64,000 bases of DNA, from positions 1,564-65,563 of the IMG/VR virus record IMGVR_UViG_3300032287_000883. One strand, written 5' to 3'. This document shows, piece after piece, positions 1 through 64,000 of this stretch. The notes beneath the pieces are model-generated. The model had not been told where the DNA came from and made no database searches. It was given only the letters and a program-made list of their open reading frames with translations. Source of the DNA: a virus. Lineage: Duplodnaviria; Caudoviricetes. A program made the translations under genes and the position numbers. Positions within the stretch are counted from its first letter, which is position 1. Every line of letters starts with the position of its first letter.

Positions 1-1254
1 AGCATTTACACCGTTAATATAAAACGTAACTGTACTCTGATTAATTGTTACCGCTACATGCGACCAAGTATTTAAAGAAACAGAACCAGTAGCTGTAATT
101 GTTTGAGAAGCGCCTCTTGTAAATTGCAAAGCGCCATTATAAAAACCAAAAGTTGCATACGTTCCGTTATTCCCCCACAAAGGATTGTGCGTATAACCTG
201 AATTGCCGTTCCATGAAGTTGGGTACACCCACGCCTCAAAAGTGGCGAACATCGTAGATAAGTTACTAGTAAACAAAAAATTAGTTAACGATGTATTAGA
301 TAAGTAATCAGTTGTACCATTAAAAAAATTACTCCACCCCGTCTGTGAGAAAGGCGTGAACGTACCTTGGGTTGTATTGCCATTCCTAGTAATCGTGAAG
401 TTGTTCGTTGAGCTATCTAAGAACGTATTGTTCTGTGCAGCGTTAGTACCGTTACCATGCAGCATCAGCGTGGTCTGATTAAAGTACGGGTCGTAGATAG
501 GCCATAGTCGGTTCTGTTGGTAATACGCAGATTCGTCTAACGTCCATACACCACCAGCCGCAGCACCAAGCGCGGGGTTGAATCCTGTGTATCCAGCAAA
601 CGGTGTGAAGTTGCTGACCTTAGCTCCGCTTACTGCGGTAATCGTAAATGGGCTGTTGCTGTTATCAATAATTGTTGGGCTTTGGCAAGTCAGCAGCTTA
701 GTATCAGTTGTTGGAAATAGCTGGGTTGGTACATTTATTGTTGTTGCTGTAGGGTCGTATGGAGTTGATCCAACAATTAACCGCGCATTTGAAATGTAAC
801 CTGTAAAAAATAAATTAGATGCGCTATTAAGATAACCAATAGAAGAACTAGAGCCAAAATTATCAGCTAAGGTTTGTGTGCCAGTGCTTGACCTAACGCC
901 ATTTAAAAATATAGTACATACATTGGATGCACCCCTAACCGCCGCTACGTGATACCACGTATTAGCTGACATTGTTGGAACTGTAAATGTGTAAGCGGCA
1001 ACCCCGTAATTATCTAGCGATATAGTTGTTGCGGAAGGTATCCGTACATTTAATCCTGTAGTGTTGGCGATACCAAGCAATGTTTTATCAGAAGCAATGT
1101 TTCCGGTGCAATAAAACCAGCACTCAAAGCTAAACTGACTTGTAGCAATAGAGCTACCTGTCCAAGTCAAATAATCACTACTACCGTTCAACGCAACAGA
1201 GAACCCTGCTGGCGCACCAGCCGTTACGAACCCACCGGGATATTTGTCACTCAT
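1..1254 (-). CDS. LamG/concanavalin-like tail fibre protein, N-terminal part (runs off the left edge; absent from the ORF track)
   Basis: ATG at 1254 reads MSDKYPGGFVTAGAPAG..; LamG-type motifs (WYHVAAVR, GYISNARL, WSHVAVT..FYINGV); internal block GVWTL..DPYFNQTTLMLHGNG..TRNGNTTQG is paralogous to 1264..3327. Confidence 0.85.
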   Translation of the reverse strand, partial: MSDKYPGGFVTAGAPAGFSVALNGSSDYLTWTGSSIATSQFSFECWFYCTGNIASDKTLLGIANTTGLNVRIPSATTISLDNYGVAAYTFTVPTMSANTWYHVAAVRGASNVCTIFLNGVRSSTGTQTLADNFGSSSSIGYLNSASNLFFTGYISNARLIVGSTPYDPTATTINVPTQLFPTTDTKLLTCQSPTIIDNSNSPFTITAVSGAKVSNFTPFAGYTGFNPALGAAAGGVWTLDESAYYQQNRLWPIYDPYFNQTTLMLHGNGTNAAQNNTFLDSSTNNFTITRNGNTTQGTFTPFSQTGWSNFFNGTTDYLSNTSLTNFLFTSNLSTMFATFEAWVYPTSWNGNSGYTHNPLWGNNGTYATFGFYNGALQFTRGASQTITATGSVSLNTWSHVAVTINQSTVTFYINGVNA

Positions 1255-1263
1255 CGTATGTCC

Positions 1264-3327
1264 TTATTGTCTCGGTAAGGCCTGTTGTGGAGGCGTGAAT
1301 GTGGTGAAGTAGCGGCATACACCCTTGGTGATGCGTAGGTCGTCTATGAAGCCAAACAATGTTTGTGTACCTGCCTCAGTAGCACCTACTGTAACGCAGT
1401 TAACTGCAGCAGAAGCTGAACTCCAGTAAATAGCACTAGAACTTGTAGTTGTTGTGCCGGCAATACCATTTAAGTACGGAGTAAAAACAGTCCCTGCCCT
1501 TACCAAAGCAATATGCTGCCAGACACCGATTCTATTAACGCCAATATTTACCGCACTAGCTATATTCCATGTTGAATTATTTGATGAAAGGTAATAAATC
1601 CAATTACCAGTAGTTTCTAATGCGATATGAAAAGAAGCTCCACCATTTACTCCGCGCCCAATAAAAGTTTGTCTTGATGCGGAAGTTGAAGTTACGTACA
1701 CCCAGCCTTCAATTGTGAAGTCTCCAGCACCAAAATCGTATATTGGACTATTTGGCATTATCAAATAATCCCCTGTACCATCAAATGCCATACTCCCACT
1801 GCCGTACTTCACAGGGTTTGTCGCTACCTGTGCGTTGCCTACTGTCTCTACTACGTTACCCATCTTGCCGTCGTATATACCAGCGTTGGTCATACTGGCA
1901 AGGAACTTTGTTCCTGAAACAGCAGTTAATGGTGCTGTTGGTACAGTAAGTGTTGTCGATGATGGAGTGTATACAGAACTTCCAACAACAAGGCGTGGGT
2001 ATGCGATATACCCAGTACAATCTTGAGTCCCGTCTGGGTTAAGACCTACAACAAGACCTCTTGTGTTTGGTATAGATGTTGAATCTGTTTTTGTATTAAC
2101 TCTTACGCCATTCAAATACAAAGACATAGTTGAACCGCTACGACAAACACAACCATGTGTCCATTGATTAGGAACTGGAGTGTACGAATAACTTATAGAA
2201 TTTCCACCACCAGCGTAATAAAAAATAAAGTTTGATGAGTTGTATTGCAAAATCCAATCGTTAGCGCCACCACCCCACTGGCAAAACGGAGTTGCTGATG
2301 TTTGAGTAGATGTTTGGTAGTAAAACCATTCAATACAAAAATCACTTGTGCCAATAGCCAAATTTGCATTTGCACTTGTAGTTAAGCTGTCACCACTCCC
2401 ATCAAAGTATCCAGACCCGCCTACTACGTCTGGCGTCCATTGCAGCGCAGGAGCAAAAGGGCCGAAGGCTTGGACGGATGGGGTTCCGTTACCTATACTC
2501 ATAGCAAAGTTGTTGGCGCTATTATCTACAAACCTGTTGGATTGGCAGGTGAGTAAAGAAGTATTTGTAATAGCAGTCAACGGAGCGGTAGACGGCGTAA
2601 AGTTGCTTGTATATAGCGCAGTGCCGTTAAGAATGCGTAGGTTTGATAAATACCCCGGCATACCCACGTTGTATTGGTATCTAGCGCCAATATCAAGTTT
2701 GGATATGCTTGAGTAAGTCGAAGTGTCTGCAGCAGTACCAACCGCTACCCCATTTAAATATATTGTACCGACGCCACCACTTCTTACGTAAGCTACATGG
2801 TTCCATGAAAAATATGGCATCCCTACCGTAGCGTTGAAATAAGTGTTGTCAGCTCTTGTCCAAAATAAAATATTCGGCTGACTACTTCCTGTCCAATTCC
2901 ATGAAAACGCCCAATTACCACTGCCATTTCTAGTGTCTAAAATATACGCGTTTGACCCAGACCCAGAAGGGATAGCGTCCATGTACGCCCAGCACTCAAC
3001 CGTAAAATCCCCTGTACCAAAAGCTACAGAAGCACCGGGGTTACAGTAAATGCCAAAACCGCTTGTATACGCACCAAAGTAATTCCCCCAATACCCCGGA
3101 GCCTGACTAAACGGCGAGAACGATCCTTGGGTAGTGTTACCGTTTCTCGTGATGAAAAAGTTGTTGGTGCTGCCGTCTAGGAAGGTCTGATTTTGTGAGC
3201 CGCTGCCTGTACCGTCTGCTTGCAACAGCAGAGTGGTGTTCTTGAAATTAGGGTCAGTTACCCATTGCTGATTAGACTGGGCTTGAGCTTGCGCTTCTAG
3301 CGTCCATACACCTTGGTATTGTGGCAT
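1264..3327 (-). CDS. Tail fibre / receptor-binding protein with three LamG-like domains
   Basis: Three repeats of GDF(T/C)(V/I)E..W.H...R.G....YLNG; ends IDDLRITKG..Y...FTPP. Confidence 0.85.
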   Translation of the reverse strand: MPQYQGVWTLEAQAQAQSNQQWVTDPNFKNTTLLLQADGTGSGSQNQTFLDGSTNNFFITRNGNTTQGSFSPFSQAPGYWGNYFGAYTSGFGIYCNPGASVAFGTGDFTVECWAYMDAIPSGSGSNAYILDTRNGSGNWAFSWNWTGSSQPNILFWTRADNTYFNATVGMPYFSWNHVAYVRSGGVGTIYLNGVAVGTAADTSTYSSISKLDIGARYQYNVGMPGYLSNLRILNGTALYTSNFTPSTAPLTAITNTSLLTCQSNRFVDNSANNFAMSIGNGTPSVQAFGPFAPALQWTPDVVGGSGYFDGSGDSLTTSANANLAIGTSDFCIEWFYYQTSTQTSATPFCQWGGGANDWILQYNSSNFIFYYAGGGNSISYSYTPVPNQWTHGCVCRSGSTMSLYLNGVRVNTKTDSTSIPNTRGLVVGLNPDGTQDCTGYIAYPRLVVGSSVYTPSSTTLTVPTAPLTAVSGTKFLASMTNAGIYDGKMGNVVETVGNAQVATNPVKYGSGSMAFDGTGDYLIMPNSPIYDFGAGDFTIEGWVYVTSTSASRQTFIGRGVNGGASFHIALETTGNWIYYLSSNNSTWNIASAVNIGVNRIGVWQHIALVRAGTVFTPYLNGIAGTTTTSSSAIYWSSASAAVNCVTVGATEAGTQTLFGFIDDLRITKGVCRYFTTFTPPQQALPRQ

Positions 3328-3328
3328 T

Positions 3329-3784
3329 TTATAGCCCCGTTATTTGTTCTGAAGTCAATGCAGCCACATCGCTGCTGTTCAATGCAGGTAAGTCAGTTGA
3401 AGATAAATCAACCACCGCTTGTGACGTAATAGCGGCTTCTGGCTGCGTTTCTAACACGTTCAAATCCATCGTAGGTAAGCCAGCAGGAACTTCTTGCTGC
3501 ACCACTACAGGAGCCACAAACACATTGTTTACTGCATCATACGTGTCGCCAATACCTGCCAACTTGCCACGGAAGGTAGCGTTGTAGCTTGTCTGCTTCC
3601 AATTAGTATGACCGCCTGACCAAGCGGTTAGAAACGCAATACCCTTGTCTTCAGACTCAACCAGAGACACGACTACGTTGCCGTTCTCATCTACCGTATC
3701 TTTGCTAGTGACTAGCTCATGGTTGCTCAGTGCGTTGACTTCTAGCACCACATTGTTGTCATCAAGCTTTGCAAAGTGCGCCAT
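3329..3784 (-). CDS. Fibre-associated protein (possible assembly chaperone)
   Basis: Likely start MAHFAKLD; WKQTSYN..RGKLAGIG.TYD motif; follows a Gly-rich gene. Confidence 0.6.
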   Translation of the reverse strand: MAHFAKLDDNNVVLEVNALSNHELVTSKDTVDENGNVVVSLVESEDKGIAFLTAWSGGHTNWKQTSYNATFRGKLAGIGDTYDAVNNVFVAPVVVQQEVPAGLPTMDLNVLETQPEAAITSQAVVDLSSTDLPALNSSDVAALTSEQITGL

Positions 3785-3791
3785 ATCAACC

Positions 3792-4619
3792 TCAGAATGT
3801 AATTGTTCCGTTGCCAGTGAATGTATATACGTAGTCACTGCCAGCCATTGTAATTGTAGGTGAACCTGTGAATGAAGCTGCTGCTCTGCCGTTTCTAACG
3901 ATGACTATGCCGCTACCGCCGTTACCGCCGTCACCCCCAGCGCCTCCGCCTCCGCCTCCCCCGCCGCCAGTATTTGCAGTTGCTGCACTTGCGTTTGAAT
4001 TGGATGACCCTCCCGCCCCGCCGCCGCCGATACCTCCCGTACCAGCCGTTGCAAAGCCTCCGCCTCCGCCACCAGCGTAATAAACTTGTGAGCCAGTAAT
4101 TGTACTTGGCGCTCCTGAGCCACCATTACCCGGATTTGGATTTGGTGTTATACCTGCGGAACCAGCCCCGCCACCGCCACCGCCACTATATGATGCTCCT
4201 GATCCGCTGCCGCCCGGATTGCCTTGCCCCGTAGTTCCAGTGCCACCAATAGTCCCAGAGTTTACTTGCCCACCACCGCCCGAGCCACCATTCCCACCAG
4301 TTGCAACATTCCCGCCGCCGGTGCTATTTCCGCCTTGACCGCCGCCAATCGAAGTTACGCCAGTAAATACAGAATTTGATCCTGCTGTAGGATTTGTGGT
4401 TGTTGTGCCTGTTCCGCCAGCGCCAACAGTAATGGTGTACGTAGTACCAATCACATAACCAAAGGAGGTAAGCTGAAAACCACCCGCGCCGCCGCCGCCC
4501 CCGCCATCACCACCACCGCCACCACCGCCAGCAACAACTAGCAGGTTAGCAGCAGACGTAGTGTAGGCAAGCGGATTAAACGTCGCCGTGACATAACCAC
4601 CGGGATAACGAAGTCCCAT
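3792..4619 (-). CDS. Glycine-rich tail/fibre protein
   Basis: LVVAGGGGGG, YYAGGGGG, GGSGIVIVR motifs; N-terminal YPGG motif shared with the gene at 1..1254. Confidence 0.8.
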   Translation of the reverse strand: MGLRYPGGYVTATFNPLAYTTSAANLLVVAGGGGGGGDGGGGGGAGGFQLTSFGYVIGTTYTITVGAGGTGTTTTNPTAGSNSVFTGVTSIGGGQGGNSTGGGNVATGGNGGSGGGGQVNSGTIGGTGTTGQGNPGGSGSGASYSGGGGGGAGSAGITPNPNPGNGGSGAPSTITGSQVYYAGGGGGGFATAGTGGIGGGGAGGSSNSNASAATANTGGGGGGGGGAGGDGGNGGSGIVIVRNGRAAASFTGSPTITMAGSDYVYTFTGNGTITF

Positions 4620-4627
4620 GTTAGCCC

Positions 4628-5038
4628 TTACGAGGTGATCTGTTCAAACGTCGCTGTGAATGTCAGCGCACTCGCAGTACCAGAATAAGCAGCAACAGAC
4701 TGATTCTCAGTGATGTACACAGAGTTGGTCTTGTCGATGATAATCAACGTCGCATTTGGCGGCACTGAAATCTGATACGCAGGATACGTAATCACAGTAG
4801 CTGAACCGAACGTACCATTGTTACCAATAGCAATCGTTGCAGTCACAGCACTTGAAGTCGTATTCGACGCAGTGATAGACGTAATACGGTTAACTGTACC
4901 CACCGCTGGTTTTAAGCCAGTAAGAGCAGTCGTGCCGTCATACGTCCAAGATGTCGTGGCAGTAGCTGCCGCCGAAGGGATAACGTAGCCGACGTTTCCG
5001 TAGATGCTGACTACGTTAACAATATTAGGGTTAGCCAT
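4628..5038 (-). CDS. Virion structural protein (tail accessory)
   Basis: Thr/Ala/Val-rich, MANPNIVNV start, in tail cluster. Confidence 0.65.
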   Translation of the reverse strand: MANPNIVNVVSIYGNVGYVIPSAAATATTSWTYDGTTALTGLKPAVGTVNRITSITASNTTSSAVTATIAIGNNGTFGSATVITYPAYQISVPPNATLIIIDKTNSVYITENQSVAAYSGTASALTFTATFEQITS

Positions 5039-5049
5039 TTAATAACTCC

Positions 5050-6015
5050 TTAGAATCCGAAGATCATCGCCATAGCGATACTTTTACCTGTTGAAATACC
5101 ACCAGACGCAGCAGCCCATGTAGGAACACCCGCAGTCAACGTCAAAACATTACCGTTTGTACCCGCTGCTAAAAATGTTGTAGCACCTGAGCCTGTTTGA
5201 TAAGGCACCGAACCGTTTGCACCGCCAGCAATATTAGTTGCTGTAGTAGCCGTTGTTGCAGAACCCGCTGTAGTAGCAGAACCCACTGCCAATGTACTTT
5301 GCGCTACGTACTGAGGAGCCGATGCGCCAGCAGTTAAAACGTAGTTTGTGACACCTAGATTTAGCGTTGTAGTTGCACTTGTACCTGACTGATACACCAA
5401 AGAACCTGCCGCGCCGCCTGTGACGTTCGTTGCTGTAGTAGCTGTACCAACTGTAATGCCTGTCGGGTTAGACCACTGCGGGGCACTGCCCGTAGAAGAC
5501 AACAAGAAACCGTTGGAGCCGATTGAGAGTTTGGTAAGCGTTGTGCCTGAAGCGTAGTAAGTTGTGTCACCCGCTGTAAACGTAGACTGCCCTGTACCAC
5601 CGTTAGCAACAGGAAGAACGCCAGAGACGTTAGCCAGATTAACTGTACCAACCGTTGACTTCAACGCGCCTGTAGTATCAAACGTACCATCGGTTGTCCA
5701 TGTATCACCGACCTGCAAAGTGACTTTGGTTAAAATACGAAGCGTACTAGCGTTGTTGTAGTAGATCGTTATAGTAACGGCGGCTGTATCGCAGTTCTCT
5801 ATGTTGATGCTTTTGATAATACGACGGGTAGAAGCCGCAGGGGCGGCTACTAAAGTAACCGTAGATGCGCCGTTTAGCGCACCATCAGATGCGCCTTCAG
5901 TAAATGTTGCGCCGGTATTGTCTGAATATGCAGTAACAAACCCCGGGTTAGTTGTAGTAGGCGTACCACTCATTACCGCTTGAATGGACTTCGATGTTGA
6001 GTCTAGGATAAGCAT
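5050..6015 (-). CDS. Tail fibre-like structural protein
   Basis: GVLPVANGGTG, ATN(V/I).GGA.GS..YQ repeats, C-terminal GKSIAMAMIFG. Confidence 0.7.
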   Translation of the reverse strand: MLILDSTSKSIQAVMSGTPTTTNPGFVTAYSDNTGATFTEGASDGALNGASTVTLVAAPAASTRRIIKSINIENCDTAAVTITIYYNNASTLRILTKVTLQVGDTWTTDGTFDTTGALKSTVGTVNLANVSGVLPVANGGTGQSTFTAGDTTYYASGTTLTKLSIGSNGFLLSSTGSAPQWSNPTGITVGTATTATNVTGGAAGSLVYQSGTSATTTLNLGVTNYVLTAGASAPQYVAQSTLAVGSATTAGSATTATTATNIAGGANGSVPYQTGSGATTFLAAGTNGNVLTLTAGVPTWAAASGGISTGKSIAMAMIFGF

Positions 6016-6024
6016 GTTTGCCCC

Positions 6025-6372
6025 TTAACTAAAAAACCAAGCATAGGACTCTGCTTGCGGATTTGTTACTGCTTTTCCAGCAGGGTATGTTATGAATACG
6101 TCCTGAGTACCAGTACTAAAATTAACTGTGCTTCCAGAGTTACTAGAAGATAAAACTGTTGTTCTTGTCAGGGTGTTTACACCTGAGTATGTGCCGATAC
6201 CAACTTCCCAATTAACCCCGCCTTGGTCTGCTATGGTGTAGAAGCACGTATCGCTAACTATCAACACTGCGCTAAATGGTTGGAATCCTGTAGCTGCGCC
6301 CAACAACGTAACCGCTCCGGTTCCGGGGGCTGACGCTGTTTCTTTTACGCGATCTGCTTGAACTAACGCCAT
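6025..6372 (-). CDS. Virion structural protein
   Basis: MALVQADRVKET..WEVGIGTY..TLTRTTVLSSSN..DVFITYPA. Confidence 0.7.
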   Translation of the reverse strand: MALVQADRVKETASAPGTGAVTLLGAATGFQPFSAVLIVSDTCFYTIADQGGVNWEVGIGTYSGVNTLTRTTVLSSSNSGSTVNFSTGTQDVFITYPAGKAVTNPQAESYAWFFS

Positions 6373-6382
6373 AGTGGCACCT

Positions 6383-7366
6383 TTAAATCGTATTGATTAA
6401 CACCCAATCGCCTTGCTCAGAAGTATTAATAGGCGTCCAATCTACATTGTACAAGTCACCTACCGAACCCCTAGCCGCTGCTCCTGCCAATGCTACGGAA
6501 ATTACTTTGTTAACACTAGCCACTGCTGCTGCCGCTTGTACCCCAGTAAGTGCAACTGCAAAACCCGGAGCGATGGTTCCAACTGTACCTGCGGCTGCTA
6601 CGCCTGTGACGGCTTTTATTTCCCCTGATGTCGGAGCTACTGTGCCAACATTACCGGTAGCAACTACCCCTGTTACTGAGTTGTTGTTAGTTGACTCCGT
6701 CAACATCGTACCTAAGTTACCGTACGCTACAACACCTGCGCCTTCAGTATAAGAAAGAACTGTACCAGCACTGCCTATAGCTTGGTTACCACTTAAAGCA
6801 GACGCAATAGCAGGTAACACCGTACCTCTAAACCCGCCAGCTTCTACGCCTGTTAATGTTTGGAAGTACGCATTAGAACCCGTAACACTTCCTATATTGC
6901 CTACCGCGTTAACCCCAGTAATACCAAGCGTTGTTGACGTAGTTACAGTACCCGCGTTACCAGAAGCAGTAACTCCACTAATCGCGACAATACTGCCAGC
7001 CAACGTCGTAACCGTACCAACTGTACCTGTTGCAAAAACTCCAGTAGCAGGCAAGTTCGGGCCGCTTGTACCTACAATAGTGCCAGCATAACCAAACGCT
7101 TCGTTATGAAACAGCGACGCAGAGTTCTCAGTAAAGGTACCAACCGTACCCGCACTTCCAGAAGCCGAAACCCCTGCTAAAGCCAGACTTGTAACTTGTG
7201 TAACATTTGCAACCGTACCAGTAGCACTTACCCCTGATAACTCAGCAACAAAGTTTGGGGTTTCATTACCTACAAGACCACTGGCAGAAACCCCTGTCAG
7301 TTCAATTACAACGCCGCCGCTTAACGCGCTATACGGAGCGGCTGAATAGGGGTTAAAGCCGTACAT
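6383..7366 (-). CDS. Repetitive fibre/adaptor structural protein
   Basis: About 19-aa repeats of (L/V)(T/S)GV.A.G.VG(T/S)V. Confidence 0.65.
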   Translation of the reverse strand: MYGFNPYSAAPYSALSGGVVIELTGVSASGLVGNETPNFVAELSGVSATGTVANVTQVTSLALAGVSASGSAGTVGTFTENSASLFHNEAFGYAGTIVGTSGPNLPATGVFATGTVGTVTTLAGSIVAISGVTASGNAGTVTTSTTLGITGVNAVGNIGSVTGSNAYFQTLTGVEAGGFRGTVLPAIASALSGNQAIGSAGTVLSYTEGAGVVAYGNLGTMLTESTNNNSVTGVVATGNVGTVAPTSGEIKAVTGVAAAGTVGTIAPGFAVALTGVQAAAAVASVNKVISVALAGAAARGSVGDLYNVDWTPINTSEQGDWVLINTI

Positions 7367-7372
7367 GGTCTA

Positions 7373-7858
7373 TTAGGTAGTAGCCAAACGCAGCAGAGCA
7401 GTCGAAGTAGTATTAGAAGGCATAGTCAAAGTAAATGTACCTGACGTAACCGTCTGGGCAGTAAACGTGTGGGCGCTCACTGCTTTATTACTTTGGGTGC
7501 TGTTATAAATAAACACGCAATCAAACGACGAGAACGTCACAGGGCTACCAGCAGAACCGTAAACGATACTTGCTGATGGAGTCCAATAAGCCGTACCAGC
7601 CGTAGCTGACGAGTTTGACGATGCAGGAACCGTTCCGTTAGTAACAGTTACACCACCAGCCGTGTAGTTTGCACTGGTTACTTCGTTTGTAGCTGTGTAA
7701 GCCGTGGTCGCTGCGTTGATGGTAGCGGTTGTTAGATATAGCGCCGCTTTAAATGTATCTGCTGTTGTAACAGCGCGAACAGGAGCGGTGCCGAAATTGT
7801 GCGTTGCCGTCATGAGTTCAGCCATGAACGATGTGCACATCGATTGAGTATTTGCCAT
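7373..7858 (-). CDS. Virion structural protein (paralog of 8072..8488)
   Basis: TSF...L...FKAALY..T.Y...NE....YTAGG..IYN..ALLR pattern shared by the two genes. Confidence 0.7.
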   Translation of the reverse strand: MANTQSMCTSFMAELMTATHNFGTAPVRAVTTADTFKAALYLTTATINAATTAYTATNEVTSANYTAGGVTVTNGTVPASSNSSATAGTAYWTPSASIVYGSAGSPVTFSSFDCVFIYNSTQSNKAVSAHTFTAQTVTSGTFTLTMPSNTTSTALLRLATT

Positions 7859-7871
7859 TTTAGTCCTCTAC

Positions 7872-8063
7872 TTAAAAAGATGCGGCAACAGGCACGCCGC
7901 TTACATCGTACTTCTTCAACACCATGTCAACAGAACGATGAACAAGTTCACCGTCCAACCAATATTCCACCCAACGGGTAGTTTCATTTTCTGTGTCAAC
8001 TACACCTTCTTTTTTCTCCAGAAGGGAGTCATCCATTTCGCCTTTTGTTGTTTGAACCAGCAT
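7872..8063 (-). CDS. Small hypothetical protein
   Basis: ORF in operon spacing; TTKG.MD..LLEK..WVEYWLDGELVHRS. Confidence 0.65.
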   Translation of the reverse strand: MLVQTTKGEMDDSLLEKKEGVVDTENETTRWVEYWLDGELVHRSVDMVLKKYDVSGVPVAASF

Positions 8064-8071
8064 GCAATCTC

Positions 8072-8488
8072 CTATGGAAAACGAATTAGTGCGGTTGTTG
8101 CTGAGTTAACAGGCATCTGAATAGTGAAATTAGTCATCGTCTTATCTGAACCAAAATCTAATACCGCTACAGACGCGTTGCTTCTTGTTACATTATATAT
8201 AAGAGCACCTCTTGCGGTAAGCTGCGAATTAGGCCATACCGCGTTAGCAAAATCTACAAACACTATGCCATCCGGTGAGGCGCTAATTGTCACTCCAGTT
8301 AACGCTATGCCACCGGCTGTGTATCCTGTACCTGTAATCTCATTGATTGTTGTGTACACCGTTGTATCTGGGCCAATAGTAGAGAACGCCGTATACAACG
8401 CTATTTTTAACGAATCCGTTGCCAAGTTTTGCCCAGCCTGAATCATCTGCTGTTTGAAACTTGTGGTTAACCCTTGTTGAATAGCCAT
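8072..8488 (-). CDS. Virion structural protein (paralog of 7373..7858)
   Basis: TSFK..LKIALYT..NEITGTGYTAGG..ARGALIYN..VLDFGSDK. Confidence 0.7.
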   Translation of the reverse strand: MAIQQGLTTSFKQQMIQAGQNLATDSLKIALYTAFSTIGPDTTVYTTINEITGTGYTAGGIALTGVTISASPDGIVFVDFANAVWPNSQLTARGALIYNVTRSNASVAVLDFGSDKTMTNFTIQMPVNSATTALIRFP

Positions 8489-9411
8489 TACGGATTAACC
8501 TCAATCTTAGCTTGACCATCCCGATAAGCATCGCCACGCTCAAGTCCTGTACCCAGACGATTAAGCTGACCAAGCGCATCTTTAAATTTACCTTCGTAGT
8601 ACGTCATCATATCTTGCTCGCCCTTCATAAATATGTAGGCTTCAACTAACGCGCCATACAAAAGTGCTGGTGAATAGTTGTCACCTAGCCATGAAGAACC
8701 ATCTGGATTAATCAGCGTTTGGACGGGAACCGAGAAACCCGAACCCGCACCAAGAATTGTCGTACTAGCCGTCAATGAATCCGCAACTGTATAGAACGAA
8801 CCACCGCTACGCAAAGTCACTGCCGTAATTGAACCGCCCGAGACAATAATGTCTGCTGACGCACCAGAACCTGTACCACCTGTTAACGGCACACGATAGT
8901 AGCTGCCATTGGTATACCCTGATCCGCCAACAATACTACCCAAAAGACGAATAATGCCTTGGACAATTGATACGGGGTAGTAGTAATAGTGCAATTCAAT
9001 ACTGTACTGAGAATCAGGGGTAGGAGCCATCATAAAACTTAACTCGTTAGTGGCTCCCCTGTTTAATACTTCTGGGCCAAACAAAGCGTAATACTTAGGA
9101 ATACCTGTGTCTGTCGGGCTAGGGTACGCAGCCCTTAAGAAATTAACATCTTTGTTTAGCAGGTATTCATAGCTGCCAGTTGCATCAATCACTGCCATTG
9201 AAAAGACTGCTAAGAAATCGGTAGGGCAACTAAGATAAGGGCTGTTAGGCTGAGAAGTACCAGTGACGTTTCTGCGCAGTGGCGGTATCTGAACGGTGTT
9301 GTATATCCGCTCTTCTGCCTGAGTAACAAAGACAGGGATATTTGCTACGAACGTCTGTTCATAGTTTTGGGTGTAATCTTGTATCGTCTGCCAGAGTTCT
9401 GCGTAGTTCAT
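8488..9411 (-). CDS. Head-tail adaptor / tail tubular-type protein with a Gly-rich internal segment
   Basis: MNYAEL..I.DY..F..QAEERI..PTPD..Y..EL.YY..WL..LLYGALVEAY; context. Confidence 0.6.
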   Translation of the reverse strand: MNYAELWQTIQDYTQNYEQTFVANIPVFVTQAEERIYNTVQIPPLRRNVTGTSQPNSPYLSCPTDFLAVFSMAVIDATGSYEYLLNKDVNFLRAAYPSPTDTGIPKYYALFGPEVLNRGATNELSFMMAPTPDSQYSIELHYYYYPVSIVQGIIRLLGSIVGGSGYTNGSYYRVPLTGGTGSGASADIIVSGGSITAVTLRSGGSFYTVADSLTASTTILGAGSGFSVPVQTLINPDGSSWLGDNYSPALLYGALVEAYIFMKGEQDMMTYYEGKFKDALGQLNRLGTGLERGDAYRDGQAKIEVNP

Positions 9412-9440
9412 TGTAAAGTTATTCCTAACCCACTGTTAAC

Positions 9441-9704
9441 TTAAGCCATAGGTCCACGACACATTGTGCCTTTGGTTGCAGCACCAGCACCGCGCATCTT
9501 GATACCGCTGGTCTTAGGCTCGCTAGTGTTACCTTTACTAATGCCACCAACAGACATGTTTGCTTTATTCAATACATCGGTGCCGGTGGTGTACTTAGAG
9601 TCGGCTTGAACGCTAGACGCTTTGCCCTTCATGTCATGCGGGGCAGCATACACAGCAGCTTGGCCTACTTCTTTACCTTTAACCTTCTGTGAAAACTTAG
9701 CCAT
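9441..9704 (-). CDS. Small basic protein
   Basis: Lys/Gly-rich; KTSGIKMRGAGAATKG..RGPMA C-terminus. Confidence 0.7.
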   Translation of the reverse strand: MAKFSQKVKGKEVGQAAVYAAPHDMKGKASSVQADSKYTTGTDVLNKANMSVGGISKGNTSEPKTSGIKMRGAGAATKGTMCRGPMA

Positions 9705-9856
9705 TATCGACCTCTCTGGTTGTTAGCACGCGCCATGTTGCGACCAACTTTACGCATAGCTTCGCCTGTGACGCCGCCTTTTTTCATGCCATGCATTTTC
9801 TTTTCGTGCTTACCTACTTCTTGGTCAGCGATTTTCTTAACTTCTTTCTTGTCCAT
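9704..9856 (-). CDS. Small basic protein (50 aa, below the ORF-track cutoff)
   Basis: MDKKEVKKIADQEVGKHEKKMHGMKKGGVTGEAMRKVGRNMARANNQRGR; RBS AGGAG; stop overlaps the next ATG. Confidence 0.75.
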   Translation of the reverse strand: MDKKEVKKIADQEVGKHEKKMHGMKKGGVTGEAMRKVGRNMARANNQRGR

Positions 9857-9864
9857 ATCTACTC

Positions 9865-10287
9865 CTATGTGATTGTCACACTACCCACCACGGGTTTTGA
9901 CGTTAAATAGTTGGGTGTCAATCCCGCATCGTTTGCACTTGCTCCGCCAACCGGATTCCAGCCCCATTGAAACACCCTACTACCACCTTCAGGGTAACCA
10001 GTTTCATTTATTGATGTACCGGTATTATTGGATGTTTGTAAGCCACTTTGCCCAGACTGGTAATAACTTAAATCTTTACGAGGTTCCCGAACAGCTTGTG
10101 GATCATTAACTGGATACAAACCCAAAGATAATTGCGGCTGATCCGGTTCCCAACAATTCTTACAAACTTTAATCGATACCTGTTTGGTTTTAATCGTCAG
10201 TTTGCGTAATTCTTTCAACATGTAGCGAAAACCACAGCGGTCGCACTCCGCAATACTATTCTTACCAGATGCGTACTTACTTCCCAT
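9865..10287 (-). CDS. Zn-ribbon protein
   Basis: CDRCG...CKNC, PDQPQL, DPQAVREPR. Confidence 0.7.
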   Translation of the reverse strand: MGSKYASGKNSIAECDRCGFRYMLKELRKLTIKTKQVSIKVCKNCWEPDQPQLSLGLYPVNDPQAVREPRKDLSYYQSGQSGLQTSNNTGTSINETGYPEGGSRVFQWGWNPVGGASANDAGLTPNYLTSKPVVGSVTIT

Positions 10288-10290
10288 ACA

Positions 10291-11034
10291 TCACCTGTAA
10301 AACAACGTACGGGGCACAAAACGATCCGGTGCCTTTTCGCGATCCTCCGCAGATGCAAAATCCCAAGCCTCGTCGTATTGCGCCTTCAATATAGCCATAC
10401 GAGTAGGATCAACCCCTGACAACTTTATGGATAGCATATACGCGAGTCCGGCAACCAGAGCGTTTTGGAAACGGAACGGAATTCCTTCAACGTTCACACC
10501 TGTACCAGCATCTACTATACGGCGCATACGCCAGTACACAAAATAATAGTAAGGGGTTTGTACTGTTCCCTGATCTGGTGAAGGCCACACATTAATCTGT
10601 GGATATTGCGGGGTTGCACCAGCCAAATCTGTAGTCTGCCCAGAACGACGATTTACCCATACTTGAATAGGTCGTCCCTGAGTTAATTTGTTTGGAATGG
10701 TAGAGTAAGTTGAAACGCTAATTCGACTAATGTTTATATCGTTCTGATTAGCAGTTTCTCCGGGATAAGTACGAATAACATGCTCAAGAAGGTCCACGGT
10801 ATCATTAGGTAGATCATAAGTAATTGTCCCTTGCACTAGTGGAATTTGACCTTGTTCAATAGTCCAAAGGTTAATCCCACGGTTTGCCCACTCAGTAATT
10901 AAAAAGTTCAAACTTCTGCGTGCTGTACGGAAATCATAGCCAGAACGTAACTCGCGCCCACAACGCTCAAACGCCTCCTCCATCAACTCATTAAGAGTCG
11001 GATTAAACGCTGTTGTGCTTGTGGTTACCGCCAT
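10291..11034 (-). CDS. Head-to-tail connector/adaptor protein
   Basis: EEAFERCG..ARRSLN....W.NRG.NLW..IP.RF..ALVAGLAY; position after head genes. Confidence 0.65.
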   Translation of the reverse strand: MAVTTSTTAFNPTLNELMEEAFERCGRELRSGYDFRTARRSLNFLITEWANRGINLWTIEQGQIPLVQGTITYDLPNDTVDLLEHVIRTYPGETANQNDINISRISVSTYSTIPNKLTQGRPIQVWVNRRSGQTTDLAGATPQYPQINVWPSPDQGTVQTPYYYFVYWRMRRIVDAGTGVNVEGIPFRFQNALVAGLAYMLSIKLSGVDPTRMAILKAQYDEAWDFASAEDREKAPDRFVPRTLFYR

Positions 11035-11288
11035 TACTTCCTCGCCATTCTCATGTTATCGACCAAGTTTGGGTAAGGTCTACCTGCAGCTTTTGCAGCA
11101 GACTTTGCCGCTGACTTCTTAGCAGAGCTTAACTTCTTTGGTTTACCTAACTTCTTTGGACGTGGCTTATCCCATACCTCACCACCCTTTGCATACTGAG
11201 TGAAGTCAGTATCATCCCGACGAGCTTTATTTTTCCCGTCGGGCATTTTGGACGGGCTAATATCTCCCATACCGCGTGACGCCATCAT
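11034..11288 (-). CDS. Small Lys-rich protein
   Basis: YAKGG motif; AGRPYPNLVDNM. Confidence 0.7.
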   Translation of the reverse strand: MMASRGMGDISPSKMPDGKNKARRDDTDFTQYAKGGEVWDKPRPKKLGKPKKLSSAKKSAAKSAAKAAGRPYPNLVDNMRMARK

Positions 11289-11725
11289 TAGCAATACCCG
11301 CCTTTGCTCATCTTCTTGTTGCCAGCCATGACAACCATTTTGCCTTTGGTTTTGCCTTTAGTAGCAACACCATCACGGCTAGGAGCCGCAGTCTTAACAG
11401 CGCCCATTGAGGTCATGCCGCCATTAGCCATCTTTTTCATAGGCTTGTCGCCCGCTTTTTTCTTCATCATTGCCATAAAACCTGCATTCTTTTTCATTGC
11501 CATGCCTCCTTTTTTCATACCCATAGAATCTGAAATTGCTTCTTTCTTCTTTTCATCAAGTTCTTCTGACTGTGTTTTTTTCTTTAATGATATTGGCATG
11601 GTAGTTCCTTTAGGTTTAGTAAACTCTTTACCCACACTCTGCGGCACACCGGCCTTCTTAGCAAACGCAGGGTTGTGGGCTACCGCCTGCATAAACCGTT
11701 CTTGCTTTTTAGATACAGTAGGCAT
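11288..11725 (-). CDS. Lys/Met-rich small protein with repeated M-x-x-GG motifs
   Basis: MPTVSKKQERFMQAVAHNPAFAKKAGVPQSVGKEF; MKKGG, MANGG, MSKGG. Confidence 0.75.
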   Translation of the reverse strand: MPTVSKKQERFMQAVAHNPAFAKKAGVPQSVGKEFTKPKGTTMPISLKKKTQSEELDEKKKEAISDSMGMKKGGMAMKKNAGFMAMMKKKAGDKPMKKMANGGMTSMGAVKTAAPSRDGVATKGKTKGKMVVMAGNKKMSKGGYC

Positions 11726-11726
11726 A

Positions 11727-11915
11727 TTAGACCTTTATGATCCAACCTTTGCCCATGACAAACCCAACCGCCAAAATACCAATAACAATTAGAAATTTGT
11801 CCACGACAGTTTTGCCTACCTTTTTATAAAACTCAGAAGATAGTTCTTCTAGCGCAATCTTTGCCGCTTCTTTGGCGATTAGTCTTTCGCGATCTGTTAG
11901 TTCAATATCAGACAT
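11727..11915 (-). CDS. Small membrane protein
   Basis: C-terminal hydrophobic helix FLIVIGILAVGFVMG. Confidence 0.65.
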   Translation of the reverse strand: MSDIELTDRERLIAKEAAKIALEELSSEFYKKVGKTVVDKFLIVIGILAVGFVMGKGWIIKV

Positions 11916-11917
11916 GA

Positions 11918-12172
11918 TTAACACTTCCACGCTCTCAATGATTTATTAATACGGCTATTCGGATCGTTCGCGGTTTTGGGTGAAGTGAGCTTCTTTTTCA
12001 TCCCTTTCATACGCGCACAGAAGGAGTCCCGTCTTGAACCGCCTTCCGGTTGGGGGGCTTTTAACCCCGGCTTCCCCGGATTGGCTTTGTTGTAAGAGGC
12101 TCGGCCTTTGGCGTTTAGACCGCCCTTCTCGGACTTTCCTTCTTTCCTCTGCCATGCTGGGGTCTTAGCCAT
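11918..12172 (-). CDS. Small basic phage protein (DUF6321-like)
   Basis: AWQRKEGK..GGLNAKGRASY..RRDSFCARMKG..SRINKSLRAWKC. Confidence 0.75.
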   Translation of the reverse strand: MAKTPAWQRKEGKSEKGGLNAKGRASYNKANPGKPGLKAPQPEGGSRRDSFCARMKGMKKKLTSPKTANDPNSRINKSLRAWKC

Positions 12173-12446
12173 AAAACACCGTTACTTTTGCCGATGCTGG
12201 TAGCGTTACATGTACATCCGTTGTAAACAAAATACCTTCACCGGGGATTGGCAAACCAATAGGTTGTGTACCGGTTCCAATATTAAAGCGCAGTCGAATA
12301 GTGCCAGAAGCACCACCATCCCGAAAAATAATGTCCCCGGCTGTTCCGCCAGAAATGCATTGATAGCCTTTTAAGCGAGTGCGCTCAGACACTATAGTGC
12401 CTGTAGCCTCTATATGTGCCGATTTAACGTCATATTGCATCGCCAT
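12165..12446 (-). CDS. Small beta-rich virion protein
   Basis: MQYDVKS..IPGEGILF..VTVFYG. Confidence 0.7.
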   Translation of the reverse strand: MAMQYDVKSAHIEATGTIVSERTRLKGYQCISGGTAGDIIFRDGGASGTIRLRFNIGTGTQPIGLPIPGEGILFTTDVHVTLPASAKVTVFYG

Positions 12447-12459
12447 GATGCCTCCCTAA

Positions 12460-12963
12460 TTAGTTTTGAGTCGAAGTAGGGTTAGCGTTGCCGTTAGAGT
12501 CACGAACAATGTATTCAACCGTAACAGTAATCGTGCCAGCAGTAGCATCAGCCGTAGCTGCGGTAAAGGTGCCGTAAACAAGCGCATCAGTTGTACCGAT
12601 GCTGTCGTAAAGACCTGAAGTAGCTGCTGCGATGGTAGCTGGAGAAGTTTGAACTGCCGAAGTACCGGTGTTAACCGAAGCCATGTACAAGTTAGCTGTA
12701 CCGCTGCTACCGATAGTAACGCCGCAGTTAGTCGCGCCGGTCAAAGCTACGTTAACTTCAAGACCAAAACGAACGATCTTAGCGCCAGCAGGGAGCACAA
12801 ACATCAGTTGCGCTGTAGGGCTTGCCAAAATGGCAGAAGTGGGGGCTGTGTAGGTCTGGGCAACGATAGTTGCGCCCATATTACGAATGGTACCGGCAGT
12901 AGTGCCAGTGGTGTTCTTAACGGTGCCCAAGAGCCAAGGGCCAAGGTGAGTAGCGAAACCCAT
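12460..12963 (-). CDS. Virion structural protein (possible head decoration)
   Basis: Thr/Ala-rich, LPAGAKI motif, first gene after the capsid gene. Confidence 0.7.
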   Translation of the reverse strand: MGFATHLGPWLLGTVKNTTGTTAGTIRNMGATIVAQTYTAPTSAILASPTAQLMFVLPAGAKIVRFGLEVNVALTGATNCGVTIGSSGTANLYMASVNTGTSAVQTSPATIAAATSGLYDSIGTTDALVYGTFTAATADATAGTITVTVEYIVRDSNGNANPTSTQN

Positions 12964-12975
12964 AATAAATTGTCC

Positions 12976-13045
12976 TCACATGCGAGTTAAGTGCGTCGAT
13001 TTGCATGTAACAGGCCGGGAGCCATTCAACGCACCGGTTTCCCGG
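12976..13045 (-). ncRNA. Candidate structured RNA: two hairpins with 10-bp loop-loop complementarity
   Basis: P1 CCGGGA/UCCCGG; P2 UUACAUGC/GCAUGUGA; loops GGUGCGUUGA and UCGACGCACU are complementary. Confidence 0.65.
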
Positions 13046-13072
13046 AATACTGCTTTTATAGCATATAAAACT

Positions 13073-13102
13073 AAAAAAGGGGAGCGTAAGCCCCCCCTTT
13101 TT
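13073..13102 (-). terminator. Rho-independent terminator after the major capsid gene
   Basis: Minus strand AAAAAGGGGGGGC-TTAC-GCTCCCC-TTTTTT. Confidence 0.8.
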
Positions 13103-13103
13103 A

Positions 13104-14012
13104 TTAAGCGCCCTGCGAGCCGTACATGCCCAATGGGTCAGACCAACCAAACGAATAACGCTCACGAGACTTGTAACGTACGTTACCAGTATCAAAATCG
13201 CCGTCCATTGATTGAGCCAAAGGCGAACGAATAAAGTGCTTCATGCCGTTTGGAACGTCAGTGGTCAGGAACCATGCGTTTGTATCGGTCAAGAAGTGGT
13301 TAATCGTATAGCCTTCAGGGATCGAACCATTGTTCTTCAATGCGTTGATGTCGTTATCGTTAGTGCCGACGCGGAGTTCGGTTTCTAACAAACGAGTTGC
13401 AACGAACTGGAGAGGTGGTGGAACAATCAGCTTACGTGGTTTAGCAGCGATCAACAGGCCACGTTCATCCGTCCAAGCAGCAATCTGAATAACAGCGTTT
13501 TCCAACGATGTTTCATTCAAATCAGTAGGAGTTGAAGGGATGTTGCTGTTGGTACCACCGTTTACTAGAGGATGCGAAGCTGAGAACAAAGCCACACCAT
13601 CACCACCGGGGTAGGATGCTGAGAAGCCATTGTTGATAACAGAAGCAGCTTTAACTTGTTTTGTATACGCCATAGCACGAGCCAAGCCTTTGGTATAACG
13701 AGCCGACAAAGAGTCGTACAAGTTATCTTCGATTGCCTCTTCTGTTAAGGAGAAGCCCAAAGCAATGGTTTCGTGGTTGTAGCGAGCAGTCCAAGTTTCC
13801 TGCGCGTTGTCATAAGCAATTGCGCTACCCTCGTTTTTAACAGGGGCGGCACTAAAGCCAGACAGCTTGGTTTCCTCTTCGAACGAACGCTCGGAAGTCT
13901 CTGTTTCATAGATTTCTTTGTGCTCTTCGCCGTAACGAGCATACTCCAAACCGAACAAAGCGTTCAGGCCGGGGAGCAGTTCTTTCAATAGTTGTGCGCG
14001 TGAAATAGCCAT
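13104..14012 (-). CDS. Major capsid protein
   Basis: MAISRAQLLKEL.PGLNALFG.EY; LGFS.TEEA.EDNLY; C-terminal RYK.RERYSFGWSDP; followed by a terminator. Confidence 0.9.
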   Translation of the reverse strand: MAISRAQLLKELLPGLNALFGLEYARYGEEHKEIYETETSERSFEEETKLSGFSAAPVKNEGSAIAYDNAQETWTARYNHETIALGFSLTEEAIEDNLYDSLSARYTKGLARAMAYTKQVKAASVINNGFSASYPGGDGVALFSASHPLVNGGTNSNIPSTPTDLNETSLENAVIQIAAWTDERGLLIAAKPRKLIVPPPLQFVATRLLETELRVGTNDNDINALKNNGSIPEGYTINHFLTDTNAWFLTTDVPNGMKHFIRSPLAQSMDGDFDTGNVRYKSRERYSFGWSDPLGMYGSQGA

Positions 14013-14022
14013 GTCTTACTCC

Positions 14023-14850
14023 TTAAGCACCAGTGGCAGAATAGTAGCCATGCAGACTTTGGTTCAACTTAACCAAAACTTCTGGGTACTGGGTGAATAC
14101 GATTGTTGAGCTTGCAACAAATGCGGTTGCAGGAGGCTGATTCAACACAACAGAAGTTGCGCCAGCAGCCGCCGCTGTATCAACAAATGAACCTGAAGCA
14201 ATGATCTGACCATTAGCTGCAATTGAAGCAACGTCTGTTCCGACAGGAAGTGCGAAAGGCAACGCTGAAACAGTGATTGTGTTGGTAGAGATACTTGCGT
14301 ATGTTGCACTACCTAAACTAACAGCGGTATCAGGAACAACGCCAATTACACGTAGTGGCAGAGTTGTGGTTACTGGGGTGTCAACAGGAGCCAAAACAGC
14401 ATTTGCTGAATTGCCAGTGTTAGTGTTACCAGTGTTGTTAATAGCGCTGACGTTGCAACCAACGATTGCATTTGAGGCAGAGGCCACAACCGTGCCAGAA
14501 GAACAAACAACAGCTTTAAACACTGCGTCTGGATCATCTGATACGTACGCTTCACAGTCACCAGCCAAAGTGCCGCCGGGCCAGTATTGAGCGAACTGCT
14601 TTTGCTTAGTTACTGGGTTGGTGTATGTGCAGCCCAAGAAAATACCAACGGTTTGGTTCAGAGTTGTGCCAGTAGTTACTGAAGCACGCTCTAAACGACC
14701 ACGAGATAGAACAACAAAATCGCCATAGAAAATGTCGGTTGCATAACCGTAAATGATGGGGTACATGCGGGTAGAACCTGCAAATACTTGACCACCAATC
14801 AAATTCACTGGCTGTAGGCCGTAAGGGGCCGATACGACAGGATAAGCCAT
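14023..14850 (-). CDS. Capsid-associated (cement/decoration) protein
   Basis: APYGL.PV, IF.GD.V, GIFLGC.YT.P, V.DDPD..F; lies directly before the MCP. Confidence 0.65.
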   Translation of the reverse strand: MAYPVVSAPYGLQPVNLIGGQVFAGSTRMYPIIYGYATDIFYGDFVVLSRGRLERASVTTGTTLNQTVGIFLGCTYTNPVTKQKQFAQYWPGGTLAGDCEAYVSDDPDAVFKAVVCSSGTVVASASNAIVGCNVSAINNTGNTNTGNSANAVLAPVDTPVTTTLPLRVIGVVPDTAVSLGSATYASISTNTITVSALPFALPVGTDVASIAANGQIIASGSFVDTAAAAGATSVVLNQPPATAFVASSTIVFTQYPEVLVKLNQSLHGYYSATGA

Positions 14851-14869
14851 AATTTGCTCCAAAAATTAG

Positions 14870-15319
14870 TTATTTACCTTTACCAAAGGATGTCGAAGAT
14901 TTTCGCTCATTAAAGAGTGGCATCCTCGGATCGTTTTGTCGCATAAGGTTGTTATCTACAGACTCAATCTGCCCTTCGGACTGCTTCTGGTAGTACGAAT
15001 TACGCTGTGATACCAATTCCTCTGGGGACTTACAGAGTAACAACCCACCAACCTCGATGTTGTCCTTAAAGCGACTATTCGGGTCGATTAACAGTTGAAA
15101 TTTTGGCTGTTCTTCAATCCTGACTGGCTCCCATCCCTCTCGCAATTTGGCGGAAAGGTTACGTGGGTCAGCGTTGTTCAGGGTTGAAACACGAATCCAT
15201 CTGTACGCGAAACCGGGTTGCTTGTCTGGTTCAGGGAGAAGCTCAGGTGGTGTCCACTGCTTAGGACGTTCCTGCACGGCACGAGTTTGTAGTTCACGAC
15301 TAAGTTTGTTTTCAGCCAT
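14870..15319 (-). CDS. Conserved head-module protein
   Basis: W.PP.LLP.P, YRWIR, REGWEPV, GGLLLCK. Confidence 0.7.
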   Translation of the reverse strand: MAENKLSRELQTRAVQERPKQWTPPELLPEPDKQPGFAYRWIRVSTLNNADPRNLSAKLREGWEPVRIEEQPKFQLLIDPNSRFKDNIEVGGLLLCKSPEELVSQRNSYYQKQSEGQIESVDNNLMRQNDPRMPLFNERKSSTSFGKGK

Positions 15320-16268
15320 TGTTGGCCTCCATTTTCATAAGTTCACGGGCGTACTGTTCTGGGCTAAGTCCCAGACGTTTAGCGATGCTCAACTGCGATT
15401 GCTTAAGCACGATTTTTTTGGAACCAGTGCTACGGGTCGCAGGAGCGACTACCGTGGATGGTCTATCTGTGCGTCCAGCAGGTTTATTTCCCGCTTCAGA
15501 CGTTTTATCTTGGAAGTAGTCCGGGAAGCGTTGACGCATGGTGCCATCAATCTTCTGCCAATACTCGTCGGTGGACGTGTAGGTTTGACCGTGCTGTTTG
15601 ACTAGTTTTTGGTGTAGACCAAGTGCTAGACTAGTCATCTCCTCGTCTTGACCGAACCATGTATTGCGCTCTTGCCACGCAACAGCCCGTGGGTCAGGAC
15701 GAGCCACTTGGGCTTCTGACTGGGGTTGTACCTCATTTTCGTTATATTGTAAAGAGGGAACGAATTCTTTTGCTTTCTGCAATTTATAGTTTGCATCGTT
15801 CAACTTGCGTTGCGCTTCTAGCAATCTTTCAGAATCACCATCTTCGTACGCAGATTTATATGCCTTTTCAGCAACATTTAACTCCAGTTCGGCGGCACTC
15901 TTATATGTATCTAGGTAAGTGCGCTCACCTTCGCTGAGTCTAGTTTTGAGATTCTTGTTTTCTTCTAAGATTCTCTTGGCAAGGTCTTCCGCAGCTTGAC
16001 GCTCTCGTAGGGCTTGGTCTTTCTCCCGACGCTCGTCATGCCATACCTTCTTCATTTGCTTTAGACGAGTTTTAACTTTCTCGGAGTAATCCTCCAACTC
16101 GTCTTGGTCTAGTTCTTGAACTATCTCCTTGGGGAGGGGTTCACGATTACGATCTTCTGGTGGGGTATCGTCCTCGATTTCAAAATCAAAGTCGTCTTTA
16201 GCTGCTTCCGCTTTCCCACCTGATTTAAGTTCTTGCTCATCAGGGAATTCAAACTCTTTCATTTCCAT
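15312..16268 (-). CDS. Capsid scaffolding protein
   Basis: Acidic N-terminus, coiled coil, W..RN.WFG, C-terminal AKRLGLSPEQYA; between portal and MCP. Confidence 0.7.
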   Translation of the reverse strand: MEMKEFEFPDEQELKSGGKAEAAKDDFDFEIEDDTPPEDRNREPLPKEIVQELDQDELEDYSEKVKTRLKQMKKVWHDERREKDQALRERQAAEDLAKRILEENKNLKTRLSEGERTYLDTYKSAAELELNVAEKAYKSAYEDGDSERLLEAQRKLNDANYKLQKAKEFVPSLQYNENEVQPQSEAQVARPDPRAVAWQERNTWFGQDEEMTSLALGLHQKLVKQHGQTYTSTDEYWQKIDGTMRQRFPDYFQDKTSEAGNKPAGRTDRPSTVVAPATRSTGSKKIVLKQSQLSIAKRLGLSPEQYARELMKMEANNG

Positions 16269-16277
16269 ACCACCTCC

Positions 16278-16670
16278 TTATGCGCGGCTAATGCCACGAG
16301 GGTCTTGGACAACTGCGTCAACAGTGTCTTCGTTAATTATGCGAAACTCTTTACCGTGGATTTTTAAACGCGATCCACTATTAGGACGAGTAACAATAAA
16401 GTCCCCCGGCTTACACCACGGGCCAGTTGGATATCGTTCCTTGTCTGTATAGCAGTCGGGACCTAACGCCACGACAAAAAATACCGTTGCTAACACTTCT
16501 TCATAGTGCATAGTAGAACCGGCTTTTGCTAAACCGTTTTCGTACTTGTCATCAATTTCAGGAATAGCAACCAGAATTTTGTACCCACTAGGTGCAGGTA
16601 GTTGTCTGGCTTTTTCTTCCGCTGTTTGTGGTACTTCACCGTCTTCCGTTGCGATTACTATGTCAGTCAT
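16278..16670 (-). CDS. Co-chaperonin GroES-like protein
   Basis: P.GYKILV..VVALGPD..CKPGDFIV..G..FRIINED.V.AVV matches the Cpn10 pattern; likely start MTDIV. Confidence 0.75.
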   Translation of the reverse strand: MTDIVIATEDGEVPQTAEEKARQLPAPSGYKILVAIPEIDDKYENGLAKAGSTMHYEEVLATVFFVVALGPDCYTDKERYPTGPWCKPGDFIVTRPNSGSRLKIHGKEFRIINEDTVDAVVQDPRGISRA

Positions 16671-16860
16671 CGTCGTTGCGCTCCATTTGGTCTGCAAGGT
16701 CTAATATGAAACCTTCTGCGATGGATAGACCCCGAATCTCCCCGCATATTGCACGATACTCTGTGTAATCCTTTGCAGTGCCGTCACTCACAGCGTGAGC
16801 TAACTGCGCCTGTTTTTCATTAATTCTGTCTCTAATAATTGTCAGAGTTTTGTCCATCAT
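16663..16860 (-). CDS. Small head-module protein
   Basis: DY.EYR.ICGEIRGL; coupled to the portal gene. Confidence 0.7.
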   Translation of the reverse strand: MMDKTLTIIRDRINEKQAQLAHAVSDGTAKDYTEYRAICGEIRGLSIAEGFILDLADQMERNDDD

Positions 16861-19340
16861 TTACCTTTTGTCGGTTTTTCTGGCTGTGGTTTGTTAGCTT
16901 GCTCACGTTGATACTGCATTTGGTCACGTTCTTTTGCAGTTTGTGCACCTATACGAATACCTTCTAGGCGTTGTTTAGCGTCCAATTCCGCTTTGTCTTT
17001 GGCTGTTTTAGCGCCCAACTGTGCGCCAGCAATTTCTTTCTGCGATGCGATGCGCTCTCTTTCAACTTCGATTTGCTTAACTTTAGTAACGGCATCCACT
17101 GAAAGTTTCTGCTTCTTAAGGTCAAGCTCACCCTGTTTAATCTCCAATTCTTTCTGTTGCATCTGAACAATCGGGTCTTGGGCCGTTTGTTGTGCTTGTT
17201 GTTGCGCAGCTTCAGTTTGATTTTTCTGCAGTAACTTAGCCGCTGCCATAGCCATCATGCTAGCGATTTGGTTCTCTACATCTTGTGGGATAGTTTCATC
17301 ATCTTTGTTTTGTGGCAGTGGTACACCAACCATCTCTTCGATTTGCTTGCGATACTCAAACGCAACGTGCTCGTTTATATGCGCCAGCATTGCAGCCATC
17401 AGTTGCTGTGCTTGAGGGTTTTGCCCAATAATTGCCGCAATCTTTGGGTCTTGCATCGCAAACATATGCACTTGGATATGCGCTTGGTGATCCTGATACG
17501 CAAACGCTTTGACTGGTTTCATGTTCAACACAGCCATGTTCTCTGCTACAGGGTCTTTCGGTTTCTGATCTTCGGCGCTTGGTATTAGCTTGCCGATGTT
17601 CTTAATACCTAAGACTTCCAACATCTGACGGTTCAACTCAACCATGTCGTAGATTTGTGGCGATGCTTGCGCCATCTGCATCACAGCTTGGTACTGGACA
17701 ACTTTCTGCGACATAGTTGCCGCGTTAGGGTCTGATACTGGGATGACATCTACGTTTGCATAGTCTTGCTGGCGTGCGCGACGTGGGCCTTCTTCTGGCT
17801 CGTAGTTGTATTCCGTAGGAGCGTAAGCAGCGATGATGTTCTTTAAGAGTTTAAACTCTTGTTTCATCGCAAAGTGGATGCGTGCTTGTACTGCGCTCAT
17901 CACTTTTAACTGCCGCTCAAGTAGCGCCAGAGTTGTGCCTACTGGTGCTTGAGCAGACATATCGCTAACTTGTAAGTCAGCAGCAGAAGCAAAGCGCCTT
18001 CCCTCGTCTACTATCTGATCCATCAAGCCTTTTAATACTTGGCTCGGTTCCTTGTATGGTAGGGGGAGTATGTTATCTCGTATGGTGCCAGACGCTACAT
18101 CGACATCTCGCCACTCTCCCGGAGAGATAGGCGTGTCATCACCCTTAGTGCGCATGCCTTTGGTTTTTAAACCACCGGGTAGATTAGATAGCGTACCTGC
18201 GTCTACAAGTTGGCGAAGGATAGAAGTACCACTCTTAGCGTATGCACCGATTAAGTGGATCAAGCCAAAGTAGTAGAAACCAAAGCCGGGGATATAGCCA
18301 TAGTGCACAAAGTGAGTACGCTTCTGATATGTCTTATCGTCAGGTTCCCAATTACGGCGAATAGCCAGAATATTTTTAGTGCCCTTCTCTATAGTGACGA
18401 TATAAGGAAGCGCGATACCATCCTCATGCTCGTAACCCGGCAGGTCTAACTCAACCTGCATCTCCAAGAGCTTGAAGCGATCATCTGCAGTAGCACGAAA
18501 GCCCATCTTCTCGGCTATCTTTTTCTCTACATCATCTAGTGCATTAACTGGATCGCCCAAGTCAATGTCACGATAGAAGCCTGCAACCATCAACTTCTTC
18601 AGGTCGTTCTCAGATTTACGCATCACATGAGTAACGCGTTCTGCGGTCTGCAAATCTTCAGAGCCATACGGAACAATAACGTCCTCGGCTGGCACAAAGA
18701 TAGATGCTTGACGTTCTCTATTTGGATCGTAGTACACCTTCTTGAACGCATTACCTGAAAGTCCCAAGCCCCACAACATACGCTCATGCTCACTACGATA
18801 TTCAGTCATCACTTCCGTGAGCTGATAGTTCATATCAGCTTGGACTCGTTCAGCCGCTTCTTTCTTTTTTGGAGTTTCTTTGCCAATGATTTGCGTTTTA
18901 ACCGGACCAGAAGCCGGGAAAGTCGCCATGATTGTTTCGGATTGGAATTTAACCAGTGCTTCAGATAACAACGGATGGTATACGCCACAAGCACCCTCCC
19001 ACGGTTCGCTACGTTCTTCGAGCTTCATGCCTAACAACTCAAGACCGTCCACGTACGTTTGCATCCAGTCTTTGCGACTAGCTACGTCATCATCATAATC
19101 AGAGAGAAGCTCGGCGGCTAAACCCTGCAATGCATCTTCACTGATCTCTTCAGCAAGGTTATCGTTAAACTCATCATCTTCTTCTTTGCCCGGCTCTATC
19201 TCAATCTCAAGATCGCCCGTGCGCATGGTTACGCTTTCTGGGTCTTCAATCTCAATCTCTAACTCCGGTTCTGCTCCACCCTGCATACCCATAGGGTCTA
19301 AGCCCATCGGAGCTTGGTTTAGTGCTTTATCAATAGCCAT
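16857..19340 (-). CDS. Portal protein
   Basis: 827 aa after terL; GNAFKKVYYD, GFY.FGLIHLIG, LRQLVDAGTLSNLP; Gln-rich coiled-coil C-terminus. Confidence 0.9.
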   Translation of the reverse strand: MAIDKALNQAPMGLDPMGMQGGAEPELEIEIEDPESVTMRTGDLEIEIEPGKEEDDEFNDNLAEEISEDALQGLAAELLSDYDDDVASRKDWMQTYVDGLELLGMKLEERSEPWEGACGVYHPLLSEALVKFQSETIMATFPASGPVKTQIIGKETPKKKEAAERVQADMNYQLTEVMTEYRSEHERMLWGLGLSGNAFKKVYYDPNRERQASIFVPAEDVIVPYGSEDLQTAERVTHVMRKSENDLKKLMVAGFYRDIDLGDPVNALDDVEKKIAEKMGFRATADDRFKLLEMQVELDLPGYEHEDGIALPYIVTIEKGTKNILAIRRNWEPDDKTYQKRTHFVHYGYIPGFGFYYFGLIHLIGAYAKSGTSILRQLVDAGTLSNLPGGLKTKGMRTKGDDTPISPGEWRDVDVASGTIRDNILPLPYKEPSQVLKGLMDQIVDEGRRFASAADLQVSDMSAQAPVGTTLALLERQLKVMSAVQARIHFAMKQEFKLLKNIIAAYAPTEYNYEPEEGPRRARQQDYANVDVIPVSDPNAATMSQKVVQYQAVMQMAQASPQIYDMVELNRQMLEVLGIKNIGKLIPSAEDQKPKDPVAENMAVLNMKPVKAFAYQDHQAHIQVHMFAMQDPKIAAIIGQNPQAQQLMAAMLAHINEHVAFEYRKQIEEMVGVPLPQNKDDETIPQDVENQIASMMAMAAAKLLQKNQTEAAQQQAQQTAQDPIVQMQQKELEIKQGELDLKKQKLSVDAVTKVKQIEVERERIASQKEIAGAQLGAKTAKDKAELDAKQRLEGIRIGAQTAKERDQMQYQREQANKPQPEKPTKGK

Positions 19341-19349
19341 GATTTATCC

Positions 19350-20861
19350 TTAATAATAGGGACGTTTGCGCCTAAACTCAGGCACTTCTTCAGGCTCATC
19401 CAATAATGTACGGATGTAGCCACCTCGTCTGAAACGCATCATTGCAAGGGACACAGAGTCAACATAGTCGTCATGCTCCCCGCCGGGGAACGATGCCACC
19501 TCGTCTACAACTTCCTCTGCCCATTGTGTGTTGGGTACCCAAACCCGTCCGGATGCGAACAGATCAGCGACCGCATTCAATCTTGAAATTTTGTCGTTAC
19601 CTTTGCTTGGTGTGAACTCTTGGACAGGTATACCCATCGCCCTCATCTCGTAGATGAGGGGGGCACCTGATGCCTTTTTCTCCACAATGATGGAGTCGGG
19701 GTCCCACTCTTTGTATTCCTCGATGGCTTTCTTTTTAAGCGATGGGAATTCAAGTCGATCACGGAAGGCGTTGAGGAGGATGATGTTGGCTTGGTTGACA
19801 CCCGTATCGTCCTCCTGATAAAAAACTCCCCACGTCGTACACGCGCTGTAGTCAGCACGGGTAGATTTCTCAAACGCAGTATCCCACGACTGGAGCACAA
19901 ATTCACAGTGTGGGGGAGATTCTTCTTCCCATATTTTCCACCATTCCCTCTTTACTATTGCCGCAGATTCCGAGGTCGGGTTCTGCATATACTGCGCCAT
20001 CCACTTCTGGTTGGGTAGTTCTTCCTTCAACGCCATCAGTTCTTTTAACGACCAGAACTCAGGCCACAGTGGTTTGCCACTCGGTAGGATCGCAGGGAAC
20101 TCAATCACCTCCCAGTCATCTCCACCTCTCTGGGACGCCGCTTTTATAACTTGCCCTGTCAAATCTTTTTTTGACCAACGGGTCATAACTATAATAATGC
20201 TGCCACCCGGTTGCAGACGCTGACGCGGGCCTGACGTATACCACTCGTAGACCTTGTCGTAGATTTCTGGGTTCACCTCGGCTAGTGCAGCCTCTTGTTC
20301 TGAGTGCGGGTCGTCAATAATTAGTACGTCAGCACCCTTACCAGTAACTGCTCCTCCTACACCAATAGCAAAGTAGTCACCACCTGCGGAAGTATTCCAT
20401 CGTCCTGCCGCTTGAGAGTCGGCACGCAGTGATGTATCGGGGAAAATTTCGTGAAATATCTCAGAATCCACCAAATTTCGGACTTTTCGACCAAAACCTA
20501 CCGCTAATTCAGCAGTGTGGGACGTTTGGATGACCTTTTTGTGCGGAAACTTACCTAAAAACCACGCTGGAAGCAGGTAACTAGCGAATTCTGACTTGGT
20601 ATGGCGGGGTGGCATGTTAATAATGAGCCTTTTGCACTCGCCACGCGCCACTTTCTCAAATGCCTTTGCCATTCTGGAGTGGTGCGCCCCATTAATAAAG
20701 TGAGGCCATACTTTATGGACAAAATCCATGAAGTTGTTTGCTGCATTCTCTCGTTTCTGTATTACCTCATGCTCTTCTAGGGAAGCATAGAGGTCACGAA
20801 GCTGCGCTTCCGGTAAATTTGGTAGTGCTTTTAAGAGATTTTGCAGCTCTTGGGCGTTCAC
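19350..20861 (-). CDS. terL: Terminase large subunit
   Basis: INMPPRHTKS (Walker A variant), LIIDDPH (Walker B), YMQNP, nuclease SWDTA..VEKKASG..HDDYVD. Confidence 0.95.
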   Translation of the reverse strand: MNAQELQNLLKALPNLPEAQLRDLYASLEEHEVIQKRENAANNFMDFVHKVWPHFINGAHHSRMAKAFEKVARGECKRLIINMPPRHTKSEFASYLLPAWFLGKFPHKKVIQTSHTAELAVGFGRKVRNLVDSEIFHEIFPDTSLRADSQAAGRWNTSAGGDYFAIGVGGAVTGKGADVLIIDDPHSEQEAALAEVNPEIYDKVYEWYTSGPRQRLQPGGSIIIVMTRWSKKDLTGQVIKAASQRGGDDWEVIEFPAILPSGKPLWPEFWSLKELMALKEELPNQKWMAQYMQNPTSESAAIVKREWWKIWEEESPPHCEFVLQSWDTAFEKSTRADYSACTTWGVFYQEDDTGVNQANIILLNAFRDRLEFPSLKKKAIEEYKEWDPDSIIVEKKASGAPLIYEMRAMGIPVQEFTPSKGNDKISRLNAVADLFASGRVWVPNTQWAEEVVDEVASFPGGEHDDYVDSVSLAMMRFRRGGYIRTLLDEPEEVPEFRRKRPYY

Positions 20862-21562
20862 AACGGCTCCCCGTTGTCTTCCGCTGTCTTATTTAATATC
20901 TCTAATGTGTCGATTTCTTGTGCATATTCCGGCTCATCTGCACATTTTTCATCATTTTCTGTGCATATCTTGGCTTCTAGCAGCCCCAATTCCTCTTCTA
21001 CTGAGGTTTTTTCGGGGGAGATGTCAATAATGTTGTTTTGCTGGGCAGCTAGCAAACGATTAATCTTGTCCGTAATAGCCGTTTTTAGATCGTCTGAAGT
21101 GCGGTGAGTAATAGTAACTTCGGACTTTTCTGTAAAAGCACCAACATCGGATAGCTTTCCCAGAAGCTCAATAGCTTTTAATTCGTAGCGGGCGTCGCCG
21201 CAGGAGGATATTTCAAGGAGGCGGTTGGTTATATATGTCCGTGCTTGGGTAGCATCTAGGACTACACGCTGGTCATACTCATTAAGTAGAGCCGACAACT
21301 TCAAGGCTACGTTACCTTGATACAGAGCAGCGGGATTGTATTGATCAGAAGCCGTTTTGTGTTTCTGCTTATCAACCTGCTTGAATAAGTCGTGGGCTAA
21401 CTTCTCATCCTCTTCCGTCATTTCGAAAGGCATGCCAAGTTCTGCCATGAGCGCTGCCGTACCAGCAGCTACACGAGCGTTATCCTGCAGGGTCGCGCCG
21501 AATTCATCGCCCAAATCTTTGGGGACGGGCACGCCATCTGTAGGTTGTATATGAATTGTCAT
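20858..21562 (-). CDS. terS: Terminase small subunit (probable)
   Basis: Directly upstream of terL; KAIELLGK..GAFTEK.E motif; likely start MTIHIQP at 21562. Confidence 0.65.
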   Translation of the reverse strand: MTIHIQPTDGVPVPKDLGDEFGATLQDNARVAAGTAALMAELGMPFEMTEEDEKLAHDLFKQVDKQKHKTASDQYNPAALYQGNVALKLSALLNEYDQRVVLDATQARTYITNRLLEISSCGDARYELKAIELLGKLSDVGAFTEKSEVTITHRTSDDLKTAITDKINRLLAAQQNNIIDISPEKTSVEEELGLLEAKICTENDEKCADEPEYAQEIDTLEILNKTAEDNGEPL

Positions 21563-21677
21563 GTTCTGCCTTGTCTGGGAGACAGATAAATAAGTGCTGG
21601 TACTCACCGCCCGGGCAAAACGTATCTCCGCGTTTCCACCATATCGGCTTTCCCAACGACGCGAAATATAACACATC

Positions 21678-21881
21678 TTTTCAAAAAATATATACCCCCC
21701 GGGGGGTTGCGATTTGAAAAGGCAAGGGGGGGCCTTTCTATATATTAGTATGTGAAGATATGTTGTTATTTTTGTATGGGGGGGGGGCATTTTAAAATTT
21801 GCTCTTGTAATGAGTAAAACACGGTGTAGATGGCGCGATAGGGTGGTAATCAAAATTTTGGGGGGTGGGTACTGGGTGGGG
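21678..21881. other. G/C homopolymer palindrome and G-tract region (possible packaging/terminus site)
   Basis: TTTTCAAA..ACCCCCCGGGGGGT..TTTGAAAA; G7 and G10 runs; G6-T-G3-TACT-G3-T-G4. Confidence 0.5.
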
Positions 21882-21896
21882 TCGGCGGTCTGGGCG

Positions 21897-21922
21897 AAAA
21901 AAAACCCGCCAGATCGGCGGGT
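21897..21922 (-). terminator. Terminator of leftward early gene 21945..22586
   Basis: ACCCGCC-GATCT-GGCGGG-T8. Confidence 0.85.
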
Positions 21923-21944
21923 CAAGGTGTTGCTGAGGATTTGC

Positions 21945-22586
21945 TTAGAGTTTATCGGTTGGTATCGCTTCAACCAACATGTCGAGAATTGTTTGAAGTA
22001 GATCAAGGTCGGTGCATTTACCCGCTTCAATCTTTACCGCTCCGCGAAGGGTTTTTAGTTCTTCCCCATGTTCTTTGTTCTCGGCGGATTGTTTCACTTT
22101 CAAAACCTTATCAAGTTCTTTGACTTGTTTTGCTGCTTCCTTGTTAGTGGGATTCTTGGCTAGCGTTTGATATGCTGCTTCCATCTGAGCGCGGATCATG
22201 GTCGGCGTCAAGTCTCCATGCTTTGCAAGTATCTCGACGGTTTTCTTTTCGCGTTCAATCCGCTTTTTCTCGGCTGCAACTGATACCGCTTTCGGTTTAA
22301 CCAGACCAAATAACTCGTCAAGTAAACCCGCAAAACGATTCCATGCCTTGTCGGCTGCGTTTCCGGTATTGTCTGGATTTGCTTCAACGTAACCTGATAC
22401 CCAACTAACCCGACCTGCTTCCCACTGATCGAATGTAGGATTTGTCCCTAGCATGCTAGCATATCCTTTCGCTGTCTCCAGATTAGCTAACTGATTACGT
22501 GCGAATTGAAAACCCGCGTCTCTTGCTGTTAATACCTGATCGGCTGATAATGCGGAGACTTGCTCCGCTATGATTTGCTTTTCCAT
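21945..22586 (-). CDS. Early helical protein (paralog A)
   Basis: RBS CAGGAGAAA; aligns with 22858..23430 (GT.PT...W.A.R....GYV...P...G.A.D.A..RF; AYQTLAKNP). Confidence 0.85.
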   Translation of the reverse strand: MEKQIIAEQVSALSADQVLTARDAGFQFARNQLANLETAKGYASMLGTNPTFDQWEAGRVSWVSGYVEANPDNTGNAADKAWNRFAGLLDELFGLVKPKAVSVAAEKKRIEREKKTVEILAKHGDLTPTMIRAQMEAAYQTLAKNPTNKEAAKQVKELDKVLKVKQSAENKEHGEELKTLRGAVKIEAGKCTDLDLLQTILDMLVEAIPTDKL

Positions 22587-22654
22587 CTTTATTTCTCCTG
22601 AGTTGATCGACCGGTCTGGTCTGACTCAATGACCCTACGTCATTAAGTTCTATG

Positions 22655-22683
22655 ATTATCGCGTTTTCCTACGCTAATAGCAA
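22655..22683 (-). promoter_or_regulatory. sigma70-type promoter for 21945..22586
   Basis: TTGCTA-17bp-GATAAT with an AT-rich UP-like region; spacer shares CGTAGGAAAA with the paralog's promoter. Confidence 0.65.
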
Positions 22684-22765
22684 GAAATATTTAAATTATT
22701 TTTTGTTGTCATTTTGTCTTTTTTGGGATTTAGGTTTTCGCTATCAACCCAGCCAAACTGATAGA

Positions 22766-22800
22766 TTTTGGGCAGGGAACGGTCATTCCAACGCATTAGC
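22766..22800 (+). repeat. 35-bp direct repeat, copy 1
   Basis: TTTTGGGCAGGGAACGGTCATTCCAACGCATTAGC; 34/35 identical to 23563..23597. Confidence 0.9.
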
Positions 22801-22814
22801 CACTTTTGGGCAAT

Positions 22815-22841
22815 AAAAAACCCCGCTGATTAGGCGGGGTT
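22815..22841 (-). terminator. Terminator of leftward early gene 22858..23430
   Basis: AACCCCGC-loop-GCGGGG-T6. Confidence 0.85.
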
Positions 22842-22857
22842 GGTTGGTCGGGGTTTA

Positions 22858-23430
22858 TTACTGGTATTGAATCAATACTTCAATTACTCGTTCTAAACAC
22901 TCAATACTTGTACAAGCTTTGATCTCGGCTATCGCTTCGTTGCGTAGTTCCTTGATCTCGTCACGCTCGGCTTTCTCGGTGTCGCGGGTTTTGATCTTCA
23001 ATACCTTCGCCAGTTCAGCGGCTTGGGCTTTCGCTACCTTGCTATCAGGATTTTTGGCTAGTGTTTGATAGCAAGCCTCAATCTGTGAGCGTAATACAGT
23101 TGCGGTTGCGTCAGCGTACTTGGTGATTAACTTATCCTCTTTCTCTTTACGCTCGGCGGCTTTTTTGATAGCGCCTTCACTTGTGGCTTTTGGTACTACG
23201 ACACCGAATCGTTCTACCAGTCTATCTTTGAACCGCTTAAACGCTTGGTCGGATGCATCGCCTTTCGCCTGTGGTTTGACGAATACATAACCGTTGATGA
23301 ATTCGACCCGAGCGGCTTGCCACGTTTCATAGGTTGGCTCGGTTCCTACTTCGCGAGCAAAAACTTCAAGGGATTCAACCGCATCAATCTCACTACGAGC
23401 GAACATTTCGCCTGATTTACTTGCACTCAT
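22858..23430 (-). CDS. Early helical protein (paralog B)
   Basis: RBS CTAGGAGAAA; paralog of 21945..22586. Confidence 0.85.
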   Translation of the reverse strand: MSASKSGEMFARSEIDAVESLEVFAREVGTEPTYETWQAARVEFINGYVFVKPQAKGDASDQAFKRFKDRLVERFGVVVPKATSEGAIKKAAERKEKEDKLITKYADATATVLRSQIEACYQTLAKNPDSKVAKAQAAELAKVLKIKTRDTEKAERDEIKELRNEAIAEIKACTSIECLERVIEVLIQYQ

Positions 23431-23481
23431 TTATTTCTCCTAGTTAAGACATAACGACCCGATGTCATTACGTCAGAATCA

Positions 23482-23511
23482 ATACTATTATTTTCCTACG
23501 ATAATATCCAA
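23482..23511 (-). promoter_or_regulatory. sigma70-type promoter for 22858..23430
   Basis: (T)TGGATA-17bp-TAGTAT; homologous to the promoter at 22655..22683. Confidence 0.5.
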
Positions 23512-23562
23512 TTGATTGTATCTATGGCTTTTGATATTGCAATAGTGAGAGTGTCCTTGCTT

Positions 23563-23597
23563 TTTTGGGCAGGGAACGGTCATTCCAACGCGTTAGC
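23563..23597 (+). repeat. 35-bp direct repeat, copy 2
   Basis: TTTTGGGCAGGGAACGGTCATTCCAACGCGTTAGC. Confidence 0.9.
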
Positions 23598-23652
23598 TAC
23601 TAATTGGGGAGAAGGCACGGGAGAGTTCCCTACGCGACATTTTGACATCGTG

Positions 23653-23955
23653 TCAGTCTGTCTTGTTGTCTAGGATATTCAAAAGCATGGCTCGTTCAAC
23701 ATCTAATTGTTTGAGGCGGCTTTCAGCGTAGGTAGTTGCAGATCGCTTACCCTTTCTAAAATTACATTGGGCACAAGCTACAACTAAATTAGATACCACA
23801 AACTCACCCCCTTCGGCTTCAGGATGAACATGGTCAAGATGGAGGCTTCGCCCCCTAAGACTCTTCTTACCGCAATATTGGCAGGTGCGCTTGTCCCGCT
23901 TAGTTACTTCGGCTCGGATTAACTCCAGCCTAAGGCGCTCAGGTATGAATGGCAT
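23653..23955 (-). CDS. HNH endonuclease
   Basis: RD..TCQYCG..LDHVHP..GG....NLV.AC..CN..KG; likely start MPFIPE. Confidence 0.85.
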   Translation of the reverse strand: MPFIPERLRLELIRAEVTKRDKRTCQYCGKKSLRGRSLHLDHVHPEAEGGEFVVSNLVVACAQCNFRKGKRSATTYAESRLKQLDVERAMLLNILDNKTD

Positions 23956-23983
23956 ACGCGTCCTTTTAGTTAAGCTGCAACGC

Positions 23984-24012
23984 AGCTTAAGTTTTTTATT
24001 TAAACTTGTCAA
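23984..24012 (-). promoter_or_regulatory. sigma70 promoter for the HNH gene
   Basis: TTGACA-17bp-TAAGCT. Confidence 0.7.
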
Positions 24013-24027
24013 GCACTTTTTTACCCT

Positions 24028-24451
24028 ATTGTTCGAAAAACCCAAAAATATAGAACATTACAATGAAATTTTCGAACATTATAAAATGCAGCTAACCCAT
24101 TGATTACATTGAACTTTGTCCTAAAATGTTATCAAAATTTTGTTAATTGTTCTGAAATGTTCTAATGTTCCGGCATTTTTCAGTATGTACGGATTTTTTA
24201 TTTCGAACGCGCTCATCGGCAAGTGTCGTTCTAAAAGCATACAAATTTTTTAGCTCCGCTCTCTCTATCTTTAAAACATAGAACATTAGGTACATTACGT
24301 ACAATCCGCATAAACATTGGGTTCTATTGTTCTATTATTTCTTTTTGACAAGGAACAATAGGTACATTTTCGAACAATAGCAAAAAGTCAATTGTTCTAA
24401 AAAACCAAAAATACAGAACATTACCCCGCTATTTTCGAACAATAGCAAAAA
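24028..24451. repeat. AT-rich array of GAACA(A/T)T heptamers (iteron-like)
   Basis: At least 12 close GAACAWT/AWTGTTC copies; 34-bp repeat at 24028/24391 (31/34); exact 21-bp repeat at 24366/24431. Confidence 0.8.
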
Positions 24452-24605
24452 CGACAACACGCATATTGCAGGCTCATGTAGCTCACTACAACCCTTCTCG
24501 ATACACTAAAAGCAAAGTGGTTAAGTTCCGCGCAAGTTGCCACCCCTGCCACCCTAAACTAAAAAGTTTTGCAATATACAAGGGCTTTAGAAGTAGGACA
24601 ATCAC

Positions 24606-24634
24606 TTGACATTGTATAGTTTCTATGTTATAAT
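24606..24634 (+). promoter_or_regulatory. Consensus sigma70 early promoter
   Basis: TTGACA-17bp-TATAAT with extended -10 TG. Confidence 0.9.
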
Positions 24635-24693
24635 AGAGGGGTTAGTGGGACTTCGCCCCTAACGTAACCACGACAATCTGACGGAGGGTCAAC

Positions 24694-24876
24694 ATGTCTA
24701 TTAATTACATCTCTTACTTGCAACGTATCGTAGATAACCCCGCAACGCCCCGCGTCGAGTACATGAGGGCATGGGAAGAACTACAGCACTTACTTATTGC
24801 ACAAGGCAGAGTTCTACTCGCTGCCGATAAGTACCACAAGAACAATGACAAGCTGACAGGTGGTCAGGATGTCTAA
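24694..24876 (+). CDS. Early hypothetical protein
   Basis: First ORF after the promoter; SD GGAGG. Confidence 0.7.
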   Translation: MSINYISYLQRIVDNPATPRVEYMRAWEELQHLLIAQGRVLLAADKYHKNNDKLTGGQDV

Positions 24877-25024
24877 ACAAAAGAAGAAGCTACGACCAAG
24901 CGTAGGCAGATGCCGAATCTGCTTGGTCAACAGCGTAGGTAAAAAACGACTTGCGTATGGTCACACCGTATGCGTCACATGCACCAAGAAGCACAACATT
25001 GAGGAGATATCAAATGAGCAATGA
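24869..25024 (+). CDS. C4 zinc-finger protein (51 aa, not in ORF track)
   Basis: MSKQKKKLRPSVGRCRICLVNSVGKKRLAYGHTVCVTCTKKHNIEEISNEQ. Confidence 0.7.
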   Translation: MSKQKKKLRPSVGRCRICLVNSVGKKRLAYGHTVCVTCTKKHNIEEISNEQ

Positions 25025-25226
25025 AGATGCACGGTATTTGTGCGTTGTATGTGGTGGGTACATCGACCATGCGAGATACGCTCTTGGTTACAAGCTATGC
25101 AAACCATGCGGGGAAGCTGCAGCCAAGCAGGTCAAGCATTGCATCGCACCGCTGAACAAGTCCAACTACTACTACATTAGTAGTATGGAAACACTAAAAC
25201 AACTCAACCCAAAGAGGACAACATGA
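25014..25226 (+). CDS. DksA/TraR-type C4 zinc-finger protein
   Basis: CVVCGGYIDHARYALGYKLCKPC; RBS GAGGAG before ATG 25014. Confidence 0.75.
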   Translation: MSNEDARYLCVVCGGYIDHARYALGYKLCKPCGEAAAKQVKHCIAPLNKSNYYYISSMETLKQLNPKRTT

Positions 25227-25462
25227 AAGGGATAAACGTAGATATGCGCGTACTGAAAATCAACGACAGCTATCAGAGCATGTTAGGCAACATCTTGCGG
25301 CTTATTGCACATCCAGAAACAACGCCGGAGCAACTGCAGAACGCGAGGGAGATGCTTATCGATGCCAACACCACGCTGAGAAACCTGCAGTTGGACTTGT
25401 TCACCGTAGGTTATGACTTTGATATCGTCAAGGGCATAACAAGTAACAGGAGGATGAGATGA
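25223..25462 (+). CDS. Early hypothetical protein
   Basis: ATGA coupling, RBS GAGG. Confidence 0.7.
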   Translation: MKGINVDMRVLKINDSYQSMLGNILRLIAHPETTPEQLQNAREMLIDANTTLRNLQLDLFTVGYDFDIVKGITSNRRMR

Positions 25463-25629
25463 AGCCACGCAAAAAGTATAGAGGGATAGTGGTGGTCAGG
25501 TATTACCAAACAGTCGAGGTAGAAGCTGAGTCCGAAGATAAAGCGCGAGAGCTTATGTATGACGAGTTCCATATGAATAAATGCACAGACCAAGACAGCG
25601 AAATATACGATTTTTGGGAGGTGGTATGA
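25459..25629 (+). CDS. Small early protein (56 aa, not in ORF track)
   Basis: MKPRKKYRGIVVVRYYQTVEVEAESEDKARE..; ATGA-coupled at both ends. Confidence 0.7.
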   Translation: MKPRKKYRGIVVVRYYQTVEVEAESEDKARELMYDEFHMNKCTDQDSEIYDFWEVV

Positions 25630-25814
25630 ATCAGGTCTGGTATGTGTGGGGCGAGAACGATAAGAACGACAGCTATTACCCAACGTTCTTTGATACGAAG
25701 CTAGCAGCAGAGAGATACGCACGCATCCTATTCCCTGACGAGGATGTATACAAGCGGGATGCGCGTGTCTATTACCGAGATGTTCTAACAATGTCTGACT
25801 TAAACGGAGGGTGA
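25626..25814 (+). CDS. Early hypothetical protein
   Basis: RBS GGAGG, start MNQVWYV. Confidence 0.7.
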   Translation: MNQVWYVWGENDKNDSYYPTFFDTKLAAERYARILFPDEDVYKRDARVYYRDVLTMSDLNGG

Positions 25815-25815
25815 G

Positions 25816-25974
25816 ATGAACAACGACAACATTTTTACAGTAGCAACGACGATAGTCGCTTGCGTAATGGTGGCATGGGGTCTGGACACAGACGGACGAT
25901 ACCTGCAACAGGCAACGCTTGTGATCGCAGGTGCAATAGTTGGTATTTTATTAAACGAAGGAGGAAAGCAATGA
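25816..25974 (+). CDS. Small two-helix membrane protein (not in ORF track)
   Basis: MNNDNIFTVATTIVACVMVAWG..TLVIAGAIVGILL; RBS GGAGG. Confidence 0.6.
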   Translation: MNNDNIFTVATTIVACVMVAWGLDTDGRYLQQATLVIAGAIVGILLNEGGKQ

Positions 25975-26066
25975 ACGACTATGAAAAGGTGGCGATGCTT
26001 GCCGCAATTATGGGTGGACTGTTGGGCACAGTCTTTGGTTTGATCTTAGCCTATTGGGTGATCTGA
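25971..26066 (+). CDS. Small single-pass membrane peptide
   Basis: RBS AGGAGG; MNDYEKVAMLAAIMGGLLGTVFGLILAYWVI. Confidence 0.6.
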   Translation: MNDYEKVAMLAAIMGGLLGTVFGLILAYWVI

Positions 26067-26272
26067 TGGGTACAAAAGGAAACGCACACAAGCTGCGTAA
26101 GCAAGTTGATATCGACAGGGCACGCGAGAGCGACGCTCTGTTGTATGGGTTCTTTGGTAAGAAAGCCGAGCCGGTAATCGAAGTGCAGAAACGCTTGAAC
26201 CAACAACTGCGTGCGCGTGAATTTAATAACATGACAGCAGAGATAAACGAAATAAACGCAACGACAAACTGA
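26066..26272 (+). CDS. Early hypothetical protein
   Basis: TGATG coupling; stop lies inside a 27-bp site. Confidence 0.55.
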   Translation: MGTKGNAHKLRKQVDIDRARESDALLYGFFGKKAEPVIEVQKRLNQQLRAREFNNMTAEINEINATTN

Positions 26273-26307
26273 CATGGTGTCAGTAAGTCACAATTAGGAG
26301 AAGCATC

Positions 26308-26559
26308 ATGGGTACATGGAGTGAAGAAATAGCAGGAGTAGAAGCAGTAGACCAAATGAAAGAAGTTGTTGAGTTGGCAGGTAACTTGCAATCTTCCTTG
26401 TTTGCTACCAAAGACAGCCTTGAGGAGGCATACACCTATGCGTATGAAATCATCAACGCATTACCGCCTGAACATCGAGCCGGAGTCATTACTGGTGTGC
26501 AGGTTCTTATCAACACAATCGCTGAAGAAATTAAGCGCAAAGCGGAGGGTAGAGTATGA
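26308..26559 (+). CDS. Early hypothetical protein
   Basis: RBS TAGGAG. Confidence 0.75.
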   Translation: MGTWSEEIAGVEAVDQMKEVVELAGNLQSSLFATKDSLEEAYTYAYEIINALPPEHRAGVITGVQVLINTIAEEIKRKAEGRV

Positions 26560-27539
26560 CTTTATATACAGGAGACCAACTGCCAAGACTTAATTCGTAT
26601 GAAGAAGCTCTGGCTTGGTATCACACAAGGGAACCGTACAAGAGGGGGCGTAGCAAAGGCTTGCGTCCGCTTGGTGATAACCGTCGATACGACCGCAGTC
26701 TTATTTCGTTGGATACCAACAGCGAAGGACAGAACATTGTCGTGTGTACGTTTCATAGCACACCAGTAGTTATGTTCTGCGAGGACGGTAGCGTGCTGAT
26801 GATGCACGATGGGCACGAGACTATATCTACGATGGACTTCATCAATGCCATTTTGTATACGAGATTTAGAGTACCGCCTAATAATAATCTTGTGAATGTG
26901 CATGTAGCGCAGAAGTGGTCAGGGATTACCAGACGGCGGGGGAAGCTGTATTTCTCTGATGGGCATGGCAAAGACCACAGGTTTGAGTCCGTACTAAAAC
27001 TTAGTGATACGAACGAAGTAACAGGTACAGCTACAGAAAGTGCATGGACATTGAACAAGGAACGTATGGGGAAACTCAGGAAGCATTACGCCGAGTTCAC
27101 CGAGTACCTAACTTACTATGCACAGATGATAGGTGAGACAAGGATAGCGGCTGTGATCACTGCAGTTGAGCCGTTGGGAACGACGGTAACTGAGATACGG
27201 TGGTCGGAGGACAGACATCTTAAGTCTAGGAAATTGTTCTTTATGGAGTTACATAACGCGATGCAAGCAACTGGGGAAGATAAGTATGGCGCGTTCCTAC
27301 TGTTAGCCGAGCAGGTGTTAGTAAATGCATCACAAAAAGTCTATGACTACAAGATGCAACAGTACAGGTATGCATGCACGCCTAGCAAAGCGAGAGATCA
27401 CTTCTATGATCTGTGCCGCTTCTACTATGCGAAGAGCTTGTTTACTAGAGAGGTAGTACCACAAGGCAAGATCGTGCTAGACGATAGCATGAAGTTTTTG
27501 AAATACGGTTCGGGTGAAGCTTTACCTTTTGAAGTATGA
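26556..27539 (+). CDS. Early hypothetical protein
   Basis: 327-aa ORF, ATGA-coupled. Confidence 0.8.
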   Translation: MTLYTGDQLPRLNSYEEALAWYHTREPYKRGRSKGLRPLGDNRRYDRSLISLDTNSEGQNIVVCTFHSTPVVMFCEDGSVLMMHDGHETISTMDFINAILYTRFRVPPNNNLVNVHVAQKWSGITRRRGKLYFSDGHGKDHRFESVLKLSDTNEVTGTATESAWTLNKERMGKLRKHYAEFTEYLTYYAQMIGETRIAAVITAVEPLGTTVTEIRWSEDRHLKSRKLFFMELHNAMQATGEDKYGAFLLLAEQVLVNASQKVYDYKMQQYRYACTPSKARDHFYDLCRFYYAKSLFTREVVPQGKIVLDDSMKFLKYGSGEALPFEV

Positions 27540-27588
27540 ACGACAACCTGACATGGTGTCAGTAAGTCTATAACTAGGAGAAACAAAA

Positions 27589-28650
27589 ATGGAAATTCGT
27601 ATGAACGTAGAAGTATCCCTTGCTGAAGCAGAAGAACTTATCCTTGCCGTTGGTAATGAGAACGCAGTACACCTTGTAGGTGAACCCGGAATCGGTAAAA
27701 CAGCCATGTATGAAAGACTAGTAGCAAGAACTGGTTATCGTGGTGTGTATATCGACACGCCTAATACCGAGCTAGGTGACATCGGTATCCCTATGCCGAA
27801 CCATGAGACCAAGACAACATCGCTGTATCCGAACGAGTTCTGGGGTTTCCATAAGCAAGAGCCGCTGATGATCTTCATCGACGAGTTCAGTAAGCCAAGC
27901 AGCCAAGCAGTACAGAACATGTTGCATCCGTTGTTGAACGAGCGTCGCATTGGTGGCATGAAGTTACATCCTGATAGCATCGTAGTGACTGCGGGTAACA
28001 ATATGTCCGATGGTGTAGGCGACATGCTGAAAGGTCATTCGATTAGTCGTATGACTATTACTCCCGTACGCAAACCATATTGGGATGAGTATGTGGATTA
28101 CGGTACTCGCGTTGGGTTTGCTCCCGAGTTGTTGGCTTTCGTACGTCAGTATCCACAAGTCATGGCGTCTTACAAAGACCCAACACAGAAGGAGAACAAC
28201 TACATCTACAACCCAAAGACACCGCAGAACTCTTACTTCTGCCCACGTTCAGGTCATCGTGCTAGCAACATATTGAAGAAGCGCCACATGATTACGCGAG
28301 GTGCATTGGTGGCATCGTTGTGCGGCACGATTGGTGAGTCAGCAGCGCGTGACTTGATTGCGTATGTCGAAGTATCAGACAAGCTGCCAACATGGGATGA
28401 GGTTATCCGTGACCCGAAGGGTGCGAGTGTACCTACCAACGCAGCAGCGTTATGCATCATGGCGTATGGCGCAGTACAGAAGATTGATCGCGGCAACATC
28501 AGCGCATGGTTCGAGTATCTGAAACGTACACCGAAAGAGTTGCAGTCTGTGTTCTGTGTTACCACAAGTAAGAACGAGGACAAGAAGAACATCTTGATGA
28601 CGAGTTCATCGTTCGTCAACTGGATGCGTGAGAACCAATATTTATTCTAG
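27589..28650 (+). CDS. MoxR-like AAA+ ATPase
   Basis: Walker A GEPGIGKT, Walker B MIFIDEF, AGN sensor; next to a VWA gene. Confidence 0.88.
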   Translation: MEIRMNVEVSLAEAEELILAVGNENAVHLVGEPGIGKTAMYERLVARTGYRGVYIDTPNTELGDIGIPMPNHETKTTSLYPNEFWGFHKQEPLMIFIDEFSKPSSQAVQNMLHPLLNERRIGGMKLHPDSIVVTAGNNMSDGVGDMLKGHSISRMTITPVRKPYWDEYVDYGTRVGFAPELLAFVRQYPQVMASYKDPTQKENNYIYNPKTPQNSYFCPRSGHRASNILKKRHMITRGALVASLCGTIGESAARDLIAYVEVSDKLPTWDEVIRDPKGASVPTNAAALCIMAYGAVQKIDRGNISAWFEYLKRTPKELQSVFCVTTSKNEDKKNILMTSSSFVNWMRENQYLF

Positions 28651-28659
28651 GAGAAAGTT

Positions 28660-28896
28660 ATGGAAGATAACGATTCGAAAGTAGTTCACGACTTAATCGA
28701 CAAGATAGGTAACGTGATTGATGGGGCCAACATGGGGCATGTTATCCCTGCCCTTATCTATTTGTTAGCTACATCACAGAGTAACGAGATCATGTCAGAG
28801 GAACATTTTGTTAAGAGCGTAGCAGAGGATTTGCTCAACTGGTTCGTTACATTTAAGAAAGCCGAAGCGACAGGAGGTTCAGAATGGCTACAGTAA
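28660..28896 (+). CDS. Hypothetical protein
   Basis: RBS CTAGGAGAAA. Confidence 0.7.
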   Translation: MEDNDSKVVHDLIDKIGNVIDGANMGHVIPALIYLLATSQSNEIMSEEHFVKSVAEDLLNWFVTFKKAEATGGSEWLQ

Positions 28897-30158
28897 AACT
28901 ATCCGCAGAGAAGCGGGTTGAACGTGCCCATGCACAGCTAATGAGAAACAAAGATTTCTGTTTGTTCTCAGGTGTGTTCATGGTGGGTAAGGTATCGGTT
29001 AGCGATAGCGTACCAACTGCAGTAACTAACGGTAGGGACGTGACGTATGGTCGCGCCTTTGTTGATTCCCTAGATGACAAGCAACTTGCCTTTGTCGTGG
29101 TACACGAAGCTATGCACAAAGCCTACCGTCATTTGTCGGTATGGAAAGGTATAGCTAGAGAGAACCCACGCCTAGCCAACGCAGCTATGGACTTTGTTAT
29201 TAACTTACAGATCGTAGACTCCGACCCGAATGGTCAGGTAGTTACTATGCCACGCGACGCCGAAGGTAAGATGATCGGTTTGCTAGACGAGAAGTATCGT
29301 GACATGGATACCAAGCAAGTTTACGAGCTACTCAAGAAGGAGTGTGAGGGTGGCGACAGAGGCGGCGATGGTGGACAAACTGACGGTGGGTCAGGAAGTC
29401 CTACGAGTGGTAAGCAAGGCAATGGCAAACACAATGATCATGGTAGTGGCGGAGAGAATTTTGACGAACATGATTGGGAAGGTGCTAATGAATTATCTAA
29501 AGCCGATGAGGATGAGCTAACTCAGGAGATCGACAACGCGTTACGTGAGGGGGCTATTCTAGCAGGGAAAATGAAGGGCAACGTTCCACGCGGTATTGAC
29601 GAGCTACTACATCCCCGAGTTGATTGGAAAGAAGCATTGCGTATGTACGTCAAGGCAAGCGTACGTGGTGGTGACAAATCAACATGGCGTAGACCTAACC
29701 GTAGGTTCCTTGGTATGGACATCATCATGCCTAGTTCTATATCAGAGAGGGCAGGGACGATTGCTGTGGGCGTTGATCTATCAGGTTCTATCGGTGCTAT
29801 GGCAGCGCAGTTCATGGGTGAGGTTCAATCTATATGCCTTGACGTTGCGCCTGAGATAGTTGAACTACTGTATTGGGATAGCCACGTAACAAACCACGAA
29901 ACTTATCGTGATGCAGAAGTAGCTAACCTTATTAACAGCACGAAGCCCAAAGGTGGTGGTGGTACACAACCAGAGTGTGTGCCTATCTATCTCGAAGCCA
30001 AGAGCATTACGCCACAGTGCATCATCATGCTAACCGATGGTGAGTTCTATGGTGATGGGTGGAAAGAGTGGAGTCGTGTATCTGCACCTGTGTTGTGGTG
30101 TGTGGTGGGTAACAAAGACTTTGTGCCGCAGTATGGTCAATCTATTTATGTAGGGTAA
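28884..30158 (+). CDS. Metallopeptidase-VWA protein (DUF2201-like)
   Basis: PTAVTNG, HEAMH (HExxH), N.A.D..IN, Gly-rich linker, MIDAS DLSGS, GGGGT, LTDG. Confidence 0.88.
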   Translation: MATVKLSAEKRVERAHAQLMRNKDFCLFSGVFMVGKVSVSDSVPTAVTNGRDVTYGRAFVDSLDDKQLAFVVVHEAMHKAYRHLSVWKGIARENPRLANAAMDFVINLQIVDSDPNGQVVTMPRDAEGKMIGLLDEKYRDMDTKQVYELLKKECEGGDRGGDGGQTDGGSGSPTSGKQGNGKHNDHGSGGENFDEHDWEGANELSKADEDELTQEIDNALREGAILAGKMKGNVPRGIDELLHPRVDWKEALRMYVKASVRGGDKSTWRRPNRRFLGMDIIMPSSISERAGTIAVGVDLSGSIGAMAAQFMGEVQSICLDVAPEIVELLYWDSHVTNHETYRDAEVANLINSTKPKGGGGTQPECVPIYLEAKSITPQCIIMLTDGEFYGDGWKEWSRVSAPVLWCVVGNKDFVPQYGQSIYVG

Positions 30159-30171
30159 GGAGAAAATAAAA

Positions 30172-31062
30172 ATGAACGCTATAACGGAAACCCCTAAGTT
30201 TGAAACCTTTGGTATTGCATCGTCATCGTTGCTTATCGAGCTTAGTATATCTTGCTGGACTGCTAGGAAACTGGACAAGAAGGTAGGCATGGAAGTGGAT
30301 GCTTCCAAGAACACTAAGGTGAAAGCAGGTAACTACCATAAGCACCTGTTAGCAGGTAGCCCCGCGCTTGAAGCGGTGGTTAAGTATGCAGCGCAAACAC
30401 GCTTGTGGAATAACTTGAACACTATGCCGTGGTCAGACAACGGACAACGCATCGTGACAGCCGAGCATTTCTTCAATGGGTTCAAGTCGCAGATGGATGT
30501 GCATAAGAATAGCTTTGATGAACTGACTGCTAATTTCCTACAACAATACCCAACGCTAATATCTGCGGCGGCTTTTCAATTGGGTGATCTGTTTGATCGA
30601 GAGGAGTATCCCGATGTGGAGGAGATCGCGCATAAGTTTCGCTTTCACTATTCTGTTAGCCCTGTGCCGACAGCAGGAGACTTCCGCATTGACATCAACG
30701 AGCAAGCCAAAGCCGAGCTTGCTAATCAGTACGCCGAGCATTTCAATCAGCGTCTTGATGGAGCCATGCGTGACATATGGGGTAGGTTGCATGAATGTCT
30801 TACGCACATGAGCGACAGACTGACAGATAGTCAGGATGGGAAGCGTAGGATATTCCACGATACGATGCTATCAAATGCGGATAGTCTGGTGGATTTGTTA
30901 GGTCGTCTCAATGTAACGAACGACCCCAAGTTGGAAGATGCGCGTACGCAGTTACGTAGAGCGATAAGCAATGTAGAAACCGATGATCTCAAGGAACGCG
31001 AAGAAGTACGTTCTGAAGTTAAAGAGAAAGTCGATAGTATCTTAGCTAAATTTGATTGGTAA
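30172..31062 (+). CDS. Helical protein accompanying the AAA/VWA module (DUF3150-like)
   Basis: WTARKLD..K.LL..F...YP..LGDLF..EYP..KF.F; context. Confidence 0.6.
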   Translation: MNAITETPKFETFGIASSSLLIELSISCWTARKLDKKVGMEVDASKNTKVKAGNYHKHLLAGSPALEAVVKYAAQTRLWNNLNTMPWSDNGQRIVTAEHFFNGFKSQMDVHKNSFDELTANFLQQYPTLISAAAFQLGDLFDREEYPDVEEIAHKFRFHYSVSPVPTAGDFRIDINEQAKAELANQYAEHFNQRLDGAMRDIWGRLHECLTHMSDRLTDSQDGKRRIFHDTMLSNADSLVDLLGRLNVTNDPKLEDARTQLRRAISNVETDDLKEREEVRSEVKEKVDSILAKFDW

Positions 31063-31072
31063 GGGAGACAAC

Positions 31073-31936
31073 ATGCAAGTAAATAGAATACCTAATCACC
31101 ATGATCTTCCATTGTATGCACCGTTGGAGGAGATACTCACTAAGTTGTATCTCAAGATACCAAGACTTAATTTTTTATCGAGAGACGCAGGGTTCATGAA
31201 CGGCGAGCCTAACAGTATATGCGGGGTCGTTGTGTACAACGGCAACGAGAAAGTGGGCGAGATTAACGTAGAGTGGAAGATGCATAGAGGTGGTGACTAT
31301 AGCAATGTATATACCGTATATTCGCCACGTATTAAGAACCGTATATCGCCACGCAATTCTAAGGTAAGTAAGATATATGCTGAAGCATTGAAGGTAGCGG
31401 TGAAGATATTTTCTGCGACATCCTCTACGGCTGAAGTTATTGCCCATGTTAAACAGAAGATGAATACAGAGATAGGTGGCGTGCGATACAACGCAGTACG
31501 TCAAACCGAAAGGATAGGTGAAGAGTATCTTATTCCACTAATGGACTTTGTTATGGCAACACATAGAGGGGAGATGCCAACCCTTGGTGCGGGGTTGAAT
31601 AAGCTTGTAGCTCAACCCAACTTAGATAAGATGCTAAACACAGCGAGGATTGCTGCAGTTGTTGATAACGATTTTAAATCAGGCAGCGGTGTTGTCATAC
31701 GAGAGGAGCGAGACGGTACACTAACAAGTATTGAACTAGATACAAAGCTGTTTGATGATGCGCGTGTACGTAGTCTTAAGGATACGTATGCTTTACCAGA
31801 GTTGTATCAGACTAAGCTAGCTATGCTCCGTATATTAGAACATAGCCAACCAGTAGAATCTATCGGTGTTAAGTTTTCAATTGAGAATACCAATTGGTAT
31901 TACTTAACAGGCGGTGAGATAATCATAACCAGTTAA
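31073..31936 (+). CDS. Hypothetical protein
   Basis: Long ORF; RBS AAGGGAG before ATG 31073. Confidence 0.8.
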   Translation: MQVNRIPNHHDLPLYAPLEEILTKLYLKIPRLNFLSRDAGFMNGEPNSICGVVVYNGNEKVGEINVEWKMHRGGDYSNVYTVYSPRIKNRISPRNSKVSKIYAEALKVAVKIFSATSSTAEVIAHVKQKMNTEIGGVRYNAVRQTERIGEEYLIPLMDFVMATHRGEMPTLGAGLNKLVAQPNLDKMLNTARIAAVVDNDFKSGSGVVIREERDGTLTSIELDTKLFDDARVRSLKDTYALPELYQTKLAMLRILEHSQPVESIGVKFSIENTNWYYLTGGEIIITS

Positions 31937-31963
31937 CGTTCAGCAACGATAACTTCCGTTTTT

Positions 31964-32004
31964 AGGGGACAAGTTGACGGCATGTCAGTTTGTCCCCTTT
32001 TTTT
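31964..32004 (+). terminator. Terminator of the early operon, built from a 27-bp dyad site
   Basis: AGGGGACAAGTTGAC-GGCAT-GTCAGTTTGTCCCC-T7. Confidence 0.8.
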
Positions 32005-32052
32005 ATCTATCAATAATTCCAACGCGATAGCTAAAATAAATAGCAAAAGCTA

Positions 32053-32082
32053 TTGCACCCCTCCTCATTTCCATTCTATACT
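32053..32082 (+). promoter_or_regulatory. Possible promoter of the replication operon
   Basis: TTGCAC-18bp-TATACT directly after the terminator. Confidence 0.5.
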
Positions 32083-32112
32083 GAGTCCACTTGTATCTAC
32101 AGCGAGAGTGGA

Positions 32113-32403
32113 ATGTCTACCCCCGAAGGCAAAGTTAAAACCAAAGTTCGCGCTGAGTTAATGCGGCGTAGCGTTTACCATTTCATGCCCGCTACTGGTG
32201 GGTATGGTCGTAGCGGTGTCCCTGATATCGTAGGTTGTTACCGAGGACATTTCTTTGCGATAGAAACAAAAGCGGGGAACAATAAACCCACTGCGTTACA
32301 AGAGCGAGAACTCAAACAAATACGCGATGCTGGTGGCATAGCCTTTGTTATCAACGAAACTAATATAGATGAATTGGTAGCGTGGTTGGACACGCTGCCG
32401 TGA
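32113..32403 (+). CDS. VRR-NUC domain nuclease (resolvase-like)
   Basis: TPEGKVK..GVPDIV..FAIETKA..PTALQ..I..AGG.A.V. Confidence 0.88.
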   Translation: MSTPEGKVKTKVRAELMRRSVYHFMPATGGYGRSGVPDIVGCYRGHFFAIETKAGNNKPTALQERELKQIRDAGGIAFVINETNIDELVAWLDTLP

Positions 32404-32437
32404 TGACCGATTCAATGACCGTTCCCTAGGAGAAACT

Positions 32438-32887
32438 GTGAGAAAACTAATACAAAAAACTACGTACAAATTATGCAGCACCGAAGTCAAGATGTTGATC
32501 GACAAACTTGAAGAACATAGAGATGACTTAGGGCTTAGTGTCTTATCAAATAGGTTATCGCCTTCGCATGGCTTTATGCATATAGCCCGTGCCGGAAAGT
32601 TTACTTTTATGGAGAGTATTGCCTTAGCCTCTAAGCTAAATGAAATACACAGGGCAGCTACTAAGTTTTCTATAGTTGAAGCTGTCTTTCAATCTAAAGA
32701 AGAGAAAGAAATTCGCAACCGTGCGCAGTACAAGTCTCAGATGCCTAGTAAGATCATAGGTACTCAACATATAGTAGAGCAAGCAAAGGGGCTACTCGAA
32801 AAAGAATTGGCTAAAAGTTATAACAAACAGCTCAACGATCACATCAACGTTCACGTAGAAAGAGCGTGTAAGGATGGGTTGCTATGA
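32438..32887 (+). CDS. Hypothetical protein
   Basis: RBS CTAGGAGAAA, GTG start. Confidence 0.7.
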   Translation: MRKLIQKTTYKLCSTEVKMLIDKLEEHRDDLGLSVLSNRLSPSHGFMHIARAGKFTFMESIALASKLNEIHRAATKFSIVEAVFQSKEEKEIRNRAQYKSQMPSKIIGTQHIVEQAKGLLEKELAKSYNKQLNDHINVHVERACKDGLL

Positions 32888-32900
32888 ACGGAAGACGGTA

Positions 32901-34760
32901 ATGAACATAATCACAATTGATTTCGAGACGTACTACGATCAAGAGTTTAGCTTATCAAAGTTAACTACTGAGGAATACGTTCGCGATGATCGCTTTGAAG
33001 TTATCGGTGTAGCAGTCAAAGTTGGTGACAATGATACCGAATGGTTTAGCGGTGACTTTGATAGTACCAAGAAGTTCCTGATGCAATACGATTGGACTAC
33101 TCACCTTGTTCTTGCACACAACATGCTATTCGATGGCGCGATTATGTCGTGGAGGTTTGGTATCAAACCATTAGGTTGGCTTGATACGTTAGCTATGGCG
33201 CGTGCTATTGACGGTATAGAAGTTGGGAACAGCTTGGCAAAACTTGCAGATCGTTACGCGTTAGGCACTAAAGGCACTGAAGTTATTGCAGCGAAGGGGA
33301 TGCGCCGTAAGGATTTTAAGTCGGAGCAGTTAGAACAGTACGGCAATTACTGTATCAATGATGTTGAGATTACCTACAAACTATTTCACGCACTTGGGGA
33401 AGGTATCAATAAGAAAGAATTAAAACTGATTGATTTGACCCTTAGCATGTTTATCGAGCCGACGCTAGAGTTAAATCTGCCATTGCTTGAGCAGCATCTA
33501 ATTGATGTGGTTGAGCGTAAAGAAAAACTTATTGCCGAAGCAAATTCAGATAGAGAAACATTACTATCCAATCCTAAGTTTGCGGAACGCTTGCAGCAGC
33601 TTGGGGTTATACCGCCAATGAAAATTAGCCCCACTACAGGCAAAGAAACGTTGGCACTTGCTAAGAGTGATGAAGGGTTCAAAGCATTAGCCGAACATCC
33701 TGATGAACGAGTGCAAGCATTAGTCGCTGCGCGGTTGGGAACTAAGTCTACATTGGAAGAGACAAGGACACAGCGGCTCATCGACATCGCAAAGCGGGGC
33801 AAGATGCCAGTCCCACTACGCTACTACGCAGCGCACACAGGTCGTTGGGGCGGCGATGATAAGTTAAACCTACAAAACTTACCGAGCCGTGGCAAAGACA
33901 AGAACACACTAAAGACAGCGATATGCCCTCCGCAAGGATACGTGATGATTGATGCCGACTCTGCACAGATCGAAGCAAGGATTATTGCTTGGCTATCAGG
34001 ACAGAAAGATTTAGTCGTAGCCTTTGAAGAAGGTCGTGATGTGTACAAGATTATGGCGGGAAAGATTTATCGTAAATCGACAGATGACGTTTCAGAAGAA
34101 GAGCGGTTTGTAGGTAAGACCACAATTCTCGGTGCGGGTTACGGCATGGGTGCGGTGAAGTTTCAGATGCAGTTGAGTACGTTTGGCGTGTACATCCCCT
34201 TAGATTTTTGCAAGAAGATTTTAAATACCTACCGAGAAGAGTTTGGGCACATACCTAGGTTGTGGGATCAGGCGGGTAGTTGCATAGAGTTGTTAGCGCG
34301 GGGAGATATAAGGGCTGCACCGTTCGGCGTTCAACCAGATGCTACGTACTTTATGCCGGGGGTTGGGTTTGATATGCCAAGCGGTATCCCGCAAAAATAT
34401 CCGGGGATTAGGATTAGTGGACAGACAGCAGATGTTTTTCGTCACACACTTGAGATTATCTACGATACAAGAAAAGGCCCAAATCGAATCTATGGCGGTA
34501 AGGTAGTAGAGAACATTTGTCAGGGACTTGCACGGTGCGTGATAGGTGAACAGATGTTAAAGATTGCGCAGCGGTACAAGGTGGTGCTAACCGTTCATGA
34601 TGCTGTGGCTTGTATTGCACCGATAGCAGAAGCTGAAGAAGCAGCGCGTTATGTACAAGAGTGTATGCGTTGGAGACCTAAGTGGGCGGAGACATTGCCA
34701 TTGAACTGTGAAGTAAAAATGGGTGACAGCTATGGCGGCGCTAAAAAATGGAAGGGGTAG
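32901..34760 (+). CDS. polA: DNA polymerase family A with 3'-5' exonuclease
   Basis: IDFETY, AHN..FD, Y.I.DV exonuclease motifs; TGRW, NLQNLP, D.AQIEAR (A), R..GKTTILG.GYG (B), TVHD (C). Confidence 0.95.
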   Translation: MNIITIDFETYYDQEFSLSKLTTEEYVRDDRFEVIGVAVKVGDNDTEWFSGDFDSTKKFLMQYDWTTHLVLAHNMLFDGAIMSWRFGIKPLGWLDTLAMARAIDGIEVGNSLAKLADRYALGTKGTEVIAAKGMRRKDFKSEQLEQYGNYCINDVEITYKLFHALGEGINKKELKLIDLTLSMFIEPTLELNLPLLEQHLIDVVERKEKLIAEANSDRETLLSNPKFAERLQQLGVIPPMKISPTTGKETLALAKSDEGFKALAEHPDERVQALVAARLGTKSTLEETRTQRLIDIAKRGKMPVPLRYYAAHTGRWGGDDKLNLQNLPSRGKDKNTLKTAICPPQGYVMIDADSAQIEARIIAWLSGQKDLVVAFEEGRDVYKIMAGKIYRKSTDDVSEEERFVGKTTILGAGYGMGAVKFQMQLSTFGVYIPLDFCKKILNTYREEFGHIPRLWDQAGSCIELLARGDIRAAPFGVQPDATYFMPGVGFDMPSGIPQKYPGIRISGQTADVFRHTLEIIYDTRKGPNRIYGGKVVENICQGLARCVIGEQMLKIAQRYKVVLTVHDAVACIAPIAEAEEAARYVQECMRWRPKWAETLPLNCEVKMGDSYGGAKKWKG

Positions 34761-34762
34761 AA

Positions 34763-34996
34763 ATGACTAAAGACGACATTACCAGAATGGCGAAGGAAGC
34801 TGGGTTTGAAAGAACAAAAATGCATAAAGCACTTGAGCGCTTCGCCACCATAGTCGCAGAAGAAGAGCGAGAAGCGTGTGCAAAGGTGTGTGAGGCAATT
34901 GCTCAGGAAATGTATGACCAAGGCGAAGGCCCAACTGGATATATTTCGTGGGTTGCTGATTGCCACTTACGCATTCGCGCAAGGGGTCATAAATGA
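34763..34996 (+). CDS. Small phage protein (paralog of 35202..35408)
   Basis: I.RMA.EAG..ERFA..VA..EREACA..IRARG. Confidence 0.75.
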   Translation: MTKDDITRMAKEAGFERTKMHKALERFATIVAEEEREACAKVCEAIAQEMYDQGEGPTGYISWVADCHLRIRARGHK

Positions 34997-35205
34997 ACTT
35001 CGAAAATTTTATTATTAGCAAAGTCATCAAAGGTGAAGAAGCTACTATTAGTTTGGGATTGCTTGAAGATAGATATCCACCAGAAGTTCCGGCTATGCTT
35101 GCCATACGTGATTGGGCTGAAGGAGTTTGTAAACGTGTTGGTTGTGAAGCATCGATTCACATGCCTAGCAACGTAGTTACTTTTTATCCAAAGGTGATGC
35201 GATGA
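34993..35205 (+). CDS. Hypothetical protein
   Basis: ATGA-type coupling in a gene string. Confidence 0.6.
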   Translation: MNFENFIISKVIKGEEATISLGLLEDRYPPEVPAMLAIRDWAEGVCKRVGCEASIHMPSNVVTFYPKVMR

Positions 35206-35408
35206 CTAATGAAGACATTATCCGCATGGCGCGTGAGGCTGGTCTTTGTGACGATGATGGATATTCTTACACCGGCAATATGCCCGATATTGAACGCTTT
35301 GCAGCCTTAGTCGCAGCAGCAGAGCGCGAAGCGTGTGCGAAGTTTGCTTACGAAGTTACATCTTATGAGGGTATCGCTGACGCTATCCGCGCAAGGGGGC
35401 AGTCATGA
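35202..35408 (+). CDS. Small phage protein (paralog of 34763..34996)
   Basis: IIRMAREAG..ERFAALVAAAEREACA..AIRARG. Confidence 0.75.
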   Translation: MTNEDIIRMAREAGLCDDDGYSYTGNMPDIERFAALVAAAEREACAKFAYEVTSYEGIADAIRARGQS

Positions 35409-35668
35409 AAAAGAAAGTGGGTGAAGACGCCGCACGACATTGGATTAGAGGTATGCGTTCATTAGCTAACAACATACCCATCAGTCCGTTTCATTTAGCC
35501 GCAGCCGACGATATGGAGTCGTTGTTAGAAGAGGTGTTGGTATACCGTAAGTTAGTTCTTGATGATGGGGTATTGCGTCAGTTAATAGATGCAGGAGCGT
35601 TGACATCTGACCCGAAGGGGTTGAAAAGAATGAACAAAGAAGCTGAGAAGAATGGGGAGGAGTTATAA
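35405..35668 (+). CDS. Hypothetical protein
   Basis: Coupled ORF. Confidence 0.65.
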   Translation: MKKKVGEDAARHWIRGMRSLANNIPISPFHLAAADDMESLLEEVLVYRKLVLDDGVLRQLIDAGALTSDPKGLKRMNKEAEKNGEEL

Positions 35669-35851
35669 ATGAAAAAATCTGAAATATTAGCCGTTGCGTT
35701 CTACATAACCATAGCCATGTTTTCTTTGTACTACTGCGTAAAGGTTATTTCAGGAGAGCCGCAGATCATGTGTGGCGTGGCAGAGATTAGTCCAGACTTC
35801 AGCGCAGCAGACCGCATGAGGTGCAGACAAATAAGAGGGCATAAGTTATGA
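35669..35851 (+). CDS. Small membrane-anchored protein
   Basis: N-terminal TM segment; C..AEISPDF...C. Confidence 0.65.
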   Translation: MKKSEILAVAFYITIAMFSLYYCVKVISGEPQIMCGVAEISPDFSAADRMRCRQIRGHKL

Positions 35852-36246
35852 GTGATTACGACATACACAGTTGCGGGTATTACTGCAATAGACCTGCTTG
35901 CATTGAGGTGCAGCGTAATGAGTTAAGAGATAAATTGTTTTCAGATCAAGCGGTAAAGACATACTCAGGTGGCAAGCCGAACTATACGCAGCCTATAGAG
36001 CAGGAGCCGGTGGCGTACATAGATGTTGAAACGCGCACTCTGTCATGGGCAAAACTTACGCGATGGAATACGCCAACAACAGTGAAGATGGACAAGGTTC
36101 CGTTGTACACCGCACCGCCAAAGAAAGAGTGGGTGGATTTGACGGATGATGAGATGCTAATGATTTATGCGCAACCTCATGAAGGTTTTAAATATAGTCT
36201 TGGTCGTATGATACAAGCCAAGCTGAAGGAGAAGAACAATGGATAA
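35848..36246 (+). CDS. Modular phage hypothetical protein
   Basis: HSC.YYC..P.C, QEPVAY, PLYTAPP..EWV.LTD.E, AKLKEKN. Confidence 0.75.
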   Translation: MSDYDIHSCGYYCNRPACIEVQRNELRDKLFSDQAVKTYSGGKPNYTQPIEQEPVAYIDVETRTLSWAKLTRWNTPTTVKMDKVPLYTAPPKKEWVDLTDDEMLMIYAQPHEGFKYSLGRMIQAKLKEKNNG

Positions 36247-36436
36247 AGTGATGAAAGCATTTCCAAATAACAGAAGCGAAGGCATGGACTTGCGTGATTA
36301 TTTTGCGGCTAAGGCTATGCAGGTTCTTTTGGCTGAGAAAGATGACGCGGGTACAGTTTTATGGGAGCCAACGGGGGCGGCTGAATATTCTTACGAGGTA
36401 GCAGACGCAATGATGGAAGCGCGGGAAGAAAAATGA
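36239..36436 (+). CDS. Conserved small phage protein
   Basis: GMDLRDYFAAKAMQ..Y..ADAMM.AR. Confidence 0.8.
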   Translation: MDKVMKAFPNNRSEGMDLRDYFAAKAMQVLLAEKDDAGTVLWEPTGAAEYSYEVADAMMEAREEK

Positions 36437-37101
36437 AGTACACATGGTCGTACTCTAGCATCTCTCTATTTACGCAATGCCCACGTAAGTATCATCGACT
36501 GCGTATCGTAAAGGATATTGTTGAACCGCCGCAAGATCATCTTATCTATGGCACTGCGGTGCACAAAGCTGCAGAAAAATATATTCGTGATGACGAGCCA
36601 ATTCCGCCGAAGTTCAAGCAGTTCCAAAAACAGCTAGATGCGATGAAAGCGTTGAAGGGAGAAAAATATTGCGAATATGAAATGGGGTTGAAAAAAGATT
36701 TTACTCCGTGTAAGTTTAATGATCCGGAAGTCTGGGCAAGAGGCATTGTTGATTTGTTGGTAATAAACGGCGACAAAGCTAGGATTATTGATTACAAAAC
36801 AAGTAAGAGTAGTCAGTACGCGGATACGAAACAACTAGAGTTGCTTGCACTACTAACGTTCAAGCATTTTCCAGAGGTAAAAACTATCAAGGCTGGGCTG
36901 CTATTCCTCGTTGTAGAAGACTTGGTGCCAAGGGAATATCAGAGTGAAATCCAATCGACTGCATGGGTTAAATGGATTAACGATGTGCAACAGTTGGAAG
37001 CGGCGATGAGCACCGAAGTTTGGAACCCTAAACCTAACTTCACCTGCCGCAAGTTTTGCGCAGTCAAAGACTGTGAGCATAACGGTAGAAGTCAATATTA
37101 G
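36433..37101 (+). CDS. PD-(D/E)XK Cas4/RecB-like exonuclease
   Basis: WSYS..CPRKY, G.AVH, RGIVD, IIDYKT, QL, C..C....C.H. Confidence 0.88.
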   Translation: MKYTWSYSSISLFTQCPRKYHRLRIVKDIVEPPQDHLIYGTAVHKAAEKYIRDDEPIPPKFKQFQKQLDAMKALKGEKYCEYEMGLKKDFTPCKFNDPEVWARGIVDLLVINGDKARIIDYKTSKSSQYADTKQLELLALLTFKHFPEVKTIKAGLLFLVVEDLVPREYQSEIQSTAWVKWINDVQQLEAAMSTEVWNPKPNFTCRKFCAVKDCEHNGRSQY

Positions 37102-37110
37102 GAGGTAAGT

Positions 37111-37293
37111 ATGTTACGTGATGGAAAATTTATAAAAGAGGAACACCCTAAGATTGGGGCGTTCTATGTGCCGCAGTTTAAATTAGACACCCATACACCC
37201 GAAGAGAGATTCGTACAGAGTCTTTTATTAGGATATGAAGAAGAAAAAGAATCTTTCCTATCAAAATTCTTTGGGTTTATGTTACGCGTGTAG
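37111..37293 (+). CDS. Hypothetical protein
   Basis: RBS AGGAGG. Confidence 0.7.
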   Translation: MLRDGKFIKEEHPKIGAFYVPQFKLDTHTPEERFVQSLLLGYEEEKESFLSKFFGFMLRV

Positions 37294-37319
37294 TGGTATA
37301 AAAACTAGGAGAAATAACT

Positions 37320-38480
37320 ATGTATTACGTCAAACGATTTATGTCGTATGTGCTAGGGTTGTTTAGCCCCAAATACGAACCAATTGATAAGCCAGTTGTA
37401 AAAGAGAAGAATCCACGAAAGAAGCGTACGCCGTTCTACGTGTCTAAAGTTGATGGTAAGTCGGTGTCGTTTTCAGAATCCTTTTCTGAACTGCTGGCGA
37501 ATTTAAAGCATATGTTTGGGGTGATAGAACTTCCTACGTCACTATCGTGGATACCTGCCGACGAGAGGGTTGGGTTTACAAGATTAGGTATCTATATCCC
37601 CCATCCGTGGGAGATGACCATGATTAGTGATGATAAAGACGTAGTAGTAGAAAACATGGATTCTATGCCGACGATGATGGCAGTGGCATTTCCCCATGAA
37701 GATACTGAAGAAAGTGTATCCCCACAGGTATTTTACGCTTTGAAGTTGTCAAGACTACCGTTAGGCGTAGAGCCATTGCCGGGGCACCCATACAGGTTTG
37801 GGGAAGTGGTTAAGTTAGACGGCAAACTAATGTGGCTTGTCATGTATGTAGTTATTGATAAGTACACAGGTAAAGTGTCCATATGTCGAGAGCAGCGACA
37901 AGAGATAGTTGGGATAAAAAATAGACCGCGTAGTGAGCGAGACCGCACCCACTACAACAAGAAGTGGAACGGCAACCCCGCAATGATGCATGTGCATGAG
38001 ATGGAGAATAAAGACTTGCGCAAGGTGCAACACCATTACAAGATAATCTTTAAAAATGTATTCGATTGGTGGACACAGCGTAAAGACGAAAGCTGGAACG
38101 TATCTGTAAAGCGGGGTAAGCAACGACTAGTGTTCTCCCTAGACCGGATGGACACAAAGAAATACTTTGCCGACCGAGACCTAACTATTCGTGCAGCAAA
38201 TGGACAACGCAAAAAGATTATCCATTATGTAAGTCAGCATGAACGCATTGTAAAAGATAAGAAAATTACCATTAAAGAACATCTACGTGGCCTTAACAAG
38301 TTCACATGGAACGGATATGATTGTGTGGTAACAGCCCCTAAGTTCTCCCGCCTGAGTACCGTGATATTTGATCTCCCCCCACAGGAAGAGGAAGATTTAA
38401 TGAATGAAGAAGTGAAAATGGTTGGGATGACAAAGCTAGTTGACCTTTTAGCGAAACAAGAAGATTTGAAGTGGAAATAA
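37320..38480 (+). CDS. Hypothetical protein
   Basis: 386 aa; RBS CTAGGAGAAA; H.V..H.R..H.RG motif near the C-terminus. Confidence 0.8.
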   Translation: MYYVKRFMSYVLGLFSPKYEPIDKPVVKEKNPRKKRTPFYVSKVDGKSVSFSESFSELLANLKHMFGVIELPTSLSWIPADERVGFTRLGIYIPHPWEMTMISDDKDVVVENMDSMPTMMAVAFPHEDTEESVSPQVFYALKLSRLPLGVEPLPGHPYRFGEVVKLDGKLMWLVMYVVIDKYTGKVSICREQRQEIVGIKNRPRSERDRTHYNKKWNGNPAMMHVHEMENKDLRKVQHHYKIIFKNVFDWWTQRKDESWNVSVKRGKQRLVFSLDRMDTKKYFADRDLTIRAANGQRKKIIHYVSQHERIVKDKKITIKEHLRGLNKFTWNGYDCVVTAPKFSRLSTVIFDLPPQEEEDLMNEEVKMVGMTKLVDLLAKQEDLKWK

Positions 38481-38656
38481 TGGATACTAAATTTTGTACT
38501 GCATGCCAAGCAACACGCCCTACCGAGGGCGGCATGACAAGGAAAACTGGAAAGATTAACCGGTGGGTTTGCAAAGTATGCCAAGAGCGTAAAAATGTAA
38601 GCCCATATTTATCTGCATCGCGTAGACAAGGAGCCGATGATGCCGTACGTAAATAA
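38480..38656 (+). CDS. Small Zn-finger protein
   Basis: FCTACQ..RWVCKVC. Confidence 0.7.
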   Translation: MDTKFCTACQATRPTEGGMTRKTGKINRWVCKVCQERKNVSPYLSASRRQGADDAVRK

Positions 38657-38915
38657 ACCACGCCCATACAAACATGAGTACGAAACGTATGACGGTACAG
38701 AGAAGGTAAAGAAGAAACGCGCCGAACGTAATAAAGCACGGCGCATCATGATGGAAGCAGGTAAGGTGCATAAGGGTGACGGTAAAGACGTTGACCACAA
38801 AGTACCGTTGTCTAAAGGCGGTAAGACTACGAAAGGTAACTTGCGCGTTAAGACTGCAAGTGACAATCGTTCATATCCACGAAAGTCAGACCATACCGTA
38901 AAGAAGAATATTTAA
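38637..38915 (+). CDS. Small HNH-like nuclease
   Basis: GDGKDVDHK.PLSKGG....NLRV.....NRS. Confidence 0.8.
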   Translation: MMPYVNKPRPYKHEYETYDGTEKVKKKRAERNKARRIMMEAGKVHKGDGKDVDHKVPLSKGGKTTKGNLRVKTASDNRSYPRKSDHTVKKNI

Positions 38916-40469
38916 ATGCAAATAGTCGATAATAAGTTGTTGGTAGTGCGCACCAAATGGCCTAGCCGTATTACCGAAACTGTTAAGCGCAGTAAGGTAG
39001 TAGCGCAGCAAGGAGATGTTAGTGAAGTAGTGGTGTTTTGGGGTTTGGATGAAGCGCGTACATTAAGTAAAGTAGGCATACGCAAAGTTCCTTCTCCAAT
39101 ACTGAGAGACTATAACTGGCCCGGCTTGTACGCACCGATGTCACATCAGAAAGACACAGCGTCTTTCATGACAGTCAACCAACGTGCGTTCTGCTTTAAC
39201 GAGCAAGGTACAGGTAAAACCGCGTCGGCTATTTGGGCGTCTGATTATCTGCTTGAGCAAGGTAAGATAAACCGCGTACTTATTATCTGCCCTCTATCAA
39301 TCATGCAGTCTGCATGGCAAGCCGACCTATTTAAGTTTGCTGTACACCGTAGCGTGGACGTTGCTTATGGTGACCGTTCTAAAAGAAAAGCAATCATCAA
39401 CGGCGTTGCCGAGTACGTCATCATTAATTTTGATGGCCTCGACATCGTGAAAGACGAGATTAAAAAAGGCGGCTTTGATCTAGTCATTGTTGATGAAGCT
39501 AATGCGTACAAGAACCATCGCACTAAGCGTTTTAAAGCTCTGAAAGAAATAACATCTTCAAAGACATGGATGTGGATGATGACTGGAACTCCTGCAGCAC
39601 AATCACCATTGGATGCATATGGGCTAGCAAAAATGTGTGTGCCTGAACGTGCCCCTCTTATGTATACCGCGTTCCGAGATAGCGTAATGACGCAGTTAAC
39701 TAGGTTCATATGGGTGCCAAAGACTAGCTCTGAACAAACGGTACATAGGTTGCTACAGCCAGCAATTCGATACACCAAAGCTGAGTGTCTTGACTTGCCT
39801 GATGTTACGCACGTATCACGCTTTGTCCCTATGTCACCGCAGCAGGTTAAGTATTACAAACAACTTAAAAAAGATATGCTGATCAGTGCAGCAGGGGAAG
39901 ATATATCTGCCGTAAACGCCGCAGCAAATTTCACTAAGTTGTTACAGATAGCAGGAGGCGCGGTCTACACCGACAATGGTAGCGTAGTGGAGTTTGACGT
40001 ATCTGATCGACTAAATGCAATGTTAGAAGTCATTGAAGAAGCGACAGCAAAAGTTTTAGTATTTGTGCCATTCACACATACGATAGCCATAATTAAAGAT
40101 TTTTTAGCAAAACAAAAAGTTACTTGCGAAGTAATTAACGGCGAAGTGCCGGTGCATAAACGTACTGAGATATTTAAAAAGTTTCAAGAAGAGACAGACC
40201 CAAAAGTATTACTCATTCAACCACAAGCCGCTGCGCATGGAGTTACGTTGACCGCTGCAAATGTTGTCATCTGGTACGCTCCAATAACATCCATTGAGTA
40301 TTACCTACAAGCAAATGCGCGGGTACATAGACAAGGGCAGAAGAACCCTGTTACTGTAGTGCATATAGAAGGCAGTCCTGTAGAGACAAAACTTTACGCG
40401 GCGCTGCAAGATAAACTTGGTTACCACACCAAGATAATCGATTTATACAAGAACGAAATAAGCGAATAG
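38916..40469 (+). CDS. SNF2-family (SF2) helicase
   Basis: EQGTGKT, IVDEA, MTGTP, HGVTLT, QANARVHRQGQ. Confidence 0.92.
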   Translation: MQIVDNKLLVVRTKWPSRITETVKRSKVVAQQGDVSEVVVFWGLDEARTLSKVGIRKVPSPILRDYNWPGLYAPMSHQKDTASFMTVNQRAFCFNEQGTGKTASAIWASDYLLEQGKINRVLIICPLSIMQSAWQADLFKFAVHRSVDVAYGDRSKRKAIINGVAEYVIINFDGLDIVKDEIKKGGFDLVIVDEANAYKNHRTKRFKALKEITSSKTWMWMMTGTPAAQSPLDAYGLAKMCVPERAPLMYTAFRDSVMTQLTRFIWVPKTSSEQTVHRLLQPAIRYTKAECLDLPDVTHVSRFVPMSPQQVKYYKQLKKDMLISAAGEDISAVNAAANFTKLLQIAGGAVYTDNGSVVEFDVSDRLNAMLEVIEEATAKVLVFVPFTHTIAIIKDFLAKQKVTCEVINGEVPVHKRTEIFKKFQEETDPKVLLIQPQAAAHGVTLTAANVVIWYAPITSIEYYLQANARVHRQGQKNPVTVVHIEGSPVETKLYAALQDKLGYHTKIIDLYKNEISE

Positions 40470-40472
40470 TTC

Positions 40473-40500
40473 TTGACACTGTAAAGAAGTATGGTAGTAT
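40473..40500 (+). promoter_or_regulatory. sigma70-type promoter
   Basis: TTGACA-16bp-TAGTAT with extended TG. Confidence 0.65.
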
Positions 40501-40536
40501 AAGAAATCGGCTTTTGCCGAACACTAGGAGAAACCA

Positions 40537-40932
40537 ATGGCAACTGATCTACCTATCGATAAAATTATCGAGACGTATGTAAAAATACGTGATAAAAAAG
40601 AAGAGCTTTATCGCGCATACAAAAGCAACACCGCTGATCTTGAAGAACAAATGGCAGTGCTGAAACACAAGCTGCTTGAATTGTCTAAAGAGACTGGCGC
40701 TACCACTTTTTCTACCCCCGATTACACCGCATACCGTACAGTCAAAAATCGTTATTGGACTAACGATTGGGAAAGCTTTTACGGCTTTATGCAAGAACAT
40801 GCGGCTATGGGGCTTTTAGAAAAACGTATTCACCAAACAAACATGAAAGATTTCATGGAGGGTAATCCAGAACTGCACCCTCCCGGATTGCATGTAGACA
40901 GTGAATACGAGTTCACCATCAAACATAAATAA
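40537..40932 (+). CDS. Conserved replication-module coiled-coil protein
   Basis: Y.KIRD..DWESFY.F..LLEKRI.Q..PPG. Confidence 0.75.
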   Translation: MATDLPIDKIIETYVKIRDKKEELYRAYKSNTADLEEQMAVLKHKLLELSKETGATTFSTPDYTAYRTVKNRYWTNDWESFYGFMQEHAAMGLLEKRIHQTNMKDFMEGNPELHPPGLHVDSEYEFTIKHK

Positions 40933-40945
40933 CTAGGAGAAATAA

Positions 40946-41815
40946 ATGAGTGATCTTACTCTGTTTCAATCAAACAATCTGCCCGACTACTTAAAAGACG
41001 TTGAGCTTGATGACTTAACTAAATCGCTTGCTGGTAATACTTCTACTAAGCGCATCTCTATTCGTGGTGGCGTATTTCGCCTCATGGTATCTGGTGAGGA
41101 AGTAGCTAAGAACGAAAACCGTGCAATGAACGTCGTTATTGTTAACGGTGGTCGCGACATCGCTCGTCAATTCTATGCCGGTAAATACGTAGCTGGTGAG
41201 ACTGCTGCACCTGATTGCTGGTCAAATGACGGTAAGCGTCCTGATGCAAGCATTGAAAGCCCACAATACACATCATGCGAAGGTTGCCCACAGAACATTA
41301 AAGGTTCTGGTAATGGTGACTCACGCGCTTGCCGATTCCAACAACGTCTAGCTGTTTTGTTGGCTGATGATATTGAAGGTGACGTATACCAGTTGGCGTT
41401 AGCAGCTACTTCTATCTTTGGTCGTGGCGATGCCGACAAGATGCCTTTCCAACAGTACGCTAAATACGTTGGTTCGCAAGGTAAGAATATCAATACGCTC
41501 ATAACAGAGATGCGTCTGGACTCCGACTCGGATACTCCTAAGTTGACCTTCAAGCCAGTTAAGTTCTTGACCCGCGAACAATGGGAGATTGCTCGTGAAA
41601 AAGGTGACAGCCCTGCAGCTAAAGCGGCGATTACGCAGACCCCTGCGACTACTGATGGTGCTAAACGAAAAGCGTTGGCGAAACCTGAAGCCAAGGTTGA
41701 GGTCGAAGCTGAGGAAGTTAGTGAGCCGACAAAGCGTACGACGAAGAAGAACGCGGAACCTGCTGCGAAGAAGGACTTTGTGGATGTGATCAATAGCTGG
41801 TCAACTGATGACTAA
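40946..41815 (+). CDS. ssDNA-binding / recombination-type protein
   Basis: RISIRGG.F, PDCWS.DG..PD, C..CP.N..GSG..ACR; acidic C-terminus ending W..DD. Confidence 0.6.
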   Translation: MSDLTLFQSNNLPDYLKDVELDDLTKSLAGNTSTKRISIRGGVFRLMVSGEEVAKNENRAMNVVIVNGGRDIARQFYAGKYVAGETAAPDCWSNDGKRPDASIESPQYTSCEGCPQNIKGSGNGDSRACRFQQRLAVLLADDIEGDVYQLALAATSIFGRGDADKMPFQQYAKYVGSQGKNINTLITEMRLDSDSDTPKLTFKPVKFLTREQWEIAREKGDSPAAKAAITQTPATTDGAKRKALAKPEAKVEVEAEEVSEPTKRTTKKNAEPAAKKDFVDVINSWSTDD

Positions 41816-41817
41816 TC

Positions 41818-42060
41818 ATGGACAACCGTGGTTACGCTTCAAGAATCACCAAAGCGAACTTAGCGGCTAGTGTGGAAAGCCCCGGTGTAGCGCTGGGGCG
41901 CTTCTGCATTACCAAAGAAATTCCAGTATCAGATGTAGCAGAATATTTTGGCGTTAGTAGGATGACTATCTACAAATGGTTTGTAGGCGAATGGGTACCT
42001 CGCAAATCTAACGCTGAAAAGATATGGGACATGCTGAAACGAGCTAAGTTCTCCCTATAA
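41818..42060 (+). CDS. Cro/CI-type HTH DNA-binding protein
   Basis: VSDVAEYFGVSRMTIYKWF.G...P. Confidence 0.8.
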   Translation: MDNRGYASRITKANLAASVESPGVALGRFCITKEIPVSDVAEYFGVSRMTIYKWFVGEWVPRKSNAEKIWDMLKRAKFSL

Positions 42061-42083
42061 CCTCGGCATTGGCGGCGATAAAA

Positions 42084-44927
42084 ATGGCAAAGACAGACTT
42101 GTTGTCCGCTGTACTCTCCGATGAAGGATGGTACTGCGTAGTGGGTCTAAAGAAGACCGGAATGCCGAAGCAAGTATTCGTGCAAACTCTGGGGGAAGTT
42201 GATCAGGAAATAGATGATTTACTAGCAAAGAACTATGACGTTTACTTTGCTTGTTCTAAGTACGAAATAAATAGCACTCGCACGACCGACAACGTCAAGA
42301 ACATCAAAGCGTTCTGGTTGGATATTGACTGCGGCGAAGGCAAGCCATACGCGTCACAAGGAGATGGAGTACAAGCACTTAAACATTTTTGTGCTGATCT
42401 CGGCTTACCTAAACCAACGTTAGTTAATTCAGGTCGTGGGGTGCATGTTTATTGGGCGCTCAAGGAGCCTATCACTCGGCAACAATGGAAGCCAGTTGCT
42501 GACAGGTTAAAGATAATTTGCCACGAACGTGGACTCCATGCAGACCCTGCTCGTACTGCTGATGCGGCTTCTATTCTTCGCATACCCGAAACATTTAATA
42601 CAAAAAGCGACCCTCCGTTAGATGTAGTCTTGATGTGTATTGGCACTGAGACTATTTACGAGGAATTTAAAAACATCGTAGGCATACTTGAAGAAGCTCC
42701 TGAGTATGCTCACACTCAGATTAACGAGTTAACAAAATCGTTGATGGGTAATAAGCAATCTCGATTCTCGACCATTATGATGAAGGTTGAGAAAGATAAC
42801 GCTTGCCCTCAGTTAGCTTCAGCAGTTGCAGATCAAGAGACTTTAGAAGAGCCTCGATGGAGAGCCGCGTTATCTATAGCCGCACATTGTGTGGATATGG
42901 AAAAGGCTGTGCATGACATATCGTTTAAGCATCCTGAGTATTCAGAGTCGGGAGCTTTAAACAAAGCATCGAGGATAAAAGGGCCATACACTTGCGACGC
43001 GTTTAGCAAGATCAACCCTGACGGCTGTAATAATTGTCCGAATAAAGGCAAGATCACATCTCCTATTGTGCTTGGGCAGGAAATTGTAGCGGCAGAACCA
43101 GAAGATAACGTCGTGCAGTTTACCGCAGCCGACGCGATTAAGCCGGTGACTTACACCATACCAGAATACCCGTACCCATATTTTCGCGGTAAGACGGGTG
43201 GTGTGTACAAGAAAGCAGACGACGAAGATGAAGACGAAGCCGTGCTTATTTATGAGCATGACCTCTACGTAGTAAAACGTATGAAAGACCCTCAGCATGG
43301 TGAAGTTGTCTGGATGCGATTGCACACTCCCAAAGATGGTGTGCGAGAGTTTGCACTTCCGGCGGTTGACTTGCTGACCACAGAAAAGCTACGAGAAAAA
43401 CTGGCGTGGTTTGGCGTTATCGCGATGAAAAAACAGATGGACACGATCATGGCTTACATCGTCAGATTTACAAAAGAACTGCAATGCAGAGAAGGAGCAG
43501 ACATTATGCGTACTCAGTTCGGGTGGACTGATAGTAATCGTTCATTCGTTATAGGAGATACCGAGATATGCGCTGATGGTGACCGCTATAGTCCCCCATC
43601 AAGTTACACTGCGCCCCTTGCTGATTATTTTATTCCTGTAGGTTCGTTGGAAGAATGGAAGAAGGTAATCAGCGTGTATGACATGCCGGGGCTTGAGCCT
43701 ATGGCGTTTGGGTTTTTTACCGGTTTCGGCGCACCGTTACTGAAACACTTAAACCTCAAAGGTGCCCTGATCAACATGATCAACAACCAATCAGGCACGG
43801 GTAAAACCACGGCGATCAAAGCGATGCATAGCATCTATGGGCACCCAGAAGAAGTGATGTTGATTCAGCGGGATACCATGAACGTCAAGCTACATAGGCT
43901 AGGGGTAATGAACAATTTACCACTTGGTTGTGACGAGCTTACTAAGATGACTCCAGAGGATTTCTCTGACCTGTCATACGCTGCTTCGCAGGGTAGGGGT
44001 AGAGCTAGGATGAAGTCTAGTGAAAACGCCGAGCGTAATAACTTCGCTAGATGGGAAACAATCCTCTTATGTTCTTCAAATGCTTCTGCTGTAGATAAGC
44101 TGAAGTCCTTAAAGGCAACGGCAGACGGTGAGTTGATGCGTGTTATCGAGTACAGCATTCCTGAGACTAAGGTAATGACGAAAGAGGAAGCCGACGAAAT
44201 CTTCCCTAAGTTGTACACCAACTACGGACATGCTGGGCGTATCTACCTCCGTGATCTGGTTTGTAACCTTGAAGAACGTATCAGGGAAATAAAAGACATA
44301 CAGCTTCTTATCGACCGCAAAGTCGGCTTTACAAACCGAGAGCGTTTCTGGTCAGGCGTGGCAGCTTGCAATATTGCCGGTGCTATGTTTGCACGTAGAC
44401 TTGGTTTGATAGACATCGATGTTGGCAGAGTGTTCAAGTGGTTAGTTAAAGAGTTCACTCAGATGCGTCAGGAGATTAAGCCCCCTGCATCTAGCTATGC
44501 TAGCGTAGTAGGAGAGTATTGGAACGAACAGCGCCAGAATACTTTGGTTATTAACGACGAGATAGATAAACGCACGGGGGTCGAGTTACTGCCGATTCTG
44601 GAGCCGCGAGGGGAGTTGACGGTGCGTATGGAACCGGATACTCAGAAGCTCTTTATCATCTCTAAGAAGTTCCGCGAGTATTGTTCGAAGAACCAGATAA
44701 CATTAAAGGATGTTTTGAACGCGTTGGCATCGGAAGGAGTTTACGTCGGTGCTATCAAAAAACGGATGTCTAAAGGCACAAAGCTATCAAGCACCCCGCC
44801 AGTAGATACTTATGTTTTTGATTGCTCCCGTGGCGATTTCCTTGATCCTGATACATACATCGATGCGGCGAAAGCCGAAAACGTTGCAGATGGTGAGGCA
44901 TTAGCCACCGGCACTGATGGTCATTGA
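42084..44927 (+). CDS. Primase-helicase (AEP/RepB-like primase plus DUF927-type P-loop)
   Basis: WLDIDC, SGRGVHVYW, LRIP.T.N, Cys cluster, FGW, SGTGKTT, CDE. Confidence 0.85.
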   Translation: MAKTDLLSAVLSDEGWYCVVGLKKTGMPKQVFVQTLGEVDQEIDDLLAKNYDVYFACSKYEINSTRTTDNVKNIKAFWLDIDCGEGKPYASQGDGVQALKHFCADLGLPKPTLVNSGRGVHVYWALKEPITRQQWKPVADRLKIICHERGLHADPARTADAASILRIPETFNTKSDPPLDVVLMCIGTETIYEEFKNIVGILEEAPEYAHTQINELTKSLMGNKQSRFSTIMMKVEKDNACPQLASAVADQETLEEPRWRAALSIAAHCVDMEKAVHDISFKHPEYSESGALNKASRIKGPYTCDAFSKINPDGCNNCPNKGKITSPIVLGQEIVAAEPEDNVVQFTAADAIKPVTYTIPEYPYPYFRGKTGGVYKKADDEDEDEAVLIYEHDLYVVKRMKDPQHGEVVWMRLHTPKDGVREFALPAVDLLTTEKLREKLAWFGVIAMKKQMDTIMAYIVRFTKELQCREGADIMRTQFGWTDSNRSFVIGDTEICADGDRYSPPSSYTAPLADYFIPVGSLEEWKKVISVYDMPGLEPMAFGFFTGFGAPLLKHLNLKGALINMINNQSGTGKTTAIKAMHSIYGHPEEVMLIQRDTMNVKLHRLGVMNNLPLGCDELTKMTPEDFSDLSYAASQGRGRARMKSSENAERNNFARWETILLCSSNASAVDKLKSLKATADGELMRVIEYSIPETKVMTKEEADEIFPKLYTNYGHAGRIYLRDLVCNLEERIREIKDIQLLIDRKVGFTNRERFWSGVAACNIAGAMFARRLGLIDIDVGRVFKWLVKEFTQMRQEIKPPASSYASVVGEYWNEQRQNTLVINDEIDKRTGVELLPILEPRGELTVRMEPDTQKLFIISKKFREYCSKNQITLKDVLNALASEGVYVGAIKKRMSKGTKLSSTPPVDTYVFDCSRGDFLDPDTYIDAAKAENVADGEALATGTDGH

Positions 44928-45114
44928 TGGGGTTAGCTACAATGTGAATTGGAGGAAGTTCCCGATAGGGGCTTCCTTTTTTATCCCTTGCATACATGCA
45001 CAGCAAGCCAGAGAAGATGTGAGAGCCGTTGCTCGCCGACTTGGATTTAAAGTAATTAGTAAAGTTGTAATCGAAGAAGGTATTCGAGGCTTGCGAGTTT
45101 GGAGAATTAAGTAG
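44917..45114 (+). CDS. Small conserved protein
   Basis: W..F..G.SFFIPC..GLRVWR. Confidence 0.75.
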   Translation: MVIDGVSYNVNWRKFPIGASFFIPCIHAQQAREDVRAVARRLGFKVISKVVIEEGIRGLRVWRIK

Positions 45115-45120
45115 TATGAT
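45091..45120 (+). promoter_or_regulatory. Possible promoter for an intergenic sRNA
   Basis: TTGCGA-18bp-TATGAT. Confidence 0.45.
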
Positions 45121-45125
45121 GGGCA

Positions 45126-45235
45126 CTCAACGTTTTTTTCACGTTGTTTCTCCTGTGTTACCCTCTTGGCATTCTTCTCGCTTGGCTAAGAGGCTTTATA
45201 CCCCCGGCATCCCCTCTTCGCCGGGGGTCTTTTTT
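45126..45235 (+). ncRNA. Candidate three-hairpin sRNA with an anti-RBS segment
   Basis: Hairpins 45128-46, 45162-93, 45200-28 with pyrimidine-rich loops; UUGUUUCUCCUG at 45144-55. Confidence 0.5.
45200..45235 (+). terminator. Terminator at the convergence of the two transcription arms
   Basis: ACCCCCGGC-11nt-GCCGGGGGT-C-T6. Confidence 0.85.
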
Positions 45236-48200
45236 AGTCCTCGTCTTCAGCAAACTCACCCATCTCCGACACTTCACTACGCAGTTTCTTGGTAATGTCC
45301 GCACCGAAAGCTTCTGTTTCAGCAGCGCGAGTAGCTCTCTTCTTAAATGACTCTCTGATTTTTTTAGGGGTGATAGCTAGGCCGGGGTGCTTTGAACTAA
45401 AGTCACTTGCCCGTTCAAGAGCATCATCAAACGCTTCAGAATTATCACGCTCCATCCATAGCCGGTTCATGATTGCGTTGCGTTCGTCCAAAATCTTTTG
45501 CTCTTTAAGTTTCATCGCAATAGCGGCTTTTTGTTTTTGGGCTAGGCGTTCAGGCTGAAGGCCGATTGCTTGCATAGCTAATTCTGTGGCTGTAAAGTCA
45601 TCCAGTACCACATCGCCACCCTTGGTGGTTGCCCCCTCTTTACCCATACGTACAGCGGACATGGGTTTAGCTACAATCGCTGGCATCGCCGTTTCAATTG
45701 CACGCGAATACTGACCTTCTTTTGCAAGTTGATATACCTCGGTGCCCCGTAAGCCAAGCCCAACAACCGGCCCTGCGTTAGCTATTATTGATTCGATGAA
45801 ACTTTCACGGGCATCAGGAGAGTAACGACCATCTCTCCACAGAAGGGCTTTAGGGTCTAAGCTAATACGATCTGATATAGCCATACCCATAGCTGAAGGT
45901 ACACCACGGGAAACAACTTCTCCAGCGGTACGACCAACTTTTTCTGCGGTCTCTGGTTTCACACCTGCATTGGCAAGCATACCACCAAGGTATCCGCCAA
46001 ATTCGGTTTCCATATAGTTATAGAACCAAGTTTCCCAATTAAAATAGTCATCGTCATCATCACCAGCAAACATCTTGACGAGAGTGCCAATAACCAAAGA
46101 GAAGTATGGCATTGCAGCCTGACCACCTAGGACAGCGGTCATACCAAGAATACCCGCAAGCCGACGACGAGCTTCTTTGCCAAGCGCCTTTTGCTGGGCT
46201 TCAACTTCTTCTACCCGTTGGGCAATAATTTGGTCTTTGTTAGGAGCGGTTTTAAGTTCCGCTTCCAACATGTTTTTATACTGCTCAATTTCTTCTTTAT
46301 TAAAAGGTCTAACCGCGTAATCTAAATTCCGCCCAAGAGCGTACATCGCCAAGATTGGGTATTGTTTAAATTTCAAAAGCACCATACCGGCTGGATGTGC
46401 AAAAACACGCCCCTTCATCTGCCGAGAGAAGTCACCTAAAGTAAGTGCCGCTACCCGCGTAGCTTCTTCAATAGCAAGCTCAAACGCTTGGTTTGGTGTG
46501 TTCTTTATTTTATTTCCGTTAGCGTCCCGCAAGAAGACTCCACGTAATCCTTCCATACCCGGTTGGCGCTGATACTCATTTAATAGTTTTTCGTACGCTA
46601 GTTCAAACGTAGTCATCAAAACAATTTCACGGTTCATGCGTTCAGATTGGTGGAACAACCCGGACATGGTTTTCTTAACCATTGCACCCACGCCTGTATA
46701 TAGCTGCGATGGGCGGTCTCCTAGATTCATAACGTCGTTGGTTATGGATATATCAATCTGTCCGCTGTCGATAAACCGATCCGCTGCACGACGTAGTAAC
46801 GGAGAAAGATTTGCACCCTCCACAATGGAAGGGAAATGCACTCCTACAACCGTGCCATTTTTAATAGGACTAAAGACGCGTTTAGGTACCGTACCAAGAT
46901 ACACACCTAAGTTCTTCACAAGCAACGTATTTGCTTTGAGGTATCCATACGACCCGCCAAGATACGGCATAGCTAATTGCACTGCGCCAAGCGTATTAAG
47001 TATTGCCGTAAACGGAGCCGATAACATATAGTAAAACGTAAGCTCTGAGGCTTTACCCGCTACCTGTGCAGCAAGGCTTGTATCCTCGTTGCTCATAATA
47101 CTAGGCACGCGTTTCTCTACTTCGTTAATAAAGTCTCTGTGCATAGCTGCTTGGTCAGCATTCAGCATCTTAGCCTGTTCGGCGCTATCAATCTCGCTTC
47201 GTGCGTTGTTTAAGTTCTGCAAGAACTTTTCCGCAAACATAAACCGAGACTGCTGATACGCACTATGCACCGCAGTAGTAGCGAATACACGAAGCATGTC
47301 TGAACTAGCACCTTGAATTGCTTTACGGTTGATAAACATCTTCCGCATGCTTTGCTGTGGGAGTAGCACGTATACAAGCTGATTCAAGCTATCCTGCAAC
47401 TGTTCTTTTAAGTCGGCAGTATCTGTAGCAGAAATCGAATCTACTAACTCTTGCACATCTTTCAATACCTGAGTAGTACCTACGTTTCGGCTGTAAAGCT
47501 CAGAGATGCCGTTACCTTTACGGATAGATTCGCCAAGCTGTTTTTGTTTAACATTTCCTCTTGCCAGTTCTTTCTGCCTACGATTCATAGCAACGTTGCG
47601 TGCAAGTGAACTTTCAAATGTATAAAACTCTTTGAAGTTACCCGAACCGACTTGGAACCAGTAGTTACCAAAACGACGTAGTGGAAAATACGGCTTGACT
47701 AATTTATCTGGGCCAAATTGCTCATCAATCTTTTTAATTAGTTTTGCGCGTTCAACAGGGTCTTGAATAGCTGCCGCCCTACGCTTCATTTCGCGCACCA
47801 TCTCATTAACGGAGTTAGCGTAGAAGTTGCGAACGCGCCGATAAATATCTTTATACTCAGGTTTAAGCGCGTTCCAAGCTCTTTGCATTTCGGGGTTTAA
47901 CGTACCCGGTTGTGCGGTGTCTGGATCAACGCCTCGTATCGTCGCTTCCATCATGATGCGACCCATCAACTGAGATTGAGCAAAGTTCTTATTCTGTAAC
48001 TTAACCCAATCGGCGGTAATCTGCGAAGCGACGTTTAATTTCTTAGCGCGGTATGCAACCATGTCACGGATAGTTGTAAGTGCGCCAGTAAGCTGAGTAA
48101 ATTTAGTACGAGTTAAATCTTCAAGCTGCGTTAGGTTAAGTACAGGAAGGGTTACTTCCCGCAACATAGTGCTCTTTGAATCCCACACCGCAGGGCCAAT

Positions 48201-51200
48201 AATCTTTATTGCTGTTTTCCACTCCATGCGACCTGCATAAGCATCCTTCATAGTCTGCAGGATTGAGCTTTGCTGGCTCTCTGCATCGCGATAGCTAGTA
48301 GGAGTAGATATAGGGCCACGTACGCGTCTACCGCGCTTCTTACCTTGAGCAAAGTCTGGGCCTGAAGGTTTAGTTTCTTGGTATCGAGTGGCAGTAAATA
48401 ACTTCTCAGCTTCCGTCATTGCACGACTAGCAAGGTTATTAAACCCAACAAGTTTGAAGATAGCGTTAACAAACCTAGCTAAAAGCCCAGATTCTCCAGA
48501 GTAATTTGCCGCTGCTGGGTATGGAATCTTCTTTAATTCTTTAGCAAACTCAGGGTTAGTAAACAGTTCAGCAATAAATTCTTTTACGTTGCGAAACCCG
48601 TAGTGGTTAACCTTTATATTATCTTTAGCAAGGTTATAAAGTTTTTCTAGTTCATTCCGTGCAGCAAGTTGTTCAGGTGTAAGCTGAGATGGGTTTGCCT
48701 GTAGTAATGAAACCGTAGCTGCGTGAACTACTTCATGTAAGAATACTCTATTACCAATACCCCGAATTTTTTTGCTATTTAAGGTAATAGTGTCGAATAT
48801 ATTAAAGTACGCGCCCGGTATATTATTGATGTTAGACATCTGTTCATACACAATACTTACGTCTTTAATTTCATTAGCAATCGGCCCAAGACCTTTAACA
48901 AAAGTTGCATACTGACCAGCACCAAGCTGCAGTCTAAGAATAATTAACCCAGAAGCTACTCTCCCTATATTTGCAGGGTTGCGGTAGTCATAAAAGTATT
49001 GTGCATATATCTTGGGGCTAGCGGTCTCCACATAACTCATAATCCGACTGATTTGTGGGCCTACAAGTCTATCAATCGCTTTCTGTGCAATCTGTGCAGT
49101 ATTATCAAAGCCGATAGTAGTTTGTAAGTTAAGCGCCAAAAGTTTTGTAGCTAGTTCTCCATAGAACCCAGTCATACCCTTAGAGAGTATTTTTAATGCA
49201 CCGTTGAGGTCGTTGTTCTTTATAGCCTCTACTACAGAAGGATGTAAGTCTCCGGCCCTATTAAACTGCTCTTGAAGTTTTTTCTCTTCTGCACTGATTT
49301 CGGTTTCTGCCGTAGTCCAACCTTTGTTGGGGTTTATATTTGGGAATACTATGTTCTCGCCGTCCATCAACATTTCACGACTTACAAACGTACCATCCCC
49401 ACGCAACACGGCATTTAGTCCACGGATGATAGGGTCATCACTTGGTAGCGCAAAAACTTCTTTTAGTTTCTGTACAAGTTCTTTCAGGTACTGCATGACC
49501 CTACGGAATCTATTTTGGTAGGCTACACCGTACCTACCGGCGATAATATTAGAGCCAGTAACCGCCCAAAACTCTGAAGGGTTCATTAATGCGTAAAGCG
49601 CACGAGGTACTTCACCTCGTAAAATCATATTTAGCGCCCTGTTAAATGCGGATGCATCCTGAGTGGCATTAGCTTCTGCAACAACATGGAGGTAATTTAA
49701 TATATTTTCTTGGCGTACAACTTCCTCACGTAACTCTCTTAGTTTACTTTCAGCCTCAATACGTTTATTAATATCGGGGTGACTTAAGTTTTTGGTTTGC
49801 TTTTCTATTTCAGCATTAGCTTTATTACGCTTTTGCTCTGCTTCTTTTGTAGTAACCTCAAGTCTTACGCGCCATTCATTTCGTATTAGCTTACGTAAAT
49901 TGTCAGGGAGCATCCTTTCCATATGGTGCAGTATTTCATGCACTGCTGTAAGGTCGTCCATCTCCCTATACACACCGTTTCTATCGCGAACCAAGAATAG
50001 GTTTATGAGGCGTTGTGTTCGTTGGTATATACCGTCAGCGCTATCGGCAATAGAACCTCTAGTATTAGTTGGCTCGGCAATAGATATAGCTAAATCCGCA
50101 GCCATTGCACGGTTCTGCGTAAGGAACCAGATTGCCATATCAGCCATCTGTGGGGATATTTTCCCTTGCCTAGCTGCGTCTTCCAACGCTTTGACAACCC
50201 TACCAAATCCACGCTCTCTTGGTAAATTAGACCTAGTGGCGCTACGCATTGCGCGTTGTTCAGCAAGACGTTCCGTAAGTTTATTCATCTCACGGGTGTA
50301 CTCAAAATAGGTTATTGCACCGTCATTCCACAGTTGGTTGATACGGTTAACCCCATGTTGATTTTGCGGAACCATGTCCGCAAGAGAAACGTCTACCTGC
50401 GATAAACGACGTGCAAGATTAGGTAGTATGTCTTTATCCTGTATATCAGCAGATGTATCTTCAGTATCAACCGACTCTAAAACTCCTTTAGCTTTAAGTT
50501 CGGCTTGCCCTAACTTAATATATGCTTCTTGTCTTCTCTGCGCTAACGCATTTCTTTCTTCAGCAGACGCTGCCGAAAAGTACGCATTATTTGCGGCTTC
50601 AACTTCTTGTCTAGCAGCAACTACTTCAGGGTTCTTTGCTAACTCTGCATCTTCTCGTGTTTTTGTTTCGGCGGTTCTAGCGTCCATTAATTTTTTCTCA
50701 GACGCAACCCAATCCCAATGCGCTTCTATGCGCTGCTGTTCTAGCTCTTCATACTTTTTACGGGCAGGGGAGTTCTTTGCCGGGATGCGACCAGCCTTAG
50801 TCAAAAGCGCTTTTTGCTGTTCTACAATATTTCTTACTGCATCGTGTCGAGCAAGTTCTTCTTGTTCAAGCGCGGCTATATCTACGCCGCCTCTTACTTT
50901 TTCCTCATCCAATACTTCTTCTGCGACTGGTGTTGCATTAGCCCTAGCTTCTTTTACAAGTTCGTTTAAATCATTAAATATTTGCGTTGCTTCTTCTACT
51001 TTATATATAGATTCTCTAAGTCTAACTCCTACCTCATCTAATTTTTGCTTTGCTTCTTCAAATGCCTGATACGCAGATGCCTGTTCTTCTTCTGGAGTAT
51101 TTTCAGTAAGCGAATTAAATCTTTTTTCGGCGGCTTGGTATTCTGTCCATGCAGAACCGCCTTCTGCCATTACATCATCTTGTAGTTGCTGCGCCTGTAA

Positions 51201-52865
51201 AAGCGAATCATAAGCAGTATCTCCTTGCGCTTCTAATTCCGCTAATGTACTTGGCTGCGCTCCTGCTCCAGCTTCAGGTTGATCAGCAGGAACTCCAGAT
51301 ACATCCAGTCCTCCGGTAGTAGGTGTTGCAGCGGCTCCGGTATCGGTTCCTCCAGCGGGTTGTTCTGCACCAGTATCAGAAACGCCAGCGACATCAGCTC
51401 CGGACTCAGCTCCAATACCTGCGTTCTGCTCTGCAAGGTAATCATTAAATGCTCCTAGAAGCTCCTGCTCGTTTGCGGGGCGACCAAGTTCTGCATACAA
51501 CTGACGCTGTACACCTTCTACTTCTTGTTTAGTAAGACTGTCTAACGTACGTGCAGTGGGACCTTCAGGTGGTGCGGCTTCCTCTCGATCTGCAAGTGCG
51601 TCGAGGTCACGGATTGCTTGACCTTCACGAGTATTCGTTTCGGCTACATTTTTCTTAGCTGCTACTGCTCGCGTGCCTTCTATCGTAGCGGACATACCAA
51701 GACCGCCAATAGCTTCTGATAACGCAGAATCAACTACACGTATAATGTTTTCTTTAGTGAACGCATCGCCAGTCTGTTCACCAAGCATACGCTCGGCGTT
51801 GATCATCACAGTCTCTTGCAGACCACCAGTTAAGAATTCACTAGCACCGCTCTTAGCTGCAACCTTTGGAAGTGCGTTTAAAATTTCTCTACGAGTTTGC
51901 TGGCGTAATTCTCCAGACAAGATACGTTTAGCGATGTCGGCTTCAGGGCCAAGAACCGCGTCAAATAATCCACTAACAGTAGCCGCAGTTAACGTAACGT
52001 CTTTTGTATCACGGACGTATTTAGCAATTGCAGCGACACGTTTTTCTGGATCAGGTTCTTTCTGTACTTGCTTAGTAATATACTCAACACGATCTTGCGT
52101 AGCAGGGCCAAGCTCCATACCGATGCTAGTACCAACAACACCGGGAGTTCTAGCTAATAGACCGGAAGCAATTACTGGCGCCCACTGTGGGATAGCCTCG
52201 CCAAGTTTACTTGCAACGTAACTACCAGTATCTCCGAGTCCACCAATTTCCGTAAACTTATCTATTCGAGGGGCATAAGGCTCGGCTTGTTTTTTGATCT
52301 GTTCACTATAAGCAATTGCTTCGCCAAACTTTTGAGACTTGTCTTGAAGTTCGGTCTGCATTTCGTCACGTAATTTCTTACGGTCTTCTGGGGATGCATT
52401 TAGATAATTTTGTGCTAGACCAATAGAACGTAAAACTTCTCCGGGGCCTTTTCTTCCTTTTTCTAACCCCAGTGTGCTTGTTATGTCCTCGGCAATATCT
52501 CTCTTTACCCCAAGGAAATTATTGATTTCTTTCTTAGACTTGAGTTCCCCAGCATCGATCTTGTCGAATGCAGTAAGCGCTGTATCTGGTACGTCCATAC
52601 CAAGCGCGTAGTACCGCTGCTGTAATCCAGCAGGGATATTTTGTAAGTTGATTCCTCCACGCACAATCCCTTTAGGTAGCTCCCATAAATTAGATGGTTC
52701 TACAGGAGGCTCCGCAGCTTTCTGATCAGCGAACGGGTTTGTTATTAGCGGCTGTTGTGCTTGGGCAAAAGGGTCAATGATCCCTGTAGGAGCTTTAGGG
52801 GCAAAAGGGTCAATGATGCTACTCTCTGCCCTTCTCTGAGGCGCAAAGGGATCAATGATTGCCAT
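45234..52865 (-). CDS. Giant internal virion/ejection protein with two zincin-like motifs
   Basis: 2543 aa; HEILH..EFWA and HEVVH..EFIAE; N-terminal IIDPFA repeats; last gene of the ejection cluster. Confidence 0.75.
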   Translation of the reverse strand: MAIIDPFAPQRRAESSIIDPFAPKAPTGIIDPFAQAQQPLITNPFADQKAAEPPVEPSNLWELPKGIVRGGINLQNIPAGLQQRYYALGMDVPDTALTAFDKIDAGELKSKKEINNFLGVKRDIAEDITSTLGLEKGRKGPGEVLRSIGLAQNYLNASPEDRKKLRDEMQTELQDKSQKFGEAIAYSEQIKKQAEPYAPRIDKFTEIGGLGDTGSYVASKLGEAIPQWAPVIASGLLARTPGVVGTSIGMELGPATQDRVEYITKQVQKEPDPEKRVAAIAKYVRDTKDVTLTAATVSGLFDAVLGPEADIAKRILSGELRQQTRREILNALPKVAAKSGASEFLTGGLQETVMINAERMLGEQTGDAFTKENIIRVVDSALSEAIGGLGMSATIEGTRAVAAKKNVAETNTREGQAIRDLDALADREEAAPPEGPTARTLDSLTKQEVEGVQRQLYAELGRPANEQELLGAFNDYLAEQNAGIGAESGADVAGVSDTGAEQPAGGTDTGAAATPTTGGLDVSGVPADQPEAGAGAQPSTLAELEAQGDTAYDSLLQAQQLQDDVMAEGGSAWTEYQAAEKRFNSLTENTPEEEQASAYQAFEEAKQKLDEVGVRLRESIYKVEEATQIFNDLNELVKEARANATPVAEEVLDEEKVRGGVDIAALEQEELARHDAVRNIVEQQKALLTKAGRIPAKNSPARKKYEELEQQRIEAHWDWVASEKKLMDARTAETKTREDAELAKNPEVVAARQEVEAANNAYFSAASAEERNALAQRRQEAYIKLGQAELKAKGVLESVDTEDTSADIQDKDILPNLARRLSQVDVSLADMVPQNQHGVNRINQLWNDGAITYFEYTREMNKLTERLAEQRAMRSATRSNLPRERGFGRVVKALEDAARQGKISPQMADMAIWFLTQNRAMAADLAISIAEPTNTRGSIADSADGIYQRTQRLINLFLVRDRNGVYREMDDLTAVHEILHHMERMLPDNLRKLIRNEWRVRLEVTTKEAEQKRNKANAEIEKQTKNLSHPDINKRIEAESKLRELREEVVRQENILNYLHVVAEANATQDASAFNRALNMILRGEVPRALYALMNPSEFWAVTGSNIIAGRYGVAYQNRFRRVMQYLKELVQKLKEVFALPSDDPIIRGLNAVLRGDGTFVSREMLMDGENIVFPNINPNKGWTTAETEISAEEKKLQEQFNRAGDLHPSVVEAIKNNDLNGALKILSKGMTGFYGELATKLLALNLQTTIGFDNTAQIAQKAIDRLVGPQISRIMSYVETASPKIYAQYFYDYRNPANIGRVASGLIILRLQLGAGQYATFVKGLGPIANEIKDVSIVYEQMSNINNIPGAYFNIFDTITLNSKKIRGIGNRVFLHEVVHAATVSLLQANPSQLTPEQLAARNELEKLYNLAKDNIKVNHYGFRNVKEFIAELFTNPEFAKELKKIPYPAAANYSGESGLLARFVNAIFKLVGFNNLASRAMTEAEKLFTATRYQETKPSGPDFAQGKKRGRRVRGPISTPTSYRDAESQQSSILQTMKDAYAGRMEWKTAIKIIGPAVWDSKSTMLREVTLPVLNLTQLEDLTRTKFTQLTGALTTIRDMVAYRAKKLNVASQITADWVKLQNKNFAQSQLMGRIMMEATIRGVDPDTAQPGTLNPEMQRAWNALKPEYKDIYRRVRNFYANSVNEMVREMKRRAAAIQDPVERAKLIKKIDEQFGPDKLVKPYFPLRRFGNYWFQVGSGNFKEFYTFESSLARNVAMNRRQKELARGNVKQKQLGESIRKGNGISELYSRNVGTTQVLKDVQELVDSISATDTADLKEQLQDSLNQLVYVLLPQQSMRKMFINRKAIQGASSDMLRVFATTAVHSAYQQSRFMFAEKFLQNLNNARSEIDSAEQAKMLNADQAAMHRDFINEVEKRVPSIMSNEDTSLAAQVAGKASELTFYYMLSAPFTAILNTLGAVQLAMPYLGGSYGYLKANTLLVKNLGVYLGTVPKRVFSPIKNGTVVGVHFPSIVEGANLSPLLRRAADRFIDSGQIDISITNDVMNLGDRPSQLYTGVGAMVKKTMSGLFHQSERMNREIVLMTTFELAYEKLLNEYQRQPGMEGLRGVFLRDANGNKIKNTPNQAFELAIEEATRVAALTLGDFSRQMKGRVFAHPAGMVLLKFKQYPILAMYALGRNLDYAVRPFNKEEIEQYKNMLEAELKTAPNKDQIIAQRVEEVEAQQKALGKEARRRLAGILGMTAVLGGQAAMPYFSLVIGTLVKMFAGDDDDDYFNWETWFYNYMETEFGGYLGGMLANAGVKPETAEKVGRTAGEVVSRGVPSAMGMAISDRISLDPKALLWRDGRYSPDARESFIESIIANAGPVVGLGLRGTEVYQLAKEGQYSRAIETAMPAIVAKPMSAVRMGKEGATTKGGDVVLDDFTATELAMQAIGLQPERLAQKQKAAIAMKLKEQKILDERNAIMNRLWMERDNSEAFDDALERASDFSSKHPGLAITPKKIRESFKKRATRAAETEAFGADITKKLRSEVSEMGEFAEDED

Positions 52866-52867
52866 AA

Positions 52868-54667
52868 TTATCTTCCGTAATTTTGAGTGTAGTAGGCTCT
52901 TAGCTCTTCATCAGTTGCGTTAGGATTAGCTTTTTTAGCTGCAGCCATCCATTCATCTATTGAAGGCGGCCTAGTTCTTGGTAATTTATCTCCCTCAGAA
53001 CCACCGGCACCTACACGAAGATTCTCATACCCTGCATAAAACTCTTGTAATTTACTTTCAAATACAGCTTCTTTACGCTTCGTCAATTCTTTTTGAGCGT
53101 CAACATCACCTTTAGAAGCTTTATCTTTAAGAGCTTTAATGTCTTTGTTAATCAATGACATATTAGCCCACTCATCATCAGCGCGTTTCTGTATCTGTGA
53201 AGTGGCATTAAGTAGCGCATTCTTAACATCTGGTCTAGGGTGAGTCATCGCTGTAACTGCTTCCAACCTAGCTTTAAATGTTGACCCCGGCATTGAGGAA
53301 AGCATCTCTGGACTATTAGCCATCTTGAATGCGTCAGGCATACCTTGTTGACGTAGTTTCTCTAAAGCCTGATAGCCAGCAGTGTAAACACCCGCAACAC
53401 GAAGGGCAGATGCATTGTTCATACCAGTAGCTTCAAGCTGTCCTGCTATTTGCTTCTCAATCCCTTTAAGGTGAGATACGGCTTGTGTCTCTGTTGTAAA
53501 TTCGGCGGTCTTTGCCGAAGTAATAGAATTATTAAGTGCGGTGGTTGCACTTGCAAGTGTCTTTTCAGCATCGGCTTTACGATCTTCGGCTTTCTCAACC
53601 CTAGCATATGCCGACTTAGATTTATCTATCTTGTAGTTATTCTCGGCTGTATCCACCGCCATCTCAGCGCGAGTAAGTTCTCTCTCGGCTTTCTTAATAT
53701 CTTTAAGATCAGAAGCCAATGTTTGAATCGCGGGTGCCGCGCCCTTACCAATATTAATCGCCGCATATGGGGATTCTCCACCCCAAATACCTAAACCAGC
53801 TTGGAGGATAGCCATATTCTTAGCTTCCTCGCGATCAAGTTTTAATTGCTCACGGTCTTTCTCAATCAGTTGTTTTTGCTCTGGGTATATATTCTTGACC
53901 CCAGCTAGCTTCTCCATTTGTTCTTGTGCTTCAAAAGCTTGCTCTGGCGTTTTTACTGTTGGTACAGTTATTAACTTTTTAGCTTCTTGTGCAGCAAGTG
54001 TCAAATTAGCAGTTGGGTCAGGGCGTGGTAGCCCAAACGCATTTAAGTTAGGATTAGCAGGTGCTGTGGGTTTAACAAATACTGGAGAAATCTGATTTGC
54101 TTCAGTCGGCCCTTTACGCATTACGCCGGGTAGTCCAACGGTATTTTGGTAGGTGTAATAAGCTTGTGCATCAGGGAATCCCAAAGCTCTAGCTTGCGCA
54201 TCGGTCACGCTACCAACTACGCTGCCGTCAGTGCCAGCATATCCCGGCACATCTCCGCCATCACCAAACGCAACGATACCGCCACCAGCCATACTGTAAT
54301 TGCCTACGTCACCAGCAGGAAGTCCTTCTACGCCCGCAGGGGCTTGCGCCATTTGAGTTGGTTGGGGCTGAGGCTGCTGCTGTTGTGGAGGCGCAGGAGG
54401 ACGAAGTTGTTGTCCTTGCATACCTAACTGAGTACCCGCCATAGTGCCAGTACCCGAACCCTGAACGCCGAACGTGTCTTGCGCTAATGTGGTCTGTTGT
54501 TTCTGTTCGTCCATTGCTGCATTACGCATGCGGTCGATAAATAACCCTGCCATCAACCCAACAGTAGGGTGGACTACGTTCATACGTATGGCGTCTGCAA
54601 TCTTTTGTTTATTGCCACCGTACTTTAAAGCAATCTTTTCGGGGGACGCGAGTGATAAATCTTCCAT
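52868..54667 (-). CDS. Internal virion (ejection) protein
   Basis: MAGGGIVAFGDGG, amphipathic LQAGLGIWGG.SP, coiled coils. Confidence 0.7.
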   Translation of the reverse strand: MEDLSLASPEKIALKYGGNKQKIADAIRMNVVHPTVGLMAGLFIDRMRNAAMDEQKQQTTLAQDTFGVQGSGTGTMAGTQLGMQGQQLRPPAPPQQQQPQPQPTQMAQAPAGVEGLPAGDVGNYSMAGGGIVAFGDGGDVPGYAGTDGSVVGSVTDAQARALGFPDAQAYYTYQNTVGLPGVMRKGPTEANQISPVFVKPTAPANPNLNAFGLPRPDPTANLTLAAQEAKKLITVPTVKTPEQAFEAQEQMEKLAGVKNIYPEQKQLIEKDREQLKLDREEAKNMAILQAGLGIWGGESPYAAINIGKGAAPAIQTLASDLKDIKKAERELTRAEMAVDTAENNYKIDKSKSAYARVEKAEDRKADAEKTLASATTALNNSITSAKTAEFTTETQAVSHLKGIEKQIAGQLEATGMNNASALRVAGVYTAGYQALEKLRQQGMPDAFKMANSPEMLSSMPGSTFKARLEAVTAMTHPRPDVKNALLNATSQIQKRADDEWANMSLINKDIKALKDKASKGDVDAQKELTKRKEAVFESKLQEFYAGYENLRVGAGGSEGDKLPRTRPPSIDEWMAAAKKANPNATDEELRAYYTQNYGR

Positions 54668-55675
54668 TTAACCCTCCAATTTCTTCATTGCTATACCCAT
54701 CAGGCCACCGTCTTTTGCACCAAACGCTTTATACGCGCCGTATGCAGTTAACCCGGCTCCTGTTAATTGCGAAGTTAATGAAGGTGGCGCTTGGTACATG
54801 TTTTGTACCGATTGTGTTCCGGGCATACCGTGATAAATATCCGATAGCCAAGTAAGTTGCTTTTGATTCCAGCCACGTTGATCCAAAAAGTCTTGGTATG
54901 CTTGAGAAAGTTTTTGTTGTTCCAGAGATTGCTGCTGCTGACCTGCCGCTGCACGAGCTTGCATGCCAGCTTGTTGTTGACCAAACTGAGTCTGGCCTAA
55001 CTGACCTAATGTATTAGCAGCTTGCAGACCTTGACCATACCCTTGCAGACCTAATGTTGCACCGAACTGTTGTGCCTGTTGTGCGTTCTGAAAAGCATTC
55101 TGCATACCAGTACCATAAATTTGATTTTGCAACGTGCCAAGATTACGTTGACGTTCCGCTTCTTGTAGACCAAAACGAGAGCCACCAAACGCACCGGCTC
55201 TAGTTGCTTGCCCTATATTCTGCAATCCTGAAATGTCAGACTGCCGACGAGCTTCTTCTAACTGCGGGTTTAATGCGCCTTGTATATAAGGCGACATATA
55301 CGACTGAATAGCGTTGGGGTTAGTCGCCATATTCTGATAGTTACGCCCGGCCTGTAATGAGCCAAGACCAGCCATACCAGCTAGCTGCGTACCAGTCCCT
55401 ATCTGTTGTGCAGGGCCAAGATTAGCGGCTTCTTGAAACGCTTGCTGCTGCATCGGATCAAATCCAGCAATGCGCTCCCCACCGTAAGGTATATATGGGG
55501 CATTAGCAATAGCTTCCGCTTGACCTGCAAGACGCTCCATGTTGGGCTGCAGGTACTTAGGGACACTAGTTTGCGTTACGTTCTGTTGAGTTGGAGGAGC
55601 ACTTCCGCCACCACCACCACCCATATAAAAAGTAAACCACTCAGGGGTAAAAAAGTATTTTAAGAACTTAAGCAT
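54668..55675 (-). CDS. Internal virion (pilot/DNA-transfer) protein
   Basis: Gln/Gly/Ala-rich; Y.PY.GERIA.F, YMSPY, AGAFGGSR; C-terminal AKDGG. Confidence 0.75.
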   Translation of the reverse strand: MLKFLKYFFTPEWFTFYMGGGGGGSAPPTQQNVTQTSVPKYLQPNMERLAGQAEAIANAPYIPYGGERIAGFDPMQQQAFQEAANLGPAQQIGTGTQLAGMAGLGSLQAGRNYQNMATNPNAIQSYMSPYIQGALNPQLEEARRQSDISGLQNIGQATRAGAFGGSRFGLQEAERQRNLGTLQNQIYGTGMQNAFQNAQQAQQFGATLGLQGYGQGLQAANTLGQLGQTQFGQQQAGMQARAAAGQQQQSLEQQKLSQAYQDFLDQRGWNQKQLTWLSDIYHGMPGTQSVQNMYQAPPSLTSQLTGAGLTAYGAYKAFGAKDGGLMGIAMKKLEG

Positions 55676-56114
55676 TTAAGTGCTCCTTACGGTATTCATT
55701 AAAACGTTCGGGCATCATTTCTTTCCAAACGTCTGGCATATATTCAGCAGCTTTATCCGGCCCCACGCATACGTACACCATGTATGCCACAATATTTCCT
55801 GCGGCATAACGCAACCCGTGCGCTATTTCTACCCCGTGCTCGTCTTTGGTATTCTCAAACTTATTAGCCGTCTGGTATGCGGACACTACTGTTATCCACA
55901 TTGGCATAATATCGCGCTGGATGGCTTGATAAAATGGGTTTAAAGGTAAGTAAACAAGGCACATTAAAAACGCATTATTTATACCCCGTTCAGTTACTTC
56001 TTTATCTTTATCAACCAAATCATCCCATATATGCGCAAGGTCGCCCAGCATACGATACACAATTAGTGCATCTTGATTACCGCCAAACCATTCAAGTTTG
56101 CCTTCGTCGTTCAT
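55668..56114 (-). CDS. Small helical protein with a DDxxD motif (isoprenoid synthase/prenyltransferase-like)
   Basis: LAHIWDDLVDKD, LP.NPFY; overlaps both neighbours. Confidence 0.6.
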   Translation of the reverse strand: MNDEGKLEWFGGNQDALIVYRMLGDLAHIWDDLVDKDKEVTERGINNAFLMCLVYLPLNPFYQAIQRDIMPMWITVVSAYQTANKFENTKDEHGVEIAHGLRYAAGNIVAYMVYVCVGPDKAAEYMPDVWKEMMPERFNEYRKEHLNA

Positions 56115-58261
56115 GCTGGTAAGTACTTATCTGCTCTGCTATTAACAGCTACTCTATTTTTACCAGTAGATTTTTTTCTAGCTTTCTGCACTCTGTCCAT
56201 CATTGCATACAACTTACGAGCACCAGCTTCGGTGGAGCCGTTGCCAATTTCTGACACAATCCGGGCGGGTATAACGAATTCGCCATCAGCAAGACGAGCG
56301 GGCTGACGGTTACCAATAGAAGCAGGAATAGAATCACTGACACCATCACCGGGACCTTTGAGCAATCGTCCGCCATCTGAGTAACCTCCCAAACTATATC
56401 CAGCAATACCACCAGAAGCCATATTTTGCTGTCCGCGCATGCCAGCTAATTCCTGATTCATATAATCATAAAACCCACCCAATCCCAGTTGCTGTTCAGG
56501 CGTTTGATAAGCTGGAATATTTATTGGTGCCCGAGCAATTTGTTGGACTCCCGCAGGTTGCGTAGGCTGTCCCATTGTTTGCCCCACAGGTGTGCCTATA
56601 CCGCCTGTAACTACAGGAACAAAAGGTTCTGGTGTTTGTACTTTAGGTTGGGTCTGTATGCCGTAAGGATTATAGTTACCATAACTAGTGCTACTTAAAC
56701 CACCGGAATTGCCCATCTGTGCCGCTTGTTGCGCGGCTTCATATGTAGGGTCAGACAATTGAGTAAACCGCTGGGTTATCGGATCATAACTATATTTATA
56801 CCCGCCAGCTTCTCCCGCTGCACCACCATCGGCAAACTTCTGCTCGCCTGTGTATTGATCAACTGGTACGTCGCCTGATGGGGCGATCATGTTCGTTACT
56901 TGTGGGCGTTGCACGTTGGGGTTGCTGTAAATGTCCGTTTGGTAGTTTGCCTGTGGGTAGCCAAGATTTTCACCAACAGCATTCATAGCCGCCATAGTTT
57001 CTATAGGCCCACCAACAGCCAAGCTTGTTAGACCACCATTAGCTGCACGGTATATAGGAAGCGCTTCTAAGCCACCCGAAAAATAACTACGCTCTGCAGT
57101 AGACCCGCCGCTGTATGGCGTGTAATAAGATACGTTTGGGTTAATCGTGCGTGTAGATTTATAGGGGCGAACGTATTGCGGCTCCTCTTTTATTTTCATA
57201 GGTTTCGGCTTCATCATGTTGTAAGCCAATAACCCAGCACCAGCCGTCAAATAAGGATGCTCATTCGCGTAGTCTTTTATGTTCTGCCAATTTGGTTTAG
57301 CAAAAAGGCGTTTAGTATCTTCCCACGATCCCCCAGTCATATTGCCGCGTACAGTAGTAAGCTTGGCATCGGGGTTTGCACGGGATAATGGGTCTTCAGC
57401 AGCATCGACTTTCGTTGCGTCGTCTACTACATTTGGTTTGACTAGTTCAAAGTCTTGAGCTGTTTTATTTCGGGTTTGGTCAAGGAATGAATTAGTAGCA
57501 GGAGCTTTTTCAAGTGCCGCTCTCTCCGCATCCATTTTATCAAGATATTTTCGCGTATCTTCTTGGAACCTCGCGTTAACTCTATCAACAGCTTCTGGCG
57601 AAAGGGTACCGTCTGCTGGCTTAATAACATTCGATGCAACAGGGGTAGGAGCCGCAGTTATGCTTTCTACTGGTACAGTATCTGGGCGCGTAAGTGTTAT
57701 TTGTGGTGCATTTGGGTCAAACGAATACGGATTAAACGGTTTAGGCTGTATTGCGTCTAATATTCCTTGACTAGGATTTATATTTTGGAGCGCATCAACT
57801 GTCGGCGTAATCTGTGTTGCCGCGTCAGTTACAGGAGAAATAGGCGCTCGTTGTATTGCTTTTACTACATCCCCACCCCAAGTCGGTGCAGCGGCTTCAA
57901 CCGCAGGAGTTTGTAAACCCGACAAATAATTAGACGCATTAAACCCAGAGGCTATCCCAGTAGGAGCCGTTGGAATCGTTACAGGAGGAGCAATAGCTTG
58001 TGACGCTCCATTATTCAATAAACTATTAATGCCACTGCCAACGTTGTAGAGATTAGACCCAAGGTTCATGCCATTAGCAAGCGCCATATTACTAGCAATT
58101 GCTGCAGTAGTTCCCGCTTGCACCCCGGTTGCCATCAAGGTCGCACCCGCCATAGTGCCAGTACTAGTACCCGCCGACGCAATAGCAGCCGCCGTAGCTG
58201 GGTCGTTATATAACCGGATACCATCACGGCTATAACCATTGAATTTATTTGGAATTCTCAT
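56111..58261 (-). CDS. Internal virion protein with a C-terminal GPGDG.SDSIPA..GEFV domain
   Basis: Low-complexity body, several xxGG motifs, KGPGDGVSDSIPA..RLADGEFVIPA. Confidence 0.75.
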   Translation of the reverse strand: MRIPNKFNGYSRDGIRLYNDPATAAAIASAGTSTGTMAGATLMATGVQAGTTAAIASNMALANGMNLGSNLYNVGSGINSLLNNGASQAIAPPVTIPTAPTGIASGFNASNYLSGLQTPAVEAAAPTWGGDVVKAIQRAPISPVTDAATQITPTVDALQNINPSQGILDAIQPKPFNPYSFDPNAPQITLTRPDTVPVESITAAPTPVASNVIKPADGTLSPEAVDRVNARFQEDTRKYLDKMDAERAALEKAPATNSFLDQTRNKTAQDFELVKPNVVDDATKVDAAEDPLSRANPDAKLTTVRGNMTGGSWEDTKRLFAKPNWQNIKDYANEHPYLTAGAGLLAYNMMKPKPMKIKEEPQYVRPYKSTRTINPNVSYYTPYSGGSTAERSYFSGGLEALPIYRAANGGLTSLAVGGPIETMAAMNAVGENLGYPQANYQTDIYSNPNVQRPQVTNMIAPSGDVPVDQYTGEQKFADGGAAGEAGGYKYSYDPITQRFTQLSDPTYEAAQQAAQMGNSGGLSSTSYGNYNPYGIQTQPKVQTPEPFVPVVTGGIGTPVGQTMGQPTQPAGVQQIARAPINIPAYQTPEQQLGLGGFYDYMNQELAGMRGQQNMASGGIAGYSLGGYSDGGRLLKGPGDGVSDSIPASIGNRQPARLADGEFVIPARIVSEIGNGSTEAGARKLYAMMDRVQKARKKSTGKNRVAVNSRADKYLPA

Positions 58262-58635
58262 GCGTAGTTACTCCTGTCGCAGCGAAGCAGTATTTTACCG
58301 TCATGTGCGCTTAATTTAACGAATCCTAACCTTTCGCAGAACCGTAGTCCAGCTTGGTTTTCTTCACGTACTTGAGTTACGGCGTAGCCGTATTTATCTA
58401 TTACACCACCGAGGATGGTCCGAATATACGCCCGAATAGACCCAATTGGCTTAACCCCGTATCCTACATGAATCTCGTTATTTTTTACTAACACACCACC
58501 TATAACTTGCCCTAATTCGGTCAAGGGTATAACTTCCCAATCTTTTACTGCCTCTATATACTCAACCAGCCCGATTGTTAAGCGATGCTTTACAGACTCA
58601 TACACCATAATTAAGGCGCGGTCTTGGGGGGTCAT
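58258..58635 (-). CDS. GNAT-family acyltransferase
   Basis: TQVREENQAGLRFCERLGF (GNAT C-terminal motif); between nozzle and ejection genes. Confidence 0.75.
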   Translation of the reverse strand: MTPQDRALIMVYESVKHRLTIGLVEYIEAVKDWEVIPLTELGQVIGGVLVKNNEIHVGYGVKPIGSIRAYIRTILGGVIDKYGYAVTQVREENQAGLRFCERLGFVKLSAHDGKILLRCDRSNYA

Positions 58636-58964
58636 GGCGCTATCTTTACGACATACGTCGCCGTGTCGTAGTACAAATCCCCCGTACGCAGCCTACCTGC
58701 AGCTAAGTCAGCTTGTGTTGGCAAACTTATACGACGTGCTCCAGTAACCGCATTAAGTTCGCTAAAGTTGTACCCAGAGATAACTTCTTCCACCCCACTT
58801 ATGGGGCTTAGTATGCGTTGTGTAGAACCTGCGCTTGGGCCGGGGTTGTCTAGTTGCGAAAAGTACAAACGCAAAATAGTGTTTAACTGATCCTGATATT
58901 TTTGGTCGTATTGGATTGGGGCCAGTGGCAGCGTGGGGAATTTGGTTGTACCCGTAGACATCAA
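58632..58964 (-). CDS. Small tail-associated protein
   Basis: LPLAP..YD...QLN..LRLYF.QLD. Confidence 0.7.
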   Translation of the reverse strand: MMSTGTTKFPTLPLAPIQYDQKYQDQLNTILRLYFSQLDNPGPSAGSTQRILSPISGVEEVISGYNFSELNAVTGARRISLPTQADLAAGRLRTGDLYYDTATYVVKIAP

Positions 58965-61102
58965 CGTCTCCCGTCAGGTCTGACATTAATTCGCGGTGTG
59001 CCTAACTGCCATTGCGTACCCAACGTATCGCATTGAACTTTAAACGCCATCTGCCTACCACGGATGCGGGTGTTCACCAATTGCGTAAACTGCTGTACGT
59101 TGTACGTACTACGCGATGCATACGAAACGGTTGACGCTACTACTGGCGCGTTTGATGTGCCGTAGTTAGCACCGGGGTTTTGACGTGGGCGCACAGTAAA
59201 ACTAACTGAAGGAAAACCCGGCGCCGCTGTGTTTGACCCATCAAACGTAATATCTGGCACGATCTGCCATACAAACCCGTAGTTGTGCCCATCACCAATA
59301 TCAAAGTCAGACGACTGAATAAACGACTCTATCGGTGAAGGTGGGTTAGTAGTGCCGTCATCAACTGCTGCTTCGTGAAACACAATCAAATTATTAAGCG
59401 TAGCCGCCTGTGGGAACTGACGTAGTGGGCTATCTAACCAAGCTGTGCGATCCATCGTGCCGTAATACCACACGCGATCAAGGTAGTTAAATATCACATA
59501 GCGATCAATCGCATCAGAATTAGCGGAGCAATAGAACCACCACACTTCGCTGTAACCTTCGTTTGTACCAGCAAGAAACTGGAACGACTGATCTATATTT
59601 ATATCGTCGAACACAAACTGACGTAAGGAGCAAGGTAAGGTTTCTACACGACCAGAATAAATATAGAACTTATCTGTACCCATCCAGTAAGTCACACCGT
59701 TAGCCGTTGCCATAGCGTTAGGTGAAATGAGGGAGATGTTATCCGACAGTAAGTTAAAGCCCCAAACATAAGGAGGCCCCAGATACTGCATAGAATACAC
59801 GGTGGAATCTGTCCACACTAAAATCTCTTGACGAGTCTGAAGCGCACCAACAATAAATGAACCGTGCGACAAACGGTAGCTACCTGCTTGGTTTGTAACT
59901 GCTGGCAACCAATCAGTGTAATCTTCTTGTACTGACCAACGAATTAACATCGGGTCAAACGTACTGGCAGGGGTATCAAACGAATACGACGTAGCGCCAA
60001 ACGCTATACAAATACGCGTAGCATCCGACACCATAATCTGATTAGTCTGTACTGGAACTTCAGAGCCTGTGACAACAGCCCCGCGTGTAGCAAAGTCAGG
60101 CGTACCCGCACCGCCCGGTGCCCAGTAATAAATAGCACCACCACGAGGAGAGAATAAAAGAACCTCACCAAAGTTAGCTTGGCTCCATAAACGTAATTGC
60201 AAGCCAATGCCTGTAGACGCTCCGGTGTAGCCTGAACCCCATGTACCGCGTGACCAAGGGCCAGCGCCCCAACCTGTACCAACTTGATATATCTCCAAAC
60301 CCGCGTCAAGTTCGTATTCAGCTTTAACCGCCGCACCGCCGCCTGTAGTGGCTGCTGTAGAGTATACGTACTGCCCTGTGCTTAGGTCTGTTACGGTTAT
60401 TACGTATGTTGTGCCAGACAGGTACTGCATTTGGAAACTTGGTACATGCGTAGACGCATTGGTGTTCATTATTGTGGACGTAAACACATTAAATGTAGTT
60501 ACGTTGCTGTAGTCCACAAAACTATTATTCTCAACTACTTTTGCGGCGTCCGTTACTATTAACGTAGCGCAACCAACTGCCGCCCCAGTATTATGTGTAG
60601 CCGCTGTAGTGCCGTTAACGCCACGAGTTAGCCCTGTTAATGTACTGCCCGATACAGCGGCATAGATCATTTCTTCTGAATCAATCTTTATGCGCCCACC
60701 AATGGTAGGAAAGGTTGAGGTGCTAGTTAGCGTAATGGTTGTCGCTGTAGCAGTAATGCCGCCGTTAAGTGTAGAGTAGGCCGTAGCAAACGGGTTGTTT
60801 CCCATTGGGTTAACGGTAGTTGTAATCGGCGTGATGTCGTAGTAGGTACCGCCGTTCTCTACGTAGAACTTTAAGTGTGTGCCAACGCCAAGTAAGTTGT
60901 AGCCCTTTAGCGTAATCCAATTCCACAATGAACGGCACGTACCCAAAAAGGTTGTATACGTAATTGCAGACCACCCACCAATTTTTTCAGGGTAGCCTGA
61001 ACGAAAACGCACTTTATCGCACTCAAACCAACCACCTTCGTTGGCAAGCGTTGTACCTTCTCGATTAACGCCGGGTCTAAACTGTAATTTCTGCAAGGGC
61101 AT
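58961..61102 (-). CDS. Tail nozzle / tail tubular protein (beta-propeller type)
   Basis: VRFR.G.PEKIGGW, DPMLIRWS.QE, NQAG, EVWWFY, RTAW.D, RGRQ, DGRR end. Confidence 0.8.
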   Translation of the reverse strand: MPLQKLQFRPGVNREGTTLANEGGWFECDKVRFRSGYPEKIGGWSAITYTTFLGTCRSLWNWITLKGYNLLGVGTHLKFYVENGGTYYDITPITTTVNPMGNNPFATAYSTLNGGITATATTITLTSTSTFPTIGGRIKIDSEEMIYAAVSGSTLTGLTRGVNGTTAATHNTGAAVGCATLIVTDAAKVVENNSFVDYSNVTTFNVFTSTIMNTNASTHVPSFQMQYLSGTTYVITVTDLSTGQYVYSTAATTGGGAAVKAEYELDAGLEIYQVGTGWGAGPWSRGTWGSGYTGASTGIGLQLRLWSQANFGEVLLFSPRGGAIYYWAPGGAGTPDFATRGAVVTGSEVPVQTNQIMVSDATRICIAFGATSYSFDTPASTFDPMLIRWSVQEDYTDWLPAVTNQAGSYRLSHGSFIVGALQTRQEILVWTDSTVYSMQYLGPPYVWGFNLLSDNISLISPNAMATANGVTYWMGTDKFYIYSGRVETLPCSLRQFVFDDINIDQSFQFLAGTNEGYSEVWWFYCSANSDAIDRYVIFNYLDRVWYYGTMDRTAWLDSPLRQFPQAATLNNLIVFHEAAVDDGTTNPPSPIESFIQSSDFDIGDGHNYGFVWQIVPDITFDGSNTAAPGFPSVSFTVRPRQNPGANYGTSNAPVVASTVSYASRSTYNVQQFTQLVNTRIRGRQMAFKVQCDTLGTQWQLGTPRINVRPDGRR

Positions 61103-61112
61103 TTACTGCTCC

Positions 61113-62093
61113 TTAGAGTTTCATAATGTAGCAAAGTGCAAAGTACGGAGGCAGGTTTGCGTTTGTTGCACTTGAACCGTTTGAAGAAGTAGTGCCTGAG
61201 AATCCGTGGTTGTGTCCGCCAGCATCTCCTGTTTGTTTAGTTCCGGATGGGTTTCTATTTTCAAATGCCCCACTTCCTCCCGAGCTAGTAGAACTACCCG
61301 GTATTGAGTGGTTGTGATCTCCAACACTGTCTGTGTTTCCACTAAATGTGTGGTTATGGCTAACCAAGGTTGCATCTGCACTACCGCCTGTTGCATTAAC
61401 AGCATACGTAGACCCTGCGCCTACTACAAATCTAGAGCGTAAATCTGGAGTGCCTCCAGAACCATTACATAAAGCCCAGCCAGCAGGAATTGAACCTACC
61501 GAGCCGTTCCACATAATAATGCCGCCGGATGGGAACGAAGAACCCGCAATATTCTGAACAAACGCGGTCGTAGCAAACTTAGTGCTGTTGTCTCCCCCTG
61601 CTGGGGTAACACCTGTTGCCGTACCAGCAACTGAAAAATTACCACCCACTGCCAACGCGCCGCTAATGTAATTGGTTTGATCAACAATGTTGGTACCGTC
61701 GCAGCGCACTAGCATGGACGTGGAAGTCGGCACCGTAATGCCCGAACCTGCCGCTGTGGTGTTGCCTGATACCGTACTTGCGTAGAGTGTGCAGGTGTAG
61801 GTTGCGCTTGTGTTTCTAACAACGTAGAGCTTTGGAACAGGTGGCACGTAGACAAAGTAGTTTGATCCAGCCACCGTGTTTAATACGAGGGTCGAGCACC
61901 GTGCTTGATCTTCTGCCCCGTTAAATACCGTTAGAGCCTGTGCAGCGGAGGAAGTTGTTACCGTAGCCGCCCCAGCAATGGCGTCTTCTATAAGAGTGCC
62001 GAGGTTCAAATTGGTGATGGTGCCCCACGTTCCTGACTTCTCGCCGTTGGCGATTAGCTCTAGTCGTAGGTCGGGTGAGTAGGTACTTGCCAT
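61113..62093 (-). CDS. Tail fibre/collar-domain protein
   Basis: MASTYS..GE.SGTWG..TN; P.GGIIMW.G..IPAGW.LCNG..TPDLR.RF; H.H repeats; LPPY.AL.YIMK. Confidence 0.8.
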   Translation of the reverse strand: MASTYSPDLRLELIANGEKSGTWGTITNLNLGTLIEDAIAGAATVTTSSAAQALTVFNGAEDQARCSTLVLNTVAGSNYFVYVPPVPKLYVVRNTSATYTCTLYASTVSGNTTAAGSGITVPTSTSMLVRCDGTNIVDQTNYISGALAVGGNFSVAGTATGVTPAGGDNSTKFATTAFVQNIAGSSFPSGGIIMWNGSVGSIPAGWALCNGSGGTPDLRSRFVVGAGSTYAVNATGGSADATLVSHNHTFSGNTDSVGDHNHSIPGSSTSSGGSGAFENRNPSGTKQTGDAGGHNHGFSGTTSSNGSSATNANLPPYFALCYIMKL

Positions 62094-62094
62094 G

Positions 62095-62574
62095 TTAGTT
62101 TCCTAAATAGATTGCGCGTTCATCGTTGCGCCTGTTCACTAAACCTTTGAGCACTTTGCCCCCGGCCTTGGTGTACTTCAAGAATTCTTCGGCAGCGCCT
62201 TCGTAGTCGCCCCGGTTATGCTTCTGTCGCAGCGTGCTGCGTTGCAACGTCCCCAAGCCTACGTTAAAACTGAAACTGACCAGACTGTCCAGCCAAGCTT
62301 GGCGAGTACCAGCACTAGGACAATATCTAAGAACTCCGCGTTCAAACCTCTCAAGGTCTTTTGCAAGTATGGCATCCACTTCTTCCGTTGTAAATACACG
62401 GTTCCAGCCTTCTGGGCAAGGCAAACTTAATCTGTCTTCAAACGGCACTCTTGCATGGTTTGCTTCGATTACATGTCCGACGCCAATTGTCCAGAGCCGT
62501 GCAGGGCACCGGTAAGGTTTAGTCCTTACCCCCTCGTGGTGGGCAATCATTTTTAAAGCCTTTGGGCTTATCAT
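62095..62574 (-). CDS. Endolysin, GH24 (T4-type) lysozyme
   Basis: HEG....Y.C....WTIG.G, LVSF.FNVG.G, GLV.RR..E; likely start MISPK. Confidence 0.9.
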   Translation of the reverse strand: MISPKALKMIAHHEGVRTKPYRCPARLWTIGVGHVIEANHARVPFEDRLSLPCPEGWNRVFTTEEVDAILAKDLERFERGVLRYCPSAGTRQAWLDSLVSFSFNVGLGTLQRSTLRQKHNRGDYEGAAEEFLKYTKAGGKVLKGLVNRRNDERAIYLGN

Positions 62575-63086
62575 TTTCCAAACGCCCTGCCGCCAAAGTG
62601 AAACGCAATAATCGAAGCGAAGAGCGCCTGAGTCTCGTTGTCCCATAGCTGGTCAGCCAACGCATTAAATTCCACGCCGCTAGTTAAACCTTTGTACGCC
62701 AGCACAGCATCAATACCAACCAGTAGAAAGAAGAACCCGTAAGTAATTACGGGGCGCACACTGGCGCGGAAGTCTTTCATCCACTGACTTGTACCTTCAT
62801 TCAAGCTCATGTCGTGGGCGTAGATGGCACTCATCTCTGCTTGTTGTGCGTCAATTAGCGAGACTTTCTCCGCAGATTGTGTCTGGGTTCTGATCTCGTC
62901 CAACTTAATCTCTTCTATGCGCTGTTGCGCTACAAACCCTGCGGCGGCTAGTTGCAGTTCCCTTTCAGTTTGCATCTGGGCTAGTTTTAGCTCGTGAGAC
63001 TTGTCTTGTCTGTCTTGGAAGAAGTCTAGTATCTTGGGCAAACCGCCCATCAAGAAACTAACAAGCGTTGAAAGTAGTGTCAGCAT
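62571..63086 (-). CDS. Holin-like membrane protein (3TM type)
   Basis: D..HEL, RASVRP.ITY, II.F.FG.R; adjacent to the lysozyme. Confidence 0.7.
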   Translation of the reverse strand: MLTLLSTLVSFLMGGLPKILDFFQDRQDKSHELKLAQMQTERELQLAAAGFVAQQRIEEIKLDEIRTQTQSAEKVSLIDAQQAEMSAIYAHDMSLNEGTSQWMKDFRASVRPVITYGFFFLLVGIDAVLAYKGLTSGVEFNALADQLWDNETQALFASIIAFHFGGRAFGK

Positions 63087-63295
63087 TATTCCCCCTGCAT
63101 TTGCATTAATATCTTGGCGCGTAGCTCACGCATTTTTCGTATTTCTTCCATCGCTGCAATCGTAGCGTTGTTCATGTCCATGTAAGCAATACCCATGACC
63201 GGCAACACTAGGACTAGCACAATACACAGAACAAGGACGGTGATGAGTAAGCTCCACGGTATGTGTGGCTCGTTCTTATCAGTATCATTAGCCAT
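63086..63295 (-). CDS. Single-pass membrane protein (lysis-associated)
   Basis: Long hydrophobic stretch then coiled coil; likely start MANDT. Confidence 0.55.
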   Translation of the reverse strand: MANDTDKNEPHIPWSLLITVLVLCIVLVLVLPVMGIAYMDMNNATIAAMEEIRKMRELRAKILMQMQGE

Positions 63296-63825
63296 AGGAA
63301 CCAACACGTTATGAACACTACCGCGATTACCAGCGTCATTTGCTCCGCGATTTTTCTTTTTATATAGTCCCGTCGCCATATAGTTGCCTGTTGCTTTAGT
63401 AGCTCTTGACGCTGAACCTCTGCTCTTTCCGCTTTTACCCTATCACGCATTGCTTCAAATTCTGTCCAGATTGCACCGAGTTCCTTGGGCGCTTGGTACA
63501 CAAGCGTTTCGCGTAACTCCGTTTCTAACCTATTCATTTCTTTTACTGCCATGACTCTGTTAAACGCTTCTTGATTCACGGACAACTCAGGGTCACGCGC
63601 CTTCTTAATCTTTAGCTCTTCTTCGTGTACATGCTTCTCTAACTGCTCATGCGCTTTAAAGAAATTGCCAAGGTGTCCGCTTAAATCAGCAACGACATCC
63701 TTGGCTTGCCCGTACGCATCGACTAGTTCCATCCCCTGCGCTTTGTACTCTTGGTACATCTCACAGCCTTTACGTATTGCAGCGGCTGCGGTTTTTGCTA
63801 CAGCTAGAATGGTTAGTGGATCAAT
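63214..63825 (-). CDS. Coiled-coil protein with a C-terminal TM segment; probable ATT start
   Basis: Frame is open upstream of ATG 63759 to ATT-GAT-CCA (IDPLTILAVAK..), with GGGGGA before it. Confidence 0.65.
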   Translation of the reverse strand: MDPLTILAVAKTAAAAIRKGCEMYQEYKAQGMELVDAYGQAKDVVADLSGHLGNFFKAHEQLEKHVHEEELKIKKARDPELSVNQEAFNRVMAVKEMNRLETELRETLVYQAPKELGAIWTEFEAMRDRVKAERAEVQRQELLKQQATIWRRDYIKRKIAEQMTLVIAVVFITCWFLWLMILIRTSHTYRGAYSSPSLFCVLC

Positions 63826-63834
63826 TTCATCCCC

Positions 63835-64000
63835 CTATTGATCTTGTAGTTGTGACGTTGGTGGAGTGAAGTTTGCTACGTAACGCGCTACGCCTTTGGT
63901 GATGCGGAGGTCAGCTATATAACCGTTTAATGAATTAGATTGGTCTGTTCTAGACCCTTCCGCACCAACATACATTGGGACAGTTGAACTTAAATTTATA
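63835..64000 (-). CDS. C-terminus of a LamG tail fibre (partial)
   Basis: ..NGYIADLRITKGVARYVANFTPPTSQLQDQ*, like the end of 1264..3327. Confidence 0.85.
   Translation of the reverse strand, partial: INLSSTVPMYVGAEGSRTDQSNSLNGYIADLRITKGVARYVANFTPPTSQLQDQ

Follow-up and report, generated by a model that had tools for sequence, protein, structure and literature searches.

A doubly pseudoknotted RNA leader conserved upstream of a putative capsid cement gene in freshwater phages

The locus and the protein encoded downstream

The window, i.e. the whole stretch of DNA analyzed here, comprises 64 kb of a 65.6-kb phage record from IMG/VR that is rated complete by CheckV. Its minus strand carries a structural module in which genes for a terminase, a portal protein and the major capsid protein are followed by an intrinsic terminator, the strongest terminator-like site within positions 1 to 17000, and by a gene for a protein of 167 aa (Table 1). 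The element described here is located between this terminator and the 167-aa gene, and about 12 kb of structural genes on the same strand follow downstream of it. The original prediction had placed the terminator of the capsid gene, an extended -10-like TGCTATAAA box and an overlap between the Shine-Dalgarno (SD) sequence GAGGA and one of two proposed hairpins at this locus, and each of these features was found at its place. Elsewhere in the window, on the minus strand (45234-52865), an ORF of 2543 aa matches, with its C-terminal part, a PHROG annotated as DarB-like antirestriction (E 1.5e-47) and large proteins of unknown function; its product may be a giant protein carried by the virion.

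Table 1. Features of the locus and strands of the leader helices (positions in the window).
Feature	Position	Strand	Remarks
Major capsid protein gene, 302 aa	13104..14012	-	phrog_371 major head protein, E 1e-20; Pfam Phage_capsid_4, E 2.3e-13
Intrinsic terminator after the capsid gene	13072..13103	-	14-pair stem, 4-nt loop, T run
Extended -10-like box TGCTATAAA	13055..13063	-	predicted transcript start a few nt before P1
P1, 5' strand (a)	13040..13045	-	CCGGG, plus A13040 in the window phage
b, CCGG	13034..13037	-	alternative partner of a in place of c; CCGG-GAAA-CCGG hairpin; in the RNAfold MFE structure
Loop-loop helix H3, 5' strand	13026..13035	-	within the P1 loop
Clamp helix, d (GG)	13022..13023	-	weak in the window, 2 bp; 3-4 bp in relatives
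P1, 3' strand (c)	13015..13020	-	U + CCCGG; inside the loop of the clamp helix
Clamp helix, d' (CC)	13013..13014	-	immediately 3' of c
P2, 5' strand	13003..13010	-	UUACAUGC
Loop-loop helix H3, 3' strand	12990..12999	-	within the P2 loop
P2, 3' strand	12976..12983	-	GCAUGUGA; final two bases are SD bases 1-2
Shine-Dalgarno sequence GAGGA	12973..12977	-	overlaps the P2 3' strand
Linked gene, 167-aa putative capsid cement/decoration protein	12460..12963	-	assigned by model match and place in the head module

The 167-aa protein yielded no match in Pfam or PHROG. An AlphaFold2 model based on an alignment of 50 sequences is all-beta (pLDDT 79.6), and its best match in the PDB is a capsid chain of the cyanophage Pam1 (7eel_H, E 2.5e-5, TM 0.46/0.54). 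Further best matches are capsid entries of the H. pylori phages KHP30/KHP40 (7dn2 and 7dou, the latter being titled cement protein), and the capsid of Ralstonia phage GP4 (8h89) ranks eighth with an E-value of 1.4e-2, amid non-phage jellyrolls such as plant-virus coats and endospore appendages. Because of these structural matches and the place of the gene in the head module, a role in capsid cementing or decoration is the best reading for this protein, which would be a jellyroll most similar to the cement proteins of phage capsids, with a moderate fit.

A search for homologs of the 167-aa protein returned 3288 sequences at E <= 0.001. In a peptide-pattern scan of IMG/VR at least 599 stretches were matched, of which at least 588 encode a relative of the protein, and 80 loci were kept; two further scans with distant homologs gave 51 loci and then two loci, both of which were already among the 51. 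Extraction of the 90 nt upstream together with the ATG resulted in 86 distinct sequences. Three loci were dropped for missing upstream sequence (L086 with 46 nt, L116 with 8 nt, and L079, in which the N-terminus is absent) and L090 is truncated. After omission of L115, in which the element lies further upstream, 85 distinct leaders entered a plain MAFFT alignment without structural input (A1).

Pairing and covariation of the leader helices

All pairings named in the original prediction are present in the window. Read on the minus strand, CCGGGA pairs with UCCCGG in helix P1, UUACAUGC pairs with GCAUGUGA in helix P2, and the two loops are joined by a helix of GGUGCGUUGA with UCGACGCACU, here called H3, which comprises 10 bp including two G-U pairs. 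Reading of the related leaders additionally brought up an unreported fourth helix, a 3-bp clamp (d:d') around the 3' strand of P1, which is separated from d by a single spare base and adjoins d' directly. The earlier observation is therewith confirmed and extended, i.e. it was correct and understated: the folded leader RNA of about 70 nt (13045-12976, minus strand) contains four helices, which together would form two interleaved pseudoknots.

For the single sequence from the window, none of 2000 mononucleotide shuffles of the 81 nt reproduced the kissing topology at minimum helix lengths of 6, 8, and 10 bp, and 38 of 2000 did so at the laxer lengths of 5, 5, and 8 bp. The nested folding energy of the 81 nt is unexceptional (-22.8 kcal/mol, z = -0.73, with 48 of 200 shuffles folding equally well), a score which does not discriminate because pseudoknots are outside the energy model. 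RNAfold prefers H3 as a plain nested stem next to the local CCGG-GAAA-CCGG hairpin. The separate helix energies in the window are -7.0 (P1), -6.5 (a:b), -12.4 (H3), and -7.8 kcal/mol (P2), and the nested alternative, consisting of the a:b hairpin and H3, is about equal in stability to the summed helices of the original prediction.

The decisive evidence is comparative, in that compensatory changes among the 85 distinct homologous leaders from IMG/VR were found in every helix and indicate that each of them forms. For H3 and the clamp together, 95.2% of 1107 cells in A1 are paired and double changes occur in 14 of 14 pairs; none of 500 shuffles reached any of the five measures applied, and slid controls were paired at 25-38%. 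Within H3, all ten pairs change on both sides, and 42 distinct strand combinations occur among the 85 leaders. The clamp is paired in 99.6% of cells, with its middle pair being U-A in 44, A-U in 37, C-G in three, and G-C in one of the leaders.

Plain MAFFT (A1 and A2) was unable to align the 5' strand of P1 or P2 between subfamilies of leaders. Therefore, these two helices were examined by an anchored complement search, by foreign-partner controls and by a covariance model of P1 and P2. The search was anchored on well-aligned columns and took the best complement, a procedure that favors pairing, and it found a perfect 5-bp P1 in 85 of 85 leaders. Eight Watson-Crick variants of the a/c strands were present, namely CCGGG/CCCGG (47 leaders), CCGAG/CTCGG (13), CCAAG/CTTGG (12), CCTAG/CTAGG (5), CCGGA/TCCGG (3), CTGGG/CCCAG (3), CTAGG/CCTAG (1), and CCATG/CATGG (1). 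When only Watson-Crick pairs were admitted, the own c strand matched in 85 of 85 cases and a foreign c strand in none of 4658; a G-U-tolerant form of this control, in which 1734 of 4658 foreign partners matched, was uninformative and had been replaced by the Watson-Crick form. For P2, which occurs in 22 distinct strand combinations, at least five uninterrupted Watson-Crick pairs were found in 82 of 85 own regions (96.5%), as compared to 22.5% of 5384 foreign combinations reaching 5 bp, a noisy control in which related classes are still included.

Two covariance models were built, one of H3 and the clamp from A1 (R1) and one of P1 and P2 from 20 near-identical seeds with a mean column identity of 93% (R2). 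R2 aligned 67 matches, 60 of them distinct and mostly belonging to the subfamily of the window (sub1), with only three leaders of the second subfamily (sub2) being found. In this alignment, which was fitted to P1 and P2 and not to H3 or the clamp, the 24 pairs of all four helices are 99.4% paired and 21 of them show double changes, a count that refers to 60 distinct, mostly sub1 rows, of which L091, L092, and L118 are poorly aligned in P2. None of 500 shuffles scored as high, and slid controls of the 60 rows were paired at 28-40%. All six modelled pairs of P2 change on both sides. By comparison of sequences, each helix of the element is maintained in hundreds of freshwater phages, the counted set being the 85 distinct leaders.

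G-U pairs are frequent in the leaders (e.g., GU 43 and UG 13 or 9 in H3 columns of A1) and every model match is located on the gene's own strand. This argues that the structure belongs to the sense-strand RNA and not to the DNA. Covariation as such is blind to whether the helices coexist, and also to whether a pairing is formed within one molecule or between two.

The conserved helix lengths are 5 bp for P1, 3 bp for the clamp, 8-10 bp for H3, and 4-8 bp for P2. The clamp closes a hairpin whose loop is the 3' strand of P1, and this strand is continuous with the 3' strand of the clamp. Since the one leads directly into the other, P1 should be able to stack on the clamp; the single base that joins the 5' strand of the clamp to the far end of P1 would then make a short deep-groove crossing, a known feature of H-type pseudoknots and of kissing loops with full pairing. 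With H3 bridging the loops of P1 and P2, all four helices would be able to coexist.

The a:b alternative 5' hairpin, which can take the place of P1, comprises 4 or more Watson-Crick bp in 55 of the 85 leaders and is absent in about 30. It is limited to the subfamily of the window, the other subfamily being without it, and has a paired fraction of 95.4% in alignment A7, where double changes occur in 11 cells of two pairs. Unpaired positions are weakly conserved and only few A or AC positions recur, namely an A after H3, an AC after the clamp, an A before the 3' strand of H3, and an A/C-rich last loop segment. This scarcity of conserved unpaired bases fits an element that is based on shape.

Placement of the leader relative to a promoter-like box, the ribosome binding site, and the gene

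In the window, R1 gave one match (12961-13056, minus strand, 55.6 bits). Across 90 sources it gave 88 matches, 86 of which are located directly 5' of the gene (with L090 cut by the contig end), the remaining ones being a match about 90 nt upstream of the gene in L115 and a weak match in L050 (E 0.83). Counted by source, 87 include the gene's upstream region, and in 86 of them the R1 match immediately precedes the gene, L115 being the one left over. Matches were also obtained in five of five further loci from prokaryote assemblies (genome_contigs), and each of five complete related genomes contains exactly one. Judged by these matches, the element is linked exclusively to the 167-aa gene and is present in a single copy per genome. 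Assignment of a host was tried with five MAG contigs that carry relatives and was rejected, since the binning of phage contigs is not evidence of a host.

The element had been described as lying downstream of the major capsid gene. This is true for the window but not as a constant neighborhood, as only 58 of the 85 leaders have the C-terminus of the capsid protein encoded in the 400 nt before them; the constant neighbor is the downstream gene for the putative cement protein. Since the linkage to the 167-aa gene is constant and the upstream gene is variable, the unit of promoter, leader, and gene appears to stay together while its neighbor changes. In six loci without a capsid gene upstream (L050, L052, L072, L121, L122, and L128), another conserved ORF ends just before the promoter box, its C-terminal peptide, as read by eye, being of the type ...VITQEENLKKSN.... 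In another locus, L004, the cement protein is 93% identical to that of the window, and the two leaders belong to different subfamilies with every helix sequence differing. Therefore, the leaders recombine or evolve much faster than the gene.

The tie of the RNA to one gene family, which holds down to 38% protein identity and with any upstream gene, speaks in favor of an autogenous translational operator, in which the folded leader would be bound by free cement protein and translation of this protein would thereby be blocked. Uptake of the protein into capsids would lift the block, so that synthesis tracks assembly, comparable to T4 gp32 and ssDNA or to ribosomal proteins and rRNA. Such an operator would also account for a fold that is more elaborate than a stabilizer needs and that abuts the SD, and precedents exist in the pseudoknots of T4 gene 32 and rpsO, as described in PMC3014915. 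However, the protein is not basic (5 K+R versus 6 D+E, counted by hand), has no RNA-binding signature and no Pfam match, and leaders of different subfamilies precede near-identical proteins, as seen for L004, so that any recognition would have to be of shape only. We regard this operator as the main rival explanation and as an unlikely one.

Upstream of P1, a TG(n)TAnnnn box ending 6-10 nt before the helix is present in 80 of 85 leaders as compared to 374 of 4250 shuffles, and the other five leaders have no -10-like box at that distance. A strict TGnTAnnnT regular expression, by which the box was seen in only 24 of 85 leaders, had been given up for this looser pattern with its shuffle control. 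A TTGACA-like hexamer is found at proper spacing in many loci. From these signals, a transcript start no more than a few bases away from P1 is predicted. In L100 and L106-L109 an extra GC-rich hairpin (CGGGC-AUA-GCCCG) is inserted between the -10-like box and P1, which therefore is not always terminal. Contigs from four RNA-library runs cover both genes and the 3' part of the leader (12971-13031), with none over 13032-13092; since such contigs cannot reveal start, strand, or true transcription, nothing was inferred from them.

In many relatives (L010-L075 and others), the terminator of the capsid gene and the promoter of the leader overlap about 20-60 nt upstream of the element, and in these overlapping loci a TTGTGC that falls in the loop and 3' stem of the terminator precedes the TATATT box by 17 nt. 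In 36 of the 85 leaders, a GC hairpin followed by a T run is found among the 90 nt upstream. In L100 (1313-1348), an Rfam match to abiF RNA with 37.7 bits (gathering 37) lies over the terminator hairpin of the capsid gene and is probably a false positive on this terminator.

Two hairpins directly downstream of a promoter-like box, followed by about 12 kb of structural genes on the same strand, are reminiscent of the put element of phage HK022, which causes processive antitermination. A comparable element acting on RNA polymerase at the level of transcription might serve the long structural operon. Nevertheless, this explanation is very improbable, since the leader always keeps a distance of 6-16 nt to the AUG and overlaps the SD, for which a put-like element has no need, since downstream terminator-like sites are only weak (25 found versus 16.3 expected), and since no Rfam match was obtained.

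In the 85 leaders, 6-16 nt separate the 3' end of P2 from the AUG, and the SD is part of P2 or abuts it. P2 includes the whole SD in 15 leaders, at least half of it in 24, a part in 36, and none in 10. Thus, 75 of the 85 have SD bases within P2, many of them, including the window, only 1-2 nt. In the subfamily of the window P2 stops at the SD, and in the second subfamily the 3' strand of P2 is the SD itself (CCUC/GAGG). The original prediction had offered a cis translational switch as a first possible function. What is borne out is a structured RNA on the minus strand, within the leader of the gene at 12460..12963 and with P2 in contact with the SD, for which a cis role in the expression of this gene is the best reading; a switch is conjectural, and only the subfamily of the window has an alternative 5' hairpin.

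The leader might also be a riboswitch-like sensor, or it might be targeted by another factor of phage or host origin, for example a late activator by which P2 is opened. Either way, it would set the time of translation on a transcript whose promoter is available to host RNA polymerase at every stage. The compact pseudoknotted fold beside the SD is typical of translational riboswitches, the fully paired SD of sub2 (15 of 85 leaders) calls for an opener, and the alternative 5' hairpin in the window's subfamily excludes P1. Yet the unpaired positions, among which few A or AC recur, are too poorly conserved to resemble ligand pockets, a virion gene would be an unusual riboswitch target, and about 30 of the 85 leaders are without the alternative hairpin. 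All in all, it is quite improbable that the leader works as a sensor of this kind.

In L115 (1261-1503) the arrangement differs. The element (1330-1400) is followed by an ORF of 14 codons (ATG at 1410) and by a hairpin and T run resembling a terminator (about 1453-1483), and the cement homolog starts after this hairpin with an ATG at 1501 and an SD of its own. This layout is either attenuator-like or a recombination scar, and it is the only case in which the element could end as a small separate transcript.

As a second possible function, a discrete RNA had been proposed that multimerizes via its loops like the pRNA of phi29; a self-cleaving ribozyme may be considered alongside it. The complementarity of the loops could indeed act between molecules, since covariation cannot separate cis from trans, L115 has its short ORF and terminator between element and cement gene, and the topology recalls the pistol ribozyme minus P3. 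These proposals can nonetheless hardly be maintained. Reading of the sequences showed no terminator between element and ORF in 89 of 90 carriers (the 85 leaders, L090, and L133-L137), so that the element leads straight into SD and ORF in all carriers but L115, ending 6-16 nt before the AUG. Moreover, no Rfam ribozyme or pRNA match was obtained (E <= 10 for the region in the window, E <= 1 for 14 loci), and there is no set of invariant unpaired bases as a ribozyme would require.

Relation to known RNA elements and proposed role

None of the families of Rfam 15 matches the element. In the window region 12000-14000, a search at E <= 10 yielded only noise driven by terminators, with Termite-leu as the best match (21.4 bits, gathering 51), and a search of 14 diverse loci at E <= 1 yielded nothing on the element. 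Guanidine-II (mini-ykkC) riboswitches consist of two tandem hairpins before the SD whose loops pair mutually, with conserved ACGR tetraloops that form a 2-bp contact. Unlike these, the loops of the element comprise about 19 nt and are variable in sequence, its loop-loop helix of 8-10 bp is freely varying, and it has no Rfam match. The pRNA of phi29 is likewise a phage RNA with two mutually complementary loops. It is a separate transcript with loops pairing between molecules to form a ring on the portal, whereas the element is an mRNA leader joined to SD and ORF, is present in one copy before the cement gene, and does not match in Rfam.

The pseudoknot of rpsO, the E. coli gene for S15, is in equilibrium with hairpin forms. 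It is comparable to the element as an operator pseudoknot for the translation of a structural component (PMC3014915), but rpsO is a cellular gene with an operator bound by an RNA-binding ribosomal protein, and there is no sequence or Rfam relation between the two. The leader of T4-type gene 32 is similar in that a 5' pseudoknot on a phage mRNA for an abundant protein acts on downstream translation, as is proposed for the element; according to PMC3014915, this pseudoknot is simple, with two stems, lies 67 nt ahead of the AUG, and precedes an A+U-rich tract without structure that covers the ribosome binding site. In contrast to this, the element has four helices and two interleaved pseudoknots, no A+U tract, and a fold which itself reaches the SD. 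In the pistol ribozyme, as in the element, the loop of a 5' hairpin pairs with the inner part of a 3' stem to give a pseudoknot. The ribozyme is described with three stems and a pseudoknot, with a P3, and with 10 highly conserved nucleotides (PMC4604425), and the element has neither P3 nor such a conserved set of 10 nucleotides, and no Rfam match.

Intergenic regions of IMG/VR have been mined before, resulting in 8495 novel covarying motifs, 879 of which are located within 25 nt upstream of genes with known domains (Fremin et al., 2023; PMC10690425). The main text of that study names no motif before a cement or decoration gene, and an element as abundant and as strongly covarying as this one may well be among its unnamed DNAVirus_N entries. 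The literature searches, which took in the main text of PMC10690425, gave no RNA element described before a cement or decoration gene. The element is a well-supported RNA family that is new with respect to Rfam, of a known functional kind and of unusual topology.

On balance, it is probable that the element is a cis-acting, doubly pseudoknotted 5' leader which sets mRNA stability and translation initiation of the cement gene. Transcription would start from a host-type promoter a few bases before P1, and P1 would use the first bases of the transcript. The knotted 5' end might shield the 5' terminus of the mRNA from 5'-end-dependent decay. P2, braced by H3, would lie within the 30S footprint, so that initiation is proposed to require the opening of P2. 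In this way the fold would determine, and perhaps time, the amount of cement protein that results from a strong promoter of the gene's own, uncoupled from the capsid gene; we infer effects on decay and on translation alike. A point against this reading is that occlusion of the SD is not uniform among the 85 leaders, with none in 10 of them. Furthermore, since a simple 5' hairpin is enough for mRNA stabilization, the four conserved helices hint at a more specific partner. It is conceivable, if rather doubtful, that the leader is a sensor in a wider sense, either an assembly-feedback operator acting via free cement protein or a new class of ligand or factor switch, and that its knot also buries the 5' end in the manner of nuclease-resistant viral RNAs, of which it would be a counterpart in phages of bacteria.

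The leader would represent a new family of structured RNA with unusually clean comparative support, in which four helices and two interleaved pseudoknots are built within about 70 nt. The linked protein is encoded by at least 588 stretches of IMG/VR, and this wide distribution makes the element a good target for probing and structure determination. Together with its promoter and ribosome binding site it forms a compact, self-contained cassette that recombines between contexts and may serve as an expression part. It also offers a testable case for the question of why a phage builds an elaborate fold where a hairpin would seem to be enough. Within the literature searched, no earlier RNA element has been linked to a gene for capsid cement or decoration; this one points to a post-transcriptional control of virion stoichiometry that is separate from the capsid gene.

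Follow-up and report, generated by a model that had tools for sequence, protein, structure and literature searches.

Why does the early region of a phage carry the same interrupted palindrome ten times, and is it read as duplex DNA or as RNA? The question arises from a 64,000-nt stretch (the window) of the 65,563-bp record of an uncultivated freshwater phage, in which an initial annotation had described ten 27-bp dyads of the form GAC-N4-TGAC-N5-GTCA-N4-GTC across the early region. All ten were recovered where they had been placed. The exact pattern matched 7 times in the window versus 0.00 expected from 100 dinucleotide shuffles, and with up to 2 mismatches it gave 11 matches, namely the ten sites and an overlapping offset match at 23644 (shuffles: mean 0.14, maximum 1). 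A reversed-pattern control gave 0 matches. TGAC-N5-GTCA occurred 9 times in the whole 65,563-bp record, every time within a dyad site, and the tenth site, at 23448, has CGAC instead of TGAC. A PWM trained on 166 unique sites of relatives, with the window's own sites excluded, scored just 11 positions above 8 bits, again the ten sites and the offset match (14.2-37.6 bits); of 20 Markov control genomes, 19 never exceeded that score and the other gave one match of 9.4 bits. All sites lie within 22623-31994, so that the density is not equal genome-wide, and the impression by eye that none occurs elsewhere held for motif count and PWM score alike. Their placement had also been read correctly: downstream of promoters, over start and stop codons, inside two coding sequences and in the operon terminator. 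The features are as follows.

21945-23430, minus strand: two paralogous genes, 213 aa (21945-22586) and 190 aa (22858-23430)
22623-22649, minus strand: dyad site 1, with 1 mismatch; forms the leader of the gene for the 213-aa paralog
22655-22683, minus strand: leftward promoter-like site of the 213-aa paralog gene
23448-23474, minus strand: dyad site 2, its plus strand reading CGAC instead of TGAC, leader of the 190-aa paralog gene
about 23478-23507: putative second leftward promoter, placed by eye, with TTGnnAnTAnCGTAGGAAAA in common with the first
23636-23662, no strand assigned: dyad site 3 ('distal'), about 190 bp upstream of site 2, overlapping the 3' end of an HNH gene
24606-24634, plus strand: early promoter TTGACA-17-TATAAT with extended -10 TG, 12/12 match, best of the region
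24672-24698, plus strand: dyad site 4, some 38 nt past the early promoter
24694-31936, plus strand: early operon, from small ORFs and Zn-ribbon genes to a 294-aa unknown
24847-24873, plus strand: dyad site 5, spanning the gene 1 stop together with the start signals of the Zn-ribbon gene g2Zn (SD AGGTG, then ATG)
26263-26289, plus strand: dyad site 6, overlapping a stop codon, next start 19 nt away
27542-27568, plus strand: dyad site 7, between a 327-aa gene and a MoxR-type AAA ATPase gene
29374-29400, plus strand: dyad site 8, within the DUF2201/VWA gene, in a hypervariable Gly-rich linker
30814-30840, plus strand: dyad site 9, whose outer right unit has 2 mismatches, within a 296-aa DUF3150-like gene
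31968-31994, plus strand: dyad site 10, core of the intrinsic terminator (31964-31998) closing the early operon

Each paralog gene forms a single promoter-dyad-gene-terminator unit, with terminators at 21903-21923 and 22819-22841. Both leftward promoters are sigma-70-like, with the dyad beginning 5-8 bp past the -10; site 1 begins 6 bp past the -10 of TTGCTA-17-GATAAT, and site 2 lies 17 nt upstream of the 190-aa paralog ATG. On the transcribed strand, site 1 gives a 10-bp hairpin without interruption and site 2 an 11-bp hairpin including two G·U pairs, versus two A·C mismatches on the opposite strand. The HNH gene overlapped by site 3 is present in this genome only, and a distal site at the matching place occurs in three relatives (G003, G004 and G005). 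The early operon contains two CxxC-x16-CxxC Zn-ribbon genes (24869-25024 and 25014-25226), together with the 327-aa unknown, the MoxR AAA ATPase, DUF2201/VWA and DUF3150-like genes and a 294-aa unknown. In site 4 the loop GGAGG is a Shine-Dalgarno sequence and the ATG at site positions 23-25 opens the first early gene. At this main early promoter the site is at about +38 and not over the promoter, which counts against the operator reading preferred below. Sites 26263 and 27542 lie between a stop codon and the following RBS. The terminator formed around site 10 has 15 or 16 pairs (-22 kcal/mol) followed by a 7-T run, and is the best terminator of the region.

The motif extends well beyond this genome. 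A strict 18-base pattern was found in 78 IMG/VR stretches, many of them multi-copy, and, judging by these sequences, gGACA-ww-C-TGAC-A-N4-GTCA-G-ww-TGTCc characterises an entire lineage of uncultivated phages. Five relatives (52-70 kb) carry 8, 11, 6, 8 and 8 exact sites, each set spanning 7.9-10.2 kb, and 0 matches to the reversed pattern. Syntenic sites were present in 5/5 genomes in front of the AAA ATPase gene (the place of site 7), at the operon end, and at or beside the start of the first Zn-ribbon (g2Zn/g3Zn-family) gene. Site 8 keeps an identical codon phase in about 20 context-unique relatives, and site 9 is retained in close relatives. The arms are invariant among about 200 unique sites; in a set of 219, position 27 is C in 218 and T in 1, position 20 A in 217 and G in 2, and position 19 C in 189, A in 27, G in 3 and T in 0. 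Invariance is equal in both arms, and G·U is nearly absent from the core stems. Spacer pairs 5/23 and 6/22 are A/T-rich without covariation, A·A being the commonest combination (75/210). The dyads are therefore real, confined to a single region, conserved in position and selected at the nucleotide level. They are also directional, with A12 in 148 of the 219 sites and its mirror T16 in only 51, and G at position 0 in 138 against 96 for C at position 28, an asymmetry that a plain symmetric dimer does not predict.

A concerted change in one clade bears on whether the sites are read in trans. In three contigs every site is TTAC-N5-GTAA (8, 7 and 6 exact, plus one TTAC..GTGA each). The AAA ATPase of this clade is 76-77% identical to that of the window, and the clade is nested among TGAC phages at 53-88%. 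Loops and spacers remain site-specific, which means that each site changed separately, and such a concerted switch indicates a trans-acting, sequence-specific reader. Together with the invariant arms, this bears out the earlier proposal that a sequence-specific factor reads the sites. The factor is probably phage-encoded.

No binder was found among the phage proteins scanned. The HTH protein at 41818-42060, the only HTH recognised and an earlier candidate, found no support, as its recognition helix is the same in a TTAC genome and the window, differs among TGAC genomes and does not covary with the site switch. The paralog pair, likewise put forward as binders, evolves fast (invariant columns 7/213 and 12/190), and from their sequences these proteins look like regulated targets rather than the binder. 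The small early Zn-ribbon protein g2Zn is a weak lead. Searches of the phage found no tyrosine or serine recombinase, integrase or resolvase, in agreement with the earlier remark that no integrase is visible. Scans of large proteins found no RNA polymerase; a PF00940 genome search was blank, as were its controls. The capsid protein is about 63% identical to that of HTVC027P, an HTVC023P-type isolate that a passage of PMC12753301 describes as having no RNAP and relying on that of its host.

Since the site is palindromic its transcript folds, and every copy has hairpin potential, with moderate stability (-8.1 to -13.9 kcal/mol). Some copies serve as RNA hairpins. The operon-end copy is a terminator, fully paired and followed by a U-run, in 4/5 genomes, and at 23 unique sites followed by a T-run the spacers are paired in 35 of 46 cells (23.0 ± 3.1 expected). 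Full pairing including G·U was found at 26 sites in the sense strand only and at 2 in the antisense strand only (12 versus 2 without the T-run sites, the kinship of sites being uncorrected). The paralog leader hairpins keep the loop RYNGG, and their stems, which differ wholly among several lineages yet still pair, show G·U and compensatory changes. At non-terminator sites spacer pairing is depleted (89/266 versus 106.4 ± 6.8; 21/80 versus 29.6 ± 3.3), which indicates that single-strand folding is under selection there too. Overall there is no wobble bias (spacers, 63 G·U versus 56 A·C; inner stem, 7 versus 5), the sense strand pairs better in 59 sites and the antisense strand in 57, and no Rfam family matches the dyad. 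Compensatory changes, of which the initial annotation had seen none, do exist once relatives are included, as do concerted ones: the paralog-213 site of one subclade has TGAG/CTCA, and AGAC/GTCT is a further such variant. Variants that break pairing are also present (TGAC..GTAA in 6 unique sites, TGAC..ATCA in 4).

Most likely, the dyads are a shared cis-regulatory signal of the lineage's early transcription units, read by a phage-encoded factor. As to how, we favour, with somewhat less than even confidence, a dimeric DNA-binding regulator that acts on duplex dyads as operator and roadblock. The invariance of both arms and the near-absence of G·U are better explained by two-fold recognition of duplex DNA than by a structural RNA stem. 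Each subunit would cover an 11-12 bp half-site, using different protein parts for the outer GACA and the inner TGAC(A). At the monocistronic paralog genes, the site at about +1 would be an ordinary operator. The 7.3-kb early operon would be transcribed by host RNA polymerase from the consensus sigma-70 promoter, and its copies, 1.1-1.9 kb apart, would be roadblocks for a stoperator-like shutting off or gating of early transcription. Fully paired copies with a U-run give the operon terminator and well-paired copies the 5' leader hairpins, with internal copies held imperfect. We infer the action on duplex DNA, the repression and the identity of the reader. A DNA-binding protein with stoperator-like action, as first proposed, remains the best single guess, to which the RNA use seen in terminators, sense-specific pairing and covarying leaders has to be added.

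That RNA use could also be the primary one, a possibility that we hold only somewhat less probable. Here the early transcripts would carry hairpins with a conserved 2x2 to 3x3 internal loop, read by a phage-encoded RNA-binding protein such as a small Zn-finger protein (Mu Com-like) or an antiterminator/terminator factor, and acting on termination or read-through into replication genes, mRNA stability or translation starts; perfect copies would be the terminator and 5' stabiliser forms of one module. The operon-end terminators, the sense-specific full pairing, the covarying leaders with their conserved loop, the two compensatory variants, the directionality of A12 and G0 and the moderate hairpin stability all speak for it, and the need to keep an internal loop open could explain why internal sites are depleted in paired spacers. 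All sites lie in transcribed or plausibly transcribed stretches, an SD in the loop with the ATG at 23-25 recurs at 24672, 24847 and g2Zn of the TTAC genome G003, and the Planktothrix phage Pag-Yong1, a distant relative, has intercistronic hairpins at analogous places. In operator hairpins, however, loops or bulges are read and stems covary, the opposite of the 14 fixed stem positions and free loop found here. The scarcity of G·U in the core stems, the lack of wobble bias and of an overall strand preference, the persistence of non-pairing variants and the blank Rfam search also weigh against an RNA reader. Conserved intragenic copies are hard to explain through processing or translational control, and such a site makes little sense at site 8, fixed in one phase within a hypervariable linker.

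Hairpins working as terminators, attenuators or mRNA stabilisers without a dedicated reader, their sequence likeness coming from common descent, duplication or homogenisation (as in REP- or MITE-like palindromic repeats), are unlikely. Hairpin potential at every copy, the terminator and leader uses and the quite different repeat at like places in a relative agree with them, but the 14 core positions are invariant despite 53% ATPase identity while loops and spacers are free, positions are syntenic and not scattered, and imperfect stems are actively kept. One base pair switched at every site of the TTAC clade with loops left site-specific, for which neutral descent and gene conversion fail. Quite improbable is a host-factor box (for a transcription factor, RNase or RNA-polymerase-associated protein), the TTAC clade's host factor differing in specificity, even though no candidate phage regulator is as well conserved as the motif, none of the candidates emerged as its binder and the lineage appears dependent on host RNA polymerase. 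The strict motif gave 69 stretches in 185,579 prokaryote species genomes, single-site each and in scattered unrelated taxa, which looks like chance, and no genome had a cluster, versus 78 stretches, many multi-copy, in IMG/VR; the host may be absent from that set, and its box looser than the strict pattern. The earlier suggestion of a host factor as binder thus found no support. Very improbable, finally, is a signal in single-stranded or cruciform DNA, such as N4-like hairpin promoters for an injected RNA polymerase, priming, or injection or packaging. The dyads could extrude as hairpins and one of the phage genes codes for a polyvalent protein of 2543 aa that is probably injected, but Pfam, PHROGs and PDB sequence searches found no RNA-polymerase domain in it, interrupted arms disfavour extrusion, the operon is already served by a consensus sigma-70 promoter, and two sites contain the start codon of their own gene and so cannot be its upstream promoter.

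Among known systems, the stoperators of mycobacteriophage L5, invoked by the initial annotation, are comparable in being multi-site and in their proposed roadblock action, whereas architecture and spread differ. As described for Cluster A mycobacteriophages (L5 gp71 type; PMC6550527; see also PMC9283540), stoperators and operators likewise occur in many copies inside transcription units, often at gene junctions and few in promoters, at about 1 per 1-2 kb, with a consensus varying between related lineages and a proposed block of elongation; unlike the dyads, they are asymmetric, monomer-bound and spread as 20-30 copies across the whole genome of temperate phages, with a role in immunity. The present element is a 27-29 bp interrupted dyad whose 6-11 copies all fall in a single early block of 8-10 kb. 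Some of them have a second role as RNA terminators or leader hairpins, and neither an integrase nor a repressor homolog was found.

In the Streptomyces phage phiC31, conserved inverted repeats (CIR) are bound by the c repressor; these too are multiple repeats in the early region, near promoters or between genes, served by one phage protein, but they are simple, about 17 bp long, and belong to a temperate phage. The RNA antitermination sites of BglG/SacY/LicT (RAT) and lambda (nut/boxB) resemble the dyads as conserved leader hairpins, some 15-30 nt long, that are linked to terminators and read by a dedicated protein whose specificity covaries with the site among relatives. They are few per genome, RAT overlaps a separate terminator and the boxB loop is read, whereas the dyads have free loops and fixed stems and occur within genes as well; none of the proteins scanned was recognisable as CAT/PRD or N-like. 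C-boxes, the sites of restriction-modification controller (C) proteins, share four GAC/GTC triplets in steps of about 8 bp over about 26 bp and have a small dimer-of-dimers HTH reader, but consist of GACT-N3-AGTC twice (→←→←, here →→←←), with one site rather than ten, and none of the proteins scanned here looked like the product of a restriction-modification gene. Pag-Yong1 (OL906435), whose major capsid protein is 73% identical to that of the window and in which the same ATPase and VWA genes are annotated, carries 22 copies of GGTTCAG-N-CTGAACC, a short hairpin-type dyad of which we know no description, mostly between a stop codon and the next RBS. As here, one dyad has many gene-junction copies, including one before the ATPase gene; its sequence is different, with 6-7 bp arms, a 1-3 nt centre and copies in late genes too, and it looks more like an mRNA element. 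Multi-site control of early genes, of the kind we propose for this lineage, is rare in purely killing phages.

The 27-bp dyad GAC-N4-TGAC-N5-GTCA-N4-GTC is a real, strongly non-random, lineage-wide control element of the early region, and it carries a natural specificity switch. The exact pattern matched the window seven times against 0.00 expected (100 shuffles). With at most two mismatches there were 11 matches (shuffle mean 0.14), comprising the ten sites, named here by their starts (22623, 23448, 23636, 24672, 24847, 26263, 27542, 29374, 30814 and 31968), and an overlapping offset at 23644. In the whole record of 65,563 bp, which contains the window as bases 1564-65563 and is complete by CheckV, TGAC-N5-GTCA occurred nine times, every time within a site, and GAC-N5-GAC-N5-GTC occurred ten times, coinciding exactly with the ten sites. 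A position weight matrix (PWM) trained on 166 unique sites from relatives, with the window's own sites excluded, exceeded 8 bits at these places only (14.2-37.6 bits); 19 of 20 Markov genomes contained no score above 8 bits and the remaining one a single score of 9.4. The ten sites span 9.4 kb of 65.5 kb. These results bear out the initial annotation, in which ten sites had been seen by eye in the early region only, and PWM density was zero outside 22623-31994 rather than equal across the genome.

The leftward genes at window positions 1-22586 have structural or packaging roles (terminase, portal, capsid), and those at 24694-44927 run rightward. A 7.3-kb operon opens the rightward block with small ORFs, a MoxR-type AAA ATPase, a DUF2201/VWA protein, a DUF3150-like protein and unknowns. 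Beyond its terminator lie genes for a VRR-NUC nuclease, DNA polymerase A, a PD-(D/E)XK exonuclease, an SNF2 helicase, an 80-aa helix-turn-helix (HTH) protein and a DUF927 primase. Two leftward paralogous genes, encoding 213 aa (21945-22586) and 190 aa (22858-23430), sit between the gene blocks, each with its own sigma-70-like promoter, a dyad starting a few bases past the -10, and its own terminator. The best promoter and the best terminator of the region were the following.

Early transcription signals of the window
24606-24634 (+): early promoter, perfect TTGACA-17-TATAAT with extended -10, the region's best
31964-31998 (+): terminator on dyad 31968, the region's best

The right arm of the terminator dyad also forms the -35 of a weak promoter-like sequence at 31990-32017 (+) (TTGTCC-16-AATAAT, 9/12), which could be the start of the replication-gene operon.

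Several further features were observed around the paralog genes. A non-coding block of ~35 bp, GGAACGGTCAT-N-YCAACG-N-GTTAGC, lies at 22735-22790 and 23565-23600, in each case ~70-130 bp upstream of the leftward promoter of a paralog gene. The block recurs in three relatives (G003, G004 and G005), being kept where proteins are only 40-80% identical, and is followed there by a GGGAATTCCC-like palindrome and then the distal dyad; it may be a site for an activator or belong to a small RNA. Beside the distal dyad, a 100-aa HNH endonuclease gene (23653-23955, (-); Pfam E 6e-13) has homologs in 0 related loci and is probably a recent homing insertion. The AT-rich stretch at 24000-24460, from the distal dyad to the early promoter, is dense in short repeats (gaacatta, ttcgaacaatagcaaaaa), and the matching regions of G005 and G003 additionally contain TGCCTAAAAAATAGGCA palindromes; the stretch resembles an origin or an array of protein-binding sites.

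The lack of an integrase stated in the initial annotation held in a six-frame search of the whole record, which found no tyrosine or serine recombinase (PF00589, PF00239) while its controls were detected. The proteins that were scanned yielded no repressor homolog, and no tRNAs were found. The 2543-aa polyvalent protein (45234-52865, (-)) contains an LPD39 domain and a C-terminal part resembling DarB-type antirestriction proteins (PHROG 10089, E 1.5e-47), and it probably enters the cell with the DNA; no RNA polymerase domain was found in it. A genome search with PF00940 was blank, as were its controls. DUF3150 appeared in 12-17% of the Atlas cluster members of the 296-aa protein and serves as a lead, the Atlas lookup of the 327-aa protein returned no annotation, and searching the PDB by sequence yielded no helpful match for the 296-aa, 327-aa or 2543-aa protein. 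Megablast of the region against the phage collection returned no match.

The dyad is a property of the lineage. Its strict 18-base form, GACAANCTGAC-N5-GTCAG-N3-GTC, was found in 78 IMG/VR contig stretches, many with 2-8 matches, and the contigs bearing it all share the early operon (for example, the ATPase in 45 loci and the VWA gene in 43). A control pattern excluding TGAC/GTCA gave 20 stretches, of which 17 were single matches, at chance level, and three came from one clade. The strict pattern was also run against 185,579 species genomes of bacteria and archaea, where it hit 69 stretches with one site each in unrelated taxa (four palindromic sites were counted on both strands); nothing there points to a host regulon or to prophages. 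The box of a host factor, one of the binders first proposed, would be expected in multiple host copies, and this was not seen in these genomes.

Five relatives of 52-70 kb contained 8, 11, 6, 8 and 8 exact sites, each set within 7.9-10.2 kb, and a reversed-pattern control gave 0. In all five, a site lies immediately before the ATPase gene, another between the final operon gene and the VRR-NUC gene, and another at or beside the start of the first Zn-ribbon gene. The 190-aa paralog is preceded by a proximal and a distal site in all four genomes with a recognisable paralog, and site-to-site spacing in the operon is mostly 1.1-1.9 kb.

By capsid, the nearest isolates are Planktothrix phage Pag-Yong1 and its twins (73%) and HTVC023P-type pelagiphages (~63%); the lineage is related to these pelagiphages and to Pag-Yong1-like phages. 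The closest primase is that of Pseudomonas phage Rollin (32%), a phage in which the dyad motif is absent (OR577172). Rollin (L091/L092) has five clustered copies of AAGGTAG-N7-CTACCTT near its record start (positions 3-480 and 61266). Pag-Yong1 (L131, OL906435) has 22 copies of GGTTCAG-N-CTGAACC at 8816-47583, mostly between a stop codon and the next RBS, ~15-25 nt before starts, at early and late genes. In PMC12753301, HTVC027P is described as having no RNA polymerase and relying on that of the host, with all early genes of unknown function.

The consensus of 219 context-unique sites, oriented by neighbouring genes, was g-GACA-w-n-C-TGAC-A-nnnn-GTCA-G-n-w-TGTC-c.

Consensus bases and their counts (context-unique sites)
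Position 0: G, 138/219
Position 4: A, 200/219
Position 7: C, 173/219
Position 12: A, 148/219
Position 21: G, 171/219
Position 24: T, 185/219
Position 28: C, 96/219

The core is symmetric, with minor asymmetries at other positions that run with transcription: A12 (148/219) exceeds its mirror T16 (51/219), and G0 (138) exceeds C28 (96). The imbalance of A12 and T16 indicates that the element is slightly directional relative to transcription. There is no covariation at spacer pairs 5/23 and 6/22, which are rich in A/T, A·A being the commonest combination (75/210 unique sequences). As the scan fixed most core positions (at most one mismatch), near-invariance of the core arises partly by construction, and the choice among allowed mismatches is the informative part: position 27 was T once, position 19 was never T and position 20 was G twice among the 219 sites. 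These counts show that G·U-compatible changes are almost never used in the core.

Three contigs had no TGAC site at all and carried GAC-N4-TTAC-N5-GTAA-N4-GTC at the same places instead, with 8, 7 and 6 exact copies and one TTAC..GTGA each. Their ATPase is 76-77% identical to that of the window, and since this clade is nested among TGAC phages (ATPase 53-88% identical to the window's), the switch to TTAC is derived. Outer GAC/GTC units were unaltered. Loops and spacers are still site-specific, which shows that every TTAC site changed separately; both arms are altered alike. The simplest reading is a trans-acting, sequence-specific reader whose specificity shifted for a single base pair within the inner unit. 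Inner and outer units must be read differently, because the outer unit would otherwise have switched too.

Two sites lie inside genes. The copy at 29374 sits in a Gly-rich linker, between the DUF2201 metallopeptidase-like part and the VWA part (gene at 28884-30158 (+), ~residues 160-200), that varies freely in length and sequence among relatives. Its 27 bases were nevertheless held in a single codon phase in ~20 context-unique relatives, which points to selection at the nucleotide level and answers the check proposed for this copy, as regards synonymous and linker positions. The copy at 30814 is kept in close relatives and only there.

Evidence for recognition as duplex DNA and as RNA was weighed together. 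Our working interpretation, held tentatively and just short of even confidence, is that the dyad acts on DNA as an operator and roadblock, the hairpin of its transcript being put to use secondarily. Equal conservation of both arms points to two-fold recognition, dyads lie at ~+1 of two promoters, and copies are also retained within genes. A true RNA-level element, which we consider somewhat less likely, draws support from the operon-end copy, which is used as a terminator: G and C runs flank it and a T-run follows in 4/5 genomes, the fifth having two tandem copies without a T-run. Within the window only site 31968 qualified as an intrinsic terminator (15 or 16 pairs, -22 kcal/mol, 7 T), and the other nine have no T-run. 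Spacers of T-run sites in relatives (n = 23 unique) were paired in 35/46 cells versus 23.0 ± 3.1 expected. Full pairing including G·U among the 219 sites was found on the transcribed strand in 34 and on the other strand in 10; 26 were fully paired in sense only and 2 in antisense only (12 versus 2 without T-run sites), and as related sites are not independent these counts imply no probability. An RNA role is also favoured by the paralog leaders. On the strand that is transcribed, window sites 22623 and 23448 form uninterrupted hairpins of 10 and 11 bp; their three G·U pairs in total would all be A·C on the opposite strand. The leader hairpin loop is conserved as RYNGG (ATAGG, ATGGG, ATTGG, ATCGG, ACAGG, GTAGG), and the stems are quite different yet paired in L059, L077, L041 and L014 and in the 213-aa paralog of L006, L007 and L075, where orthologs show G·U pairs and compensatory changes relative to one another; one leader analysis picked the best hairpin per window and was thus biased to pairing, and a second was anchored on the loop. 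In one subclade the 213-aa paralog site reads TGAG/CTCA (three unique sequences, one ortholog set). Finally, spacer pairing was depleted at non-terminator sites (89/266 versus 106.4 ± 6.8; inside ORFs 21/80 versus 29.6 ± 3.3), so a continuous stem is apparently avoided there, which also speaks for selection on single-strand folding.

Against an RNA-level element stand the near-absence of G·U in the core and the absence of an overall wobble bias (spacers G·U 63 versus A·C 56; inner stem 7 versus 5), with sense pairing better than antisense in 59 sites and worse in 57. Pairing-breaking hybrids persist (TGAC..GTAA in 6 unique sites, TGAC..ATCA in 4), the in-gene copies are retained, and the loop sequence is free, whereas known RNA operators are recognised in loops and bulges. 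Rfam 15 gave three weak matches in 21500-33000, all below the gathering score and none on the dyad. Stems of at most 11 pairs with an internal loop are too short for RNase III sites of T7-type early mRNA, which extend over about two turns (20 bp or more) and are mostly double-stranded. The remaining probability, beyond the operator and RNA-level readings, falls to other rivals. N4-type promoters have a 5-7 bp stem and a 3-nt loop upstream of the start and are read by a virion RNA polymerase; such a hairpin promoter is very unlikely here, as the loop is 5 nt, a start codon lies inside two sites and no RNA polymerase domain was found in the 2543-aa protein. The dyad's CTGACA was rejected as a sigma-70 -35, no consistent -10 being visible downstream by eye. 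A start codon at site positions 23-25 is not a general feature, for 60/219 open an ORF of at least 30 codons, near the ~24% estimated for a random frame, and only individually checked cases were counted.

Among the proposed binders, the HTH protein at 41818-42060 has the recognition helix VSRMTIYKWF, which is identical in the TTAC genome and the window and differs in the TGAC genomes G001, G002 and G004. The helix does not track the site switch, which argues weakly against this candidate. The paralog pair did not hold up either, being too variable and poorly conserved for a binder; PDB sequence searches with the paralogs gave chance-like matches only, and they look like regulated targets.

The Zn-ribbon proteins g2Zn (24869-25024) and g3Zn (25014-25226) are paralogous, with a CxxC-x16-CxxC arrangement, and are encoded by the first universally conserved early genes. 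In 5/5 genomes the first gene of this family starts in or just past a dyad, or the dyad lies within its first codons. In the A-Y-G-H motif of g2Zn, residue 30 is Tyr in all TGAC sequences seen (17 or more); the three TTAC contigs have Phe there, and L085, a contig with the mixed variant sites AGAC/GTCT and GTAC/GTAT, has Leu. The pattern involves two lineages only, and one such position among 14 invariant columns is in line with what other proteins show. A wider g2Zn search returned the known contigs and one new one, with no further variants. We therefore treat the apparent tracking of the site version by residue 30 as a lead from sequence comparison. The two proteins could equally be RNA-polymerase modulators. 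DksA/TraR-type proteins combine a C4 zinc finger with a helical part that enters the RNA-polymerase channel; in comparison, the CxxC-x16-CxxC spacing is present here, PHROG 54 matches at E 0.0083, and there are no long N-terminal helices. Foldseek with the AF2 model of g3Zn (pLDDT 74.6) gave no match at E ≤ 0.001, only local overlaps of 33-35 columns with TraR, DksA and DksA2 (rmsd 1.3-1.9).

Screens for specificity-determining positions, across loci and five whole genomes, gave a weak signal, and as their TTAC genome (G003) is without the stretch from DNA polymerase to SNF2, a binder encoded there would escape. The 83-aa protein at 26308-26559 scored 6/20, from only six TGAC sequences. A DUF6321 protein scored 7/67, clustered in a loop with a 3-residue deletion. 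This very basic 83-aa protein (11921-12172, (-); Pfam E 5e-19) is encoded among head genes and is 79-92% identical across the five genomes, the TTAC genome having the deletion and clustered changes at residues 30-39; the loop changes are probably irrelevant. A bolder scenario would be a strictly lytic lineage without its own RNA polymerase, in which the 27-bp four-unit dyad would shut off or gate the entire early regulon in a stoperator-like manner. Its reader would be the tiny autoregulated g2Zn (51-63 aa) with its own RBS inside a dyad, TGAC/Tyr30 would have co-switched to TTAC/Phe30 in one clade, and one sequence would serve on two levels, the duplex as an operator and the RNA as a terminator or leader hairpin. 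As a whole, we regard this combination as unlikely.

The dyad is a variant of an already known multi-site operator or hairpin type. Systems for comparison include phiC31 conserved inverted repeats, RAT and nut sites and C-boxes, and the closest in working logic are the stoperators of Cluster A mycobacteriophages; the dyad system works like them without being a member. According to PMC6550527, stoperators are many sites within transcription units that block elongation and have a lineage-specific consensus; there and in PMC9283540 the site is short and asymmetric and is bound by a monomeric repressor. The likeness in working logic suggested in the initial annotation thus stands, and the defining features of site symmetry, spread and temperate immunity differ: the dyad has two-fold symmetry over 27-29 bp; stoperators number 20-30 genome-wide, whereas here ten sites lie in 9.4 kb (6-11 in 7.9-10.2 kb in relatives); and stoperators serve the immunity repressor of temperate phages with an integrase or parABS, whereas here no integrase was found in the record, nor a repressor homolog in the proteins scanned. 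The stoperator consensus co-varies with its binder; here a variant-site clade was seen, the HTH protein did not co-vary, and the differences at g2Zn residue 30 amount to two lineages only. In the papers on this phage group that were searched, promoters and palindromes are nowhere mentioned and "motif" appears once in an unrelated passage; any transcript maps in the supplements may bear on this, and such silence is not proof that the dyad is undescribed. The same caution applies to the sources covered on multi-site phage operators, which deal mainly with temperate phages and, for stoperators, with mycobacteriophages throughout.

A precisely bounded, family-wide cis signal offers a first handle on early-gene timing in such phages and delimits the early regulon without experiment. 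Given the natural switch from TGAC to TTAC, simple binding assays can pick out the reader. Should the dyad be read by a small protein, the pair would constitute a compact, orthogonal operator or hairpin module.

Follow-up and report, generated by a model that had tools for sequence, protein, structure and literature searches.

The window, that is the whole 64,000-nt stretch of viral DNA that we analysed, carries at 45091-45235 (+) a sigma-70-like promoter, a first hairpin, an unpaired seed, a second hairpin and an intrinsic terminator, in that order. This array is positioned where the replication arm (+) converges with the late structural arm (-), at the end of a conserved ORF (p65) that overlaps the stop of the primase gene and contains the -35 element in its last codons. 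The features of the locus are:

44917-45114 (+), p65, conserved 65-aa ORF (tblastn, 83 loci)
45091-45096 (+), -35 element TTGCGA, within the last codons (Gly-Leu-Arg) of p65
45115-45120 (+), -10 element TATGAT, immediately 3' of the TAG stop of p65
45125-45235 (+), predicted small RNA of ~105-110 nt (fold z -4.98)
45128-45146 (+), hairpin 1 (CAACGT, loop UUUUUUC, ACGUUG), from the fold and the covariation of helix 1
45144-45155 (+), seed UUGUUUCUCCUG, unpaired apart from its first 3 nt; its complement is (C)UAGGAGAAAC(AA)
45162-45193 (+), hairpin 2, CCTCTTGGC/GCTAAGAGG with a 14-nt CU-rich loop, from the fold
45200-45235 (+), intrinsic terminator: GC-rich stem (hairpin 45200-45228), then UCUUUUUU, six T

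A preliminary description of this DNA had proposed a promoter, three hairpins and a pyrimidine-rich seed here, and each of these was recovered. The promoter elements occur at 45091-45120, separated by 18 nt and with 9/12 matches; this was the sole promoter-like site within 44000-46500, and taken by itself it was not above chance (1 site, as compared with a shuffle mean of 3.2). The three hairpins in the + strand of 45121-45240 folded at -39.6 kcal/mol (z -4.98), a value that none of 200 shuffles equalled, and the seed, TTGTTTCTCCTG, lies exactly at the position given for it, 45144-45155. The ends of the predicted RNA were placed from the position of the -10 element (5') and from the U-run (3'). 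A look-up of RNA sequencing runs for 43500-47000 listed none. The terminator is predicted to work one way, on the plus strand only, since on the minus strand no U-run follows the stem. The terminator's U-run shares nucleotides with the stop codon of the convergent 2543-aa gene.

The predicted RNA gene in related phages

A primase scan of IMG/VR returned 599 matched stretches, 466 of which were confirmed relatives, and 80 loci were kept in addition to 22 from an earlier search. Behind the same 65-aa ORF in these related uncultured phages we found 57 distinct copies of the RNA gene, ~65-80 nt long in the relatives; they were collected by the criterion of a G-run and five or more T, and the terminator count is thus given by construction. 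The promoter was kept in 55 of the 57, in the form TT[GT][AC][CG]N and TANNNT, 17 or 18 nt apart. Nine variants of the -10 element occurred in the relatives (TATTAT in 22 copies, TATGAT in 9, TATCAT in 9, TATACT in 5, TAAGAT in 3, and, more rarely, TACACT in 3, TAAACT in 2, TAATAT in 1 and TATAAT in 1), all of them retaining T1, A2 and T6. The Leu codon of p65 that falls within the -35 element was TTG in 53 of the 55 promoter-bearing copies and TTA in the other 2; genome-wide, TTG makes up 23% of Leu codons.

Since alignment of the raw copies (MAFFT and RNAalifold) misplaced hairpin 1 and recovered the terminator alone, we used covariance models, R1 and R2. A model built from one subclade found copies at the RNA locus and on its strand only, with 39 hits (E<=0.01) among 62 sources and one hit apiece in the whole genomes G001, G002, G003 and G005. 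On the 39-copy alignment fitted to the covariance model, 95.2% of cells were paired as compared with 80.1% in shuffles (0/500 as high), slid controls gave at most 59.6%, and changes on both sides were seen in 11 of the 14 pairs across both helices. Such changes affected 7/7 pairs of helix 1 (93.9% of cells paired) and 4/7 pairs of helix 2, the terminator (96.3%). Among the copies compared, hairpin 2 is an insertion that only the window and one relative, L002, possess, and it is because of this insertion that R2 missed the window's own copy at E<=1. The L002 copy, which has the same architecture, scored E 0.55, and the sole R2 hit in the window, at 22815-22884 (-) with E 0.43, is an ordinary terminator.

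A 6-mer complementary to the Shine-Dalgarno (SD) sequence was present in 54/57 copies, as compared with 10.5 on average and at most 18 in shuffles, for a 6-mer set that was picked after the data were seen. Comparison of the copies thus supports a separate plus-strand RNA gene with a putative promoter and terminator of its own. Near-identical DNA was not found in cultured phages, and in the cultured distant primase relatives, Pseudomonas phage Rollin (31.8%) and Rhizobium phage RHph_TM3_14A (25%), the homologous place is a short gap or no gap, without room for the element.

Complementarity between the seed and ribosome-binding sites

The core AGGAGAAA, which the preliminary description had placed in front of about nine early/middle genes, occurs 11 times in the window (1.91 expected; 0/100 shuffles reach 11). 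Nine of these stand before gene starts; of the other two, the first is the seed read in reverse complement and the second, at 57833 (+), is away from any gene start. The motif proved longer than described: the 10-mer CTAGGAGAAA was found 7 times against 0.07 expected, always before gene starts (as given by a crude home-made caller), six times out of seven on the replication arm, and with 5-9 nt between AGGAG and the start. Exact copies of the 10-mer occur at:

27574-27583 (+), before the ATPase gene (27589-28650), 11-nt Watson-Crick match with the seed
28647-28656 (+), at the start of a 78-aa gene (28660-28896)
32426-32435 (+), at the start of a 149-aa gene (32438-32887)
37305-37314 (+), at the start of a 386-aa gene (37320-38480)
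40933-40942 (+), at the start of a 289-aa gene, p289 (40946-41815)
23434-23443 (-), at the start of a 190-aa gene (22858-23430)

The 12-nt pairing with one G-U that had been claimed for the ATPase (AAA) gene was found as described, the gene start reading ...CTAGGAGAAACAAAAATG. The 190-aa gene is among the first genes of the leftward arm. Duplex energies calculated by RNAduplex were not specific, with values of -12 kcal/mol or lower at 34 genes for the reversed seed and at 31 for the real one.

Across the related phages, the conserved predicted target is the ribosome-binding site (RBS) of a single gene, p131:

40473-40500 (+), consensus promoter TTGACA, 16 nt, TAGTAT, before p131; a comparable promoter occurs in 46/49 phages
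40524-40539 (+), RBS and start codon of p131, CTAGGAGAAACCAATG, the conserved predicted target
40537-40932 (+), p131, 131-aa protein (PHROG 13900, 7.2e-24)

The promoter at 40473-40500 makes p131 the predicted first gene of an operon p131-p289-HTH-primase-p65-sRNA, and as it is conserved in 46/49 phages, the predicted target would be the 5' leader of a primary transcript. The predicted fold of p131 (AF2, pLDDT 85.6) consists of a long helix followed by a beta sheet, and its BFVD matches include 'Siphovirus Gp157' (E 1.2e-4); against Pfam its match to DUF7307 was below the cutoff, and no match was found among solved structures in the PDB (best E 0.89).

The preliminary description had pointed to covariation of seed and RBS across related phages as a check on the pairing, and at p131 this covariation was found. 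In 53 phages, the RNA of the same phage matched the p131 site over 8.58 nt, as compared with 6.18 nt for the RNAs of other phages, an excess reached in 0/100,000 permutations with related phages as non-independent samples; the corresponding duplex energies were -16.9 and -11.7 kcal/mol. The difference was similar in 19 genomes (8.16 nt and -17.6 kcal/mol for own RNAs, 5.98 nt and -12.0 for others; 0/100,000 permutations). Matches of at least 9 nt occurred in 26/53 phages and comprised 17 different strings of 9-13 nt; in the other 27 the perfect match to the phage's own RNA was shorter than 9 nt, down to 5 in L004 and 4 in L102. By duplex energy, the p131 site ranks second among 103 window genes. 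No co-variation with the seed was detected across phages at the site of the next gene, p289 (p = 0.91). Flanking G-U pairs were not enriched (6/55 as compared with 105/760, or 0.11 vs 0.14), so that this test gave no RNA-specific signature setting the pairing apart from a DNA-level inverted repeat.

At the level of whole genomes, the number of genes with a perfect complement of at least 9 nt averaged 2.05 for the phage's own RNA and 0.69 for the RNAs of others (20 genomes; 0/50,000 permutations), and the excess persisted in 17 less related genomes (p = 2e-5). In four of the 20 (G004, G012, G018 and G019) the complement of the own RNA stayed below 9 nt at every gene. From these comparisons, it is very likely that this uncultured phage of 65 kb and its relatives carry the gene of a small RNA in which the pyrimidine-rich stretch co-evolves with the RBSs of their own replication genes, and the small RNA therefore probably tunes the translation of these genes. 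The idea of a trans-acting anti-SD RNA, put forward in the preliminary description, is thus supported by the sequences as regards a separate gene, an accessible seed and pairing with the phage's own RBSs, and its nine-gene reach does not extend beyond the window's clade: as predicted from these comparisons, the conserved target is one gene, p131, and the wide reach is specific to that clade.

A proposed mechanism and its alternatives

On balance, we consider it probable that 45125-45235 (+) encodes a trans-acting small RNA whose seed would pair with phage RBSs, mainly that of p131, and lower their translation. Host RNA polymerase would start at the sigma-70-type promoter and stop at the one-way intrinsic terminator, producing an RNA with a 5' hairpin, a single-stranded pyrimidine-rich seed, a spacer and a terminator hairpin with a U tail; in the window's phage, the spacer would carry an extra hairpin (hairpin 2). 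The seed would then pair with the Shine-Dalgarno region and flanks of the phage's own mRNAs, as the co-variation suggests. Its main target would be the Gp157-like p131, which opens the primase operon that the RNA gene ends; in the window's clade the seed may also fit the stereotyped site CUAGGAGAAA shared by up to eight more early/middle genes. Pairing would cover the RBS and reduce translation, resulting in feedback or temporal control over the proteins of the replication arm. We infer that the RNA is transcribed and that it represses rather than activates, as well as the timing of its action and any need for a chaperone.

The same pairing could in principle take place within one molecule. 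The target at 40524-40539 and the element at 45144-45155 are on the same strand and at opposite ends of one predicted transcription unit, running from the consensus promoter to the same terminator, and co-variation of seed and RBS fits pairing in cis as well as in trans; the 3' untranslated end of the p131-to-p65 mRNA would fold back onto the p131 leader ~4.6 kb away and close the first ribosome-binding site without any independent small RNA. We regard this as unlikely, because a mere 3' end does not need the -35/-10 pair that is kept in 55/57 copies, the -10 variants retain the promoter-critical positions only, and the clade's seed also fits genes outside the operon (e.g., those at 27589, 32438, 37320 and, on the other strand, 22858-23430). 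Another reading keeps the small RNA and turns it mainly against host mRNAs, the phage matches being a by-product of strong, purine-rich RBSs. Any CU-rich 20-mer pairs widely, as the reversed-seed control illustrates (34 genes vs 31), and the weak, sub-gathering Rfam resemblances of the element are to bacterial small RNAs (suhB/mmgR, 23.3 bits, and anti-hemB, 22.2 bits). The complementarity, however, reaches past the SD core into phage-specific flanks that shift from phage to phage, with 17 variants of 9-13 nt seen at p131, and the excess of own over other matches was reached in 0/50,000 and 0/100,000 permutations; we give this host-directed role little credence.

Three further readings do without a regulatory RNA of this kind. 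It is very improbable that the element serves solely as a terminator and 3'-end stabilizer of the replication-arm mRNA, with functionless promoter hexamers and complementarity. It does sit exactly where two convergent arms need termination, the window's promoter by itself is not above chance, and distant cultured relatives have a short gap or none at the homologous place; yet the unpaired pyrimidine motif (54/57 copies vs 10.5 expected), the conserved promoter, and the co-variation at p131 with none at the neighbouring gene would all be left unexplained. That the 9-13 bp shared by the p131 leader and the RNA locus form an inverted repeat acting at the DNA level, as sites for protein binding or recombination, would agree with the flanking G-U pairs, whose lack of enrichment (0.11 vs 0.14) leaves nothing RNA-specific detected in the matches. 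Such a role appears highly improbable, as the matches are centred on the Shine-Dalgarno core, before start codons and on the coding strand, at the RNA locus they fall in an unpaired segment flanked by a covarying RNA hairpin and a terminator, and the sites of one protein would be expected to be constant rather than to take 17 different forms. Hardly credible, finally, is the alternative offered in the preliminary description, in which the reverse complement CAGGAGAAACAAC-GTG is the RBS of an 11-aa minus-strand peptide, MKKTLSAHHTT. The ORF exists in the window, and similar ORFs of 10-11 aa occur in the near relatives L005, L008, L012 and L003, but it is not conserved: an ATG, GTG or TTG follows the SD-like 6-mer at 3-10 nt in only 27/57 copies, and the peptides, with lengths between 2 and over 30 residues, lack a conserved sequence. 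Their common '...HHTT' ends fall where the -10 box and the p65 stop codon lie on the opposite strand, the compensatory variation of hairpin 1 fits an RNA and not a peptide, and the promoter and U-run are both on the plus strand.

Comparison with known regulatory systems

Returning to the trans-acting small RNA, we compared it with known families. An Rfam 15 search of 44000-46500 at E<=10 gave only suhB/mmgR (RF00519, 23.3 bits against a gathering threshold of 41) and anti-hemB (RF02837, 22.2 against 49.5), both sub-gathering, and the region had no match to the Rfam C4 antisense RNA family. At the gathering threshold, there were 0 matches in the whole window, and the loci of 20 relatives gave int-alpA only, with no suhB/mmgR or anti-hemB. 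The window RNA shares with the bacterial C/U-rich anti-SD sRNAs of these two families a length of ~75-110 nt, hairpins, a Rho-independent terminator and an accessible pyrimidine-rich stretch; it differs from them in that they are chromosomal. The suhB/mmgR and anti-hemB RNAs act on host mRNAs. In phage T4, the RegA protein recognises the initiation regions of early/middle phage mRNAs and reduces their translation. RegA, a translational repressor, and the nuclease RegB are proteins, whereas the factor in the window would be an RNA; the likeness is at the level of logic.

Between phages P1 and P7, the c4 RNA and its target differ in a matched way, and c4 is located upstream of this target and processed from the transcript. 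Two publications describe c4 (immI) as a phage small RNA that shares a transcription unit with its target, pairs around the RBS of its own phage's mRNA and blocks translation, with specificity arising from matching sequences (PMC12197685, PMC8198154). The window RNA likewise shares a predicted transcription unit with its predicted target and is complementary to an RBS of its own phage. It differs from c4 in lacking a match to it in sequence or structure, in the 3'-terminal position of its gene in the operon, behind a putative promoter of its own, and in its seed, a linear stretch after the hairpin that fits ~8-9 gene starts in its clade. By sequence criteria it is a putative new family of a known kind, the phage antisense RNAs that act on an RBS, like P1 c4.

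The repeated motif, in turn, has a parallel in the start-associated sequences (SAS) of Cluster K mycobacteriophages, which are described as a short asymmetric motif with an AGGAG core and conservation beyond that core, located 3-9 nt before the starts of many non-structural genes and with one copy reversed (PMC3203893). The window shows the same arrangement: an asymmetric motif with an SD core repeated in one orientation before non-structural gene starts, with 7 exact copies of CTAGGAGAAA at gene starts and a reverse near-copy inside the RNA gene. It measures 10 nt as compared with 13 in Cluster K, and its sequence is unlike the consensus given for Cluster K (PMC3203893); the phages and hosts are unrelated, and the motif and seed of the window's family vary and co-vary whereas the Cluster K motif is nearly constant. 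Judged by its sequence, the window motif is thus an apparent analogue of the Cluster K SAS and not a member. In Adephagia, the single reverse SAS copy lies within the apical loop of a conserved hairpin with strong folding (z -7.15) in an unannotated gap, a lead that this copy may be an RNA. DarthP has a different loop at the reverse copy together with a canonical SAS, and Cluster K therefore gave no co-variation that would support pairing beyond the conserved case.

A broader idea, which we advance as speculative and rather doubtful, is that start-associated RBS motifs are the address labels of a phage antisense RNA that controls the early/middle set, and that this also explains the Cluster K SAS. 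If so, an antisense RNA controlling the whole early/middle set would be an RNA counterpart of protein repressors like T4 RegA, co-evolution of label and RNA would be visible for the first time in the window family, and the Cluster K SAS, unexplained since 2011, would be accounted for by the same logic. The comparison with the SAS suggests a testable answer to why, in some phages, the same extended motif precedes many non-structural genes (PMC3203893). A 2025 review (PMC12197685) and a 2024 preprint (10.1101/2024.10.31.621285) present phage small RNAs, in their abstracts, as an underexplored field. Such RNAs are barely charted, above all in uncultured, apparently lytic phages. For the present family, sequence comparison alone provides the gene architecture of the predicted RNA, together with its structure and seed and a named target whose RBS varies along with the seed across dozens of phages; the seed and the p131 RBS form a falsifiable regulatory pair for a widespread environmental phage group, and seed/RBS pairs that differ between phages may serve as natural orthogonal translation switches.

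No tRNA genes were found in the window, and a scan of 27 of its proteins, a part of the gene set, revealed no integrase. The AF2 model of p65 (pLDDT 92) gave generic alpha/beta matches only (best Z 5.2) and no clear fold match; p65 was considered as a possible RNA chaperone, its structural matches being these generic ones. The nearest genome-bin matches were MAG contigs of Caulobacteraceae (42%) and Burkholderiaceae (40%), one of each, and by terminase the nearest cultured phages were 023Pt_psg01 (55.6%) and Pelagibacter phage HTVC027P (53.5%).

Convergence point of the two arms

The window (GC content 46%) covers almost the whole of an IMG/VR virus record of 65,563 bases, which CheckV rates complete. 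We found no close DNA match to it among cultured phages, none of which has a primase more than 31.8% identical to its own. Replication-type genes (an ATPase, an HNH endonuclease, a DNA polymerase, a helicase and a 952-aa primase/helicase) occupy the plus strand at about 24.7-45.1 kb, and the packaging and virion genes (the large terminase, portal, major head protein, baseplate proteins and a 2543-aa protein) form minus-strand arms. The predicted RNA gene sits at the precise meeting point of these convergent arms, between the stops of the 65-aa ORF p65 and the 2543-aa gene.

Features around the predicted RNA gene (window coordinates)
40473-40500: consensus promoter (TTGACA, 16 nt, TAGTAT) directly in front of p131
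40537-40932: p131, 131-aa gene, predicted main target
44917-45114, plus: p65, 65-aa ORF, upstream neighbour of the RNA gene
45091-45120: promoter-like TTGCGA, 18 nt, TATGAT
45125-45235, plus: predicted RNA gene
45128-45146: hairpin 1
45144-45155: seed, TTGTTTCTCCTG
45162-45193: hairpin 2
45200-45235, plus: terminator
45234-52865, minus: 2543-aa gene, end of the late arm, with a DarB-like C-terminal region (PHROG 10089, 1.5e-47)

The promoter, the three hairpins and the seed had all been named in the preliminary description, and each was recovered at this locus. The plus strand of 45121-45240 folds at -39.6 kcal/mol (z -4.98; none of 200 shuffles as good) and the minus strand with a z of -3.89, and only the plus strand carries a U-run behind the terminator stem. 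The 2.5 kb around the RNA gene hold one promoter-like site against 3.2 expected by chance, and the case for a gene must therefore rest on comparison. The stop codon of the 2543-aa gene overlaps the U-run of the RNA's terminator, and the late operon converging on the RNA gene is without a terminator of its own in that direction.

The predicted transcription unit comprises p131, the 289-aa gene p289, an 80-aa HTH protein, the primase, p65 and the RNA gene. Closing this unit, the RNA would therefore pair with the 5' leader of the unit's first cistron. Of 49 phages, 46 have a promoter comparable to that in front of p131. It is often accompanied by the palindrome TTGACAAAGTCAA, which overlaps the promoter in many relatives and has an operator-like look; the 80-aa HTH protein is the obvious candidate to bind it.

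As a separate observation, seven of the 20 relatives scanned have the Rfam int-alpA motif (RF02996; 38-51 bits, gathering 35.8) immediately upstream of their primase gene. The window has no match at gathering, and at the corresponding place it has an HTH (AlpA-like) ORF (41818-42060).

Matches to int-alpA in loci of relatives (all plus strand)
L054:1422-1489
L062:1422-1488
L087:1424-1496
L090:1424-1496
L046:1401-1468
L060:1423-1489
L085:1423-1496

Promoter and structure across relatives

A first primase scan of IMG/VR yielded 22 relative loci, and a primase profile scan gave 599 matched stretches, with 466 confirmed relatives, of which 80 were kept. In 83 loci p65 comes after the primase, and 57 distinct copies of the element were gathered behind it. 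Almost all of these (55/57) keep TT[GT][AC][CG]N and TANNNT, separated by 18 nt (52 copies) or 17 nt (3 copies); the -10 hexamers come in nine variants, all with T1, A2 and T6. The -35 element is made of Gly-Leu-Arg codons of p65, and TTG accounts for only 23% of the genome's Leu codons. Two loci depart from the pattern. Read by eye, L022 carries a TG-extended box, and L059 (4476-4626) repeats the last codons of p65 together with the promoter about 45 nt further downstream, and it is this second copy that the RNA gene follows.

Behind p65 in L023, L029/L045, L036, L038 and L039 the RNA gene is absent and the convergent gene abuts p65. In three of the four closely related RNA-less lineages (L029/L045, L038, L039) the Leu codon of the would-be -35 is CTA rather than TTG; this spelling is only suggestive, because the absence in these related lineages is probably a single loss. 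Two distant cultured relatives lack space for the element at the homologous place.

Starting from two near-identical copies, we made a covariance model (R1) and then reconstructed it with 23 hits (R2). R2 matches the element at the RNA locus and strand only (39 hits at E <= 0.01; 62 sources), with one hit in each of the whole genomes G001, G002, G003 and G005. It misses the copy in genome G004, which has another shape, and the window's own copy, which contains an additional hairpin of 32 nt; L002 shares this insertion and reaches E 0.55. In the 39-copy alignment, 95.2% of cells are paired against 80.1% in shuffles (0/500 as high) and at most 59.6% in slid controls, figures in which the structure is somewhat favoured because the alignment was fitted to the covariance model. 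Changes on both sides of a pair occur in all 7 hairpin 1 pairs and in 4 of 7 terminator pairs.

The insertion, hairpin 2, is confined to the window and L002 and bears a 14-nt CU-rich loop, AUUCUUCUCGCUUG. A 10-nt complement of the loop region, GAGAAGAATG, lies upstream of a 60-aa gene (35669-35851), and the loop may be a second seed. Two further weak matches were seen. In L101, R1 has a second hit (4629-4702, plus; E 0.16), located downstream of the RNA gene at a distance of about 20 nt. In L181, a 64,095-base contig of a Caulobacteraceae MAG (JBBARR010000015.1) with a p65 homologue and a primase 42% identical to that of the window, the p65 homologue is followed by an element of higher GC content (5030-5115; R2 E 0.87) that carries a terminator and two CUCCU motifs. 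This contig is probably phage, and offers a weak hint of host.

Predicted pairing of the seed with phage ribosome-binding sites

The ribosome-binding core AGGAGAAA, which the preliminary description had assigned to about nine genes, occurs 11 times in the window (1.91 expected), nine of them before gene starts. The motif common to gene starts goes beyond that version: CTAGGAGAAA is found seven times exactly (0.07 expected), and every occurrence precedes a start codon. In almost all copies of the element, hairpin 1 is immediately followed by a pyrimidine stretch complementary to SD-like purine runs (e.g., UUUCUCCU, CUCCUUUC, UUCCUUUC and UUUUCCUU). SD-complementary 6-mers, in a set chosen post hoc, are present in 54/57 copies, whereas shuffles average 10.5 and never exceed 18, and the 4-mer core of the seed is mostly unpaired in the minimum-energy fold of 49/57.

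For 20 genomes or large contigs of this phage family, with crude gene calls, we counted gene starts (-25 to -1) with a perfect complement of at least 9 nt to the RNA portion before the terminator, pairing each phage RNA with each genome. A mean of 2.05 genes was matched by a genome's own RNA and 0.69 by the RNAs of other phages; none of 50,000 assignment permutations reached the observed sum, and the 17 less related genomes gave p = 2e-5, although the phages in these co-variation tests are related and hence not independent samples. Most of these matches use the seed and fall on genes of the RNA's own strand, and in 4 of the 20 genomes no gene reaches 9 nt with the own RNA. Duplex energy is not specific (31 genes at or below -12 kcal/mol with the real seed and 34 with the reversed seed, in the window), and G-U pairs beside matches are not enriched (6/55 vs 105/760).

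By orthologous gene, the co-variation is concentrated in p131. Across 19 genomes its site is complementary to the own RNA over 8.16 nt on average (-17.6 kcal/mol), as compared with 5.98 nt (-12.0 kcal/mol) for other RNAs; with further leaders added (53 phages) the values are 8.58 nt and -16.9 kcal/mol versus 6.18 nt and -11.7 kcal/mol, and neither set was equalled in 100,000 permutations. The match is at least 9 nt long in 26/53 phages, with 17 different matched strings, and shorter in the other 27, reaching only 5-7 nt in some close relatives of the window.

Examples of matched strings at the p131 site
Window: AGGAGAAAC
L084: AAGGAAAAGC
L054, L057, L058: TGAAAGGAAGTA
L031, L032, L033, L035: ACCAAGAGGA
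L089: TTAACAAGGAAAA
L099: GAAGGAGCTAA
L092: ACCAAAATGA

The conserved site of the adjoining p289 has no own-RNA excess (p = 0.91); the same comparison gives p = 0.09 for p296 and a weak signal for the ATPase (p = 0.02 by length, 0.007 by energy). The seed also fits CTAGGAGAA(A) sites of several further genes in the window, L004 and L005. Another site that it fits, CAGGAGAAATAAAGATG of gene 21945-22586, lies in an intergenic region at the head of the leftward arm (22600-22860, minus), where, past the terminator that follows gene 22858-23430, a promoter-like TTGCTA, 17 nt, GATAAT can be read by eye.

The p131 protein matches PHROG 13900, labelled 'minor head protein' (7.2e-24), and Pfam DUF7307 only below cutoff. 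Its predicted structure, a 47-residue helix followed by a sheet (pLDDT 85.6), matched no solved structure; among predicted viral structures the best E was 6.4e-7, with 'Siphovirus Gp157' at 1.2e-4 and 'Host-nuclease inhibitor' at 3.6e-3.

Proposed action, alternatives and related systems

The core of the preliminary description, an RNA complementary to the phage's own ribosome-binding sites, is thus largely right: sequence comparison supports a plus-strand RNA gene architecture, a conserved RNA structure, an accessible seed and seed-RBS co-evolution. The RNA would be transcribed by the host polymerase, and pairing of its seed would hide the RBS and lower translation, as small RNAs that cover a Shine-Dalgarno region usually do. 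This could provide feedback or timing control of p131, extending in the window's clade to a set of early/middle genes. The shut-off at the switch to late expression that had been proposed is possible; transcription of the late operon might just as well silence the RNA or act as a sponge for it, which is speculation.

Co-variation of seed and RBS would also be expected if the 3' end of the operon folded back in cis on its own 5' leader, a reading that we consider unlikely, since neither the conserved promoter nor the targets outside the operon fit it. An RNA directed at the host appears somewhat less probable still. That the element is purely a terminator or stabiliser, or a DNA-level inverted repeat, is in each case very improbable, the second slightly more so, and each fails on at least one count. 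The 11-aa minus-strand peptide offered earlier as the alternative has the least to recommend it: only 27/57 copies offer a start codon, and the peptide is not conserved. We retain the trans-acting RNA as the preferred reading.

The nearest kind of RNA is the c4 antisense RNA of phages P1 and P7, which binds around the RBS of an mRNA of its own operon (PMC12197685, PMC8198154). Rfam scans of the locus, the whole window and the relatives' loci placed the element in neither the c4 family nor any other. On these comparisons it is a predicted new family of phage small RNAs that belongs to a known kind, and its computational target is unusually clear. In a literature survey of limited breadth, at the level of abstracts, we found no phage RNA paired with a stereotyped RBS motif of the phage's own genes.

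A comparable arrangement exists in Cluster K mycobacteriophages, where a 13-nt start-associated sequence (SAS) precedes 13-19 non-structural genes and has a single reverse-oriented copy; the published accounts assign it no function and allow for a phage RNA or protein as its partner (PMC3203893, PMC11373665). Adephagia (JF704105) has 16 forward copies and one reverse, the latter in an unannotated 432-nt gap between gp92 and gp93 (record 58599-58729, plus; 38600-38730 of our locus L195), where it occupies the apical loop (10 nt) of a hairpin; the surrounding region has a folding energy of -71 kcal/mol (z -7.15). This hairpin is a candidate anti-SAS RNA. In DarthP the loop of the reverse copy differs and the forward motifs are canonical; thus there is no co-variation there, and the anti-SAS reading stays a lead. 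We find the reverse-SAS region in 131 Cluster K records, and both of its hairpins are kept in seven diverse phages, with 6 pairs changed on both sides.
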